The position numbers were made by a program, and so were the translations under genes. Shown here one piece after another: positions 1 through 25,462 of a DNA stretch of 25,462 nt. The first letter of the stretch is position 1, and each line of letters begins with the position of its first letter. The DNA lies in the IMG/VR virus record IMGVR_UViG_2698536672_000007. One strand, written 5' to 3'. The DNA is from a virus (lineage: Duplodnaviria > Heunggongvirae > Uroviricota > Caudoviricetes). The notes beneath the pieces were generated by a model. The model searched no databases. It saw nothing but the letters and a program-made list of their open reading frames with translations, and had not been told where the DNA came from.

Positions 1-1053
1 ACCAAGGTATGTGAGAAGACCAGTTACATCCTTTCCACTCAAATTGGTAAGCGTATTGTCCAGCGGTTGTTTACCTGCCAGCGCATTAAGCATTGTCGTG
101 GCAAAGTTCGGATCATTCCCCAGTGCCGCCGCCAGTTCGTTCAGTGTATCCAGTGCAGCAGGTGCAGAACCCACCATTCCTGCAATCGCCGATTTCACAA
201 AAGCCGTAGTGGCAATCTGTGTATTGTTGACCGACTGCGCCGCCGTGGGGGCTGTTGGCGTTCCGGTGAGTGCCGGACTCGACAACGGTGCTTTAAGTGC
301 CAGCGCATTGTTAATGGTGGTACTGAAATTCGGATCATTGTTAATGGCTGCGGCTATTTCTTTCAGCGTGTCCAGCGTGGCTGGCGCACCATTAATAAGG
401 GCCGTCAGTGCCGCCTGTACAAACGCAGTGGTCGCAACCTGCGTGGTATTATTCCCCGCCGCTGGCGTTGGCGCTTTGGGGGTTCCGGTAAATGTCGGGC
501 TGGCTTTTGGCGCGTACTGTGAATGCGGGTCCGGTGCGGCAAGATGTTTTGCCATCTGATCATCCGCGTACACCTTCAGCTCCAGTGCCTTGTCATCCAC
601 ATACTTGCGGGTTGCCAGCACTACAGCAGGGTCGATTTTCAGGGTGATATTATCCGTGCTGCTGGTAATCAGCACCATGCGCACGGTCTGAGTGCGCCCG
701 CTACCTTCAGCCAGTTGCGGCTTATAGCTTTCCGGGCAGTTGCCCACGGCAATCAATGCCCCGGACTCATCAAACAAGCCCACTTCACGTATCCACCAAC
801 CGCCCTCGTTTTCAGGGATCACCTGTTCGGCAATAATCTGGCTGCTGTTCTGCGGGTCGATATAAAGCATATTCAGCGCAGCCCGGCGTTTCTCATTTAC
901 CAGTGCCGTCTGCTTTGCGTCCGGCGTTGGCAATACTCCACCGCCATCGCCCACCGCCATATGGGTAATTTTTAGCGGCACACCGAGCGCGGCGGCGCTG
1001 GCAAGTTTCGCCGCGCCAATATCCGTCAGCAGGGTATAAAATTTTGTGCTCAT
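1..1053 (-). CDS. H: Tail fibre protein, 5' portion (P2 gpH-like); 3' end lies beyond the window start
   Basis: Minus-strand frame open from ATG at 1053..1051 to the window edge; absent from the ORF track because it has no stop in the window. My translation begins MSTKFYTLLTDIGAAKLASAAALGVPLKITHMAVGDGGG, which I recognise as a P2-family tail fibre N-terminus. Its ATG overlaps the stop of gene I (ATGA). Confidence 0.8.
   Translation of the reverse strand, partial: MSTKFYTLLTDIGAAKLASAAALGVPLKITHMAVGDGGGVLPTPDAKQTALVNEKRRAALNMLYIDPQNSSQIIAEQVIPENEGGWWIREVGLFDESGALIAVGNCPESYKPQLAEGSGRTQTVRMVLITSSTDNITLKIDPAVVLATRKYVDDKALELKVYADDQMAKHLAAPDPHSQYAPKASPTFTGTPKAPTPAAGNNTTQVATTAFVQAALTALINGAPATLDTLKEIAAAINNDPNFSTTINNALALKAPLSSPALTGTPTAPTAAQSVNNTQIATTAFVKSAIAGMVGSAPAALDTLNELAAALGNDPNFATTMLNALAGKQPLDNTLTNLSGKDVTGLLTYLG
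58..501 (-). repeat. Intragenic tandem repeat in H, two diverged units of about 222 bp (74 aa each)
   Basis: Translated H residues 185-258 (SPTFTGTPKAPTPAAGNNTTQVATTAFVQAALTALINGAPATLDTLKEIAAAINNDPNFSTTINNALALKAP) and 259-330 (SPALTGTPTAPTAAQSVNNTQIATTAFVKSAIAGMVGSAPAALDTLNELAAALGNDPNFATTMLNALAGKQP) align along their length; the DNA shows the same imperfect duplication. Confidence 0.6.
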
Positions 1054-1655
1054 GGATTCACTCTCATTGTGTCAATAACATGGACCGCCCCGCCTTCATG
1101 CGCGGTACCACCGGAAATAATCGTTTCGTTGATATACGGATAGATCGTGATTTCTTCGCCAAGATAGCTGGCGGCTCCCACCCAATGCGGGCCGCTGGTC
1201 TGCAGATTGATGGACATGCCGATCATGTGGCGGCTACATGGTTTGGCATCGCTTATCAGTCGCTCAAGTTCCAGATAGGTATCTTCAGTGATGCCCTGGT
1301 CCTGCACGCCGATATCCAGGCGAAACGTGCCCGGTGTTTCTCCGGTCTGCCACCACTCAATAATGCGGATCAGGAATCCGAACGGTTCCACCACCCGCCG
1401 CACGGCACTGGTGGTTCCTTTATGCTGATGAATATAAAAAGCATCCTTCACTACCTGGCGTTTGACGCTTTCTGTCCAGCCCTCGTCCCAGCGATCCACA
1501 GAGAACGCCCAGGCGAGATAAGGCAGGAAGCTGACCGGACAGGTAGCCGGATTCCACAAGTCACGCAGCGGCACCTGCAAATCAGAAATCCCGCTACAGG
1601 TTTGCGCCAGTCGGCGCTCCAGTGAAGTTGAACCCGGTGGCAGCAGACTATTCAT
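1050..1655 (-). CDS. I: Baseplate/tail protein (P2 gpI-like)
   Basis: 201-aa ORF with ATG at 1655; position between J and H in conserved P2 gene order; start overlaps J stop. Confidence 0.8.
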   Translation of the reverse strand: MNSLLPPGSTSLERRLAQTCSGISDLQVPLRDLWNPATCPVSFLPYLAWAFSVDRWDEGWTESVKRQVVKDAFYIHQHKGTTSAVRRVVEPFGFLIRIIEWWQTGETPGTFRLDIGVQDQGITEDTYLELERLISDAKPCSRHMIGMSINLQTSGPHWVGAASYLGEEITIYPYINETIISGGTAHEGGAVHVIDTMRVNP

Positions 1656-2556
1656 CCGTTCCTCCGTTGGTTACGCTCCACTGCGTACATGATGCCGCCT
1701 GTGTTTTGTTCAGGACCACATCCGCCAGCGGAGAAGCCAGTTCCACACGTTGAACACCCTCAACATGCAGAGCAGCAAAGATGGCGCTACGGCGAATATC
1801 CCGACCAAGCCTCGTCTGGCTGGCAATGTACTTCTGCAGACTGGCTTTTGCCGCTGCCATTACCGGCTCTGCTTCCGGTCCCGGATAGAGAAAAATGGTG
1901 GCTTCCACGCGATACGGGATGATTTCTGCGCTGCGAACCGTAAGACGGTCAGCCACCGGGCGGACGTTCTCACTGTTCAGAGCTTTTTCCACCACGTCCA
2001 GCAGGTCTTTTTCTGCAGTTCCATCGCCTTCGCGGCTAAGGACAGTCAGCACCACCTCTGCAGGTGCCGGGCTGGTTGCACTGGCATCCGCCACCCGACC
2101 GTCGGCGCTTCGGGCATGAAATTCATAAGCTGCAGTTGGCCCCGCAACAGAAAGCCCTTCAAAGGCTGCAGGCACACGCAGGCGCAACGCTTCATCGCTT
2201 TCCATCACAGCTGCAACGGGCGGCACAGCATCATTATCAGCAGGCGTCACCGTCAGGCGTGTCACGTTGTAGTTGGCAGCGAGCTGGTCAAGATCGCCGC
2301 CCATCGCGTAAGCCACCATCACCGCCTGCGCGGCTTCGTTAATGCGCTGGCGCAGAAGCAACTCACGGTAAGCGTTCTCCTGCAACAATTTAGTGGCGGG
2401 TTCAGATTCCAGTTCCAGCGTGCGGATCACTGCTTCCTGCTCATCTTTCGGATGAAGCGCCACAAATTCTGCCTTGCGTTCGGCAAGCAGCGTCTCAAAG
2501 TCCGGCACATCCACAATCTGCGGTGCAGGCAACTGCGAAAGGTCAATCACTGCCAT
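1648..2556 (-). CDS. J: Baseplate assembly protein (P2 gpJ-like)
   Basis: ORF-track start at 2595 is GTG; in-frame ATG at 2556 (MAVIDLSQLPAPQIVDVPDFETLLAERKAEF) is preceded by AGGAG with a 6-nt spacer. Baseplate J-like sequence and P2 order W-J-I. Confidence 0.8.
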   Translation of the reverse strand: MAVIDLSQLPAPQIVDVPDFETLLAERKAEFVALHPKDEQEAVIRTLELESEPATKLLQENAYRELLLRQRINEAAQAVMVAYAMGGDLDQLAANYNVTRLTVTPADNDAVPPVAAVMESDEALRLRVPAAFEGLSVAGPTAAYEFHARSADGRVADASATSPAPAEVVLTVLSREGDGTAEKDLLDVVEKALNSENVRPVADRLTVRSAEIIPYRVEATIFLYPGPEAEPVMAAAKASLQKYIASQTRLGRDIRRSAIFAALHVEGVQRVELASPLADVVLNKTQAASCTQWSVTNGGTDE

Positions 2557-2902
2557 TCTCTGCTCCTGTTGATACGGAAAGGGACACAGGCACACCGTTA
2601 TTCCGCCGCCCGGTCAGCTCCACCACCATTGAACCGTCAAAATTGCTGTTGATGGTGATGGAATCCAGCGTCAACCGTGGCTCCCAGCGACTCAGCGCCA
2701 CATACACTGCCGACATGACTTGCAGGCGTAATGCCGGATTTTGTGGCTGATCTATCAGTGCCGACAGCAGGGAACCATATTCCCGGCGGGCAATACGGCT
2801 ACCCTGCGGTGTCAGCAGAATGTCCCGCACCGACTGGCGCAGATGATCAATATCAGTAATGACTTTGCCGCTGGTATTGTTCATCCCGCTATAAAGCGTC
2901 AT
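2543..2902 (-). CDS. W: Baseplate protein (P2 gpW-like)
   Basis: 119-aa ORF with ATG at 2902, overlapping V stop and J start; position in P2 order V-W-J. Confidence 0.75.
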   Translation of the reverse strand: MTLYSGMNNTSGKVITDIDHLRQSVRDILLTPQGSRIARREYGSLLSALIDQPQNPALRLQVMSAVYVALSRWEPRLTLDSITINSNFDGSMVVELTGRRNNGVPVSLSVSTGAENGSD

Positions 2903-3477
2903 ACCGGGCCTCCGGTTGTATCGCCGCCTTTCAGGACGCCAGTATGCTGATGCGCATCAACCACGATCCCGTTAGAACTCATCGCTCCGCCGCCCTGGGT
3001 AACGCCACCATTGATCACCACTTCGCTGTTAATGCGCGTGCGGTCAGCCTCCAGTACAAACTCACTGGTTTTCATGGTGATGTTGTCAGCGGCCTCAATG
3101 ACCATTGATTTGATGCCCCTGACATACCAGCGCCCGGTGGCGGGTTCGTATTCAAACCAGCCACCGTCAGGATGTTCTGTCACGCAGGCGTCCGCCGACG
3201 TCGACGGTGGCGCGAACTGATTCGAATAGATGGCGGGTAACGCAAAGGCGGTTTCCAGATTGCCGCCCAGACTCAGCAGCACCACCTGCTCACCTTCCGA
3301 TGGTCGCCACCATGTGCGGGCATTCCCGGCACGCAGCGTCAGCCAGCTGATCCAGTTGGTTTCAAGCTCGCCCGTTTTCACCCGGCAAAGCCAGTTTTCC
3401 CTGTCCACTTCGGTGACTACCCCTGTGCGGATCAGGTTGGTGATAAGGCGCATGATTTCGGTTAATTGTGCGTTCAT
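2899..3477 (-). CDS. V: Baseplate spike/assembly protein (P2 gpV-like)
   Basis: 192-aa ORF with ATG at 3477 (MNAQLTEIMRLITNLIRTGVVTEVD...); resembles P2 gpV as I recall it; first gene downstream of a candidate late-promoter dyad. Confidence 0.8.
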   Translation of the reverse strand: MNAQLTEIMRLITNLIRTGVVTEVDRENWLCRVKTGELETNWISWLTLRAGNARTWWRPSEGEQVVLLSLGGNLETAFALPAIYSNQFAPPSTSADACVTEHPDGGWFEYEPATGRWYVRGIKSMVIEAADNITMKTSEFVLEADRTRINSEVVINGGVTQGGGAMSSNGIVVDAHQHTGVLKGGDTTGGPV

Positions 3478-3522
3478 AGGGAAAGGTTGCCATCAGGGGA
3501 AGAAAGGCGGCAGTGCTGCAAC

Positions 3523-3542
3523 TTGTATCAGTGCTGATACAA
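3523..3542 (-). promoter_or_regulatory. Candidate late-promoter activator site (TGT-N12-ACA dyad) upstream of V
   Basis: Perfect 20-bp palindrome TTGTATCAGTGCTGATACAA in the 68-bp S-V intergenic gap; it matches the TGT-N12-ACA element that Ogr/Delta-type activators bind at P2-family late promoters. Confidence 0.5.
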
Positions 3543-3545
3543 AGA

Positions 3546-3992
3546 TCACCCCGCCAGCCATTGCAGAATCATGTCGCGGGTCATTGCCTCAACATCATCA
3601 TTTACACCCAGCAGGCGGCGCTCTGCGTAACGGACCTCCGGTCCTTTGCGACTGACGCGATCACGCAGGCCGTAATGGTGAACACGGGCAATACGCTGCA
3701 CCTTGCCTTCAAACTGTACGCTGGCAGAGTCGGCGCTGGCGGCAGTTTTCAGGTATTTTGTGGTGCGCAGCTTTGCAAACATCTGACGTTTGATGCGCCC
3801 CTTCTTGCTGCGTGCTGTTACCCTGCGCGGTTCATAACTGCTGCCATCTGGATTGCGCTGCATCCTGATATTCTGCTGCTGTGTCCGGCGCAGTTCCTGC
3901 GCCAGCTGGCGCATCATGCGGCTTCTCGTGGCTGGTTCCAGATTCGCCAGCAAGGCACTCAGCCAGTCGTCCACCTTCTGCAGTTCAGCCAC
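3546..3992 (-). CDS. S: Tail completion protein (P2 gpS-like)
   Basis: 148-aa ORF; first codon is GTG (3992..3990) overlapping the R stop (GTGGCTGA), with no nearby in-frame ATG; position in order R-S-V. Confidence 0.7.
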   Translation of the reverse strand: MAELQKVDDWLSALLANLEPATRSRMMRQLAQELRRTQQQNIRMQRNPDGSSYEPRRVTARSKKGRIKRQMFAKLRTTKYLKTAASADSASVQFEGKVQRIARVHHYGLRDRVSRKGPEVRYAERRLLGVNDDVEAMTRDMILQWLAG

Positions 3993-4419
3993 GTTTCACC
4001 GTCCACATTTCTTCAGGTTCATCGGGTTCTGCTACAGCTTCAACGCTCGACACACTGCCGTCAGTGCTGACCAGCACACGTTCCGTCAGTTGCAGGTTAA
4101 GGCTGATATCACAGACATCGTTGCGCAAAATATCCACATCAAAGGTGAATAGCTTTTCCCGTAACGCCGGGTTATTGATGGCATCGGGCTGGTTATCCCG
4201 AAGCCACAGTAAAACCGGGGCCATCAGCAGATTCTGGTCGCCGCTGAAATCCTCTATCACCACGTTCAGGGTGTAGCGGTACTCCCATGACATGGAGCTG
4301 GCCCCCGTGGCAACCAGCGAACCGTTATCCACAAACAGATGCAGTTTGTCCGGGTTATTGCGGACATAAGGCACCGCTTTATTGAGGGCGTGGCGCAGGG
4401 ATTGTGGTTTGTTCACTGT
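3985..4419 (-). CDS. R: Tail completion protein (P2 gpR-like)
   Basis: ORF-track start at 4437 is TTG; a GTG at 4419 (VNKPQSLRHALNKAVPYVRNNPDKLHLFVDNGS) is preceded by GGAG with a 7-nt spacer. Exact start is uncertain (4419 or 4437). Confidence 0.7.
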   Translation of the reverse strand, partial: TVNKPQSLRHALNKAVPYVRNNPDKLHLFVDNGSLVATGASSMSWEYRYTLNVVIEDFSGDQNLLMAPVLLWLRDNQPDAINNPALREKLFTFDVDILRNDVCDISLNLQLTERVLVSTDGSVSSVEAVAEPDEPEEMWTVKRG

Positions 4420-4669
4420 TTCGCTCCTGACACGCAATAATCATGTCCACTTTGTCTGCACAGACCGCCCAGGCGGCCTCCGTTTCATCCAGCAACGCGT
4501 TCAGGTCACCGTTAGTGCGCGGCGCTGCCTGCCCCAGCCGACACGGCGTCACTCGCGGACAACCACTGACGGTAAGCTGCACCTCCGGTGAGTGTGGGGC
4601 GTTCCCGCAGCCGGATAATGTCAGCAGGCAAAGGAGTATCAGCCCAGCGGCGTAAATCCTCGTTCTCAC
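4379..4669 (-). CDS. lysC: Outer-membrane spanin lipoprotein (Rz1/LysC-like), overlapping lysB and R
   Basis: 96-aa ORF in an alternate frame overlapping the 3' part of lysB; N-terminus has a hydrophobic stretch and lipobox LTLSGC; GTG first codon, start uncertain. Confidence 0.55.
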   Translation of the reverse strand: MRTRIYAAGLILLCLLTLSGCGNAPHSPEVQLTVSGCPRVTPCRLGQAAPRTNGDLNALLDETEAAWAVCADKVDMIIACQERNSEQTTIPAPRPQ

Positions 4670-4940
4670 GTTTCAGTTCCTCAATCCGGTGTTGTCGTTG
4701 TCTCAGTAGTGCGCTGGTCTGTTCTGCGTCGGCATAGAGTCGCGCCTGCTCCCGGTTGTTGGTTTCTGTCAGAATGGACAGGCTGATAAGCTGGCTGTTG
4801 CTCTTTGCCAGTGCCTGGCTTTTGCTCTGCAGCTCATCTGCCTGCGTGCTGATGGTCTGGCTGGCATCAGCCAGCCGCCACGTCTGCCAGCCCAGCGCCG
4901 CCAGTAATAACGCCAGCACAACCAGCAGCAACCGGTTCAT
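4512..4940 (-). CDS. lysB: Inner-membrane spanin (Rz/LysB-like)
   Basis: 142-aa ORF with ATG at 4940; N-terminal TM helix (LLLVVLALLLAALGW) followed by a charged, coiled-coil-like region; lies in the lysis cassette. Confidence 0.7.
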   Translation of the reverse strand: MNRLLLVVLALLLAALGWQTWRLADASQTISTQADELQSKSQALAKSNSQLISLSILTETNNREQARLYADAEQTSALLRQRQHRIEELKRENEDLRRWADTPLPADIIRLRERPTLTGGAAYRQWLSASDAVSAGAGSAAH

Positions 4941-5314
4941 GCTGCTACCTGTTGCGCCATCTGATTACGGGTGATCCAGAAGGCAATAACGGTCAGCAGA
5001 TAAAAGACCAGGGTAAGAGCCCACCCCGTCCAGGCGAGACTGACGACAATCAGCAATCGCATCATCCAGCTGATAAATACGTTTTCTTTTCGGGTAATTG
5101 TCTTCAGCAAAGATGCCCTCAACTCCTGCCAGAGCGGGCCGTTCTTAATTAACGCAGCCAGTGATACCGGAATTACTGCCCATGTCAGCAGACAGGCTAC
5201 CCAGACACCAGATGCTGCCAGTACCGGAAAAATCCCCTGCGGATACACCATTGCGGCGATTAACAGCGCTATCCATAACATCAGAAACAGCCCGCTGATT
5301 ACTTTCTTTTTCAT
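4937..5314 (-). CDS. lysA: Lysis timing membrane protein (LysA-like)
   Basis: ORF-track start is GTG at 5386; in-frame ATG at 5314 (MKKKVISGLFLMLWIALLIAAMVYPQ...) follows GGGAG with a 9-nt spacer; several hydrophobic helices. Confidence 0.6.
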   Translation of the reverse strand: MKKKVISGLFLMLWIALLIAAMVYPQGIFPVLAASGVWVACLLTWAVIPVSLAALIKNGPLWQELRASLLKTITRKENVFISWMMRLLIVVSLAWTGWALTLVFYLLTVIAFWITRNQMAQQVAA

Positions 5315-5315
5315 T

Positions 5316-5828
5316 TCAGTTTGCTCCCTGTAAGCACCAGGCCATCTCCCGCGCACGGCGGTTATCCAGCCCCTGATTAAACACACCTTTTACATACACC
5401 CAGCGCGGCAACTGTCGGCACGCATCCGCCCAGCGCCGCTGATTGAGCAATTTCACCAGCGTGGAACTGCAGGCATTGCCCGTACCCACGTTGAAGGCAA
5501 ACGACACCGCAGCGTCATACACCTTCTGCGGCGGCTGTTGCTTCACACACCTTTCCAGCGCCCGCTCCACACGCAGCACGTTGGAGATCAGCCCTTCTGC
5601 TGCCTGTCGCTCCGTAATGGTTTTGCCGGGAATGACGCCCGACGTATTACCAATGCCGTCGGTCCAGACACCCGCGCTGCACTGATACGGCTGCAGACGA
5701 CAACCTTCGTAATCGGCAATCAGTTTCAGCCCTTCCACGGAGGTGTGAAGCTGCTGAAAACCCGGCAGCGTGGCAGCAATAGCCAGCACGGCCCCGACAA
5801 GGCAGCGTTTAACGATTGATGGATTCAT
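5316..5828 (-). CDS. K: Endolysin, T4-lysozyme-like (GH24) with possible N-terminal signal-anchor-release segment
   Basis: 170-aa ORF with ATG at 5828; contains the E...D...T spacing (YEGCRLQPYQCSAGVWTDGIGNT) typical of GH24 lysozymes; N-terminal hydrophobic stretch CLVGAVLAIAATLPG. Confidence 0.8.
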   Translation of the reverse strand: MNPSIVKRCLVGAVLAIAATLPGFQQLHTSVEGLKLIADYEGCRLQPYQCSAGVWTDGIGNTSGVIPGKTITERQAAEGLISNVLRVERALERCVKQQPPQKVYDAAVSFAFNVGTGNACSSTLVKLLNQRRWADACRQLPRWVYVKGVFNQGLDNRRAREMAWCLQGAN

Positions 5829-6024
5829 AGTCCTCCCGCGAGATCTGCCCGTCGCGCAGAAGCTGGTAGGCTTTGTGTTTGTAGTACCAGTTGATAGCCA
5901 GCATCAGCACACCGATCATCAGGCCGCCCAGCGTTGAGGCATCCTTGATGGACAAATCGCCCAGCCAGGCCAGCACGACGGCGATGCAATACGTGATAAA
6001 GGCGCTGATTCGCTCAAGCGTCAT
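5809..6024 (-). CDS. Y: Holin (small membrane protein)
   Basis: 71-aa ORF with ATG at 6024; two hydrophobic helices and a charged C-terminus; immediately upstream of the endolysin. Confidence 0.65.
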   Translation of the reverse strand: MTLERISAFITYCIAVVLAWLGDLSIKDASTLGGLMIGVLMLAINWYYKHKAYQLLRDGQISREDYESINR

Positions 6025-6027
6025 AAT

Positions 6028-6231
6028 TCAGTCCCATAGCTGGACGGTCTGCACGGTGGTGGTTGTCGGAATGTCCGGCAGCTCCACCTGCAGCCCGTGA
6101 GGTAAAAAGGGGCCGTATTCGGCAAGCCCCGGATTTGCCTTCAGTACCTGCTCCGTGACACCCTGCGTGCGCCCGTAATGACGCCAGCAAAGTGCGTCCA
6201 CCGTGTCATACTGATGCGCACGCACTTTCAT
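6028..6231 (-). CDS. X: Tail protein X (P2 gpX-like)
   Basis: 67-aa ORF with ATG at 6231 overlapping the L stop (ATGA); position between L and the lysis genes as in P2. Confidence 0.7.
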   Translation of the reverse strand: MKVRAHQYDTVDALCWRHYGRTQGVTEQVLKANPGLAEYGPFLPHGLQVELPDIPTTTTVQTVQLWD

Positions 6232-6695
6232 CAGATAAGCTCCACTGTGCAGTGCGGCGCATCCTGCACCCGGCTGATGGCCCAGCGGGCGTCACGCCAT
6301 AAATCACCGCTTGCTTCCGCCAGTTCCTCGCCTCGCTTCGCACCGGATGCCGTGGCGTCATAGTCCTGGTAACGTTCGTTGAGCATGGCGCGTGCCCAGC
6401 AGTAAACCGCGTTGAAATAGTGCTGAATGCGCTCGCTTTTGCCGTCCAGTTGTTCCGCCGGGACTTCTGCCAGCGAGGCATATCCCAGCATCTGCTGGCG
6501 TCTGCGAAACTCATACAGCTCTGCGTTGACCTCCGAAATTGCCGACAGGGCAACCTGTTTTAAACGCGGCTGCGTCACCGTGCCGTCAGTGCGCATCACA
6601 CTGCGAAACTCCGACAGGTCCACATCAGGCCAGAACGGCGTATTCCTGATGATTTCCGCCTGTTCCGGTGCCTGTTCTGGCGCAACAAACTTCAT
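6231..6695 (-). CDS. L: Head completion/stabilisation protein (P2 gpL-like)
   Basis: ORF-track start is GTG at 6758 with no SD; in-frame ATG at 6695 (MKFVAPEQAPEQAEIIRN...) follows AGGAG with an 8-nt spacer. Confidence 0.75.
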   Translation of the reverse strand: MKFVAPEQAPEQAEIIRNTPFWPDVDLSEFRSVMRTDGTVTQPRLKQVALSAISEVNAELYEFRRRQQMLGYASLAEVPAEQLDGKSERIQHYFNAVYCWARAMLNERYQDYDATASGAKRGEELAEASGDLWRDARWAISRVQDAPHCTVELI

Positions 6696-6790
6696 GCTGC
6701 TTTCTCCTGAAATAGAGGGCGGTGGACGGGGTTTTGATGTGGCAGTGCCTTTCGCCACCCCGTGCCGCCCGTGCGCGGGGGCACGTTCTG

Positions 6791-7441
6791 TCAGCGGCTG
6801 TCATTGCGCAGTCTGCGCTCCAGCTGCTGTTTGTCTTTTTTCACGCCACAGCGGGGATCGAGCTGTAACGCATGGTTGAGATGATTAAGGGCAGACGCCG
6901 GATTTCTTTCACTCAGGACAGCGCCAATCGCTTTATGCAGACGCGCCCGTGACTGGTCCGGCATATCCATACCGTCTGTCAGCTCCAGGGTCTGCAGCAA
7001 CAGATCGGCATCAAAGCCGGTGGCAGCAAGCATTGCGCTCTGGGCTGCATCTGCCATTTCCTCTGCCAGCACGGTCTGCACGTTGCGGTTACCTAACGGC
7101 ATCACCCAGCCATGACGCAGGGCGTGACGCCCGATCTCCAGCGCCCCGGCATAATCTCCGGCATCAATGCGCCACAGCATCACGTACATCAGCACGTCAT
7201 CCTGTTGAGCGCCTCCGGCAGCCAGGACACCCTCCGCCCAGGCGGCGTACTTCGGCAGCAGCTCCACCTTGATTTCCGCTTTTTTGACCGTGGACTGAAC
7301 GCCCTTGAGACGGCGGCGGTCTTCCGCCAGTTGCAGCAGCATCAGGTCATAGCCCGACGCGTGGCGAACGCTGCCGCCCTCGCGGGCGGCCTGTTCAGCC
7401 TGAACGCGCAGGCGATGCTGCCGTGCGGGACTCAGGCTCAT
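6791..7441 (-). CDS. M: Terminase small (endonuclease) subunit (P2 gpM-like)
   Basis: 216-aa ORF with ATG at 7441; position O-N-M-L in the conserved capsid operon. Confidence 0.8.
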   Translation of the reverse strand: MSLSPARQHRLRVQAEQAAREGGSVRHASGYDLMLLQLAEDRRRLKGVQSTVKKAEIKVELLPKYAAWAEGVLAAGGAQQDDVLMYVMLWRIDAGDYAGALEIGRHALRHGWVMPLGNRNVQTVLAEEMADAAQSAMLAATGFDADLLLQTLELTDGMDMPDQSRARLHKAIGAVLSERNPASALNHLNHALQLDPRCGVKKDKQQLERRLRNDSR

Positions 7442-7444
7442 GAA

Positions 7445-8503
7445 TTACGCTCCGGTTTCTGCTGCTGCGGCGCTGAAGTCGCCAATCTGGATGTTTTCCA
7501 CCAGTGCGGCGCAGCGGTAGTCCTCAACCACATAGGCTTCGTTAACGGATTCAAAGTTTTCAATCCGGTCACGTTTCGGGTTGTCGATAACTGAGCGGCG
7601 GCGGGTGTCTTCCTGCCAGTAGATGGACAGGTTATCCAGACGGGTGATCAGCAGTGCATTCGGCGGGAAGAACGGCGCACGCACGGCCTGCAGGCCACCC
7701 ATGCGTTTCTGACTGATGATCATATCGGCAGCCAGTTTTTCACTGTTTTCCTGCTCTTTGTTGACCAGCGGGAAATACTTGTCAGACAGCAGTTCACGAC
7801 CGCAAATCACCACCAGATCGTCATCGTCCTGGTAGACCACATCGATAAGCTCATTGACGGCATCCATCACCACAGCGTCCAGGTTGGCATATTCGCCACC
7901 TTTCCCGACTTTCACCGCACCCGGTGTGGTTTCACCGCCCGTGGTGGTGCTGCCCATGACGTGATCCGGTGCATCTTCACGGATTTTCTGCAGCCAGCCT
8001 TTGTTCACATCCTGCAGCAGCGGGTTTTCGCTACGGTTGGAGGTTTTCGCACGCTTCACGCCGTTAAAGCCGATCATGATGCGGTCCAGAGCCTGACGTT
8101 TCACGATGGCGTCACGGATGCGCACCTGGAAATCCTGAAACTTCGCCCACAGGTCCAGCTTCGCGTAGGTCAGCACCGTGTCAAAGTTGGTCTGCTCGCA
8201 TTTATATTCCACATCGACCATCAGCGTCGGATCGACAGGTTCACGCTCTTTCGCGGTGGTGTCAGTGGTTCCGGCAATGGTGCTGCCAACTCCCAGCCCC
8301 AGCAGCTGACCGGACTGCTCAGTCACTGGCGTGACGTTAATCAGCGTCAGGAAAGCGGCGGACTGCTGGATCTGGTCTTCCAGCGTCTGCTGCACAGACG
8401 GCTCCACGGTGAACTTGCTGGACAGTTCTTCAACTGCCACACCGTTCAGACGCGCCAGCTGCTGCAGGTAAGCGTTAAAAGCAAAGCGGGTATTCTTCTT
8501 CAT
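7445..8503 (-). CDS. N: Major capsid protein precursor (P2 gpN-like)
   Basis: 352-aa ORF with ATG at 8503 (MKKNTRFAFNAYLQQLARLNGV...); size and position match P2 gpN. Confidence 0.85.
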   Translation of the reverse strand: MKKNTRFAFNAYLQQLARLNGVAVEELSSKFTVEPSVQQTLEDQIQQSAAFLTLINVTPVTEQSGQLLGLGVGSTIAGTTDTTAKEREPVDPTLMVDVEYKCEQTNFDTVLTYAKLDLWAKFQDFQVRIRDAIVKRQALDRIMIGFNGVKRAKTSNRSENPLLQDVNKGWLQKIREDAPDHVMGSTTTGGETTPGAVKVGKGGEYANLDAVVMDAVNELIDVVYQDDDDLVVICGRELLSDKYFPLVNKEQENSEKLAADMIISQKRMGGLQAVRAPFFPPNALLITRLDNLSIYWQEDTRRRSVIDNPKRDRIENFESVNEAYVVEDYRCAALVENIQIGDFSAAAAETGA

Positions 8504-8519
8504 CGGGTTTTGTGCTCCA

Positions 8520-9353
8520 TCAGCAATTGGTCAGAGTGTCAGCGGGGGCGTTACCGCCTGTTGCACGCTGGCGGTAGTCCTGGCGACTGTCTTCATGACT
8601 CAGCTTGTCCACCAGTTCGTTAAAGGCGGTTTGCTGTGCCTGCAGGGCAGTCTCCAGCTCAGACAGGCGTTCTTCCTGCTCAGACAGGGATTTTTCGGTG
8701 CGTGCGCTCAGGTTCTGCTGCTCAGTGGCGACCAGCTCCACGGCCTTATGCACATCAGAGAACCGGGCGTCATCGGACTGCTCTTTTTTGGTAAACAGCG
8801 CCGTGACGCGGGCAAGCAGGGACGGTTTGTCGTCCTGGATTTCTTCCAGTTCGATCACCGTTTCCTCTGCAGCGGTAAAGAGATTGGCAGGATTCTGCTT
8901 GCGGTTTGCCAGCGGGTTATGGGCTGCACTGGCGCTGAATGTCAGCATTTCCGTACCCAGACTGGCAGGGTCATCAGTGGCAGCCAGGCCGACCAGATAG
9001 GCTTTGCCCGTATCAGCGAACTTCGGGCTGACTTCCATAGAGGTGAATAATTTCTGGCCTTTTTTCACCAGTTCCACCAGGGACTCCGTTGGCTCAACGT
9101 CGGCATACAGCGCCATCTTGCCTGCCAGCGGACCTTCCGTGATTTCTTCAGCAAACAGCGCCGTCACCTTGCCGTAGCGGTTAAAGGTGCTGTCCGGCAG
9201 ATAAGACTTGATGTGCTCAAGGTTAATCAGCGCGGTATACACCGCCGGGTTGTAGCTGGCTGCCATCTGTTCCAGCCATTCACGCTGGATTTCGCGTCCG
9301 TCGGTGGTGGCACCTTCCACCCCGATGCGAAAACGCTTTGCTTTCACTGTCAT
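8520..9353 (-). CDS. O: Capsid scaffolding protein (P2 gpO-like)
   Basis: 277-aa ORF with ATG at 9353; first gene of the minus-strand capsid operon, divergent from P. Confidence 0.85.
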   Translation of the reverse strand: MTVKAKRFRIGVEGATTDGREIQREWLEQMAASYNPAVYTALINLEHIKSYLPDSTFNRYGKVTALFAEEITEGPLAGKMALYADVEPTESLVELVKKGQKLFTSMEVSPKFADTGKAYLVGLAATDDPASLGTEMLTFSASAAHNPLANRKQNPANLFTAAEETVIELEEIQDDKPSLLARVTALFTKKEQSDDARFSDVHKAVELVATEQQNLSARTEKSLSEQEERLSELETALQAQQTAFNELVDKLSHEDSRQDYRQRATGGNAPADTLTNC

Positions 9354-9431
9354 GAGCCGTGCTCCGTTAGAAAAAACTTACTGGAGCCTTATGGTTGCGG
9401 TGATGGGGGCAGTGAAACAATGCGCGGTATT

Positions 9432-9449
9432 TGTACCGACAACCACACA
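9432..9449 (-). promoter_or_regulatory. Candidate late-promoter activator site (TGT-N12-ACA) in the O/P divergent intergenic region
   Basis: TGTACCGACAACCACACA matches the TGT-N12-ACA dyad; its centre is about 85 bp upstream of the O start codon, consistent with a -55 activator site for the O promoter. Confidence 0.4.
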
Positions 9450-9495
9450 AACCGCAGGCGGGGAAAGCCTTCATTCAAGGCTGTAGGTTTGTGCC

Positions 9496-11262
9496 ATGAA
9501 CACCACACTGACACCCGCAGATCTCGATCCCCGTCGGCAGGCCATGCTGCTGTACTTTCAGGGATACCGCGTAGCCCGCATTGCTGAAATGCTGGGCGAG
9601 AAAGTTGCAACCGTTCACAGCTGGAAAAAACGCGACAAGTGGGGTGACTATGGGCCGCTGGATCAGATGCAGCTCACCACCGCCGCACGCTACTGCCAGC
9701 TCATTATGAAGGAGCACAAAGAAGGGAAAGATTTCAAAGAGATTGACCTGCTGGCGCGCCAGTCGGAGCGCCATGCGCGGATCGGCAAGTTTAACAATGG
9801 CGGCAACGAAGCCGACTTAAACCCTAACGTCGCCAACCGCAACAAAGGCCCGCGCCGTCAGCCGGAAAAGAACGTTTTCACCGATGAACAGATTGAGAAG
9901 CTGGAAGAAATCTTCCATTCCTCCATGTTCAACTACCAGCGCCACTGGTGGGAAGCCGGAAAAACCAACCGCATCCGCAACCTGCTGAAGTCACGCCAGA
10001 TCGGCGCGACCTTCTATTTTGCCCGTGAAGCCCTGATTGACGCCCTGCTAACCGGGCGTAACCAGATTTTCCTTTCCGCCAGCAAGGCTCAGGCCCACGT
10101 CTTTAAGCAGTACATCATCGACTTCGCCAAAGAAGTGGAGGTGGAGCTGAAAGGCGATCCGATGGTGCTTCCTAACGGGGCCACGCTGTACTTCCTCGGC
10201 ACCAATGCCCGCACGGCCCAGAGTTACCACGGCAACCTGTATCTGGATGAATATTTCTGGATACCGAAATTCCAAGAGCTGCGCAAAGTGGCTTCCGGTA
10301 TGGCTATTCACAAAAAATGGCGACAAACCTATTTTTCCACGCCATCCAGCCTGACACACAGTGCTTATCCGTTCTGGTCCGGTGCGCTGTTCAACCGAGG
10401 GCGCAACAAAGCCGATAAGGTGGACATCGACCTGTCCCACAGCAATCTGGCCCCCGGCCTGCTGTGCGCAGACGGGCAGTACCGCCAGATAGTCACTGTG
10501 GAAGATGCGGTGCGCGGCGGCTGTAACCTGTTCGACCTCGATCAGTTGCGCATGGAGTACAGCCCGGACGAATACCAGAACCTGCTGATGTGCGAGTTTG
10601 TGGACGATCTCGCGTCCGTGTTCCCGCTCAGCGAGCTGCAGGCGTGCATGGTGGACAGCTGGGAAGTCTGGACCGACTTTCATGCACTGGCTCTGCGCCC
10701 GTTTGGCTGGCGCGAAGTGTGGATCGGTTATGACCCGGCAAAAGGTACGCAAAACGGCGACAGCGCCGGATGCGTGGTGGTGGCACCGCCAGCCGTGCCG
10801 GGCGGTAAGTTCCGCATTCTTGAGCGTCACCAGTGGCGCGGGATGGACTTCCGCGCCCAGGCTGACGCCATCAAAAAACTGACCGAACAGTACAACGTGA
10901 CCTATATCGGTATCGACTCGACCGGCGTTGGTCACGGGGTTTATGAGAACGTGAAAGCGTTCTTTCCTGCCGTCCGGGAGTTTGTCTACAACCCCAACGT
11001 TAAAAACGCCCTGGTACTCAAGGCCTACGACATTATCAGCCACCGCCGTCTGGAGTTTGACGCCGGGCACACCGACATTGCGCAGTCATTCATGGCAATC
11101 CGTCGCGCCACCACCGCCAGTGGCAACCGCCCGACCTATGAAGCCAGCCGCAGCGAAGAAGCCAGCCACGCCGATCTGGCCTGGGCAACGATGCACGCAC
11201 TGTTTAACGAACCGCTGCAGGGCGAATCCGCCAATACCAGCAATATTGTGGAGATTTTTTGA
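9496..11262 (+). CDS. P: Terminase large (ATPase) subunit (P2 gpP-like)
   Basis: 588-aa ORF with ATG at 9496; size and position match P2 gpP; stop overlaps Q start (TGATG). Confidence 0.85.
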   Translation: MNTTLTPADLDPRRQAMLLYFQGYRVARIAEMLGEKVATVHSWKKRDKWGDYGPLDQMQLTTAARYCQLIMKEHKEGKDFKEIDLLARQSERHARIGKFNNGGNEADLNPNVANRNKGPRRQPEKNVFTDEQIEKLEEIFHSSMFNYQRHWWEAGKTNRIRNLLKSRQIGATFYFAREALIDALLTGRNQIFLSASKAQAHVFKQYIIDFAKEVEVELKGDPMVLPNGATLYFLGTNARTAQSYHGNLYLDEYFWIPKFQELRKVASGMAIHKKWRQTYFSTPSSLTHSAYPFWSGALFNRGRNKADKVDIDLSHSNLAPGLLCADGQYRQIVTVEDAVRGGCNLFDLDQLRMEYSPDEYQNLLMCEFVDDLASVFPLSELQACMVDSWEVWTDFHALALRPFGWREVWIGYDPAKGTQNGDSAGCVVVAPPAVPGGKFRILERHQWRGMDFRAQADAIKKLTEQYNVTYIGIDSTGVGHGVYENVKAFFPAVREFVYNPNVKNALVLKAYDIISHRRLEFDAGHTDIAQSFMAIRRATTASGNRPTYEASRSEEASHADLAWATMHALFNEPLQGESANTSNIVEIF

Positions 11263-12311
11263 TGGGAAAGAGTAAGAAGAACCGCGCTGCGGCGACGAAC
11301 CAGATTCAGCATAAAATCCAGACTTCAGCCGAAGCATTCAGCTTTGGCGATCCCATTCCAGTACTGGACCGCCGCGAACTGCTGGACTATGTGGAATGCG
11401 TACAGATGGACCGCTGGTATGAGCCGCCCGTCAGCTTTGACGGACTGGCACGAACCTTCCGCGCCGCCGTGCATCACAGTTCCCCGATTGCAGTAAAGTG
11501 CAACATTCTGACCAGTACCTATATCCCTCATCCGCTGCTCAGCCAACAGGCTTTTTCGCGTTTTGTGCAGGACTATCTGGTATTTGGTAACGCCTACCTG
11601 GAGAAACGCACGAACCGATTCGGTGAAGTTATAGCCCTTGAGCCTGCGCTGGCAAAATACACCCGACGCGGGTTAGACCTGGATACCTACTGGTTTGTGC
11701 AATACGGTATGACAACCCAGCCGTATCAGTTCACGAAAGGCAGCATTTTTCATCTGATGGAACCTGACATCAACCAGGAGATCTACGGCCTGCCAGGTTA
11801 TCTTTCTGCCATTCCGTCAGCCCTGCTCAACGAGTCCGCCACGCTGTTCCGCCGGAAGTATTATATTAACGGCAGTCATGCAGGCTTCATCATGTACATG
11901 ACCGATGCCGCGCAGAACCAGGAGGATGTGAACAACCTCCGCAATGCGATGAAAAGCGCCAAAGGCCCTGGCAACTTCCGCAACCTGTTTATGTACTCGC
12001 CTAACGGCAAAAAGGACGGGCTTCAGATCATCCCGTTGTCAGAAGTCGCGGCGAAGGATGAGTTTCTGAATATCAAGAACGTGAGCCGGGACGACATGAT
12101 GGCGGCACACCGTGTGCCGCCGCAAATGATGGGGATTATGCCAAGTAATGTTGGAGGATTTGGAGATGTAGAGAAGGCGAGTCGAGTGTTTGTTCGAAAT
12201 GAATTAATGCCTTTACAAAAACGATTACAGGAATTTAATGAATGGTTAGGAATTAATATTATCCATTTTGAAAAATATAACTTAATAAACGATGACCCAC
12301 AATCAACATAG
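11262..12311 (+). CDS. Q: Portal protein (P2 gpQ-like) with compositionally atypical 3' end
   Basis: ORF-track start 11259 is TTG; ATG at 11262 (MGKSKKNRAAATNQ...). Portal-like sequence follows P as in the P2 P-Q operon. The last ~55 codons (about 12150..12311) are markedly AT-rich. Confidence 0.85.
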   Translation: MGKSKKNRAAATNQIQHKIQTSAEAFSFGDPIPVLDRRELLDYVECVQMDRWYEPPVSFDGLARTFRAAVHHSSPIAVKCNILTSTYIPHPLLSQQAFSRFVQDYLVFGNAYLEKRTNRFGEVIALEPALAKYTRRGLDLDTYWFVQYGMTTQPYQFTKGSIFHLMEPDINQEIYGLPGYLSAIPSALLNESATLFRRKYYINGSHAGFIMYMTDAAQNQEDVNNLRNAMKSAKGPGNFRNLFMYSPNGKKDGLQIIPLSEVAAKDEFLNIKNVSRDDMMAAHRVPPQMMGIMPSNVGGFGDVEKASRVFVRNELMPLQKRLQEFNEWLGINIIHFEKYNLINDDPQST

Positions 12312-12331
12312 ATAAAGCTTAATAAAGGAGG

Positions 12332-12341
12332 GGGAACCCCT
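12332..12341. repeat. Target-site duplication, left copy (GGGAACCCCT)
   Basis: 10-bp direct repeat immediately flanking the IS186 ends; identical copy at 13681..13690. Confidence 0.75.
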
Positions 12342-13680
12342 CATAAGCGCTAACTTAAGGGTTGTGGTATTACGCCTGATATGATTTAACGTGCCGATGA
12401 ATTACTCTCACGATAACTGGTCAGCAATTCTGGCCCATATTGGTAAGCCCGAAGAACTGGATACTTCGGCACGTAATGCCGGGGCTCTAACCCGCCGCCG
12501 CGAAATTCGTGATGCTGCAACTCTGCTACGTCTGGGGCTGGCTTACGGCCCCGGGGGGATGTCATTACGTGAAGTCACTGCATGGGCTCAGCTCCATGAC
12601 GTTGCAACATTATCTGACGTGGCTCTCCTGAAGCGGCTGCGGAATGCCGCCGACTGGTTTGGCATACTTGCCGCACAAACACTTGCTGTACGCGCCGCAG
12701 TTACGGGTTGTACAAGCGGAAAGAGATTGCGTCTTGTCGATGGAACAGCAATCAGTGCGCCCGGGGGCGGCAGCGCTGAATGGCGACTACATATGGGATA
12801 TGATCCTCATACCTGTCAGTTCACTGATTTTGAGCTAACCGACAGCAGAGACGCTGAACGGCTGGACCGATTTGCGCAAACGGCAGACGAGATACGCATT
12901 GCTGACCGGGGATTCGGTTCGCGTCCCGAATGTATCCGCTCACTTGCTTTTGGAGAAGCTGATTATATCGTCCGGGTTCACTGGCGAGGATTGCGCTGGT
13001 TAACTGCAGAAGGAATGCGCTTTGACATGATGGGTTTTCTGCGCGGGCTGGATTGCGGTAAGAACGGTGAAACCACTGTAATGATAGGCAATTCAGGTAA
13101 TAAAAAAGCCGGAGCTCCCTTTCCGGCACGTCTCATTGCCGTATCACTTCCTCCCGAAAAAGCATTAATCAGTAAAACCCGACTGCTCAGCGAGAATCGT
13201 CGAAAAGGACGAGTAGTTCAGGCGGAAACGCTGGAAGCAGCGGGCCATGTGCTATTGCTAACATCATTACCGGAAGATGAATATTCAGCAGAGCAAGTGG
13301 CTGATTGTTACCGTCTGCGATGGCAAATTGAACTGGCTTTTAAGCGGCTCAAAAGTTTGCTGCACCTGGATGCTTTGCGTGCAAAGGAACCTGAACTCGC
13401 GAAAGCGTGGATATTTGCTAATCTACTCGCCGCATTTTTAATTGACGACATAATCCAGCCATCGCTGGATTTCCCCCCCAGAAGTGCCGGATCCGAAAAG
13501 AAGAACTAACTCGTTGTGGAGAATAACAAAAATGGTCATCTGGAGCTTACAGGTGGCCATTCGTGGGACAGTATCCCTGACAGCCTACAAAACGCAATTG
13601 AAGAACGCGAGGCATCGTCTTAACGAGGCACCGAGGCGTCGCATTCTTCAGATGGTTCAACCCTTAAGTTAGCGCTTATG
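12342..13680 (+). mobile_element. IS186 (IS4 family) insertion sequence, apparently complete
   Basis: 23-bp terminal inverted repeats CATAAGCGCTAACTTAAGGGTTG (12342..12364) and its reverse complement (13658..13680); a single 370-aa transposase ORF; flanked by a 10-bp duplication of a G-run/C-run palindrome, the known IS186 target preference. Confidence 0.85.
12397..13509 (+). CDS. insL: IS186 transposase (DDE, IS4 family)
   Basis: Protein MNYSHDNWSAILAHIGKPEELDTSARNAG... matches the E. coli IS186 transposase as I recall it; ORF-track start at 12391 is GTG, ATG at 12397 gives 370 aa. Confidence 0.9.
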   Translation: MNYSHDNWSAILAHIGKPEELDTSARNAGALTRRREIRDAATLLRLGLAYGPGGMSLREVTAWAQLHDVATLSDVALLKRLRNAADWFGILAAQTLAVRAAVTGCTSGKRLRLVDGTAISAPGGGSAEWRLHMGYDPHTCQFTDFELTDSRDAERLDRFAQTADEIRIADRGFGSRPECIRSLAFGEADYIVRVHWRGLRWLTAEGMRFDMMGFLRGLDCGKNGETTVMIGNSGNKKAGAPFPARLIAVSLPPEKALISKTRLLSENRRKGRVVQAETLEAAGHVLLLTSLPEDEYSAEQVADCYRLRWQIELAFKRLKSLLHLDALRAKEPELAKAWIFANLLAAFLIDDIIQPSLDFPPRSAGSEKKN

Positions 13681-13690
13681 GGGAACCCCT
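13681..13690. repeat. Target-site duplication, right copy (GGGAACCCCT)
   Basis: Identical to 12332..12341; abuts the right IS186 inverted repeat. Confidence 0.75.
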
Positions 13691-13698
13691 CCACATTG

Positions 13699-15891
13699 TT
13701 AAGTACGTAACATAATTTGCTGTTGAACTTGGATAGGCTGTAAGGTTTGATATTTCTGCCTAATTAGGTTATATAAATCCGGCATTTCTTCAGCAGATAA
13801 AGTCACAACAAGAACATATGGTAGTTCTTCTAACTCGTCAACATCAATAGGCATACCACAGTCTCTACCATAGTAGATAATATCAAAGCATGGGTTTGTC
13901 AGCTCATTCGGTTTAAATTTGTGTTCACTTCTTAACGTAGTCTCCCATTTATGTGCATCAACACGTTGCTCATTTTCATCTGCATAAACATTTTTTAGAT
14001 TAAAAAGAGGAAACGTTAACCCGGAACTATCTGAAACACCTTTTCTCATGGTTACTTCTAGACCGCTTCTTGTATAATTCAAAGGATGTTCCGCATCTAC
14101 AGGACTGGAAAAACAGAATGTCGCTCTTAAATTTACACATCCACGCATAGGTACATCTGGAAACGGAATAGGTGCTCGCATGTGTTGTGATGGTTTTAAA
14201 GTACCTTGATATATAACTTTAACTTCATCATCATCACAAAATATTACTTCACTAAGATCATGAGGAAATCGTCCCCAACCAACTTCAGCACGATTGATAT
14301 TATTGCTCTCCGCATGATGTATAAGCAGAGCTTTAGCCGTAAGTGGTGTAATGTTGTAATTTAGAGAAGCACTTAACGCGATTGCTTGCCTCAGGACTAA
14401 TGGAGCAGAAAAGCTAGTCCCCGCAGTGCGGGCAAGACCATTAACCATAGGGCTGTATACCTGGAATGGCTCATCAGAATGTCCTCCAAATGCAACTCCA
14501 TCAGGCTTCACAAAGCCAGGGCTTCGTCCAGGACCAATACAACTGTAAGAACATCTTTCCCAACTATCAGATAAAGAGGTTGCTGCACCTACTGACAGAC
14601 CATTAACTAAATCAGCAGGTGGTTGAATTCGATTTAACCTGGCAGGCAGCTGACCATCATTTCCAACCGCGACAGTACAAAGTGTTTCTCCTGATGCAAG
14701 TATCTCCTCAAGAGTTGAGGTCCACACATGCACGTCATCGTCATCAACAGGTAATCTAGGTCCTAAGCTCAGATTGATATAATCATATTTTTTTTGTTCT
14801 AATACACTTTTAATACGGATCAGAACGTCAAAAAGATCGACATCTGAGTTATTAACATTGGAATCCAGTACACGATAATGGTCAATATTACAATAAGGGA
14901 CACTTAATTTTTCCGTTTCAGAGCCAAGAACACCAAATAACACAGTAGAGGTGACATCCTGTCCATGAGAAAGAAGTTTTGCATTAGTACTAGCATTACC
15001 GTTGAAAGTGTACTCTGTTACCCAAGGATTGAAATCATCGATCCCCAATCCACCATCGAATATGGCAACCTTTATGTGTGGGTTTACCGCTCCTTCAGAT
15101 GGTAAACTAAGGTTAGATGTTTGAATCACAGAACGTGATATAACAGGCTCACTTAGCCTTAATTCAGGAAGTTCTCTCAAAGTCCTGAGAAATGAAAACT
15201 CTGCAACTTTTAAAGCTACATCTTTACTAGCCTTAATAGGCATAAAGGTTAGCCCCTTAACTTTTATACTTCTTGCCTTATCTATAACAGCACCATTTTG
15301 CGAAGCAAAAACTTCAAAACTATCGACAATAGAGGAACTTGTATCAGGAGTATGTAAGGCGACCTCAATACTCATAACTTCATTGCTATTAATCGTTTTT
15401 ACTTTATCTGAAACTTCCAGTATTGAAATATTTTCTAAGGTGACAAAATCATTTTGCTGCCCTTTCGTTAGGGTATCTTGATTTACAGAGTCTAAGAATG
15501 ATTGAAAACTTTCTTTTTTGCCAGAAACATAAATACACGCTGTAGTGTATTCCTCTTTTCGCCCTCTTTTTTTAATATCTTTTCTAGGTTTTACTTTTAC
15601 AGCCTTACTGCCTATGCTTTCTAGGGAAAATCGCTCAAAAAGACTTACTGGAAAATAACTTTTTGCTAAGAATGCCGGATGCAAAACAAATTTTGCTACA
15701 GCCTTACCTTCAGGCATTGCTAACAATGGAAGGGTATTAATTTCCTCAATCAACTCTTCCAGTTGAGCAGATATCACTGGTTTATTTTCTGAATAAGAGT
15801 AAGGTTTATTCTTTTCACCTCCACCTCTGTTAAGTTTAACAGGGTCAGTTAGTGTTTCACCATAGCCAAGAAGCATATTTTTATCATTCAT
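13699..15891 (-). CDS. Subtilisin-like serine protease (MEROPS S8-type catalytic core) with large N- and C-terminal extensions; candidate defence effector
   Basis: Catalytic motifs in D-H-S order: VAIFDGGLG (Asp), LSHGQDVTS (His), YINLSLGP (oxyanion Asn), GTSFSAPLV (Ser). No signal peptide. ORF-track first codon is TTG at 15906; I prefer ATG at 15891 (MNDKNMLLGYGE...), preceded by GAGGA with a 9-nt spacer and overlapping the upstream ATPase stop by 8 nt. Low GC. Confidence 0.75.
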   Translation of the reverse strand: MNDKNMLLGYGETLTDPVKLNRGGGEKNKPYSYSENKPVISAQLEELIEEINTLPLLAMPEGKAVAKFVLHPAFLAKSYFPVSLFERFSLESIGSKAVKVKPRKDIKKRGRKEEYTTACIYVSGKKESFQSFLDSVNQDTLTKGQQNDFVTLENISILEVSDKVKTINSNEVMSIEVALHTPDTSSSIVDSFEVFASQNGAVIDKARSIKVKGLTFMPIKASKDVALKVAEFSFLRTLRELPELRLSEPVISRSVIQTSNLSLPSEGAVNPHIKVAIFDGGLGIDDFNPWVTEYTFNGNASTNAKLLSHGQDVTSTVLFGVLGSETEKLSVPYCNIDHYRVLDSNVNNSDVDLFDVLIRIKSVLEQKKYDYINLSLGPRLPVDDDDVHVWTSTLEEILASGETLCTVAVGNDGQLPARLNRIQPPADLVNGLSVGAATSLSDSWERCSYSCIGPGRSPGFVKPDGVAFGGHSDEPFQVYSPMVNGLARTAGTSFSAPLVLRQAIALSASLNYNITPLTAKALLIHHAESNNINRAEVGWGRFPHDLSEVIFCDDDEVKVIYQGTLKPSQHMRAPIPFPDVPMRGCVNLRATFCFSSPVDAEHPLNYTRSGLEVTMRKGVSDSSGLTFPLFNLKNVYADENEQRVDAHKWETTLRSEHKFKPNELTNPCFDIIYYGRDCGMPIDVDELEELPYVLVVTLSAEEMPDLYNLIRQKYQTLQPIQVQQQIMLRT

Positions 15892-16966
15892 TGTCTTCAT
15901 CCTCAACCGTCAAAACCTTACGTACTTGTGACCTTGAAATCCCCAAATCTAAAGCGATTTTTCTTTGTGATACATTGTTGTTTGACATGTTTTTTATAAC
16001 ATCATCAAGTGACACGCCATCTAACAACTCATCAATTAAAGCTGAACTTAAAGGAATATCTTCTATAATGGCATTTCTTTTAGCTTGATTTATAGCTCTC
16101 TCAAGAACTGCATATGAAACTTTTTCGAGTTTTGTAGCAATATAGTACGATAAGCTATCTCCAATATTTTTAGAACAGAGATATCTTCTCATTAGGTCTT
16201 GTGTTGGATATTCAAAATCAATAACTCGATCGAATCTTCTCCATGCAGCAGGATCAAGCAGCTCCGCATGGTTAGTTGCTGCTATAAGAACAGACGTATT
16301 TGGCCATTCATCAATTGCTTGCAATAATACTGTAACTAATCTTTTTAGTTCTCCAACATCTGTTGCATCATCCCTTTTTTTAGCAATCGCATCAAATTCG
16401 TCAAGAAGCAGTACACAAGGGAATGACGAAGCATAATTGAGGACTGCCTTAATATTATTACCCGTTTTCCCCAAGTAGCTACTCATTACACTTGCGAGAT
16501 CTAATGTTAACAATGGCATATCGAGTTTAAAAGCGAGCCACTTTGCAGCCAAAGTCTTCCCCACACCGGGTGGTCCTCCCATAAGAAGAGATTTGGAGGG
16601 ATGCAACCCTTCTTTATAAAGGCGTTCTTTCATTTCCCACTCAGCCACAAATCGATTCAGTTGAACATCAGTTTTTGTTGGCCAAACAGGTTCAACATCA
16701 ATGACCACAGGATATGTTTCAACTAGCAGCTTTTGTCTTGTATCCGCATCAACAGGTGTTATTTTAGGAACAACTGGATTAGCCCTTTCGACTGCAATTG
16801 CGCCACCCGTATTAATAAGTAAATCTTCTAATTTACCCGCTAATTCAGGAGATTCTTTTTTTAGTTTTTTTGCCATAATCCGCAACCGCATGAGGAGACT
16901 TTCCCTCTTCCCCGTAAGAGCATCACTGACAACATCAATGAGCATTTCGTTTGTAACGTTTATCAT
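15884..16966 (-). CDS. AAA+ ATPase (classic AAA clade) with C-terminal helix-turn-helix; candidate defence sensor/regulator
   Basis: Walker A GGPPGVGKT, Walker B VLLLDEFD, sensor-1 LIAATN, second region of homology AAWRRFDRVI; C-terminal NVSQRKIALDLGISRSQVRKVL resembles a Fis/LuxR-type HTH. ATG at 16966; low GC. Confidence 0.75.
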   Translation of the reverse strand: MINVTNEMLIDVVSDALTGKRESLLMRLRIMAKKLKKESPELAGKLEDLLINTGGAIAVERANPVVPKITPVDADTRQKLLVETYPVVIDVEPVWPTKTDVQLNRFVAEWEMKERLYKEGLHPSKSLLMGGPPGVGKTLAAKWLAFKLDMPLLTLDLASVMSSYLGKTGNNIKAVLNYASSFPCVLLLDEFDAIAKKRDDATDVGELKRLVTVLLQAIDEWPNTSVLIAATNHAELLDPAAWRRFDRVIDFEYPTQDLMRRYLCSKNIGDSLSYYIATKLEKVSYAVLERAINQAKRNAIIEDIPLSSALIDELLDGVSLDDVIKNMSNNNVSQRKIALDLGISRSQVRKVLTVEDEDNE

Positions 16967-17156
16967 CTAACCACCCTTATGGCAAAACCGAACCACTTTT
17001 CAAACAATCATACACCAAAAAAACCTTTTTAAGGTAATTTTGAACCAAAAAAAATATTTTTAGCACCACAAATGCTCAAAACAAAACCAGTGACACTTTT
17101 GTATAACAACTAAAACCACCTATCGACAAAAATTTAGCTAAACCTTTTCAGCGCGC

Positions 17157-17176
17157 GCTCGTATCCCCGCCACGCC
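17157..17176. other. Candidate cohesive-end (cos) site of the P2/186 family
   Basis: Reverse complement reads GGCGTGGCGGGGATACGAGC; the first 13 nt match the G-rich core I recall for P2/186 cohesive ends (GGCG[A/T]GGCGGGGA...). Recalled, not searched. Confidence 0.4.
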
Positions 17177-17220
17177 TGCCCGCTTTATGTAGTGGTTTTC
17201 ATGCACCTGCATGATCTACG

Positions 17221-17246
17221 CAAAAGCCCGCCAGTTCTGGCGGGCC
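17221..17246 (-). terminator. Rho-independent terminator candidate for the minus-strand SOS operon
   Basis: Inverted repeat GCCCGCCA-GTTC-TGGCGGGC (8-bp GC-rich stem) followed on the minus strand by TTTTG. Confidence 0.5.
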
Positions 17247-17380
17247 TTAGCAAAAACGATCCTCAAACGATCATGCGATCTCATGCGGCATAGACATGCA
17301 CTACAGAGCTAACGCCTCGCAAGGGCTCGTTGTTCAACCTTGCTGACGCCAGAAACAAGTTCAGACGCCAGCAACGTTTC

Positions 17381-17614
17381 TTAATGCAGCCAGCTGTCGT
17401 CTTCCCACACCTTCTGCATAATTTTCATCACTTGTTTTCTTTCTTCGTCCAGTTGCAGTCCGGTCAGTTCCACACCGTTAGAGCTACCTTTGCGGATACG
17501 AATTACCGTTTTGGGATACAGGGGGCGCAGATTGCGGTAAAGCTCGGATTCAAGGGCGTCCAGTGTAGACTGGCTAATCTTTTGCTCTTTATCGATCATT
17601 ATTTCAATGCGCAT
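17381..17614 (-). CDS. DinI-like protein (SOS-regulated RecA modulator family)
   Basis: 77 aa from ATG 17614 (MRIEIMIDKEQKISQSTLDALESELYRNL...KIMQKVWEDDSWLH); recalls E. coli DinI in length, the MRIE start and the acidic W-containing C-terminus. SD GAGGTGA with a 5-nt spacer. ORF-track start 17686 is upstream in the same frame. Confidence 0.6.
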   Translation of the reverse strand: MRIEIMIDKEQKISQSTLDALESELYRNLRPLYPKTVIRIRKGSSNGVELTGLQLDEERKQVMKIMQKVWEDDSWLH

Positions 17615-17624
17615 AAAAGTCACC

Positions 17625-17813
17625 TCAGCTGATGACATCCATTGAGCGGTTGTATTCGTGGGTTCTGATTTTTGCCATGAGTTCATCTGTCAGTTCAGAA
17701 ACCCACTGCAGGGCCAGCCCCTTCTCTTCATCACTACACTCACTAGCCGCTACAAGCTTAAGAAAAAAATCAATGCGCTGGAGCTTCAAAGACTCCAAAA
17801 AATAGTCCTGCAT
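17625..17813 (-). CDS. Small protein in a LexA-controlled operon; possible Tum-like antirepressor N-terminal module
   Basis: 62-aa ORF with ATG at 17813 preceded by AGGAGG; a LexA box lies in its promoter region; position between A and cos corresponds to the 186 tum locus. Confidence 0.45.
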   Translation of the reverse strand: MQDYFLESLKLQRIDFFLKLVAASECSDEEKGLALQWVSELTDELMAKIRTHEYNRSMDVIS

Positions 17814-17853
17814 CTTTCCTCCTATGACACCAAAGCAATACTGTATACATAAC

Positions 17854-17873
17854 CACTGTTTATATTTACAGTA
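17854..17873 (-). promoter_or_regulatory. LexA (SOS) box
   Basis: cACTGTttatatttACAGta matches the CTGT-N8-ACAG consensus (TACTGTATATATATACAGTA) at 17 of 20 positions; about 40-60 bp upstream of the 62-aa ORF. Confidence 0.6.
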
Positions 17874-17965
17874 TATAATAATCTTACTGATGTAAAACGT
17901 TTTTTTACGTTCATCAGCCTGATATGCCTGGTATTATTAAGAGCACGAATTGTTAACCCGCGTAA

Positions 17966-20380
17966 TTAATACAGATTCCGCCACTTATCATCTTCCCGCA
18001 AACGCTGGTTCCGATAGAAGATACGCAGGCCTGCTCCTGACGGAATACTGCCACCGCGAAGGAGTAAATCGACCTCTTTCTCGCTGCCATCAAATCCTCT
18101 GGACTTCAGTTCATAGACGAGCTGCTGTCGCTGATCATCTGTAATTCGCTGTTTGTAGTCTTTACGCCGTTTCGGCTTAACCAGGCGTAACCTTGCTGCC
18201 AGTTCCCGGCGCTCTTTTTTGCTCATACTGTGCAGGTAATCGTGCAACTCCTTGTCATCCATGCGGGTAATGTCCGTTCTGGTGTCCCCATCAGCTGATT
18301 TATCTTTCTCCTGTTGGTTCAAATTTTCCGCAAGGGGACAGTTATTGCCACGAGTCCAAGGGGCGCAAGCGCCCTGGTCGGCTGCCGCCTCCTGAACGTC
18401 AACGGCTTTACGAACCATTTTCCACTTCACTGCATGAGTGCAGATCTTGCCCTCTGCAATGGGTGACCAGATGCCATAAATACGAATGCCGTGATCGCCA
18501 TAGGCGGTCGGCTCTTCGTTGATTTCATAAGCGGTTCTGATGAGGTGATATTTACGGGGAACCAGTACGCCGCCCTGCTTCATGATGTAGGTGGCAAAAC
18601 AACCAGCATCAGCAGCAGCCAGAATGGCATCAAGACGCGGGTTATCCAGTACCGGCGCACCTGCTTTTTTGTCACCCTGTTGCCTTGCCGCCTGACCAGC
18701 CAGCAAGCGAAGTTCACGGTAAGCCTGACGCCCCGGAATACCAAAGAAGCGGAATTGCTGAACACGATGCAGAGACGCCCAGGCATTCACGTATTCAGCG
18801 TTATCACGCAGAGATTTACCCGTTTCCTTGCTGATCTCGCCAGCCAGACCACGACCGTCAATGTTCTTACTGATATATTTCGCGATGTAGCTTGTCGGCG
18901 TTCCTTTGCGCGGGTTAATCAACTCAGACTTAAAGCGCGGCCCAGTGTTATTGCCCAGCTCCTCGCGGTCTTCACGGATGGCAAACTTACGCAGTAATGC
19001 AGTGATGGCACGGCGGTCTTTTTTGCGCATGAAACACAACAGGTGCCAGTGAACTGTGCCATCATGATGCGGCTCAGCCACCCGCACGCCATACCAGCGC
19101 AACCCGGCTTTGTGCATCGCCTTACGAAATGCAGCAAACATGCCGACCAGATAATCGCTGCTTTGTCTTACCGTCGCGTTTGTCCAGGTCGGGTTTGGTC
19201 TGCCGTTATTTAGCGTGGAATGGAAACGCGACGGACAGGTGATAGTGTAGAAAACGGCGCAGTCACCGCGCATTTCCGCGATAAGCTCCAGACCTTTAAC
19301 ACAGGCCATCATCTCATTGCGGCGATGCGCAGGGTTGCTGCTGCTGGCGTTTACCACATCCTCCATGTCCAGCGTGTCGCCGTCTTCGTTCACCAGTTCA
19401 TGAGAACGGAAAAACTCCAGCGACTTACGGCGCTGCTCACGTTTATGCATCACGGCTTCATAGCTGACATAAGGAGATGCTTTTTTGCTGACCAGGCAAA
19501 CAGCGCGCAACTGCTCTTCCCGCCATTCGCAACGCATCTTCCATAATTTCCGGTACCACCAGTCGGCGCACAACATACGCGCCAGCGAACCCGGAATGAG
19601 TTCATAGGGCACGGGTTTACGGCGGTTTCTTTTCCGACGGAGTTGCTCAAACGCAGGTGGGATGACATCCAGACGCAGGGTTTCCGCTGCCACCTTTTCC
19701 CATGTCTTGCGGATTTCTTCTGGCTTAACGTCATCGGTGGCATACAAATCACCACAAGCTGCATCAAGGCACATACTCATATGCGCAGCTACCAGGGTGG
19801 ACAGGCGTTTCACCTGATCCTGACTCATTTCAGGCAGGATCAGCAGGCCGTCCAGCCCTTCATGGCTTGCCATAAAGCGAAAAGATGCAGATAGCTGACT
19901 GTCGCGTACATGCTCCAGTCGTTCCAGACATGGCTTAATCGTCTCACGTAAATAGCGGGAATAAGCCTTTGGCCTGCCCAGGCTGCTGAAGTATTCAATA
20001 CGTTGCATCAGCGGCTTGCTGATATGGGAAGGCTGGGCGTTGACGTCCGCCAGAATGACCATGTCTGAATTAAAACGCTGCTGCTCATGCGCCAGCTTTG
20101 CCCGGCTAATGAGCTTATCCTGCTCCATTTCGCGCTGGACAGGATCACGTGATTCATTAAAGAAATAACGCTCCCAGACCTGATCACTCAGTGCCTCGCG
20201 GCGCAACTGTTCCTGCTCGTTATCGGCAGCGTACAGAGTGATCAGGTTTGAAAGCGTAGAAACCGGCGCAACTTCCGCCGGGTCCAGATAAGGGTTAATG
20301 GCCTTTTTCGGGCTGTTCCATGAGAATGCTGCGGCAGCCTCGTTAAAGCCGCAGCAGTTGTTCATATCGGCATGACTCAT
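17966..20380 (-). CDS. A: Replication initiation endonuclease (P2 gpA-like rolling-circle initiator)
   Basis: 804-aa ORF with ATG at 20380; contains [14 protein letters not shown], matching the conserved active-site tyrosine region of P2 gpA as I recall it. Confidence 0.85.
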
Positions 20381-21234
20381 GCACGTACTCCGTACACGGC
20401 AGAACTATCCACGCCACGCGAATAATCAAATCCCATCCAGCAGCGCGGCCCGGAAACAGCAATGATTTCTGTTGCTGATTTACCCTCGCCAGCTGCCACA
20501 CCGATGCTGCGTTTTACCTTGATATAGTGGTGAGTAAAATTGCGATACAGCGAACGGATCAGGGATGTGTCACTGTTAGAAACAATGACTGGATGTCCTT
20601 CTGATGACCGATGTTCAAGAACGGATGCCAGGTGATACTGGTCATCTTCAGTGAAACCATCAGTGTGATAGCCGGAAAACGTACCGTCATACGGCGGATC
20701 GCAATACACCACATCTCCCGCCTTCAACATCGCCAGCGTTTCATCAAAGCTGGCGCAGATAAACGTTGCTCGCTGGGCTTTTTCTGCAAATGTGCGAAGT
20801 TCTTTTTCAGGGAAATACGGATTTTTATAATTACCGTAGGGGATGTTGAAATGCCCGCTCTTGTTATAGCGACATAAACCACGGTAACCGTGACGATTAA
20901 GATACAGGAAATATACCGCTTTCATGAAATCAGTAATTTCAGTTGAGCAGTTAAACTCCTGCCTTATGTTGTAATAAGCCACCTCCCTGTTTGCGATCTC
21001 AAATAAAACTCTGGCGCGAGATATAAACGATTCACAATCAGCGGCAACCTTTTTATAGAGGTTGATTAAATCAGGATTAATATCCGCAACCAGATAGCTG
21101 GGATAATCCGTTTCCATCATCACAGCACAGGAACCCGCGAAAGGTTCAACCAGTCGCGGGCCAGCAGGAAGGTATTTTTTCAGTTCTGGCATAATGGCGG
21201 TTTTATTTCCCGCCCATTTCAGGATGGTGCTCAT
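20377..21234 (-). CDS. DNA adenine methyltransferase (Dam family)
   Basis: ORF-track start 21294 is TTG; ATG at 21234 gives [11 protein letters not shown]... with AdoMet motif EPFAGSCAV and catalytic DPPY; its ATG overlaps the upstream gene stop. Confidence 0.8.
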
Positions 21235-21458
21235 ACAGCACCTCCGTTGTAATGTTTGCCTTTCAGTTCTGCGATTTCCTGACAGGTAATGCAAAGCTGC
21301 ACTCCCGGAATGGCGCGGCGTCGTGCTGGCGGAATTGGCGCTTCACATTCAATGCAAAGTACGCGTGACACGCCCGGTGATTTGGCACGGGCTGCACGGA
21401 TATGGCGCTGGCGTTCTTCTTCAACGCGCTGCTGTACGAGATCCATTGCATCAGCCAT
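21231..21458 (-). CDS. TraR/DksA-type C4 zinc-finger protein
   Basis: 75-aa ORF with ATG at 21458; two CxxC pairs (CIEC ... CITC). Confidence 0.65.
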   Translation of the reverse strand: MADAMDLVQQRVEEERQRHIRAARAKSPGVSRVLCIECEAPIPPARRRAIPGVQLCITCQEIAELKGKHYNGGAV

Positions 21459-21691
21459 TAGTGGATCTCCTGCGCTTCGTTCTGGATTGCTTCAGCAGTC
21501 ACGCGCAGCAGTTCTGCCGCTTCCACGTGGTTTAGCTGGCGGGATGAGATATGACACGCCAGGCTATCAAGGCGAGCAGCCATTGCTTCAGCCCTTGCCC
21601 GGCGTTCTTCCAGACGAGCCTCTGTCAGTAAAATATTAAGCCCTGCGTCATCCGGTCCGGTTTTAGTCGTGAGGGTTTCAATATTACGCAT
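21458..21691 (-). CDS. Hypothetical early protein
   Basis: ORF in the early operon; first in-frame ATG at 21691 (ORF-track start 21697 is TTG); no recognisable motifs. Confidence 0.4.
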   Translation of the reverse strand: MRNIETLTTKTGPDDAGLNILLTEARLEERRARAEAMAARLDSLACHISSRQLNHVEAAELLRVTAEAIQNEAQEIH

Positions 21692-21758
21692 AATCAATTC
21701 TCCTGAATTTAGATAAAGGGATGCCCGGCGGGTTTACGCCATTAATTTCATTAGTTGG

Positions 21759-22100
21759 TTAATTCGGCATGGTTAGCCGTCTGGGAAATAAGCTCACCAC
21801 TGCACGAAAATGATTCATTGCTTTAATCAGCTCCCGCTTTTCGTCAGTGGTCAGCTCATTAATGCTGATGCTATGACGTTCAGCTGGAATTTTTGCCATA
21901 AAGAATATGGCAGCCAGTGCCCGTTTATTTTGTTCATTATTGATATCCCGTGGATCACGCATATCTTTAATAAACCGCTCAAGCTCTGACTCAATATTCA
22001 GGCCAAAAACTTTCGCCCTTAACTCTGCAATGTGATTAAGTCCATTCAGGCGTTCACCGGGGCTTAATGGAACAGTTGCTGCAGCGCCATTAATTGCCAT
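21759..22100 (-). CDS. Hypothetical early protein
   Basis: 113-aa ORF with ATG at 22100, co-oriented in the early operon. Confidence 0.45.
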   Translation of the reverse strand: MAINGAAATVPLSPGERLNGLNHIAELRAKVFGLNIESELERFIKDMRDPRDINNEQNKRALAAIFFMAKIPAERHSISINELTTDEKRELIKAMNHFRAVVSLFPRRLTMPN

Positions 22101-22122
22101 ACTTCATATCCCCCAAACGCAG

Positions 22123-22347
22123 CTATCGTTCTTTGTTCTTACGGTAACGCTCAAGAGGAGATACATTTTTTCGTATCGTCTCTTTAACCTGCTCTCCCCG
22201 TAAAAACGTCCCATCCTTTAACGTGAAAAAGTAACTGCCATCGCCCGACAATGACGGATAGCAACAGAGCAAATCATCTTCAGGTACTGAATAACTCTCC
22301 CCTCTGTAACGAAACTGATAAACCACTTCACTTTCTGCCGCATACAT
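22123..22347 (-). CDS. Hypothetical small early protein
   Basis: 74-aa ORF with ATG at 22347 preceded by GGAG with a 9-nt spacer; protein-like composition. Confidence 0.45.
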   Translation of the reverse strand: MYAAESEVVYQFRYRGESYSVPEDDLLCCYPSLSGDGSYFFTLKDGTFLRGEQVKETIRKNVSPLERYRKNKER

Positions 22348-22514
22348 TTGGACTTTCTCCGTTTCCTCGTGGTCAATTCAGACAGCAATTCATCTTGTGA
22401 ATGACATGGATGCCAGCGTTTTCCATCCTCACCCGTGATCCAACCGTGACCGTAGTGCATTGCCGGGCTTTGTTTTACCAGCAGCGATGCAAATGATGGT
22501 TCTTTCGTCAGCAT
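22218..22514 (-). CDS. Questionable ORF overlapping cII 3' end and the 74-aa ORF
   Basis: ATG at 22514 (ORF-track start is GTG at 22544). The C-terminal half is Cys/Arg-rich and overlaps 22123..22347 in another frame, so it may be partly spurious. Confidence 0.25.
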   Translation of the reverse strand: MLTKEPSFASLLVKQSPAMHYGHGWITGEDGKRWHPCHSQDELLSELTTRKRRKSKCMRQKVKWFISFVTEGRVIQYLKMICSVAIRHCRAMAVTFSR

Positions 22515-22521
22515 AAGCACC

Positions 22522-23031
22522 TCACAGCAAACCGAATGAAGCACCGAGGCCAGTCACGGTATCAACTGCACTCGCCATCGCAGGATTAGCCTGTAAACGG
22601 GCCTGCAATGAAACAGCAGCCAGCGCCATCAGTCGTGTTACAGAGTTAATGCTGCTGATAGCATCACGACGACCGGCACTAGTTTTTACATCACCAGATA
22701 CCGCACCTGCTGCAACACGCCCGATCTCTGCAGTTGCGCTCATGACGTAATGCGGCAGTTTCTCTTTTGCTACCTCATTAATCGGTACACATGGCAGACA
22801 ATGAATCTGTGCCAGAAAACCATCTACCAACGTTGAATCTTCAGTCAGATCGGTAAGCAGCCAGATTTCTGGTGCGGTTAATAAATGAGGTTGAGCTGGG
22901 TTCAGCTTGTTCCGCAGAATCTGCACATTCATGCCCGCACGTTCTGCCAGTTGCACCAGATTGTGGCGCAGTGCGAATGCACGACAGGCTTCATCAAAAT
23001 GTGGATGTTTGGAAACTTGGTAATCAAACAT
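22522..23031 (-). CDS. cII: CII-like lysogeny establishment activator (phage 186 type)
   Basis: ATG at 23031 gives 169 aa starting [37 protein letters not shown]..., matching 186 CII as I recall it. ORF-track start 23040 is TTG. Confidence 0.8.
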
Positions 23032-23095
23032 GGTTTTCAACTCCGAACTTATCGCAAAATCGAACTCAGCGTCTTATTGCGAAAATAGACGTCTA

Positions 23096-23299
23096 TTAAG
23101 CAGACAAAGCATCAACAGTCAGAGCAGCCAGGTTAATCATTACCTTTTCACGTTTTTTGTCTTTACGAAGACGATGACGAGGTAGTCGGCCATCAGCCAA
23201 CATGTCGTTAATCGTATCAATAGAAAGGCCAGTCAGTTCGCTATAACGTTCGATTGTGACATGTGGTGTATTCAGAGTAATTGAAATGTTAGGTGTCAT
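23096..23299 (-). CDS. apl: Apl-like excisionase/lytic-switch repressor (HTH)
   Basis: 67-aa ORF with ATG at 23299; HTH-like [19 protein letters not shown]; first gene of the early operon, divergent from cI as in 186. Confidence 0.6.
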
Positions 23300-23388
23300 A
23301 AGGCAACATTCCTTCTAGATATGGCTTGTGGCGAGCCGTTGTTTGTCGTGATTAGTAGTGAAGGCTCCAAAAGAACACTTCTGGTTCA

Positions 23389-23417
23389 ACTTTAAGATCG
23401 CTTTTGGAATCTGTCAA
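23389..23417 (-). promoter_or_regulatory. Candidate lytic promoter pR (-35 TTGACA, 17-bp spacer, -10 TAAAGT) directed towards apl
   Basis: Minus strand reads TTGACA-N17-TAAAGT in the apl-cI intergenic region. Confidence 0.45.
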
Positions 23418-23444
23418 CGAATTTTGGATTTTTTTGGAGGACTT

Positions 23445-24014
23445 GTGGATTTCAATAGCGGCGGTAAGAAAGCCATAGAACGTTTAGTTGAAGCATATGG
23501 GTTCGGTACCCGTCAGGCTCTATGTGATCATTTAGGTGTTTCTAAGAGCACCATGGCAACGCGCTATATGCGTGATATTTTTCCAGCAGATTGGGTAATC
23601 CAGTGCGCCCTTGAAACGGGCACCTCGCTTAATTGGCTAACAACAGGGCATGGTTCAAAGCAAGCATCAGCAAATACAAATACTATAGAAGTAGAAAAAT
23701 ATTTATTGTCTGATGGAGCATTGCAGAAAGACGGTTTTTATATTTTTGATAAGGGATTTCTACCCTCTACGTTTAAAAAACCTTTTGTCATCACAGATAA
23801 CAATTCTGAATTTATTTGTGATAAAGAATTTGATGATATACGTGATGGTAAATGGGTAATAAGTATTGATGGCGAAATAACGATCCGTGACATTACTCGT
23901 TTACCCGGTGGAAGAATCTTCGTCGAGGGTGGAAACAGAGCCTTCGAATGCAAGATAGAAGACATTGAAATAATTGGTAAAATTATAAGTTTAACAGTCA
24001 AGTATGTTAAATAG
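23445..24014 (+). CDS. cI: CI-like immunity repressor (HTH N-terminal domain, AT-rich C-terminal domain)
   Basis: ORF-track start 23358 is GTG and would place pR inside the gene; GTG at 23445 preceded by GGAGG gives 189 aa, close to the ~192-aa 186 CI. HTH-like QALCDHLGVSKSTMATRYMRD. Start uncertain. Confidence 0.65.
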   Translation: MDFNSGGKKAIERLVEAYGFGTRQALCDHLGVSKSTMATRYMRDIFPADWVIQCALETGTSLNWLTTGHGSKQASANTNTIEVEKYLLSDGALQKDGFYIFDKGFLPSTFKKPFVITDNNSEFICDKEFDDIRDGKWVISIDGEITIRDITRLPGGRIFVEGGNRAFECKIEDIEIIGKIISLTVKYVK

Positions 24015-24029
24015 TACCGGGAGGAAACT

Positions 24030-24221
24030 ATGCTTGGTAAGGTATTTTTTGTGGTTTTGTCATGTTCTTTGTTATTAAACCCACTAACTACCTATGCTAG
24101 AAATTATCCCTGCTCAGGGAAAAAGGGAGGTGTTTCTCACTGTACCTCAGATGGCAAATTCGTTTGCAATGATGGAACTATTAGTAAATCCAAAAAAATC
24201 TGTACTAAAAACTCACGATAA
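24030..24221 (+). CDS. Small secreted cysteine-rich protein (possible lysogenic-conversion moron)
   Basis: 63 aa; ATG at 24030 preceded by GGGAGG with a 6-nt spacer; signal peptide [23 protein letters not shown] followed by a ~40-aa Lys-rich mature region with four Cys; AT-rich. Confidence 0.5.
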
Positions 24222-24409
24222 CTTTTGCTTTTATATCTGCGTCTAAAATAAAAATGAGCCGCAGGTTAACCGCAAAAGTTACATGCTCACATAGCAAAAA
24301 GAATAGCCAACTTAATTATGGCTTCAGTGAGATGTATGGTCGTAGGATTTCATACATTGACACTGGTTATACATACAGTGAAAATGCTCTCTACTGGAGG
24401 GCATTTTTT

Positions 24410-25462
24410 ATGGCAGTACGAAAACTCACCACTGGGAAATGGCTTTGCGAATGTTACCCCGCCGGACGAAGTGGGCGTCGTGTGCGTAAACAATTCGTCA
24501 CCAAAGGCGAAGCACTGGCTTTTGAGCGCCACACGATGGAAGAAACCGAAGCAAAGCCCTGGCTGGGTGAATCAGTGGATCGTCGAACACTGAAAGACGT
24601 GGTTGAGCTATGGTTCAAACTACATGGTAAATCTCTGACAGCTGGGCAGCATGTCTATGACAAATTGCTGTTGATGGTTGACGCTCTGGGCAATCCTCTT
24701 GCAACCGATCTCACCTCTAAAATGTTTGCCCACTATCGAGATAAACGCCTGACAGGCGAGATCTACTTCAGCGAGAAATGGAAGAAAGGAGCAAGCCCGG
24801 TCACCATTAACCTGGAGCAAAGCTATCTAAGTAGTGTTTTTAGCGAACTATCCCGTCTGGGCGAATGGTCGTATCCGAACCCACTGGAGAACATGCGAAA
24901 ATTCACCATCGCAGAAAAAGAGATGGCATGGCTTACCCATGAGCAGATTGTTGAATTGCTGGCTGATTGCAAACGTCAGGACCCAATTCTGGCACTGGTA
25001 GTTAAGATATGCTTAAGCACAGGCGCACGCTGGCGTGAAGCCGTAAATCTTACCCGCTCACAGGTGACCAAATACCGAATTACCTTTGTCAGAACGAAGG
25101 GGAAGAAAAACAGAAGCATCCCTATCAGTAAAGAGCTTTACGAAGAGATCATGGCGCTTGATGGGTTCAATTTCTTCACAGACTGCTATTTTCAATTTTT
25201 ATCCGTGATGGAAAAAACGTCTATCGTGCTCCCTCGCGGTCAACTCACACACGTTCTGCGCCATACGTTTGCGGCGCACTTCATGATGTCGGGTGGAAAC
25301 ATTCTGGCCTTACAAAAAATTCTCGGACACCACGATATAAAAATGACTATGCGTTACGCACATCTGGCACCGGATCATCTGGAAACGGCGCTCCGTTTCA
25401 ATCCTCTGGCAACGCTGCCAAGTGGCGACAAAGTGGCGGCAGCGGTTGGCATTACCCCGTAA
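24410..25462 (+). CDS. int: Tyrosine integrase (P2/186 family)
   Basis: ORF-track start 24254 is likely over-extended; ATG at 24410 (MAVRKLTTGKWLCECYPAG...) gives 350 aa. Catalytic region HVLRHTFAAH ... HHDIKMTMRYAHL with the tyrosine nucleophile. Stop coincides with the window end. Confidence 0.85.
   Translation: MAVRKLTTGKWLCECYPAGRSGRRVRKQFVTKGEALAFERHTMEETEAKPWLGESVDRRTLKDVVELWFKLHGKSLTAGQHVYDKLLLMVDALGNPLATDLTSKMFAHYRDKRLTGEIYFSEKWKKGASPVTINLEQSYLSSVFSELSRLGEWSYPNPLENMRKFTIAEKEMAWLTHEQIVELLADCKRQDPILALVVKICLSTGARWREAVNLTRSQVTKYRITFVRTKGKKNRSIPISKELYEEIMALDGFNFFTDCYFQFLSVMEKTSIVLPRGQLTHVLRHTFAAHFMMSGGNILALQKILGHHDIKMTMRYAHLAPDHLETALRFNPLATLPSGDKVAAAVGITP

Follow-up and report, generated by a model that had tools for sequence, protein, structure and literature searches.

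The interval between the portal gene Q and the cos site of this prophage raises two questions: what the AT-rich DNA at 12150-17156 is, and how its composition came to change inside Q. We addressed them in a viral sequence of 25,462 nucleotides (hereafter the window), whose features are collected in Table 1. Very probably, the interval is a cos-adjacent defence hotspot of a P2/186-like phage carrying the IetAS system, with a cassette that is swapped by homologous recombination and includes the 3' end of Q (the Q tail). Both the hotspot and the IetAS family are already in the literature, as is the presence of these two proteins in this slot; the unreported detail is that the exchanged cassette takes in the last ~50 codons of Q.

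Table 1. Features of the Q-cos interval and its flanks (positions in the window).
Feature	Position	Strand	Description and basis
Portal gene Q	11262-12311	+	349-350 aa; Pfam Phage_portal; backbone part to ~12150
AT-rich 3' end of Q, last ~50 codons	12150-12311	+	GC 0.321; accompanies cargo
Terminator hairpin between convergent Q and ietS	12328-12342		Empty site GGAGGGG-gaa-CCCCTCC; IS186 target; terminator scan, empty-site sequence of locus L003, reading of window sequence
IS186/IS421 (IS4 family)	12342-13680	+	1339 bp; transposase ORF 12391-13509; Pfam DDE_Tnp_1; 23-bp terminal inverted repeats
ietS	13699-15891	-	Subtilisin-like S8 protease, 730 aa; presumed toxin/effector
ietA	15884-16966	-	AAA+ ATPase, 360 aa; presumed antitoxin/regulator; 8-nt overlap with ietS start
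AT-rich cargo-specific leader upstream of ietA	16967-17150		31.5% GC; right end of variable region
Conserved cos flank CAGCGCGCGCT and 19-nt 186-type cohesive end (17163-17181)	17151-17181	-	Sequence; alignment with P2 cosL and relatives
Right-hand backbone	17381-20380	-	DinI-like gene 17381-17614; small ORF 17625-17813; replication gene A 17966-20380; Pfam DinI and Phage_GPA, RefSeq annotation of relatives

The window phage was assigned to the P2/186-like group (Peduoviridae), as it carried the P2-type head and packaging genes O, N, M, P and Q together with gpA and a cos whose cohesive end is 19 nt long, with Pfam matches to Phage_GPO, Phage_cap_P2, Phage_term_smal, Phage_portal and Phage_GPA, and a 186-like early region (CI, CII/CP76, Fil). 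The order at the slot was Q, cargo, cos, DinI and A, with Q ending at 12311, cos at 17163-17181 and A starting at 20380. The original prediction had located the cargo between Q and a putative cos, with P2 old/tin lying on the A side of cos; the cargo was indeed on the Q (cosL) side, and the cos, read on the minus strand as GGCGTGGCGGGGATACGAG, was genuine but of the 186 type. A P2-type cos was also sought, and the P2 sequence had no match at three or fewer mismatches; the 186-type site was found by reading the sequence. The conserved sequence on the cosL side measured ~12 nt, and alignment to relatives with other cargo resumed exactly at 17151. The P2 tin/old "TO region" and Z/fun are classical lysogenic-conversion loci of P2, AT-rich and non-essential. 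The window locus resembled them in having AT-rich, horizontally acquired exclusion genes close to cos in a P2-type genome, but tin/old occupy the right end, on the A side of cos, where the window had only the conserved DinI-like gene and the small ORF.

The cargo consisted of an AAA+ ATPase gene followed by, and overlapping, a co-oriented S8 protease gene, the arrangement of IetAS, with strong profile matches and intact catalytic motifs. IetA matched the PADLOC IetA profile (E=6.7e-84, residues 7-355 of 360) and Pfam AAA (5.4e-30), and IetS matched PADLOC IetS (E=1.4e-48, residues 37-622 of 735) and Pfam Peptidase_S8 (4.4e-17). By motif matching only, we recognised Walker A (GPPGVGKT) and Walker B (LLLDEFD) in IetA, and in IetS the subtilase-type motifs for Asp, His and Ser, located near residues 276, 309 and 491. 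The RefSeq counterparts were WP_001513123 for IetA (100% amino acid identity) and WP_001513122 for IetS (99.7%). The window system differed from the ietHAS variant in having no helicase. A promoter scan upstream of ietA gave 7 sites against 11.6 expected from shuffled sequences, none of them within 16967-17150. IetAS was first known as a plasmid-stability toxin-antitoxin pair of pTiC58 (see also Gao et al., 2020), and published work on other alleles assigns the toxin role to the protease and the antitoxin role to the ATPase, with abortive infection set off by a phage protein. By analogy, the S8 protease IetS would be a toxic effector restrained by IetA until a phage protein triggers its release, and the window IetAS would presumably give the lysogen protection of the abortive-infection type.

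The same slot held different cargo in relatives, as the original prediction had proposed to check: phage 813R9 had a Hypoth_Ymh protein there, E. coli 1105 an ATP-dependent nuclease, and Klebsiella phages had AIPR/Abi/retron-type genes. Among 36 species-level loci, cargo was common to only 5 of 630 pairs, and 622 pairs had less than 10% of their cargo in common. P2 itself was cargo-free here, with 186 bp of 62% GC between cosL and the Q stop codon, and the GC of its Q tail was normal (0.51). The published P2 hotspot table (gpA-gpQ) includes both WP_001513123 and WP_001513122 and labels the arrangement of AAA/HTH_50 with Peptidase_S8 as ietAS (Rousset et al., 2022; PMC9122126). The window thus matched the published hotspot in position, flanking genes, adjacency to cos, hypervariable AT-rich cargo and the very same proteins. 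Rousset et al. (2022) and Moura de Sousa et al. (2026; PMC13586616) bounded the hotspot by whole core genes, reported little linkage between defence and core genes, and only speculated on the exchange mechanism. In the window, by contrast, the variable unit started within gpQ, whose last ~50 codons were linked to the cargo.

Composition was far from uniform across Q and the cargo. It had been proposed from hand counts that an AT-rich cargo contrasts with structural genes of about 53% G+C and that this composition starts inside the 3' end of Q at about 12150; computed values agreed on both points. GC was 0.560 in N, 0.572 in P, 0.531 in the Q body and 0.530 in gpA, as against 0.381 in ietS, 0.384 in ietA and 0.315 in the spacer between ietA and cos. 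The portal protein was 94% identical to P2-like portals, the same frame was annotated in RefSeq relatives, and the C-terminal peptide quoted in the original prediction was correct. Third-position GC (GC3) in Q was 0.52-0.76 in all 25-codon bins up to codon 300, then fell to 0.24 (codons 301-325) and 0.20 (codons 326-350), which places the step at about nt 12159. The protein motif NEL.PLQ.R..E.N.W....I.F..Y.L was kept across the tail despite the step (0.60 to 0.24 between adjacent bins). Only 0.65% of the 162-nt backbone windows reached the AT-richness of the Q tail; these were located in the CI/int region and the spacer between DinI and A.

The AT-rich DNA was not continuous, however. In 300-nt windows, GC was 0.52-0.59 in the Q body and 0.37 at 12150-12449, returned to 0.48-0.57 at 12450-13500, dropped again to 0.33-0.47 at 13650-17100, and was 0.50 from 17100. 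The single island originally proposed for 12150-17156 therefore stands as regards AT-richness but is two AT-rich pieces parted by a later insertion, since positions 12342-13680 hold an IS186/IS421 copy whose composition is ordinary (GC 0.512). Mean GC was 0.415 over the entire interval, IS included, and 0.377 without it (cargo ~38%), versus 0.530 for the remainder of the window. The copy was ~99-100% identical to IS421-annotated copies of E. coli (RefSeq name "IS4-like element IS421 family transposase") and typical in its size, 23-bp inverted repeats, DDE_Tnp_1 domain and 10-bp G/C-rich target duplication (GGGAACCCCT, at 12332-12341 and 13681-13690) at a G/C-rich hairpin. It differed in lying inside a prophage defence hotspot, where a published survey found transposable elements to be almost absent. 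The target site was occupied in either orientation, depending on the strain.

The IS copy inside the island could suggest that a mobile element brought the cargo, either through IS186 transposition or through a site-specific integrase/att event at the end of Q. We consider this extremely improbable. Eight of the 11 E. coli genomes carrying the cassette (see below) had the cargo without the IS (e.g., ChlosBP-23-1 and EC102, whose matches were ~1349 bp shorter), and the rarity of transposable elements in the hotspots also speaks against it. The empty-site alleles were exactly 1349 bp shorter and the 10-bp duplication bordered the IS alone, so that the IS arrived later than the cargo. No second IS copy, direct repeats, integrase or att-like sites were found bounding the cargo, where we recovered only the inverted repeats of the IS and chance-level matches. 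The IS instead entered the G/C-rich hairpin terminator that separates Q from ietS once the cassette was in place, leaving both genes unbroken.

How the cassette moved could be read from close relatives. Among 5426 complete E. coli genomes, the window Q tail (at least 94.6% identity) and ietAS (at least 99.6%) were both present in the same 11 genomes, and their linkage was thus perfect (11/11). The tail did not occur without ietAS in any of these genomes or in the phage records; relatives with the same AT-rich terminus and no cargo, which would have spoken against the original prediction, were thus not found, and the best tail outside the carriers reached only 78% DNA identity (81% for the protein). 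The 60 closest Q bodies included 2 of the 11 carriers, the other 58 being non-carriers at 95.7-96.8% identity. Several of the carrier prophages were visibly degraded.

In nine comparisons of carriers with the window, divergence was 3.5-4.3% to the left of a shared block (P/Q), 0.09-0.36% inside it and 2.3-3.5% to its right, beyond cos (Fisher tests, 1e-16 to 1e-34, values flattered by block edges set post hoc as the "last mismatch"). The near-identical block had five different left edges within Q, at about 11466, 12090, 12108, 12171 and 12222 depending on the relative, and mismatches restarted on the right at 17079-17355, with one case at 18136. These SNP tracts and the perfect linkage support the earlier proposal that the island arrived by recombination inside Q and supplied a portal C-terminus. 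The compositional step at ~12150 nevertheless predates the exchange of IetAS: the AT-rich stretch at 12140-12175 was also present in relatives with other cargo, which diverged only downstream of it.

The cassette is thus very probably swapped between related prophages by homologous recombination, without a dedicated element. The SNP patterns show that one crossover falls in the conserved 3' third of Q and the second at or just past cos. Most crossovers leave the last ~50 codons of Q joined to the cargo, and these codons, at 60-78% identity between cassettes, would also be too diverged to recombine; for these two reasons the tail rides with the cargo and shares its AT-richness. The phage would keep a functional chimeric portal with its C-terminal helix motif preserved.

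The Q tail could also have become AT-rich in place, through a dispensable C-terminus under relaxed constraint and the general AT mutation bias, or by selection favouring AT-rich DNA beside the cargo (e.g., H-NS silencing, termination signals). The comparison across species gave further support to exchange. At 35 species-level cargo loci, GC3 was lower in the tail than in the body (0.46 vs 0.70; Wilcoxon 1.7e-10) and tail GC3 followed cargo GC (Spearman 0.62, p=7e-5), while tails were normal in all the cargo-free controls, a small sample of four loci (three with the same tail) and P2. On the other side, no part of Q diverged faster than the tail (its mean pairwise identity was 0.61, vs 0.84 for the body), AT-rich tails stood beside many unrelated cargos, and across species the tail sequence was untied to cargo identity; these three observations would fit a change in place. 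Such a change is nonetheless hard to reconcile with an abrupt fall of GC3 between adjacent bins where the protein motif is kept, with carrier tails almost free of mismatches on Q bodies differing by 4% or more, and with a best non-carrier tail of only 78% identity. We thus consider an origin without import very unlikely, and retain exchange by homologous recombination.

Some defence systems are known to sense portal or terminase proteins. Selection could have created the linkage observed in E. coli, each defence system needing a matching portal C-terminus, for instance to avoid self-triggering or self-cutting. The perfect linkage of tail and cargo would agree with such a requirement. However, IetAS homologues with 84% amino acid identity occupied this slot next to Q genes whose tails had normal GC. 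The AT-rich tail is thus not intrinsic to IetAS, and its linkage to the cargo is recent and breakable. Across species, the five pairs sharing cargo had tails no more alike than the others (identity 0.63 vs 0.61, not significant); as cargo homology failed to predict tail similarity, we claim no lasting association of tail and cargo. Physical linkage at 40 bp moreover suffices to explain the pattern, and selection for matched tails appears very unlikely compared with recombination between related prophages.

We searched for the source of the tail in 50,697 phage records, where the best match reached 81% amino acid identity over 43 residues (Klebsiella, Yersinia and Salmonella phages), and in a collection of 5.8 billion proteins, which returned mostly short portal fragments, some of them assembly frameshifts or decayed prophages (P0031, P0084). 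A donor phage whose Q is AT-rich throughout was not found, so that we infer rather than observe the ultimate origin of the AT-rich tail.

Blocks composed of a truncated Q, cargo and cos were also present in other elements: a P4-like satellite at ssrA (in L106 and also in E. coli MB06172, the latter with a portal pseudogene in RefSeq), an AlpA/primase element (L100) and a lambdoid prophage (L110). Over 1.2 kb, the AlpA/primase element shared 86% identity with a P2-like prophage, and the homology stopped ~25 nt beyond cos. We tentatively propose, as a possibility to which we give somewhat less than even weight, that what is exchanged at the cos-adjacent hotspots of P2 and P4 is the left end of the linear phage DNA, comprising cosL, the cargo and a variable length of the 3' part of Q. 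Between P2-like phages, this left-terminal piece would be resolved by homologous recombination in Q, yielding chimeric portals and AT-rich tails; its capture by other elements would leave a portal relic. If this is true, it would provide a sequence-level footprint for the mechanism on which Rousset et al. (2022) only speculated, and P2-to-P4 cassette traffic would be documented, although a recent survey concluded that the exchange of defence genes between P2 and P4 is extremely rare.

Overall, the system and the hotspot are known, and the mechanistic footprint is modestly new. The island adds nothing to the catalogue of defence systems; its value lies in its boundary. The authors who described the hotspots left open how cassettes change so fast, and a later survey found the linkage between defence and core genes to be almost nil. 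In the present case such linkage does exist, but it involves only the last ~50 codons of Q. SNPs make the exchange tracts directly visible, with five left edges in Q and right edges clustered around cos, and portal relics mark cassettes relocated to a P4-like satellite and a lambdoid prophage. For annotators, a portal "C-terminal fragment" beside a defence gene is a cassette scar and not noise. The mechanism of exchange thereby becomes open to testing in genomes already sequenced and in straightforward phage crosses.

Gene content and Pfam matches identified the window as a P2/186-like (Peduoviridae) prophage, with a cos site (GGCGTGGCGGGGATACGAG) that could be aligned with P2 cosL and with relatives. 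The gene order is Q, cargo, cos, DinI and A, which makes the cargo the leftmost part of the linear virion map and bears out the original prediction that it lies between the portal gene Q and cos, with P2 old/tin on the other side. In P2, by contrast, the interval between cosL and the Q stop codon is only 186 bp long (62% GC), and tin/old are at the opposite end. In E. coli strain 1105, cos is flanked by cargo on either side, with an ATP-dependent nuclease towards Q and a 111-aa ORF towards DinI, so that accessory genes are possible at both ends of the linear genome in this clade.

The cargo encodes an AAA+ ATPase (PADLOC IetA, 6.7e-84) and an S8 protease (PADLOC IetS, 1.4e-48) with intact Walker A/B and Asp-His-Ser motifs, their genes overlapping by 8 nt; these sequence matches identify the pair as IetAS. 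In the IetAS literature, the system was initially reported as a toxin-antitoxin pair for plasmid stability, the protease being the toxin and the ATPase the antitoxin, and later as an anti-phage defence that requires protease activity and acts by abortive infection triggered by a phage protein. In a lysogen, IetA would thus hold IetS back until an infecting phage triggers the protease, aborting the infection.

As anticipated, different cargo occupies the same slot in relatives: between the same flanks we found unrelated genes (Hypoth_Ymh, ATP-dependent nuclease, AIPR, Abi and retron-type genes), and only 5 of 630 pairs among 36 loci (32 at species level) had cargo in common. Exactly this slot, the cos-adjacent gpA-gpQ hotspot, was described by Rousset et al. 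2022 (PMC9122126), whose label for the AAA/HTH_50 and Peptidase_S8 arrangement is ietAS. The annotations of RefSeq carriers, WP_001513123 and WP_001513122 (with 100% and 99.7% aa identity, respectively, to the proteins in the window), both appear in their supplementary table, e.g., for NZ_CP025849, so that the island as such was already catalogued. Both the defence system and its hotspot are known, and the IS that interrupts them is a common one.

That IS186/IS421 copy has perfect 23-bp terminal inverted repeats and a 10-bp duplication (GGGAACCCCT), and its site is a hairpin, GGAGGGG-gaa-CCCCTCC, between the convergent Q and ietS. It is absent from 8 of the 11 E. coli carriers of the same prophage module, whose matches are about 1349 bp shorter; because these have the cargo without it, the IS arrived after the cargo and was not its vehicle. 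Delivery of the cargo by an IS or an integrase is contradicted by these empty-site alleles and by the lack of repeats bounding the cargo. The element is found at the identical target, with the identical duplication, in three ietAS prophages. In Ecol_AZ147 and Eco_23-3571 it has the opposite orientation to the window's, with 1339/1339 identical positions, so that either the hairpin is a hotspot that was hit independently or the element inverted between its 23-bp ends. IS elements were reported, in a published survey, to be almost absent from these defence hotspots.

Features of the window and of related loci extracted for comparison (L numbers)
Feature	Locus	Position	Strand	GC	Remarks
Baseplate J, small terminase M, capsid N, scaffold O	window		minus	0.560 (N)	late genes
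Terminase P	window	9496-11262	plus	0.572	
Portal Q	window	11259/11262-12311	plus	0.531 (body)	
Q tail	window	12150-12311	plus	0.321	last ~50 codons
Near-repeat	window	12275-12292, 12312-12329			either side of Q stop codon
IS186/IS421	window	12342-13680		51%	1339 bp; DDE_Tnp_1 transposase
IS186/IS421	L004	4084-5422			
IS186/IS421	L099	2584-3922			
ietS	window	13699-15891	minus	0.381	
ietA	window	15884-16966	minus	0.384	
ietA-cos spacer	window			0.315	
Conserved cos flank	window	17151-17162			Q side of cohesive end
cos	window	17163-17181	minus		
DinI-like gene, small ORF, replication gene A	window	17966-20380 (A)	minus	0.530 (A)	right of cargo
Dam methylase, 186-type CII, Fil	window		minus		right of A
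CI, integrase	window	23358-24014 (CI)	plus		beyond CII/Fil
Second AT-rich zone	window	23000-24500		0.38-0.41	
cos flanked by cargo on either side	L086	8069-10619			E. coli strain 1105
Decayed ietAS prophage	L089	1-3004			STEC308
Decayed ietAS prophage	L099	447-1504			
Decayed ietAS prophage	L003	1-349			
Truncated Q, AT-rich defence-like cargo, P2-type cos	L106 = L112	5246-8100 = 7137-10070			P4-like satellite; L112, E. coli MB06172
Truncated Q, AT-rich defence-like cargo, P2-type cos	L100	5880-7063			AlpA/Bro/primase/SSB element
Truncated Q, AT-rich defence-like cargo, P2-type cos	L110	5750-7275			lambdoid prophage

In 300-nt windows, GC was 0.52-0.59 across the Q body, 0.37 at 12150-12449, 0.48-0.57 at 12450-13500 and 0.33-0.47 over 13650-17100, returning to 0.50 from 17100. 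These values and those computed by feature agree with the hand counts of the original prediction, and GC is not uniform across Q and the island. The island proposed at 12150-17156 is indeed AT-rich, but it is not continuous, the 51%-GC IS having been overlooked. Third-position GC in Q was 0.52-0.76 in all 25-codon bins up to codon 300, then 0.24 and 0.20 in the final two, with a step at about nt 12159; the AT-rich start had correctly been placed about 55 codons before the end of Q, and the C-terminal peptide quoted was also correct. Only 0.65% of equal-length backbone windows match the AT-richness of the Q tail. An 18-nt near-repeat around the Q stop codon (ATATAACTTAATAAACGA / ATAAAGCTTAATAAAGGA, 83%) may be due to chance, given the AT-rich sequence. 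The second AT-rich zone (minimum GC 0.28 in 162-nt windows; tabulated range in 500-nt windows) spans the CI repressor gene and the start of the integrase gene and is likely a further mosaic module boundary.

Among 5426 complete E. coli genomes, the window's Q tail was present at ≥94.6% identity in 11, all other Q tails being ≤78% identical to it, and the same 11 had its ietAS (≥99.6%); in none of the genomes did the tail occur without the cargo. The pattern is not one of simple clonality, since the 60 genomes closest to the window in Q body included only two of the 11 carriers, the remaining 58 being non-carriers (95.7-96.8%). In SNP maps of nine carriers, with the window as reference, a central block diverged by 0.09-0.36%, compared with 3.5-4.3% in P and the Q body and 2.3-3.5% beyond cos on the right (Fisher tests, 1e-16 to 1e-34). 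The near-identical block has five different starts, all in Q (last mismatch at 11465, 12089, 12107, 12170 or 12221), and mismatches return at 17079-17355 (one strain: 18136). Strain 1105, a non-carrier, is near-identical to the window over 11865-12091 and then diverges sharply. At the sequence level, these patterns are the signature of repeated homologous exchange with crossovers in the 3′ part of Q and around cos, which supports the predicted recombination inside the portal gene. Drift of the Q tail to AT in place is contradicted by the step-like change in third-position GC, by the preserved protein motif and by mismatch-free tails on diverged Q bodies.

An encounter between two P2-like genomes would allow cassettes to be exchanged, with conserved Q sequence and the cos/DinI/A flank as homology arms. 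The diverged Q tails would be unable to act as arms and would hitch-hike with the cargo, and every swap would produce a chimeric yet functional portal. Among relatives with differing cargo, conservation extends only about 12 nt from the 19-nt cohesive end towards Q; if cos function requires more, each cassette must supply further cosL-side sequence.

In 35 species-representative P2-like prophages with cargo in the slot, third-position GC was 0.46 in the last 50 Q codons versus 0.70 in the body (Wilcoxon 1.7e-10), with a drop above 0.2 in 23 loci, and tail values rose with cargo GC (Spearman 0.62, p=7e-5). The best-fitting change points were mostly 12-22, 32-38 or 46-53 codons before the end of Q. 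Tail GC was as high as that of the body in four cargo-free loci and in P2. Selection for co-adapted tail and cargo is not needed to explain these data and is weakened by two observations: tail similarity was not higher in cargo-sharing loci across species (36-locus comparison), and IetAS homologues (84% aa identity) lie behind ordinary Q tails in four loci (L008, L093-L095), where the left junction falls past the Q stop codon. The same cargo occurs in L098, where Q was undetected. The linkage between tail and cargo is recent, not permanent. In L094, whose tail is mosaic, an AT-rich patch at Q codons -60 to -46 (third-position GC 0.27) within an otherwise GC-normal tail (0.67-0.80) looks like a small remnant of an earlier exchange. 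The first ~35 nt of the window's AT-rich stretch are common to relatives with other cargo, so that the compositional step at ~12150 is older than the IetAS exchanges. We infer a low-GC P2-like lineage as the source from which the tail was imported, because the shift at synonymous sites is abrupt and the protein motif is preserved; a search for a donor phage with an AT-rich whole Q found none.

Decay is evident in several of the prophages that carry ietAS: terminase P is frameshifted, and O is abutted by partial tail-sheath or gpD genes. The ietAS genes themselves are still 99.6-99.9% identical, which suggests that the defence genes are kept once the phage is dead.

Many orphan C-terminal fragments of the portal turned up when the Q tail was used to query a large protein collection. 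Frameshifted or decayed prophages account for some of them, but not for three. One lies in a genuine P4-like satellite located at ssrA, with int, psu, delta, sid, alpA and alpha primase; it contains a truncated, frameshifted Q (aa 34-342), an AT-rich DUF3226 and AAA_15/21 pair, a P2-type cos and psu, the portal pseudogene being annotated by RefSeq in E. coli MB06172. The AlpA/Bro/primase/SSB element has a 1.2-kb block of Q aa 251-342, a DUF4145 gene and cos, 86% identical to a P2-like prophage, with homology ending ~25 nt past cos. The lambdoid prophage has Q aa 196-349, a 223-aa gene and a P2-type cos. All three end at cos on the right and at a variable point in Q on the left, which is consistent with captured left-terminal fragments of linear P2 DNA, a process only speculated upon in Rousset et al. 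2022 (PMC9122126). The relic in the P4-like satellite also indicates some P2-to-P4 traffic. A 2026 survey reported that P2 and P4 almost never exchange defence genes and, at whole-gene resolution, little linkage between defence and core genes (Moura de Sousa et al. 2026, PMC13586616). Neither an exchanged unit extending into the portal gene nor portal relics left elsewhere appeared in the papers searched; together they are a useful mechanistic footprint, not a new type of system.

Follow-up and report, generated by a model that had tools for sequence, protein, structure and literature searches.

How does an insertion sequence come to sit in the hairpin behind a phage defence operon, and what becomes of that hairpin afterwards? 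The question is posed by a stretch of viral DNA of 25,462 nucleotides (IMGVR_UViG_2698536672_000007), hereafter the window, which comprises most of a 186/P2-like E. coli prophage. Our analysis indicates that the locus very probably records a recent, ordinary transposition of IS186 (IS4 family, transposase InsL) into the terminator stem-loop of the ietA-ietS operon, in the cos-proximal cargo slot of the prophage. The features on which the argument draws are collected in Table 1.

Table 1. Features of the prophage window around the IS186 insertion, in window coordinates.
Feature	Position	Strand	Basis
Late genes	up to 9353	-	Pfam; annotation of a near-identical prophage
Terminase ATPase gene	9496-11262	+	Pfam; annotation of a near-identical prophage
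Portal gene (P2 Q / 186 W homologue), 349 aa, intact	11262..12311	+	Pfam Phage_portal
T-tract TTTATTAAGCTTTAT (A-rich on the + strand)	12312..12326	-	sequence and terminator scans
Rebuilt portal-side hairpin GAGGGG-TTC-CCCCTC, including the left duplication copy	12328..12342	-	scan 12342->12328
IS186	12342..13680	+	inverted repeats; 0 differences from K-12 IS186A/B/C
insL transposase gene, 370 aa; same strand as the portal gene, convergent with ietS	12397..13509	+	PF01609
Terminator-like hairpin in IS186, GCCGGAAAGGGAGCTCCGGC and TTTTTTATTA	13098..13127	- (antisense to insL)	scan and folding
Right duplication copy (13680-13691) and last C, ietS-proximal remnant	13680..13692	-	3-bp stem, without T-tract
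ietS, S8 serine peptidase, 730 aa, intact	13699..15891	-	PADLOC IetS E=1.4e-48; Pfam Peptidase_S8
ietA, AAA ATPase, 360 aa, first gene of the operon	15884..16966	-	PADLOC IetA E=6.7e-84; Pfam AAA
cos-like GGCGTGGCGGGGATACGAG, right limit of the variable cassette	17158..17176	-	sequence; compared with P2 cosL

The insertion lies between two convergent genes, described in a first-pass annotation as Q and a protease gene and confirmed here as the Q-like portal gene and the gene of an S8 peptidase. The portal translation ends in ...NDDPQST*, the gene being the last of the terminase-portal late operon, and its homologue is annotated 'phage portal protein' in L001, which carries an IS-free allele of the locus, and in L002 (strain Ecol_AZ147). 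On the other side, ietA and ietS share a strand and overlap by 8 nt. This adjoining operon had earlier been put forward as a candidate for defence; it matches a recognised system by PADLOC profiles and, to judge from these matches, is IetAS, a described anti-phage system. Beyond ietA the minus strand carries a DinI-like gene, a replication endonuclease and a Dam methylase, with CI and integrase at the right end of the window. Plus-strand ORFs at 11-975 were considered as cargo and set aside; they lie where the tail-fibre gene (minus strand) runs off, have no Pfam match and are probably spurious.

The limits of the cassette can be read from its flanks. Homology to other 186-like prophages ends near position 12289 (approximately), which is 22 nt short of the portal stop codon, and homology to P2/186-like phages resumes at about 17150, at the cos-like GGCGTGGCGGGGATACGAG; across the cassette the G+C content drops from about 0.55 to 0.33-0.45. 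This places the hairpin in the cargo cassette, outside the phage backbone. Between the same portal and cos/A flanks, two other loci (L014 and L015) hold PIN/HEPN cargo. For the ietAS cassette no megablast-level match was found among 50,697 deposited phage records. We also considered the hairpin as part of cos and rejected this: at a tolerance of 3 mismatches the P2 cos 19-mer was not found in the window, and a 186-like variant of cos lies to the right of ietA, so that cos is not in the portal-ietS spacer.

The inserted element is a complete IS186 of 1339 bp (1337 bp when its ambiguous terminal C/G is counted with the target). It can be identified as IS186 because it shows 0 differences over 1339 bp from K-12 IS186A, IS186B and IS186C and encodes an intact InsL identical to K-12 InsL1. 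The product of insL, the sole ORF of this copy, is a DDE_Tnp_1 protein (Pfam PF01609, E=1.6e-26), and megablast returns 2725 E. coli records with copies of at least 99% identity, annotated IS186B/IS421. All defining features of IS186 that can be examined in sequence are present in this element, a complete copy that is presumably active. Its inverted repeats CATAAGCGCTAACTTAAGGGTTG at 12342-12364 and 13658-13680 are identical in 23 of 23 positions, and an exact direct repeat of 12 bp, GGGGAACCCCTC, is found at 12331-12342 and 13680-13691. Thus the earlier assignment to IS186 holds on exact alignment, both for the ends, which align with the IS186 termini, and for the repeat, which is present on both sides; the interval first proposed, 12327-13695, brackets both hairpin halves and ends 3 nt beyond the last C, at 13692. 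The length of the duplication depends on convention, being 12 bp (GGGGAACCCCTC) or, when the 23-bp inverted repeats are counted as IS, 10 bp (GGGAACCCCT). Both its length and its register are the same as at the three K-12 copies.

Within the element, a further inverted repeat (12389-12402 / 12461-12474) spans the insL ATG; we mention as speculation that it might limit the translation of transcripts reading in. A PADLOC scan of the transposase yielded no defence family. A promoter scan of the region found no sigma-70-like promoter pointing outward from IS186, and the creation of a promoter by IS186 is not proposed here.

The sequence before insertion can be recovered directly. Removal of IS186 and one repeat gives AATAAAGGAGGGGGAACCCCTCCACATTG, exactly as written in the first-pass reconstruction, and this sequence occurs verbatim in nine complete genomes and four IMG/VR contigs. 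A 1200-bp query of the empty site is matched at 100% from end to end in E. coli ChlosBP-23-1 (NZ_CP048603.1) and at 96.8-99.8% in 8 more complete E. coli genomes, all of these genome matches being annotated 'phage portal protein | S8 family peptidase'. In the four contigs the uninterrupted hairpin stands in the same context. Across the ietS flank the window differs by 4 nt over 3.3 kb from the IS-free allele in L001. The comparison with IS-free homologous prophages, which had been suggested as a check, thus returns the uninterrupted palindrome as the pre-insertion sequence.

This palindrome, GGAGGGG-GAA-CCCCTCC as previously described, reads on the minus strand of the empty site as GGAGGGG-TTC-CCCCTCC followed by TTTATTAAGC and starts 6 nt past the ietS stop codon. 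It forms a 7-bp stem with 6 G-C pairs and a 3-nt loop (-12.3 kcal/mol), is terminator-like in a consensus scan and is the sole structure in the 38-bp convergent spacer between the portal gene and ietS. We infer that it is the intrinsic terminator of the ietAS operon, in line with the earlier proposal of a minus-strand terminator. Since the plus strand of the hairpin lacks a U-tract (ACAUUGUU), it could at best stop portal-operon transcripts weakly, although the plus-strand RNA can lengthen the stem.

The palindrome could also be non-functional as a terminator, for instance a scar of cassette exchange, so that the IS would have had no notable transcriptional consequence. We regard this as unlikely. 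In its favour, the U-tract is imperfect, being interrupted after 3 U (UUUAUUAAG), which leaves the strength of the terminator uncertain; shuffled 17-mers of equal composition fold nearly as well (z = -1.7), and the 7 terminator-like hits in the region, compared with 4.7 +/- 2.4 expected from shuffles, are not significant overall. Rfam shows nothing at the hairpin, and at gathering thresholds it detects no RNA family anywhere in the window. Against this stand the position of the hairpin immediately behind the last stop codon of the operon, as the only structure in the spacer, and the organisation of the same slot elsewhere. The unrelated cargo in L014 ends with a different hairpin of its own, AACGGCATCA-N3-TGATGCCGTT, with the T-tract likewise on the cargo strand, and in P2 a terminator, tQ, is annotated at the matching position behind Q, with the T-tract on the Q strand. 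IS186 is also found in terminators of other loci: IS186C of K-12 lies in the bidirectional terminator of nupC, and a Serratia copy of IS186 in a similar site.

The choice of target follows from what IS186 recognises. Work of SaiSree and colleagues from 2001 reportedly gives a looser form of the target, at least four G, N3 and at least four C, which the window site also fits. From 59 new insertions the motif was defined as 5'-GGGG(N6/N7)CCCC-3', a rare sequence with 54 sites in K-12, and 7 of the 59 sites carried one or two mismatches to it; insertion took place in either orientation, and certain sites received many insertions (Lee et al. 2016, PMC5009759). Taking the IS as ATAAG...CTTAT, the target in the window is G|GGG GAACCC CTC|C, i.e. 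GGGG(N6)CTCC, one mismatch from GGGG(N6)CCCC. This deviation counts against the proposed explanation, since no more than 7 of those 59 sites departed from the motif. The same register is seen at the three K-12 copies, whose 12-bp duplications GGG-N6-CCC lie within GGGG-N6-CCCC, and about 16 further distinct IS186 end flanks in the reference-genome collection read CTTAT|GGG-N6-CCCC. At the window site this register is 1.5 bp off the centre of the hairpin, because the loop is only 3 nt long. The site had been called a known type of IS186 target, which stands; the register, however, is that of GGGG(N6)CTCC and not the hairpin's own GGGG-N3-CCCC symmetry. The window is thus a natural example of strict GGGG-N6-CCCC targeting by IS186.

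In the 24.1-kb window after removal of the IS there is no exact GGGG(N6/7)CCCC. N6 sites with one mismatch number only five, two of them in the hairpin, which also contains the single GGGG-N3-6-CCCC site of this stretch; it is therefore the best IS186 target there. The G-run and C-run arms of the hairpin form the motif selected by the IS186 transposase, and the duplication GGGGAACCCCTC arose from a staggered cut of 12 bp, or of 10 bp under the alternative convention. More generally, the GGGG-N6-CCCC motif frequently falls on the G/C stems of intrinsic terminators.

We then considered the fate of the hairpin at the two ends of the element. Of the 17 bases of the hairpin 12 are duplicated, which makes the two junctions unlike each other. 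On the portal side the hairpin is rebuilt beside the T-tract because the duplication covers most of the palindrome: 6 of 7 pairs are kept (-9.0 kcal/mol), with CTTTATTAAG directly after on the minus strand. In RNA terms GAGGGG-UUC-CCCCUC stands directly before CUUUAUUAAG, the IS-proximal outer G-C pair is gone, and the scan calls the structure terminator-like. On the ietS side the minus-strand RNA GGAGGGGUUCCCC-AUAAGCG retains a 3-bp stem (-4 kcal/mol) without a U-tract. The first-pass view that the insertion had separated the T-tract from its hairpin is therefore not borne out, as the rebuilt 6/7-pair hairpin abuts the T-tract and it is the ietS-proximal copy that is destroyed. With the portal-side copy rebuilt and the ietS-side copy lost, the operon now lies 1349 bp from a largely intact terminator.

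Loss of the ietS-proximal hairpin would let ietAS transcripts run into IS186, so that read-in antisense to insL is plausible from the sequence. On the strand of the ietS transcript the element contains a hairpin at 13127->13108 with a stem of -9.8 kcal/mol, which would probably stop such antisense read-in after about 570 nt; mapped intrinsic terminators in E. coli overlap IS186 according to a preprint. The ietAS transcripts would accordingly be expected to end at this hairpin or at the rebuilt hairpin with its T-tract, and late transcripts from the terminase-portal operon that pass the rebuilt hairpin would, in the orientation of the window, enter insL in the sense direction. As anticipated at first pass, the insertion leaves the coding sequence of the operon intact: the translations of IetS and IetA, and likewise those of the portal and InsL, run without interruption. 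Portal, transposase and defence proteins would thus be unchanged, and the net effect, most likely close to neutral, would be that the 3' UTR of ietAS is extended and the prophage gains 1.35 kb of DNA.

Other genomes, too, contain IS186 at this position. Using split matches to the empty-site query we found two complete genomes, Ecol_AZ147 (L002) and Eco_23-3571 (L003), that carry IS186 at the identical base pair with the identical duplication, inverted relative to the window. Ecol_AZ147 contains an intact prophage. Eco_23-3571 shares with STEC308 a common degraded prophage remnant with the same pseudogenes, and its flanks show 0 differences from the empty allele of STEC308 (1.5 kb and 3.3 kb; 4.8 kb in total). 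The occupied junction gave 0 matches in IMG/VR and 0 in metagenome contigs. In a small sample of about 16 alleles, some of them clonal (STEC306/STEC307/STEC308) and counted irrespective of whether the host genome contains IS186, three are occupied. The opposite orientations alone argue for at least two events, and the inverted copies, whose occupied alleles lie on two flanking haplotypes, suggest about three independent insertions. This is the most economical reading of the sampled alleles and would make the site a natural hot spot.

A single ancestral insertion, spread by homologous recombination and inverted in place to give the second orientation, would require no hot spot; we consider it highly improbable. 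Being sequence-identical, the three IS copies say nothing about whether the hits were independent, and in the vicinity of the IS the window and Ecol_AZ147 share one haplotype. In principle, the pair formed by Ecol_AZ147 and Eco_23-3571 could also result from a short tract of gene conversion. However, the 4.8-kb match of Eco_23-3571 to an empty allele goes together with differences from Ecol_AZ147 as near as 172 bp to the left and 126 bp to the right of the IS, the window copy is opposite to both, and no efficient route is known by which a 1.3-kb element would flip between 23-bp inverted repeats. Moreover, for IS186 it is on record that one site may be hit repeatedly and in either orientation (PMC5009759). 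Misplacement of an IS186 repeat in the assembly of the source genome, apparently a draft, would be of concern since IS elements are frequent places of mis-joins. Such an artefact is practically out of the question here, given the perfect 12-bp duplication of the exact empty-site sequence at both junctions and the two complete genomes with IS186 at the same base pair.

Recurrence of this kind might also reflect selection, for example if the insertion cut ietAS from its terminator, insulated it from late-operon transcription, or enlarged and crippled the prophage, to the advantage of the host. Compatible with this idea are the three occupied alleles, probably independent, in a sample of about 16, the repeated hits at a site with one mismatch to the motif, and two host prophages that are already degraded remnants retaining ietAS. 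Yet the site specificity of IS186 by itself predicts recurrence (PMC5009759), both orientations occur although their transcriptional effects differ, the terminator is largely rebuilt at the far junction, and surviving insertions in a non-coding spacer are the residue expected from purifying selection. An advantage of the insertion is thus quite improbable. The related proposal that occupancy of this landing pad is non-neutral and selected, coupling IS186 transposition to induction or defence transcription or tuning the dosage of IetAS, is in our judgement very improbable. If true, it would involve removal of the ietS-side terminator together with read-through into insL from the late operon in the orientation of the window, or from ietAS in the opposite orientation. 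We therefore retain an ordinary, target-directed transposition of IS186 into the operon terminator as the explanation of this locus.

This is known biology, in that the element, the target rule and the recurrence in two orientations are all documented for IS186; the only points beyond the literature examined are this particular site and the unequal outcome for the two copies of the hairpin. With it, one natural IS186 hot spot that was previously unlisted is added, in a cassette for phage defence. The finding is of little consequence outside annotation, where the reconstruction from sequence alone proved right. In practical terms, STEC308 (empty) and Eco_23-3571 (occupied) form an isogenic pair that can be used to gauge the effect of losing the gene-proximal terminator in a defence operon, and short-read assemblies of prophages with the IetAS cassette are expected to break here, with contigs ending at CATAAGCGC.

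Comparison with known systems places both the cassette and the insertion. P2-like phages have a cos-proximal hot spot of variable anti-phage cargo, bounded by the replication gene A on one side and by Q, the portal gene, on the other (Rousset et al. 2022, PMC9122126). The window prophage occupies this hot spot, with IetAS as cargo between cos and the portal gene, in contrast to P2 itself, which carries tin and old on the A side of cos. The hot-spot literature examined, including PMC9122126, makes no mention of IS insertions in it.

With respect to the element, IS186A/B/C of K-12 (IS421; IS4 family) and the window copy have the same bases, inverted repeats, InsL, duplication length and insertion register; only the location differs, the window target reading CTCC where the consensus has CCCC. 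The IS186 hot spots documented in the lon promoter, fimA and menC (SaiSree et al. 2001, as cited in later work; Lee et al. 2016) likewise consist of a GGGG...CCCC palindrome hit repeatedly at the same base and in both orientations. Those cases, however, were recorded under laboratory selection or in mutation-accumulation lines, and most of them knock out a promoter or a gene, whereas the hot spot described here occurs in natural isolates, within the cargo cassette of a prophage, where neither coding sequence nor promoter is disrupted. Similar to the window insertion is IS186C at nupC, which also lies inside the G/C stem of a hairpin flanked by A/T runs, AAAAAAGCCGGGG-ATAATT-CCCCGGTTTTTTT, behind the final gene of a transcription unit. 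While the nupC site is an exact and symmetric match to the consensus, the window site has a 3-nt loop and an off-centre register; owing to this short loop the insertion falls beside the centre and the junctions are unequal, one hairpin being rebuilt and the other destroyed.

Among the prophages that carry the ietAS defence cassette, the cassette itself is 99.6-99.9% identical (window 13681-16966), while the adjoining portal genes of the same prophages diverge by 2.4-6.4% (window 10842-12341; in both cases compared with loci L001-L003 and L007-L009). The near-identity of ietAS beside more diverged portal genes suggests that the cassette has spread recently across diverged prophage backbones. 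Intact ietAS is also kept at the ybjL/rcdA locus of several hosts, within degraded prophage remnants in which the tail and D genes are truncated and the terminase is frameshifted. Such a remnant has the appearance of a defence locus domesticated by its host.

Towards its 3' end, over the final ~60 codons, the portal gene becomes AT-rich (G+C ~0.37-0.43, window 12130-12311). Its similarity to other 186-like prophages breaks off 22 nt short of the stop codon, as seen against the prophage with unrelated PIN/HEPN cargo in the same slot (L014 6486-6546). The portal is therefore eight codons longer than in other 186-like prophages (349 vs 341 amino acids), and the AT-richness together with the homology break places the cassette boundary within the portal 3' end. 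The portal strand lacks a tQ-type terminator. The portal gene end is flanked, immediately ahead of the hairpin, by the two copies of an imperfect direct repeat of 18 nt, which may have been left by cassette exchange as a scar or may serve as its substrate.

Features of the cassette region and of related loci
Feature	Coordinates	Strand	Remarks
Cargo cassette	window 12290-17150		
Cos-like 19-mer	window 17158-17176	minus	GGCGTGGCGGGGATACGAG
Imperfect direct repeat, 18 nt	window 12275-12292 and 12312-12329		ATATAACTTAATAAACGA / ATAAAGCTTAATAAAGGA; 83% identity
Terminator-like hairpin (good) inside IS186	window 13098-13127	minus	T6 run; antisense to insL
Inverted repeat in IS186, 14 nt	window 12389-12402 / 12461-12474		spans insL start codon
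Remnants with intact ietAS	L001 8162-12570; L003 5459-11632; L007 1-4570		

Within IS186, the internal hairpin and the inverted repeat at the start codon could both shield the element from outside transcription. Exact IS186 ends were also found on short contigs from assemblies assigned to Marinobacter, Kocuria, Streptosporangium, Aerococcus, Corallococcus and further genera (L018, L022, L024, L027, L030-L032, L034-L036). Since L018 (Marinobacter), L027 (Kocuria) and L032 (Streptosporangium), at a minimum, have the flanks of K-12 IS186A or IS186B, these assemblies look contaminated with E. coli K-12 DNA.

The otherwise collinear Ecol_AZ147 prophage (L002) carries an additional 1290-nt plus-strand gene for a hypothetical protein between the baseplate V and virion-morphogenesis genes (L002 531-1820), which is missing from the window (compared at 3482-3540) and thus defines a second variable slot.

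The cos-like 19-mer is flanked by ietA and the DinI-like gene, so that the cargo is placed between the portal gene and cos. The arrangement in P2 is different: the cargo genes tin and old are found across cos, towards gene A, and the distance from cos to Q is just ~160 bp plus the terminator tQ.

Follow-up and report, generated by a model that had tools for sequence, protein, structure and literature searches.

What is encoded between the cos site and the portal gene of this P2-like prophage? In the window, the whole stretch of 25,462 nucleotides analysed here, this place is occupied by a gene for an AAA+ ATPase followed by a gene for an S8 subtilase, and the first-pass annotation had taken the pair for a candidate anti-phage system with the architecture of IetAS. 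The name IetAS reportedly goes back to ietA and ietS of Agrobacterium pTiC58, as described by Yamamoto et al. in 2009, and Gao et al. are said to have named the pair as a phage-defence system in 2020. Our analysis indicates that the pair is very probably an intact IetAS cassette, which a P2-like E. coli prophage carries as foreign cargo beside cos, in its gpA–gpQ defence hotspot, with IetS as a toxic protease and IetA as the protein that restrains it.

The ietAS cassette and its genomic setting

The list of ORFs includes both genes on the minus strand, co-oriented and overlapping as first annotated and at the same coordinates (Table 1). The mechanically called ORF for ietS extends over 13699..15906, with a TTG start and 735 aa; the ATG at 15889..15891 is the likely start, as judged from RefSeq and from alignment to the published P2-hotspot IetS. 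With this ATG, an 8-nt overlap with the ietA stop, ATGAATGA, is read from the sequence, suggesting that translation of ietA and ietS is coupled. The cassette is also foreign in composition, as had been noted, its GC content being 0.38 versus 0.56 for the structural genes (window 1..12311). The dN/dS ratio was 0.02-0.11 for each domain of IetA and IetS, and by this measure purifying selection is acting on every domain, the flanking regions of IetS included.

Table 1. Features of the ietAS cassette and its boundaries in the window
Feature	Position	Strand	Description
ietA	15884..16966	-	360-aa classical-clade AAA+ ATPase, putative antitoxin/regulator
IetA N-terminal region, residues 1-96	16679..16966	-	Helical bundle 6-53, then low-confidence linker ~54-76 (AlphaFold2)
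IetA key residues	16556..16558 (K137)	-	Walker A K137; Walker B D189/E190; pore loop Y164-L165-G166; sensor-1 N232; Arg fingers R243/R244
IetA C-terminal region, residues 306-360	15887..16051	-	Terminal small HTH: helices 320-329, 334-341, 345-358 (AlphaFold2)
ietS	13699..15891	-	730-aa cytoplasmic S8 subtilase, putative toxin/effector
IetS N-terminal region, residues 1-262	15106..15891	-	Predicted alpha/beta subdomains including subtilisin-propeptide (I9)-like fold
IetS S8 catalytic domain, residues 263-545	14257..15105	-	D279 (15055..15057), H309 (14965..14967), oxyanion N411 (14659..14661), S493 (14413..14415)
IetS C-terminal region, residues 546-730	13702..14256	-	Predicted beta-sandwich: jelly-roll, GOLD or collagen-binding type
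Leader upstream of ietA	16967..17149	-	AT-rich, cassette-specific; GGTGG Shine-Dalgarno-like site
cos cohesive-end sequence GGCGTGGCGGGGATACGAG	17158..17176	-	Read from sequence; left cargo boundary along ietAS transcription
Right boundary	13680..13698	.	Remnant of 38-nt portal/ietS intergenic hairpin (GGAGGGGGAACCCCTCC) plus one copy of 12-bp IS target duplication
IS186-like insertion sequence	12343..13679	+	Between portal gene and ietS; DDE transposase 12391..13509

The gene order is gpA, DinI-like gene, cos, ietAS and portal, in which gpA was assigned to phrog_91 (2.6e-291) and the portal to phrog_68 (1e-175). By its place between gpA and gpQ, its closeness to cos and its foreign GC content, the cassette belongs to the cargo of the gpA–gpQ hotspot, which holds mostly defence systems (Rousset et al. 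2022). The P2 cos sequence (GGCGAGGCGGGGAAAGCAC) had no match in the window with up to 3 mismatches allowed. The record of Salmonella phage SEN8 terminates at the base corresponding to window position 17177, and the Serratia copy of the cassette carries the same cos motif upstream of ietA. As placed by the end of the SEN8 record, the cos here is a variant sequence. The first-pass annotation had put the pair exactly where P2 carries old/tin, another accessory phage-exclusion cargo of the cos-proximal gpA–gpQ region in a P2-family genome. The hotspot is indeed the same, but the side of cos is not: ietAS is placed on the stretch from cos to the portal gene, and tin/old on that from orf91 to cosR. 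The proteins are unrelated, and old/tin are read towards gpA whereas ietAS is read away from it. With ietAS on the portal side of cos, the P2 hotspot is seen to have two sub-sites, one on each side of cos.

Homology to other P2-like phages ends at about position 17150. Within the leader, a candidate −10 sequence, TATGAT (17007..17012), lies in a conserved TTTTTTTGGTGTA(T/C)(G/A)AT element, which is also conserved in the Yersinia copies. As the consensus promoter scan gave no sigma-70 promoter upstream of ietA, the ietA promoter stays a candidate, proposed from conservation only. The search for operator-type repeats in the leader gave only short two-copy A/T-rich matches, which were unconvincing, and zero RNA families were detected by Rfam over the whole window. 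The promoter/terminator scan missed the terminator hairpin on the DinI side, which has a 2-nt loop. The right boundary was defined by comparison of the window with an IS-free locus (L001). The IS186-like element (Pfam DDE_Tnp_1, 1.6e-26), with its terminal inverted repeats and target duplication, interrupts no coding sequence and is absent from NZ_CP048603.

Assignment to IetAS and relation to catalogued loci

The PADLOC profile PDLC02196 for IetA matched residues 7-355 over profile positions 5-371 of 374 (6.7e-84), together with three other IetA models. For IetS, PDLC02197 matched residues 37-622 (1.4e-48), and five more IetS models were hit, including PDLC02199 (178-722). IetA also matched phrog_3757 (1.3e-96), and IetS matched phrog_3964 from residue 2 to 730 (4.2e-157). 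The only defence-specific NCBIfam matches for the pair were IteA_antiphage (NF042959), the best match of IetA (2e-73, 247.7 bits), and IteS_antiphage (NF042956), the sole match of IetS (1.3e-35, 122.9 bits). Since both scores fall below the equivalog cut-offs, which are 510 bits for IteA and 900 bits for IteS, the pair represents a divergent IetAS subtype. Judged from these scores, IetA and IetS are members of the family and not equivalogs of the NCBIfam reference proteins, and the specificity, or even the activity, of this allele could differ from that of the experimentally characterised IetAS systems. An IetA profile match, full-length IetS profile matches, adjacent co-oriented genes with the ATPase first, and intact catalytic residues were all found; with the genomic context and the published catalogue of Rousset et al. 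2022, they bear out the early guess of IetAS.

Of the 5426 E. coli genomes that are complete, 11 carry the cassette, at 99.6-99.9% DNA identity to the present one. The order of AAA and then S8 genes, abutting or overlapping, is kept on mobile elements of Vibrio, Leptospira, Serratia and Yersinia, and full-length IetS homologues were detected by protein search in Enterobacter, Pseudomonas Pf and Paenibacillus phages. By Megablast, the only match of the cassette to a deposited phage was at the IS end. In the published catalogue, ietAS is system 7 of the P2 hotspot, with 400 occurrences (Rousset et al. 2022, Table S5). The IetS listed there as WP_021532214 is identical to the present one at 727 of 730 positions, and the proteins flanking that locus (a hypothetical protein and DinI) match an E. 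coli genome with 99.9% identical cassette DNA. A near-identical locus being already catalogued, the finding is correct but ordinary; it adds little, as standard defence-annotation profiles also recognise the system. The representative ietAS printed in the same work shares the hotspot, the two-gene architecture and the HTH on IetA, with identities of 47% for IetA and 37% for IetS (first 400 aa), indicating that the P2 hotspot houses two or more lineages of ietAS. From its count in the genomes and these identities, the lineage here is rare and distinct from the common P2-hotspot ietAS. Neither Iet nor S8 is mentioned in the text and supplements of a 2026 preprint on P2/P4 hotspots.

Other named systems are organised in a similar way. 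In IetAS generally, the AAA+ ATPase gene is followed by one for an S8 subtilase of about 730-780 aa, which is extended at both ends as in the present IetS; the pair of pTiC58 is on a Ti plasmid, whereas the present one is a divergent subtype on an E. coli P2-like prophage. The ietHAS system (Liu-DS4, NAR 2026) has the common ietA and ietS core with an extra SNF2 helicase, IetH, whereas the present cassette has no helicase gene, since cos and the portal gene delimit it. By description, SgiAT (S026/S025) of SGI1 and Mycoplasma TA132/133 are also alike in that mobile or island DNA carries the gene of an AAA-ATPase antitoxin followed by that of a subtilisin-like toxin, but they have been studied as stabilisation or TA modules and not as phage defence.

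Predicted organization of IetA and IetS

All motifs quoted by the first-pass annotation were found at mapped residues, these being GPPGVGKT (131-138), LLLDEFD (186-192), IAATN (228-232) and AAWRRFDR (240-247) in IetA, and VAIFDGG (275-281), SHGQDVTS (308-315), NLSLG (373-377) and GTSFSAP (491-497) in IetS. In family alignments of 46 and 45 sequences, K137, D189/E190, N232 and R243/R244 of IetA and D279, H309, N411 and S493 of IetS are invariant, and the IetA pore loop F/Y/L164-L165-G166 is conserved. Pfam gave AAA (5.4e-30) as the only family in IetA. The best Foldseek matches were p97, Rpt, FtsH and PAN, and the closest solved structures are VAT, Cdc48, p97, Rpt, PAN and FtsH; the PDB sequence search gave generic AAA+ enzymes and no solved IetA. 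Alignment to VAT and to p97 D1/D2 identified Walker A/B, pore loop 1, the sensor-1 Asn and two Arg of a classical-clade AAA+ remodeller. The predicted fold is accordingly like that of PAN/Rpt, p97/VAT and FtsH, a classical AAA+ module with pore loop and arginine fingers, but it consists of a single AAA+ ring module plus HTH, without a fused protease or p97-type N-domain.

The AlphaFold2 model of IetA had a mean pLDDT of 81.2, falling below 50 at residues 54-71 and 73-76. The C-terminus gave sub-threshold matches to about 15 HTH families (E 0.004-0.2), and the HTH domains PF13384 or PF18024 are present in IetA homologues. Together with the predicted three-helix end, these support the C-terminal HTH noticed in the first reading; IetA is also labelled AAA/HTH_50 in the published hotspot table (Rousset et al. 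2022). Taken together, IetA is a classical AAA+ ATPase of the single-ring kind that ends in a small HTH, and it may act as a hexamer.

In IetS, Pfam Peptidase_S8 matched residues 294-545 of the 735-aa ORF (4.4e-17). The triad D279-H309-S493 is intact as annotated; NLSLG, which had been counted with it, is no part of it and corresponds in alignment to INMSLGG, a substrate-binding segment in subtilisin E. NLSLG was also rejected as the oxyanion hole, the oxyanion Asn being N411 in VAVGNDG by alignment to subtilisin E. No hydrophobic stretch suggestive of a signal peptide or membrane helix was present. For the N-terminal part (1-279) and the last 193 aa of IetS, no Pfam match was obtained even at E up to 1, and such unassigned flanks had been thought to leave room for an undescribed variant. 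This view did not hold. The flanks fall within the IetS profiles and the phrog_3964 match given above, align with the published P2 ietS, are conserved down to 30% identity and are under the purifying selection noted above, and a nearly identical IetS is already in the hotspot table. By these comparisons, the flanks are typical of the IetS family.

An Arg/Pro-rich linker at about residues 232-262 is also conserved. The N-terminal region gave no sequence-level match to the I9 propeptide, and its predicted fold is I9-like. As a whole, the predicted IetS fold resembles pro-subtilases such as Tk-SP, pro-subtilisin E, KP-43 and kexin/PCSK9 (propeptide-like region, S8, beta-sandwich), with the difference that IetS is cytoplasmic and has an N-terminal region of about three times the length of an I9 propeptide. 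The PDB sequence search gave subtilisin E (E 0.003) as the sole match, and no solved IetS.

Proposed mode of action and alternative readings

The proposed mode of action follows experiments on homologues, namely pTiC58 IetAS, SGI1 SgiAT, Mycoplasma TA132/133, B. cereus ietAS and ietHAS. For SgiAT and TA132/133, toxicity and neutralisation were shown experimentally, and SgiAT stabilises SGI1 (PMC5006074). Loss of the antitoxin alone is lethal in the case of TA132/133 (PMC8562856). In ietHAS the protease is the toxin and the ATPase the antitoxin, mutated ietA was not constructible, and defence needs the protease activity (PMC13069673). Abortive infection by ietAS is triggered by SPbeta YosG (bioRxiv 10.1101/2022.08.27.505566). 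By analogy, IetS of the prophage would be a toxic protease, which ATP-hydrolysing IetA would render harmless. A phage protein produced on infection would lift this restraint, and the freed IetS would cut cellular and/or phage proteins, leading to growth arrest and abortive infection, by which the lysogen population would be shielded against competing phages. The same TA logic would likewise hinder prophage loss.

The first-pass annotation had suggested that ATPase activity licenses proteolysis. The pair would then be a two-component ATP-dependent protease, in which IetA senses or unfolds targets and feeds or licenses IetS, the ATPase being needed for killing. The closeness of IetA to proteasomal, p97 and FtsH unfoldases, its conserved aromatic pore loop and arginine fingers, and the apparent translational coupling of ietA and ietS are consistent with such a machine. 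The genetics of homologues is, however, contrary to it: three homologous systems that were studied by experiment have a protease that is toxic by itself and an ATPase that counteracts it, and the mutated ietA of ietHAS could not be cloned. Furthermore, S8 subtilases are open, monomeric endopeptidases and not gated chambers requiring an unfoldase. We consider licensing by IetA to be quite unlikely.

That the cassette mainly serves addiction or stabilisation, keeping the prophage or its cargo in the lineage, and that this allele does nothing meaningful against phages, is unlikely. It would agree with the discovery of IetAS through its role in plasmid stability and incompatibility and with the stabilisation of SGI1 by SgiAT (PMC13069673; PMC5006074), and with the carriage of the cassette by P2-like phages, P4-like elements and further integrative elements. 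In addition, stand-alone protection by ietAS of E. coli ECOR52, which may not be the allele found here, is limited. The site is, however, a hotspot populated mainly by defence systems, members of the family protect against phages and cause abortive infection, and the roles in addiction and defence are mutually compatible. The RefSeq names of the pair, only 'AAA family ATPase' and 'S8 family peptidase', are generic enough for a housekeeping or secreted subtilase beside an unrelated ATPase, or for a decaying remnant. The probability of such an origin is practically negligible, and a housekeeping or secreted protease or a pseudogene was rejected: neither signal peptide nor membrane segment is present, the matches are specific to IetA and IetS, each ORF is intact and has a low dN/dS, the pairing of the genes is kept in different phyla, and the cassette occurs on prophage in just those 11 E. 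coli genomes.

No structural or mechanistic paper on IetAS was found in the literature. As to how IetA would restrain a toxic IetS, we infer that the N-terminal, propeptide-like part of IetS may be acted on by the pore of the IetA hexamer, IetA either keeping IetS zymogen-like or unfolding it repeatedly, and that the HTH of IetA may autoregulate the operon. Because the lineage is rare, remote from the common one and below the equivalog cut-offs, its phage trigger is possibly different. We tentatively combine these points in one model, which is rather doubtful. Besides responding to a different trigger, IetS would be a cytoplasmic pro-subtilase with its propeptide-like region held by the pore loops of hexameric IetA; ATP hydrolysis would hold or reset the zymogen, and a phage protein stalling or occupying IetA would allow IetS to mature and kill the cell. 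If true, this would be a mechanism not yet described.

The value left in the locus is as material for studying how IetAS works. The predicted architecture, with a propeptide-like region, S8 domain and beta-sandwich in IetS and a pore loop and HTH in IetA, yields testable hypotheses. The cassette is handy for this, being about 3.5 kb with its own leader and coming from E. coli, for which easy genetics and coliphage panels are at hand. As the lineage is distinct from the common P2-borne one, comparison of the two could show what sets trigger specificity.

Identity of the gene pair

The two co-oriented minus-strand open reading frames, ietA and ietS, which the first-pass annotation had placed at 13699..16966, were both present there, and all the motifs that it quoted were found in the two proteins. 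By Pfam search, the ATPase was assigned to AAA (5.4e-30) and the protease to Peptidase_S8 (4.4e-17). The ATG at 15891 was taken as the likely start of ietS because the RefSeq start is the same and because alignment with a published homologue extends to residue 1. As read from the sequence, this ATG and the ietA stop codon overlap by 8 nt, ATGAATGA, an arrangement typical of translational coupling. Neither IetA nor IetS contains a hydrophobic segment of the kind expected for a signal peptide or membrane helix.

Attribution of the pair to IetAS, tentative in the first-pass annotation, was confirmed by profile searches. Among PADLOC models, the ATPase matched IetA PDLC02196 (6.7e-84, residues 7-355 of 360) and the protease matched IetS PDLC02197 (1.4e-48, residues 37-622), together with five additional IetS models, one of which extends to residue 722. 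In NCBIfam, IteA_antiphage was the top match for the ATPase and IteS_antiphage the sole match for the protease, but the scores of 247.7 and 122.9 bits were far under the equivalog cut-offs of 510 and 900, respectively, indicating that the pair is a member of the IetAS family but of a divergent subtype. In PHROGs, the two proteins belong to full-length phage families of "unknown function", phrog_3757 for the ATPase and phrog_3964 (residues 2-730) for the protease.

The ietAS allele of the window is already catalogued and is recognised by standard defence profiles. The P2 hotspot was defined by Rousset et al. (2022), whose supplementary P2-hotspot table includes system 7, "Peptidase_S8 / AAA", with 400 occurrences and the annotation "ietAS (Gao et al, 2020)". 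Identity to the sequences printed for system 7 was 47% for IetA and 37% for IetS, and the printed sequences therefore represent another ietAS lineage than that of the window. A protein listed in that hotspot table (WP_021532214) is identical to the window's IetS at 727 of 730 residues, and its neighbours, WP_001154434 and WP_001217575, are also those annotated in E. coli NZ_CP048603. Among complete E. coli genomes, 11 of 5426 carry this rare allele, which RefSeq labels in generic terms only.

Features of the ietAS cassette and its surroundings (nucleotide positions refer to the window unless stated)
Feature	Position	Strand	Remarks
ietA ORF	15884..16966	-	360 aa
IetA Walker A	residues 131-138
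IetA Walker B	residues 186-192
IetA sensor-1	residues 228-232
IetA Arg-rich motif	residues 240-247
ietS ORF	13699..15906	-	TTG-initiated; likely ATG at 15891; 730 aa from ATG
IetS VAIFDGG	residues 275-281
IetS SHGQDVTS	residues 308-315
IetS NLSLG	residues 373-377
IetS GTSFSAP	residues 491-497
IS186-like element	12343..13679		DDE transposase 12391..13509; 23-bp terminal inverted repeats; 12-bp target duplication
Conserved element TTTTTTTGGTGTA(T/C)(G/A)AT	17007..17030; about 2860..2885 in Yersinia loci L009/L010		E. coli and Yersinia copies; ~40 nt upstream of ietA start
cos cohesive end GGCGTGGCGGGGATACGAG	17158..17176	-	end of SEN8 record matches base 17177
Hairpin GCCCGCCAG-AA-CTGGCGGGC, then TTTT	17222..17245	-	strong; after DinI-like gene, before cos
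Small ORF, 62 aa	17625..17813	-	phrog_698 (3.6e-38), conserved phage family of unknown function; between gpA and DinI-like gene

Architecture and proposed mode of action of IetA and IetS

Both in sequence and in fold, the solved proteins nearest to IetA were the classical-clade AAA+ unfoldases VAT, Cdc48/p97, Rpt/PAN and FtsH; no solved structure of IetA or IetS was found by sequence and fold searches of solved structures. Residues K137, D189/E190, N232 and R243/R244 of IetA were invariant in 45 homologues, and the pore-loop-1 position was occupied by F, Y or L, followed by an invariant L-G. In the predicted structure of IetA (pLDDT 81), a helical bundle at the N terminus is followed by a disordered linker, the AAA+ module and a C-terminal end of three helices. 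This end gave sub-threshold HTH matches alone, while the homologues score as HTH_23 or HTH_50.

In IetS, alignment to subtilisin E identified the oxyanion Asn as N411 within VAVGNDG, and NLSLG, counted by the first-pass annotation among the triad motifs, was found instead to be the substrate-binding "SLG" segment. The regions flanking the S8 domain fall inside the PADLOC IetS and phrog_3964 profiles, are 37% identical to the 400 N-terminal residues of the P2-borne IetS in Rousset et al., and contain numerous invariant positions in an alignment of 46 sequences with identity down to 42%. Matches covering 95-98% of IetS were detected by tblastn at 40% identity in Enterobacter phage phiT5282H, at 39% in a Pseudomonas Pf phage and at 30% in Paenibacillus phages. 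The dN/dS against the 87%-identical Yersinia copy was 0.08 in the N-terminal region, 0.03 in the S8 domain and 0.02 in the C-terminal region, values that are approximate because dS is near saturation. Judged from these comparisons, the flanks are part of the IetS family; the undescribed variant at which their length had hinted is unsupported, as they are covered by profiles and conserved in homologues. As a whole, IetS resembles a cytoplasmic pro-subtilase in which the N-terminal region is enlarged, although no I9 propeptide was matched at the sequence level.

IetAS was reported to be a toxin–antitoxin pair acting in plasmid stability, in which the protease is the toxin and the ATPase the antitoxin; in ietHAS, the protease is needed for defence and mutated ietA could not be cloned (PMC13069673). 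The same protease toxicity and neutralisation by the ATPase were observed for SgiAT of SGI1 (PMC5006074) and for Mycoplasma TA132/133, of which deletion of the ATPase alone is lethal in the minimised JCVI-syn2.0 (PMC8562856). Abortive infection is the mode of action of the B. cereus ietAS, and its trigger is the SPbeta protein YosG (bioRxiv 10.1101/2022.08.27.505566). The ietAS of E. coli ECOR52 gives limited protection alone and synergy with Zorya II. Licensing of proteolysis by the ATPase, the mechanism put forward in the first-pass annotation, agrees with the folds of the two proteins but conflicts with this published genetics of homologues. The best-supported model is instead that IetA would spend ATP in keeping IetS harmless, and that a phage product would lift this restraint, whereupon proteolysis by IetS would halt growth. 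The pore loop of IetA is conserved, its fold is unfoldase-like and IetS has a propeptide-like region, from which we infer that IetA may act on this last region; we also consider that the IetA HTH may autoregulate the operon. The compact E. coli cassette would be a convenient model for work on the mechanism of IetAS.

Location of the cassette in the P2-family hotspot

The neighbours of the cassette are P2-family prophage genes, among which terminase, portal and gpA were identified by PHROGs; gpA and the cassette are separated by a DinI-like gene and a small conserved ORF. The protein of this ORF, WP_001154434, borders many different cargoes in the hotspot table of Rousset et al. The GC content of the cassette is 0.38 versus 0.56 in the half of the window that holds the structural genes. 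Low GC (0.38-0.41) was also noted in a second stretch at 23001..24500, around the repressor and immunity region that lies upstream of the integrase.

The sequence record of Salmonella phage SEN8 terminates at the base equivalent to window 17177, and similarity to other P2-like phages ends at about 17150. From this position of cos and this end of homology, the cargo was delimited to about 13693..17149, between cos and the portal gene. The pair had been said to sit exactly where P2 carries old/tin, but ietAS occupies the portal side of cos; in P2, tin and old are found on the gpA side, flanked by orf91 and cosR, with transcription towards gpA. A cargo gene of SEN8 is also on the gpA side, opposite to ietAS. 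The hotspot is thus composed of two sub-sites, one on each side of cos. The hairpin at 17222..17245 probably terminates the gpA operon; owing to its short loop of 2 nt, it was missed by the terminator scan. The conserved element upstream of ietA is a candidate −10 region; the consensus promoter scan reported no site there.

An IS-free copy is present in E. coli NZ_CP048603, in the order portal, S8, AAA, DinI-like, hypothetical and gpA, with cassette DNA 99.9% identical; apart from the IS, this locus is 98-99% identical to the window. The IS186-like element of the window was inserted into a GC-rich 38-nt hairpin, GGAGGGGGAACCCCTCC, that separates the stop codons of the portal gene and ietS, leaving both coding sequences untouched; the hairpin may be the former shared terminator of the two genes. 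The structural region of the window's prophage appears to be kept in full. The prophage of NZ_CP048603 is degraded: at 4882..6023 of this locus a truncated late-control D gene adjoins the capsid-scaffold gene, indicating deletion of the tail and lysis genes, and ietAS is intact.

Related cassettes on other elements

The Serratia homologue of the cassette (73%) adjoins Phage_GPA. The Yersinia pseudotuberculosis homologue (87% amino acid identity) is carried by an element that resembles a P4-type satellite and also encodes an integrase, an HTH_3 protein and a Prim-Pol/PriCT_2/DUF927 primase. The presence of a cos-like sequence directly upstream of ietA in Serratia and Yersinia copies alike suggests movement of the cassette between the hotspots of helper phages and those of satellites. 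Distant copies in Vibrio and Leptospira retain the AAA-then-S8 order and are also on mobile DNA.

Follow-up and report, generated by a model that had tools for sequence, protein, structure and literature searches.

The window (the whole stretch of DNA that was analyzed, 25,462 nt) represents a prophage of the P2/186 family (Peduoviridae), whose orientation is reversed in relation to the P2 map. The following elements are arranged in this order on its minus strand: (i) the replication gene A (17966-20380; Phage_GPA, E 1e-127), (ii) an intergenic region with a promoter, (iii) orf62, encoding a 62-aa protein (17625-17813), (iv) a gene encoding a 77-aa DinI-like protein (17381-17614), (v) a hairpin, (vi) a terminator, and (vii) cos (17158-17176). 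Two small minus-strand genes between A and cos, i.e., at the position of the tum locus of phage 186, had been proposed in a reading made from the sequence alone (hereafter the sequence-only reading), and both the gene pair and its location were confirmed. The span to which that reading referred (17381-17873) is bounded exactly by the stop codon of the DinI-like gene on one side and by the outer edge of a LexA box on the other.

The upstream gene, orf62 (a tumA-type gene), is preceded by a Shine-Dalgarno sequence (AGGAGG) and encodes a protein sharing 98% identity with STM2728 of Fels-2. No matching family was found in Pfam, NCBIfam or PADLOC; the sole match in PHROGs was phrog_698, a family of unknown function, and the RefSeq name is "hypothetical protein." The identity of orf62 with the N-terminal half of 186 Tum is ~20% and with PSP3 TumA only ~24%, and pairwise BLASTP against these two proteins gave no match. 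When 1.8 billion representative proteins were searched exhaustively, 66 relatives of orf62 were identified, down to ~36% identity, with a common motif ES-x-x-LQRI-x-L-x-x-RLVA-x-x-x-C-x-x-x-DKELA-x-x-W-x-x-EL. A family profile built from 28 sequences aligned with 186 Tum (residues 5-45 with 5-45; hhalign probability 94.8%, E 4.9e-8) and, in the same register, with PSP3 TumA (E 3.5e-3), the homology to both proteins being visible at the profile level and via intermediate sequences only. The "tum" genes of Yersinia phages, placed at the same locus, encode proteins with weak matches to both orf62 and the N-terminal half of Tum. The AlphaFold model of orf62 is a two-helix hairpin (helices 2-23 and 28-61; mean pLDDT 86.8), and reading the alignment against this model places the near-invariant Cys of the family in the turn; a profile search of the PDB with TumA gave no match. 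On the strength of these alignments, we regard orf62 as corresponding to the N-terminal half of 186 Tum, the part without likeness to DinI, and because it is this half of Tum that the family profile matches, the protein is likely an anti-repressor.

The downstream, tumB-type gene has a Shine-Dalgarno sequence (GAGGTG; 17621-17626) that overlaps the tumA stop codon; the two genes are separated by a gap of 10 nt, and tumB is probably translationally coupled to tumA. Its product, predicted to be DinI-like in the sequence-only reading, indeed belongs to the DinI family (PF06183; E 6.6e-23, 81.3 bits, with a gathering cut-off of 24.2) and matches E. coli DinI over its full length (PDB 1GHH; E 2.7e-6), a family-level likeness that includes the region of the C-terminal acidic WED motif. 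TumB shares 78% identity with TumB of PSP3 and 41% identity with residues 71-145 of 186 Tum. Alignment with 186 Tum and E. coli DinI, suggested in that reading as a check, thus revealed a relationship to both proteins, and the similarity between Tum and DinI, which it had named, is real, but covers the C-terminal half of Tum only. Since its score against the NCBIfam DinI equivalog (NF007893; 42.7 bits) is far below the 111-bit cut-off, TumB is best classified as a DinI-like paralogue rather than as the host DinI. Judging from its sequence, it would be an accessory gene product and the counterpart of the C-terminal half of 186 Tum. A longer ORF (17381-17686; 101 aa) was considered as the DinI-like gene and rejected; its extension, which overlaps tumA out of frame, shows no homology, and TumB of PSP3 and Fels-2 align end to end with the 77-aa form.

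Directly 3' of tumB lies a minus-strand hairpin without a U-tract (17336-17378; -23.5 kcal/mol, z-score -3.7), possibly a partial terminator or an RNA-stability element; in phage 186, the partial terminator t95a follows tum. The operon is closed ahead of cos by a Rho-independent terminator of the same strand (17219-17248; -27.6 kcal/mol, z-score -5.1), composed of GGCCCGCCAG-AACU-CUGGCGGGC followed by UUUUG, which was not equaled in folding by any of 200 shuffled sequences and is located inside a stretch aligning with the right end of 186. The minus-strand cohesive-end 19-mer of cos (GGCGTGGCGGGGATACGAG; 17158-17176) is identical to the annotated cos of 186 at 15 of 19 bases, and its upstream flank aligns with about the last 60 bases of the 186 genome. 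A scan of the region 16900-18100 against Rfam returned nothing meaningful, and no tRNA genes were found in the whole window.

Promoter and LexA operator of the tum operon

The tum promoter (minus strand) consists of a -35 hexamer TTTACA (17891-17896), placed 17 bp upstream of a -10 hexamer TACTGT (17868-17873), which also makes up the start of LexA box 1. The same layout is found in the GenBank record of phage 186, where TACTGT is annotated as the -10 sequence of p95 and the LexA site starts at the same point. We assigned the promoter from this annotation and from its conservation among related loci. A generic sigma-70 promoter scan, which accepts a -10 hexamer only if four or more of its six bases match, reported no promoter at the tum operon, because TACTGT matches TATAAT at only 3 of 6 bases.

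For comparison, 33 genome loci were retrieved with the single orf62 protein. They span Escherichia, Citrobacter, Enterobacter, Klebsiella, Raoultella, Serratia, Pantoea, Erwinia, Tatumella and other genera. Box 1 could be placed in 31 of them, and TTTACA occurs at the exact 17-bp distance from it in 23. The spacer and leader sequences vary among the loci, and the -35 hexamer and the -10/box sequence are kept; a LexA box is present upstream of the tumA-type gene in 32 of the 33 loci. This conservation of promoter and box is a clear phylogenetic footprint.

LexA box 1 (TACTGTAAATATAAACAGTG; 17854-17873, minus strand) contains a perfect CTGT-N8-ACAG palindrome (17856-17871) and begins at the -10 hexamer, so the overlap of a near-consensus LexA box with the promoter, pointed out in the sequence-only reading, was upheld. 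The CTGT-N8-ACAG pattern is matched three times in the window, against 0.33 matches expected, and none of 100 shuffled sequences reached three. Scored with a rough LexA matrix, prepared from 20 E. coli sites, box 1 is the best LexA-like site in the window; its heterology-index-like score of 4.6 falls within the range of the training sites (2.1-12.2). The sequence of box 1 is unchanged in Fels-2, phage 500465-1 and phage 813R9.

A point absent from the sequence-only reading is that the operator is composed of two overlapping SOS boxes with a 15-bp offset, as in colicin genes. Box 2 (CAGTGGTTATGTATACAGTA; 17839-17858, minus strand) overlaps box 1 by 5 bp and is weak when taken alone (score 10.1). 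A second box at the +15 offset was found in 21 of the 33 related loci, with conserved half-sites and variable spacers; of the others, 10 carry only one box, one lacks any box, and one is truncated by a contig end. Phages 186 and PSP3, in contrast, have one near-consensus LexA box each. The double operator (TACTGTAAATATAAACAGTGGTTATGTATACAGTA) can be aligned over ~41 bp (86-90% identity) with the operators that precede the colicin N gene, the pesticin gene and a pore-forming colicin gene on small plasmids. The operators of this group (colicin N, pesticin, ColE1-like) likewise contain two LexA boxes that are offset by 15 bp and overlap in the shared sequence CAGTG; however, their -35 regions and downstream leaders are unrelated to those of the prophage, and they drive bacteriocin genes, whereas the operator described here drives a prophage induction operon. 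The resemblance may reflect either common descent or shared binding constraints. The double boxes of colicin genes are reported to bind two LexA dimers, which results in very tight repression (PMC2994835), and by analogy with such relatives LexA would be expected to bind the tum operator.

Another conserved LexA-like box, also absent from the sequence-only reading, was observed elsewhere in the window (24361-24380); it forms part of a promoter-like site located 30 bp ahead of int.

CI repressor and related phages

The 186-type immunity repressor CI is encoded on the plus strand (23358-24014; the true start codon within this ORF is uncertain) and contains the Phage_CI_repr (PF07022; E 3e-31) and Phage_CI_C (PF16452; E 5e-29) domains. 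It shares 33% identity with CI of 186 and 38% with CI of Fels-2; in the latter comparison, the N-terminal domains are about 63-70% and the C-terminal domains 23% identical. A match to Peptidase_S24 in CI was below the threshold. As the repressor has no significant S24 domain, self-cleavage on RecA filaments is not expected, and SOS induction would therefore need an anti-repressor. CII (PF06892) is also present, and the ORF at the apl position is weakly similar to Apl of Fels-2 and 186; the 186-like cI, cII and apl genes of the sequence-only reading were thereby recovered.

TumA is presumed to target this CI repressor. The two proteins are found paired in the same way in phage 813R9, Klebsiella phage 4LV2017 and one of the retrieved genome loci (L011), which argues for a working pair, and it is from this recurrence that we infer activity of TumA on the CI repressor of the prophage. 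TumA proteins 69-100% identical to orf62 are accompanied by repressors whose N-terminal domains are mostly 60-79%, and C-terminal domains 21-40%, identical to those of CI described here; in one locus (L032), an orf62-like TumA is paired with a 186-like CI. Across 29 loci, no simple co-variation of TumA with the N- or C-terminal domain of CI was found (Spearman 0.07 and -0.03, respectively). These sequence comparisons are compatible with TumA recognizing a conserved feature of the N-terminal domain of CI.

The closest counterpart of the locus is that of Fels-2, in which the same two genes (STM2728 and STM2727, the latter also STM2726.1), the promoter and the double LexA operator are placed downstream of A. 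Between the end of A and the stop codon of tumB, a stretch that takes in the operator, the two DNA sequences are ~98% identical, with box 2 of Fels-2 differing at two spacer bases. The homology ends at this stop codon: the Fels-2 operon runs on into a third, orf97-like gene (STM2726) before cos, whereas in the prophage analyzed here the operon ends after tumB, and the orf97-type gene is absent, only the hairpins, the terminator and cos being found there. A gene of this type is present in 186 and Fels-2 and absent from PSP3, and hence is not strictly defining for a tum locus. In PSP3, the order is also split, with a small upstream gene (tumA) followed by a 77-aa DinI-like gene (tumB) behind a LexA box; the GenBank record describes tumA as "similar to 5' end 186 tum; UV induction of prophage" and tumB as "similar to dinI and 3' end of 186 tum." The SOS operon of 186 (p95-tum-orf97) occupies the same position between A and cos, in a phage with CI, CII and Apl of the type found here, but its Tum combines both halves in one 146-aa protein with internal starts, while here they are encoded by two separate genes. 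The 186-type SOS module of the sequence-only reading is thus supported and can be refined, as its exact precedent is the tumA-tumB pair of Fels-2 and PSP3, not the fused tum of 186.

Several published observations on these relatives are relevant. Tum of 186 sequesters CI after LexA de-repression of p95 (PMC7708051). Tum has been described as resembling a fusion of an anti-repressor with DinI, and tum as being split in two by a stop codon in Fels-2 and PSP3 (Lemire et al., 2011; PMC3121763); the same paper mentions anti-repressor activity of the upstream PSP3 gene (Christie, personal communication, via Bunny et al., 2002). The title of Bunny et al. (2002) attributes the lethality of a lexA null mutation in Salmonella to Fels-2. 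In Salmonella TA100, which carries Fels-2, the operon STM2726-STM2727-STM2728 was differentially expressed with the mutagen MX, and the 5.5-, 11.1-, and 14.8-fold induction of STM2727, which is the DinI-like gene by locus-tag order, was among the strongest responses of the LexA regulon (PMC2225428). Published induction data for the closest phages, 4LV2017 and 813R9, were looked for and none were found. [quoted passage not shown]

The tum module is also widespread. It was detected in 1125 of 5426 complete E. coli genomes (about a fifth) and in dozens of records of Klebsiella, Salmonella and Yersinia phages.

Role of the tumA-tumB operon

Taken together, the locus is very probably a LexA-repressed tumA-tumB SOS operon that constitutes the induction switch of a 186/Fels-2-type prophage. 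This reading is built on sequence features, homologies, conservation and genomic context, and we infer LexA binding, TumA-CI binding and inducibility from the relatives. In the lysogen, the host LexA protein bound to the two overlapping SOS boxes would cover the -10 hexamer and the transcript start and keep the promoter off. Upon DNA damage, activated RecA would lead to self-cleavage of LexA, and the operon would be transcribed from ~17860 to the terminator located just before cos. The helical hairpin of TumA would then bind the 186-type CI and keep it off its operators, causing de-repression of the early lytic promoter, and TumB, which in this reading is not the anti-repressor, would act on RecA filaments, tuning the timing or strength of the SOS signal. 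The assignment of the anti-repressor role to the upstream gene goes back to the personal communication concerning PSP3, whose TumA is the distant relative of orf62 mentioned above. SOS inducibility of the prophage, foreseen in the sequence-only reading, is accordingly put forward here as a prediction by analogy.

It may be asked whether the DinI-like TumB could itself be the anti-repressor or induction effector, with orf62 being accessory or unrelated. Such an assignment would agree with the DinI-like half of 186 Tum, with the PHROG and RefSeq practice of naming the whole Tum family after DinI, and with the higher conservation of TumB than of TumA in relation to the PSP3 proteins (78 vs. 24%). 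High conservation, however, better suits a conserved host target (e.g., RecA) than a fast-diverging repressor, and the 186 record restricts inhibition of CI binding to full-length Tum, the truncated DinI-only products being described as modulators. The anti-repressor activity reported for the upstream gene of PSP3 (PMC3121763) also speaks against TumB as the effector, as does the failure of tblastn (E ≤ 1e-5) to detect tumB in 13 of the 33 loci having tumA. In 12 of these 13 loci, tumA is still preceded by a LexA box, and in the remaining one (L041) no box scored, a distribution that fits tumA being the essential part of the module. An effector role of TumB therefore seems to us extremely improbable. 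Only slightly more credible, and still very unlikely, is the view of the operon as an SOS-induced accessory "moron" that modulates host RecA or the SOS response, a role that dinI homologues of lambdoid prophages may have, and takes no part in the lysis-lysogeny decision. LexA-controlled dinI homologues are common in prophages, deletion of the dinI homologue in Gifsy phages left induction unaffected (PMC3121763), and none of the libraries searched assigns a function to orf62; on the other hand, orf62 shares homology with the anti-repressor half of Tum, the operon occupies the tum position in a phage with a 186-type, non-self-cleaving CI, and the LexA-controlled operon of the Gifsy phages also encodes an anti-repressor (PMC3121763).

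There is also a small chance that the module is intact and SOS-responsive and that the prophage nevertheless yields no phage, due to a mismatch between TumA and CI or to damage of the element, e.g., by the IS adjacent to the portal gene. The CI protein is only 38% identical to that of Fels-2 despite 98% identity of TumA, an IS transposase gene (12391-13509) is located between the portal gene and cos, and from BTP5, a P2-like prophage of Salmonella that has a tum homologue, mitomycin C released no detectable phage (PMC7067206). Against this stands the occurrence of the same TumA-CI pairing in several independent phage records and genomes; the prophage also carries an IetAS defence system as cargo, whose genes, like the IS, map to the stretch from the portal gene to cos that is known to hold cargo, and no interrupted structural or replication ORF was seen in the window. 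Non-productivity would in any case bear on the outcome of induction, not on the identity of the module.

Meaning for P2-like prophages

The split tum operon is already known from Fels-2 and PSP3 and is very widespread, so the gain over previous work on Fels-2, PSP3 and 186 is small; what remains of value is improved annotation and a few small points that can be tested. Genes of the orf62 type (phrog_698), annotated so far as encoding hypothetical proteins, can be named TumA-like anti-repressors.

With the induction switch read as a LexA-repressed tumA-tumB operon, we also considered whether the Fels-2-type switch is wired unlike that of 186, through (i) a colicin-type double operator, (ii) a LexA-gated int promoter, and (iii) a generalist TumA, acting jointly. 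We regard this combination as a tentative idea that is rather unlikely to hold as a whole. If true, the double LexA operator would lead to very tight, late, all-or-none firing, and the second LexA-gated promoter, upstream of int, would provide an SOS-dependent supply of integrase in this integrase lineage. A TumA that is a generalist for the conserved N-terminal DNA-binding domain of CI would allow cross-induction of heteroimmune P2-like prophages present in one cell. The module itself predicts that the prophage, unlike P2, would be released by DNA-damaging agents, including SOS-triggering antibiotics.

LexA-like box upstream of the integrase gene

Besides the box of the tum operon, the window contains a LexA-like box, CACTGGTTATACATACAGTG (24361-24380), upstream of the integrase gene int, with a score of 6.2 on a heterology-type scale (low values are good) whose rough matrix was built from E. 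coli sites, these training sites ranging from 2.1 to 12.2. Sites scoring as well occur in the background at about 0.06 per kb. The box lies within a promoter-like region (24357-24385), with a perfect -35 hexamer (TTGACA; 24357-24362) on one side and a -10-like sequence (GAAAAT) on the other, and the real int start (ATG at 24410) is located 30 bp downstream of the site. Boxes with retained half-sites and different spacers were found in the Klebsiella phages 4LV2017 and KP12, in the E. coli phage 813R9, and in three of the genome loci retrieved through the TumA ORF (L011, L020 and L043). In all of these compared box carriers the integrase is at least 92% identical to that of the window. In contrast, no such box was found where the integrase is only approx. 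53% identical to that of the window, or where int directly adjoins the repressor gene cI, as in Fels-2. These observations suggest that the int promoter is SOS-gated through LexA.

The tum promoter carries a further predicted element, i.e., an imperfect hairpin, CUGAUGAACGU-AAAAAA-ACGUUUUACAUCAG (17881-17923, minus strand; weak, z -2.0), which is located downstream of gene A and overlaps the -35 sequence. This hairpin could shield the SOS operon against read-through of A transcripts. Insulation from read-through was noted for LexA loci of Gifsy (PMC3121763).

Accessory genes

Between cI and int, the window encodes a 63-aa protein (24030-24221, plus strand) with a hydrophobic, signal peptide-like N-terminus and several cysteine residues. 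Its sequence hits phrog_6000, a family of unknown function, and Pfam gave no match. This is probably an accessory gene expressed during lysogeny ("moron"). The cargo of this spot differs among relatives: in 813R9 and KP12, for example, it is a "chromosome segregation ATPase".

Another cargo region lies between the portal gene and cos. It contains two overlapping minus-strand genes (13699-16966) matching the IetAS anti-phage defense system, encoding an AAA ATPase (15884-16966; IetA, E-value 7e-84) and an S8 subtilase-like protein (13699-15906; IetS, E-value 1e-48), whereas related phages carry other genes in this region, e.g., those encoding TIR-domain or Hypoth_Ymh proteins. A gene for an IS-type DDE transposase (12391-13509, plus strand; DDE_Tnp_1, E-value 2e-26) directly follows the portal gene Q (11259-12311) and adjoins the defense genes.

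Diversity of the TumA family

Many distant proteins of the family of TumA, a predicted anti-repressor, share a conserved glycine-rich C-terminal tail, ...K(N/S)PQxGG...G..(L/F)Q (homologs P0147, P0149, P0152, P0155, P0169, P0172, P0177 and P0181), which is absent from both TumA of the window and Tum of phage 186. Two loci have an unusual composition. In Siccibacter turicensis (L041), a tumA homolog is retained with a decayed LexA box, and neither CI nor tumB was found at the locus, which may be a prophage remnant. In Pantoea stewartii (L032), a Fels-2-type TumA (84% identity) is encoded together with a 186-like CI (60% identity to CI of 186). This pairing is an apparent recombinant, and the locus would constitute a natural test case for the specificity of TumA.

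Follow-up and report, generated by a model that had tools for sequence, protein, structure and literature searches.

What is encoded by the short open reading frame (ORF) between cI and int of an Escherichia coli prophage, and what might its product do in the lysogen? We addressed this question computationally in a 25,462-nt stretch of viral DNA (IMG/VR record IMGVR_UViG_2698536672_000007; hereafter, the window), which is a 186-like (P2-family) E. coli prophage. The ORF (24030 to 24221, plus strand) lies directly downstream of the gene for a 186-type CI repressor (23445 to 24014, plus strand; Phage_CI_repr, 2.5e-31; Phage_CI_C, 3.4e-29; PGAP name "phage repressor protein CI"). A 188-nt spacer (24222 to 24409, plus strand, by sequence) leads from it to the gene for a P2-type tyrosine integrase (24410 to 25462, plus strand, PGAP start; Int_N, 3.2e-32; Phage_integrase, 7.4e-22), which closes the lysogenic operon at the end of the prophage, with the host gene rcdA downstream. 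On the minus strand, the divergent lytic operon begins with the gene for an Apl/Cox-like excisionase-repressor (23096 to 23299; phrog_575, "Cox-like excisionase and repressor," 1e-29), and a CII-like activator is encoded at 22522 to 23040 (Pfam Phage_CP76, 3.4e-42). The original prediction had placed a small secreted, cysteine-rich protein between cI and int, and with the cI stop at 24014 and the int start at 24410 that location was confirmed.

The ORF runs from an ATG at 24030 to a stop codon at 24219 to 24221 and comprises 63 codons. A Shine–Dalgarno sequence, GGAGGA (24020 to 24025, plus strand), could be read directly from the sequence, the GGAGG core ending 5 nt 5′ of the ATG, so that the strong ribosome-binding site of the original prediction is indeed present. 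In the surrounding 4-kb stretch, 48 ORFs reach 25 aa or more, and the 63-codon length alone is therefore no evidence of a gene. Nevertheless, the ORF is a genuine gene, beyond chance, because it matches family hidden Markov models (HMMs), because its homologues show a pattern of conservation, and because it differs from another allele (L005) by 11 synonymous codons and a single conservative nonsynonymous codon (R24K). Purifying selection thus acts on the prophage gene. That the frame arose by chance in A+T-rich intergenic DNA, as might be expected in a region rich in short ORFs, is refuted by the family HMM matches (E values of 1e-34), the family-wide conservation in the alignment, the 11:1 codon-change pattern and the strong Shine–Dalgarno sequence, leaving this explanation a negligible probability.

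The gene almost certainly belongs to the YdcA family, as a paralogue of E. coli ydcA that is carried on a prophage. The original prediction did not recognize the sequence, and on this point it is superseded: the protein is already catalogued, with Pfam and NCBIfam models and an identical RefSeq entry, WP_000900883.1, which the current PGAP names "YdcA family protein." Specifically, NCBIfam model NF007463 matched residues 5 to 63 of 63 with 115.8 bits against a curated cut-off of 93 (E = 5.3e-34), phrog_6000 matched with an E value of 1.9e-34, and precomputed tables assign Pfam PF27300 "YdcA" to homologues of the protein, among them the cluster representative P0001, which is 98% identical to it. 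Residues 28 to 58 match the four-cysteine motif P-C-S-G-x-K-G-G-[VI]-x-H-C-x(3-5)-F-[VI]-C-N-D-G-x-x-S-x-S-K-K-x-C as a regular expression, every invariant and near-invariant column of an alignment with 25 homologues is present, and, as judged by sequence rules, a predicted Sec signal peptide directly precedes the domain, as it does in the family. A local Pfam-A scan of the ORF returned only an irrelevant, sub-threshold match to GULLO2-like (E = 0.075). The local Pfam copy is older than PF27300, so the missing match is no argument against family membership. The family comprises 446 clusters at 50% identity, the best 150 of which were used for our census of architectures and neighborhoods, and relatives are encoded on 493 viral contigs of IMG/VR. 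In UniRef, the identical protein is labeled "Conjugal transfer protein," for which we found no support. A YdcA homologue adjoins a TraD-like gene on a 3.9-kb Acinetobacter plasmid. Our literature search returned no paper that gives YdcA a function.

The 63-aa precursor begins with a predicted Sec signal peptide (residues 1 to 23; 24030 to 24098, plus strand) that starts with MLGK, has a hydrophobic core with a GRAVY of 2.86 and ends in NPLTTYA; cleavage after T-Y-A, before R, would satisfy the −3/−1 rule. The mature part contains 40 residues, among them seven Lys and two Arg, with a pI of 9.7 and cysteines at positions 28, 38, 46 and 58. Thus, both the signal peptide and the Lys-rich mature region of about 40 aa with four cysteines that had been proposed were borne out, the former by sequence rules and the latter by computation. 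In the signal-peptide part, the 25 homologues share 27% identity with the window protein while remaining hydrophobic, and residues 25 to 58 are on average 87% identical; the cleavage motif [ST]-[FY]-A before [KR]-N-Y-P-C is conserved. The domain core, Cys28 to Cys58 (24111 to 24203, plus strand), contains the invariant columns K32, G33, G34, C38, F44, C46, D48, G49, S52, S54 and K55. It carries a net charge of +4 (family mean of +3.4 over 206 domains), and the charge is above zero in 196 of the 206 family copies. Block-mean pLDDT values of the AlphaFold model are 82 to 90 for residues 31 to 60, and a C-terminal TKNSR tail follows the core. The domain begins at a median residue 28 in 197 family members; this family-wide pattern, the sequence rules and published work on YdcA of E. 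coli (PMC11340327) together suggest that the protein is exported. A periplasmic location with oxidized cysteines is likewise suggested by the signal peptide and by the five disulfides of the related protein Dis2 (PMC8486379). The precursor would accordingly be exported by the Sec pathway and cut after residue 23 by signal peptidase I, yielding a 4.3-kDa, strongly basic periplasmic mini-protein with its four cysteines in two disulfides. The precursor contains a fifth cysteine, Cys12, within the signal peptide. The preceding residues form a lipobox-like V-L-S-C (residues 9 to 12), but only 11 residues precede the cysteine, and homologues either have F, I or V at −1 (LLFC, LLIC, ILVC, LFVC) or have no cysteine; a lipoprotein was therefore rejected.

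In its small size, cationic charge and four cysteines, the protein resembles defensin-like peptides, and it could be imagined that lysogens release it as an antimicrobial peptide or bacteriocin-like toxin that harms competitors without the element. Carriage of YdcA genes on phages, on small mobilizable plasmids of 3.9 to 4.1 kb and on large plasmids would suit such a role, and one comparative-genomics study lists a YdcA-family gene among the candidates exclusive to Pseudomonas protegens strains active against Burkholderia glumae (PMC13541209). However, the precursor has a predicted Sec signal peptide and no double-glycine leader of the kind that defines class II microcins, and no dedicated exporter or immunity gene adjoins it, its neighbors in the window being cI and int only. 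The E. coli chromosome, moreover, carries ydcA as a single-copy core gene without a partner, in the context cybB-ydcA-hokB, and the domain also serves as the N-terminal module of larger enzymes, in tandem repeats and in the structural subunit Dis2. Conservation of 87% across hosts is also unlike that of fast-evolving bacteriocins. We consider a secreted toxin hardly credible.

The position of the gene suggests when it would be expressed. Only 15 nt separate it from the cI stop codon, and no terminator-like site was found on the plus strand from cI to int, the 188-nt spacer included. The spacer does contain a promoter-like site (TTGACA-17-GAAAAT, 24357 to 24385). The promoter scan found four promoter-like sites against 4.3 expected from shuffles, however, and we therefore claim no promoter. 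The stretch from 24352 to 24420 shares 95.7% identity with the sequence preceding int in Klebsiella phage 4LV2017, and Rfam and tRNA scans of the window gave no matches. In Pasteurellaceae relatives and in phage HP2, the YdcA gene overlaps cI by 1 nt, and in HP2 and K139 an annotated pL promoter drives the cI-to-int operon. From this arrangement, co-transcription of the gene with cI is plausible. The YdcA-family gene would then be the first cargo gene of a cI-to-int lysogenic operon, and its product should therefore be made continuously in lysogens.

The gene is linked to a repressor well beyond this prophage. A cI-linked copy, again 15 nt 3′ of cI, is present in 628 genomes, corresponding to ∼12% of complete E. 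coli genomes, and the order repressor-then-YdcA recurs in Yersinia, Pasteurellaceae and betaproteobacterial P2-like prophages; in phage HP2, the ORF behind the repressor, which lies on the complementary strand at 2486 to 2668 of NC_003315.1, is unannotated. Among 80 species-level loci, a 186-type CI gene lies upstream on the same strand in 10, directly so in 7, and in 8 betaproteobacterial P2-like prophages a nonhomologous HTH/S24 repressor takes that place. Same-strand neighbors at the 80 loci are mostly phage CI repressors and integrases, plus the cybB context of E. coli. The original prediction had turned in part on conservation across related prophages, and the gene is kept in related and distant P2-like prophages alike. 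A megablast search of the cI-int stretch against sequenced phages gave only the 69-bp int-upstream match to Klebsiella phages, the exact immunity module of the window was not found in the INPHARED collection, and tblastn against phages returned no enterobacterial phage, only phages of Moraxella, Acinetobacter, Haemophilus and Pseudomonas. A conserved operon partner was sought and rejected. The downstream single-pass membrane protein of Moraxellaceae (the versions from Moraxella bovoculi, phage Mcat17 and a plasmid of Acinetobacter resemble one another weakly) and the secreted OB-fold "tRNA_anti-like" protein encoded by the HP2 neighbor orf1 are both missing from the E. coli prophage, and YdcA therefore has no universal partner.

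The region between cI and int is a known site of variable cargo. A cI-int hotspot was described for K139-like phages (PMC9122126), and a cI-int or int-primase hotspot for the P2 family (PMC9122126, PMC13586616). In two alleles of the window locus (L007 and L009), a KAP NTPase gene occupies the spacer after YdcA; PADLOC assigns the KAP NTPase that adjoins YdcA in other E. coli prophages to PDC-S20, and it places PD-Lambda-1 in the slot of vB_EcoM-813R9. No defense family of PADLOC-DB 2.0 matched the window protein at E values up to 0.01. The slot is highly variable, being empty in ESSI2_ev129 and holding other cargo in 813R9 and 4LV2017, and the host already has a paralogue. Both facts would fit a host-chromosome gene that hitchhikes between cI and int without gain for phage or lysogen. 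Against such a neutral passenger stand the strong purifying selection between prophage alleles, the conservation of the domain next to differing signal peptides across immunity types, the repressor-linked position common to Enterobacterales, Pasteurellales and Betaproteobacteria, and the translational coupling to cI in Pasteurellaceae. Carriage without benefit is, in our estimation, quite improbable.

Insight into what the domain might do came from its larger relatives. Among 54 long family members, the only enzyme domains fused to YdcA are nucleases, and these are of three unrelated folds: Endonuclease_NS in four members, SNase in one and PLD in one. The YdcA domain lies right behind the signal peptide and N-terminal to the nuclease domain. 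A place after the signal peptide and before an enzyme domain is usual for substrate-binding or anchoring modules. Most of the fusions are singletons from metagenomes, and they trace to about three events. SNase genes adjoin YdcA in two further species, and the domain also occurs in tandem repeats.

A second lead is structural. The top Foldseek match of the YdcA AlphaFold model is Dis2 of the Legionella Dot/Icm system (probability of 0.97; 38% identity over 39 columns), and a profile search of the PDB also found Dis2 (E = 7.2e-5), with the common motif CS-K-GG-[IV]-x-x-C...VCN-[DN]-G-x-x-S. A Dis2-like protein carries PF27300. Dis2 is thus a tandem YdcA domain with two YdcA-like lobes, to one of which the domain core is distantly related. 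In the literature, Dis2 is regarded as Legionella-specific and without structural relatives, and its loss has nearly no structural or functional effect. Other YdcA members are encoded behind tssJ and tssE in clusters for type VI secretion, and in one the domain is joined to a VasL domain.

These links make it possible, if on balance doubtful, that YdcA serves host fitness or acts as an adaptor in the envelope. It would be a "staple" that binds protein or peptidoglycan under the outer membrane, attached like Dis2 to lipoproteins, OmpA-like domains or peptidoglycan, and the prophage copy would supply lysogens with an extra dose of an envelope-stabilizing, stress-tolerance protein. Such an effect would be lysogenic conversion of host physiology in the classical sense, with no direct action on incoming DNA. 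Dis2, with its two YdcA-like lobes, binds DotK, DotC and DotD close to the outer membrane, the type VI secretion members and the VasL fusion are in keeping with such a role, and a localization module would account equally for several fusions to periplasmic or secreted nucleases. The chromosomal gene offers further support. An E. coli ydcA deletion strain is sensitive to 3-hydroxypropionate (PMC7642389), the only ydcA phenotype reported, and ydcA is induced at pH 5.0 under the control of YdcI, according to earlier reports as cited there; a σS-type constitutive promoter has been mapped in the rydC-ydcA spacer. Several findings, in turn, count against an adaptor. The conserved lysines of YdcA proper are missing from Dis2, which may therefore have taken on a different role, and loss of Dis2 is nearly without effect. 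An adaptor leaves unexplained both the tie to the immunity repressor across two repressor families and the slot shared with defense genes. Finally, ydcA is already present in 5,416 of 5,426 complete E. coli genomes.

As the best explanation of prophage YdcA, we propose, tentatively and with low confidence, that it binds a target in the periplasm and thereby interferes with DNA entering the cell. The 31-residue Cys-knot would act as a small binding module in the periplasm, beneath the outer membrane. Its ligand is hypothetical and would be a polyanion, with nucleic acid as the leading candidate, or an envelope machine through which it passes. Entry of foreign DNA into the lysogen would be hindered, and the equally hypothetical phenotype would be superinfection exclusion of heteroimmune phages, possibly together with interference with transforming DNA in competent hosts. 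We counted in favor of this mechanism the repressor-linked position, the protective cargo in the slot, the nuclease fusions and the SNase genes next to YdcA, the OB-fold protein encoded beside it in HP2, the positive charge and the invariant K32 and K55. Counted against it were the missing PADLOC match; the small number of nuclease fusions, which a shared localization module would explain equally well; the nature of Dis2 as a structural subunit away from the substrate channel and the occurrence of other members in type VI secretion clusters; and the deletion phenotype with 3-hydroxypropionate, which concerns stress and not phage. Moreover, because 5,416 of 5,426 E. coli genomes already have a chromosomal ydcA, a prophage-specific exclusion role is not obvious, and the near-universal chromosomal copy makes it less likely that the prophage simply brings its host a new trait.

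In its widest form, interference with DNA entry would make YdcA mini-proteins a widespread, unrecognized class of periplasmic DNA-entry blockers, in which a basic disulfide knot of 30 residues binds nucleic acid or its envelope conduit. P2-like phages of Gamma- and Betaproteobacteria, which couple it to the immunity repressor, and small plasmids would use it against superinfection or transformation-mediated curing, and the module would have been recruited into secreted nucleases, for substrate binding or anchoring, and into Dis2. We regard this generalization as speculative and unlikely as it stands. YdcA nevertheless merits attention, as a core E. coli gene with a prophage copy in about one in eight complete genomes and relatives on the 493 IMG/VR contigs. 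Three of the leads described here were not found in the searchable literature: the linkage to repressors across repressor families, the N-terminal module in nucleases, and Dis2 as a tandem YdcA domain. If DNA entry is indeed blocked, the protein would exclude DNA despite its very small size and would be easy to synthesize, and a function could be assigned to ydcA.

How does the prophage protein compare with known systems? Its closest counterpart is E. coli YdcA (b1419; WP_000731833.1 type), a predicted periplasmic protein of 57 aa that belongs to the same family (PRK10040 group, PF27300) and likewise consists of a signal peptide and one four-cysteine domain. By hand count, the mature domains are ∼79% identical, whereas the signal peptides are unrelated, and the TKNSR tail sets the window protein apart. 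The window protein, which exceeds the cut-off of the separate equivalog model NF007463, scored 68.5 bits against a cut-off of 118 with the 57-position model NF007462, which we take as the putative chromosomal YdcA type. As prophage cargo, the window gene follows cI and belongs to the putative lysogenic operon; E. coli ydcA, in contrast, is a chromosomal core gene with a σS-type promoter region and reported acid-responsive control.

Secreted or periplasmic nucleases carry the YdcA domain as an accessory, whereas the window protein consists of the domain by itself, with no gene for a nuclease next to it. Dis2, the sole solved structure that the YdcA model resembles, is, like the window protein by prediction, secreted, disulfide-locked and periplasmic. 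It consists of two tandem lobes with ten cysteines and five disulfides in the cryo-EM map (PMC8486379), whereas the window protein would form one lobe with four mature cysteines, and Dis2 lacks the lysine-rich SKSKK segment of YdcA proper. Furthermore, Dis2 is part of a secretion machine, in which its contacts close to the outer membrane are with the lipoproteins DotK (OmpA-like), DotC and DotD and not with the substrate channel (PMC12716638); no secretion-system genes were present among the window ORFs examined.

Phage-encoded proteins provide the remaining comparisons. The Cor/Llp-type outer-membrane lipoproteins of phages, which block receptors, have a lipobox after a signal peptide of normal length, and the YdcA-family protein does not. 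The defense cargo represented by PD-Lambda-1 and the PDC-S20 KAP NTPase shares the variable slot with YdcA in closely related 186-like prophages. These are large cytoplasmic proteins of ATPase or nuclease type that PADLOC recognizes, in contrast to a 40-residue peptide of predicted export without a PADLOC match, and the YdcA-family gene can stand alongside such genes instead of taking their place. Finally, Glo of K139, a P2-related phage of Vibrio cholerae, is encoded at the same genome position, between cI and int of the lysogenic operon under pL; the gene order is cI-orf2-glo-int in K139 and cI-YdcA-int in the window. Both proteins have an N-terminal signal peptide, that of the window protein being predicted. 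Glo is longer, at 137 aa, and its sequence reads as two mature cysteines after a signal peptide ending in ...AFA. Homology between the two was rejected, given no sequence similarity and an hhalign probability of 1.2%. The GenBank annotation of Glo is "periplasmic protein; involved in phage exclusion," a role attributed to Nesper et al. 1999 as cited in PMC4870250. Glo is thus a functional precedent for such a gene, and together with the defense systems of the slot it makes a superinfection or lysogenic-conversion role for prophage YdcA in the envelope more plausible.

The feature at window positions 24030-24221 (+) is an ORF of 63 codons that runs from ATG to TAA and is preceded by the Shine-Dalgarno sequence GGAGGA (24020-24025, +), the GGAGG core of which ends 5 nt before the ATG. 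Residues 1-23 of its product carry one positive charge and a 12-residue hydrophobic core (GRAVY 2.86) and end in T-Y-A, consistent with the -3/-1 rule. The 40 residues that follow contain seven lysines, two arginines and four cysteines; their calculated pI is 9.7 and their mass 4.29 kDa. Sec export with cleavage after residue 23, and two disulfides in the mature protein, can reasonably be inferred. The anatomy given in the original prediction (a Shine-Dalgarno sequence, a signal peptide and a lysine-rich, four-cysteine mature part) was thus all present, as were the flanking genes that it named: Pfam identifies a 186-type CI repressor upstream (23445-24014, +; Phage_CI_repr, 2.5e-31; Phage_CI_C, 3.4e-29) and a P2-type integrase downstream (24410-25462, +). 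The sequence had been described as not recognised, and this did not hold, as the identical protein WP_000900883.1 is currently named 'YdcA family protein' by PGAP in E. coli genomes and homologues carry Pfam PF27300 ('YdcA'). Our local Pfam scan gave no match to the ORF because the local copy is older than PF27300. Both the sequence and its family membership were already on record, which makes the finding itself ordinary. In UniRef, the identical protein (A0A2V2I184_ECOLX, A0A0J2AJ46_ECOLX) goes under the name 'Conjugal transfer protein'; nothing was found to support this label, and what comes nearest to it is a TraD-like gene adjoining a homologue on a small Acinetobacter plasmid.

The length of the ORF is not significant by itself, since 48 ORFs of at least 25 aa overlap the surrounding 4-kb stretch. 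However, the window protein scores 115.8 bits against NCBIfam NF007463 (E 5.3e-34; curated cut-off 93) and 118 bits against phrog_6000. In an alignment with the window protein as reference and 25 homologues from Enterobacterales, Moraxella and Betaproteobacteria, identity to the window protein is 27% in the signal-peptide part and 87% over residues 25-58, and 11 columns are invariant (K32, G33, G34, C38, F44, C46, D48, G49, S52, S54 and K55). Judged from the alignment, a variable leader before a conserved domain is the signature of a leader that would be cleaved from a constrained domain. A prophage allele with 93.8% DNA identity differs by 11 synonymous codons and one nonsynonymous codon (the conservative R24K). 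The profile scores, the difference in conservation between leader and domain and the 11:1 synonymous bias therefore firmly support a real YdcA-family gene under purifying selection; a spurious ORF is unlikely, and so is a neutral passenger.

The E. coli ydcA product is a predicted periplasmic protein of 57 aa with no assigned function (PMC11340327), encoded in the order cybB-ydcA-hokB, and its mature domain is ∼79% identical to that of the window protein (hand count). Of 5426 complete E. coli genomes, 5416 carry the chromosomal gene. The prophage copy is found in 648 genomes, with the match covering at least 80% of the gene in 628 of these. An exhaustive profile search recovered 446 family clusters at E ≤0.001 and 256 at E ≤1e-10 (clustered at 50% identity), and 493 viral contigs of IMG/VR contain a YdcA relative. 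The published record on ydcA is thin. Its deletion in E. coli W causes sensitivity to 3-hydroxypropionate, and the same paper cites induction of the gene by acid under YdcI (PMC7642389). A sigma-S-type promoter has been mapped in the rydC-ydcA spacer, and ydcA appears with a 10.7-fold change in a pnp-mutant table of genes described as expressed higher.

Searches of phage genomes with tblastn revealed mature domains ∼75% identical in Moraxella catarrhalis, Acinetobacter and Haemophilus HP2/S2 phages, and 55% identical in a Pseudomonas phage. In HP2, a YdcA-like ORF of 60 aa occupies the unannotated cI-orf1 gap (NC_003315.1, complement 2486..2668; 2420-2602 of our HP2 locus, L002), with a 1-nt overlap between its ATG and the cI stop codon. 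Genomes of Haemophilus parainfluenzae and Pasteurellaceae (L083, L085, L086) show this arrangement as well. We then surveyed one genome per species, giving 80 loci from Alpha-, Beta- and Gammaproteobacteria and a few other groups, called genes crudely around them, clustered the neighbors and scanned representatives of the clusters against Pfam. A 186-type CI gene lies upstream on the same strand in 10 of the 80 loci (Escherichia, Buttiauxella, Yersinia, Atlantibacter, Pasteurellaceae and Haemophilus parainfluenzae), with a gap of -1 to 47 nt in seven of the ten. In eight betaproteobacterial loci (Iodobacter, Comamonas, Aquabacterium, Janthinobacterium and a Hydrogenophilales MAG) this place is taken by a nonhomologous HTH/S24 repressor, and P2 tail genes of the GpD type lie on the other side in seven of the eight, with GpU and the tape measure in five. 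The most frequent families among 85 same-strand neighbors were the phage CI repressor (7), cytochrome b561 (6), which reflects the E. coli chromosomal context, and integrase (5). The original prediction had staked itself on conservation across related prophages, and such conservation was clearly found in the CI and HTH/S24 loci; that P2-like prophages keep a YdcA gene behind their immunity repressor is firmly supported.

Family members also reside on plasmids, for example on those of Acinetobacter, some of which are 3.9-4.1 kb MOBQ plasmids, and on megaplasmids of Rhizobium. In Moraxellaceae, a gene for a single-pass membrane protein follows the YdcA gene by 8-61 nt on a chromosome, on a 3.9-kb plasmid and in phage Mcat17 (L013 5186-5884, L003 966-1697, L004 3126-3578). 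The two Moraxella membrane proteins are 55% alike over their first 53 residues and differ in their periplasmic parts, and the Acinetobacter plasmid protein shows only weak mid-region similarity to them. The pair may form a two-gene module in this family.

The window prophage is 186-like, belongs to the P2 family (Peduoviridae) and is integrated beside rcdA in one genome. Phrog/Pfam scans place a Cox/Apl-like gene (23096-23299, -) and a CII-like gene (22522-23040, -) before cI, and its early region also encodes a DinI-like protein (17381-17686, -) and a Dam-type N6-adenine methyltransferase (20377-21294, -). The YdcA ORF starts 15 nt after the cI stop, and the + strand shows no terminator-like site from cI to int. 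Since HP2 and K139 have annotated pL operons, it is reasonable to infer by analogy that the gene would be transcribed with cI in the lysogen. The top promoter-like match of the region, TTAACA-17-TATAAT (11/12; 23982-24010, -), is antisense to the cI 3′ end and may be a chance match, the number of promoter-like sites being no higher than expected from shuffling.

In 186-like prophages, the slot between cI and int carries variable cargo. The slot is empty in Escherichia phage ESSI2_ev129 and holds PD-Lambda-1 in vB_EcoM-813R9 (PADLOC, 3.1e-120), an unknown 349-aa protein in Klebsiella phage 4LV2017, YdcA alone in the window prophage, and YdcA with a KAP NTPase (PADLOC PDC-S20, 1.3e-171) in other E. 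coli prophages; in one immunity type among these, the YdcA allele is only 69% identical and its signal peptide is unrelated. The cargo lies at 1697-3028 of L007 and 5198-6529 of L009, both with the KAP NTPase, and at 3576-5252 of L018 and 3567-4616 of L017. A cI-int hotspot has been described in K139-like Vibrio phages (PMC9122126) and a minor 'integrase-primase' hotspot in P2-like phages (PMC13586616). In K139 itself, orf2 and glo occupy the slot, the latter annotated as 'periplasmic protein; involved in phage exclusion'; as Glo and YdcA share no homology, Glo is a positional, and possibly functional, analogue only. Window positions 24352-24420, upstream of and into int, are 95.7% identical over 69 bp to the int-upstream region of 4LV2017, whereas the rest of the module is unrelated. 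This match, which contains a promoter-like TTGACA-17-GAAAAT (24357-24385), may reflect conservation of an int control region, or it may be a joint left by recombination at the slot. Elsewhere in the prophage, the anti-phage pair (13699-16966, -) of IetA (AAA ATPase; 15884-16966, -; PADLOC 6.7e-84) and IetS (subtilase; 13699-15906, -; 1.4e-48) occupies the interval from the portal gene to gpA, a classical P2 hotspot for cargo. An ORF with a DDE_Tnp_1 transposase domain (12391-13509, +; 1.6e-26) resembles an insertion sequence that has inserted between the portal gene and the Iet pair.

Across 197 members the YdcA domain starts at a median residue of 28, directly after the signal peptide, and a few proteins carry two or three copies. 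The net charge of its core of 30-31 residues averages +3.4 over 206 copies and is positive in 196 of them, and two lysines are invariant in the domain alignment. Among the matches listed, the only C-terminal enzyme fusions in the 54 longer members are to nucleases of three unrelated folds: Endonuclease_NS (4), SNase (1) and PLD-type (1) (P0109, P0179, P0213, P0159, P0176, P0195). These fusions are rare, mostly metagenomic singletons, and represent about three events; an SNase gene adjoins the YdcA gene in two further species (L072 3963-4856; L092 5135-5710). In HP2, the YdcA-like ORF is followed by a secreted OB-fold 'tRNA_anti-like' protein. Betaproteobacterial and Rhizobium members (L054 5001-5348, L066, L084, L095, L103 3923-4273) have a second basic, cysteine-rich C-terminal tail, C-x-C-R-S-G-x-x-C-T-G-P-R-G-G-x-Y-C...S-Y-x-R-R; the Comamonas tail (L054) matches Pfam PBCV_basic_adap ('PBCV basic adaptor') just above threshold, and the Rhizobium tail gave no Pfam match. 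One YdcA subfamily is tied to type VI secretion: on a Citrobacter sp. TSA-1 plasmid its gene (L102 3926-4327) lies directly after tssJ-tssE and before a T5orf172/MUG113 protein, and the related P0120 is fused to a VasL domain.

An AlphaFold model of the window protein, built on 26 sequences, has a mean pLDDT of 77 (block means of 82-90 over residues 31-60) and shows a short helix and a small β-hairpin. The only relative of the model in the PDB is Dis2 (Lpg0823) of the Legionella Dot/Icm outer-membrane cap (7MUC/7MUD chain AN; P0238, P0239), as supported by Foldseek (probability 0.97, 38% identity), by hmmsearch (E 7.2e-5) and by a Dis2-like protein with PF27300. Dis2 seems to consist of two YdcA-like domains in tandem. 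Dis2 lies near the outer membrane, contacts DotK, DotC and DotD, is dispensable and contains five disulfides; it has been described as Legionella-specific and without structural relatives (PMC8486379, PMC12716638), so its link to YdcA seems unreported in the searchable literature.

Overall, the evidence favors a small, basic binding module working in the periplasm near the outer membrane. The leading, though tentative, reading is exclusion, in which the prophage protein would act against incoming DNA: the nuclease fusions, the charge and the HP2 neighbor favor nucleic acid as the ligand, and the genome position, common to defense cargo and K139 Glo, favors such action. Next in likelihood, and likewise tentative, is an envelope adaptor that docks onto protein or peptidoglycan, favored by the Dis2 and type VI contexts, by the only reported ydcA phenotype, which concerns stress tolerance, and by the near-universal chromosomal copy in E. 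coli, so that the main effect of the prophage may be on dose and regulation. A role as an antimicrobial peptide is unlikely. The broader proposal that YdcA-type proteins are a widespread class of periplasmic DNA-entry blockers is doubtful. Three leads to YdcA function, namely the repressor-linked position, the nuclease fusions and the relationship to Dis2, are concrete and cheap to test.
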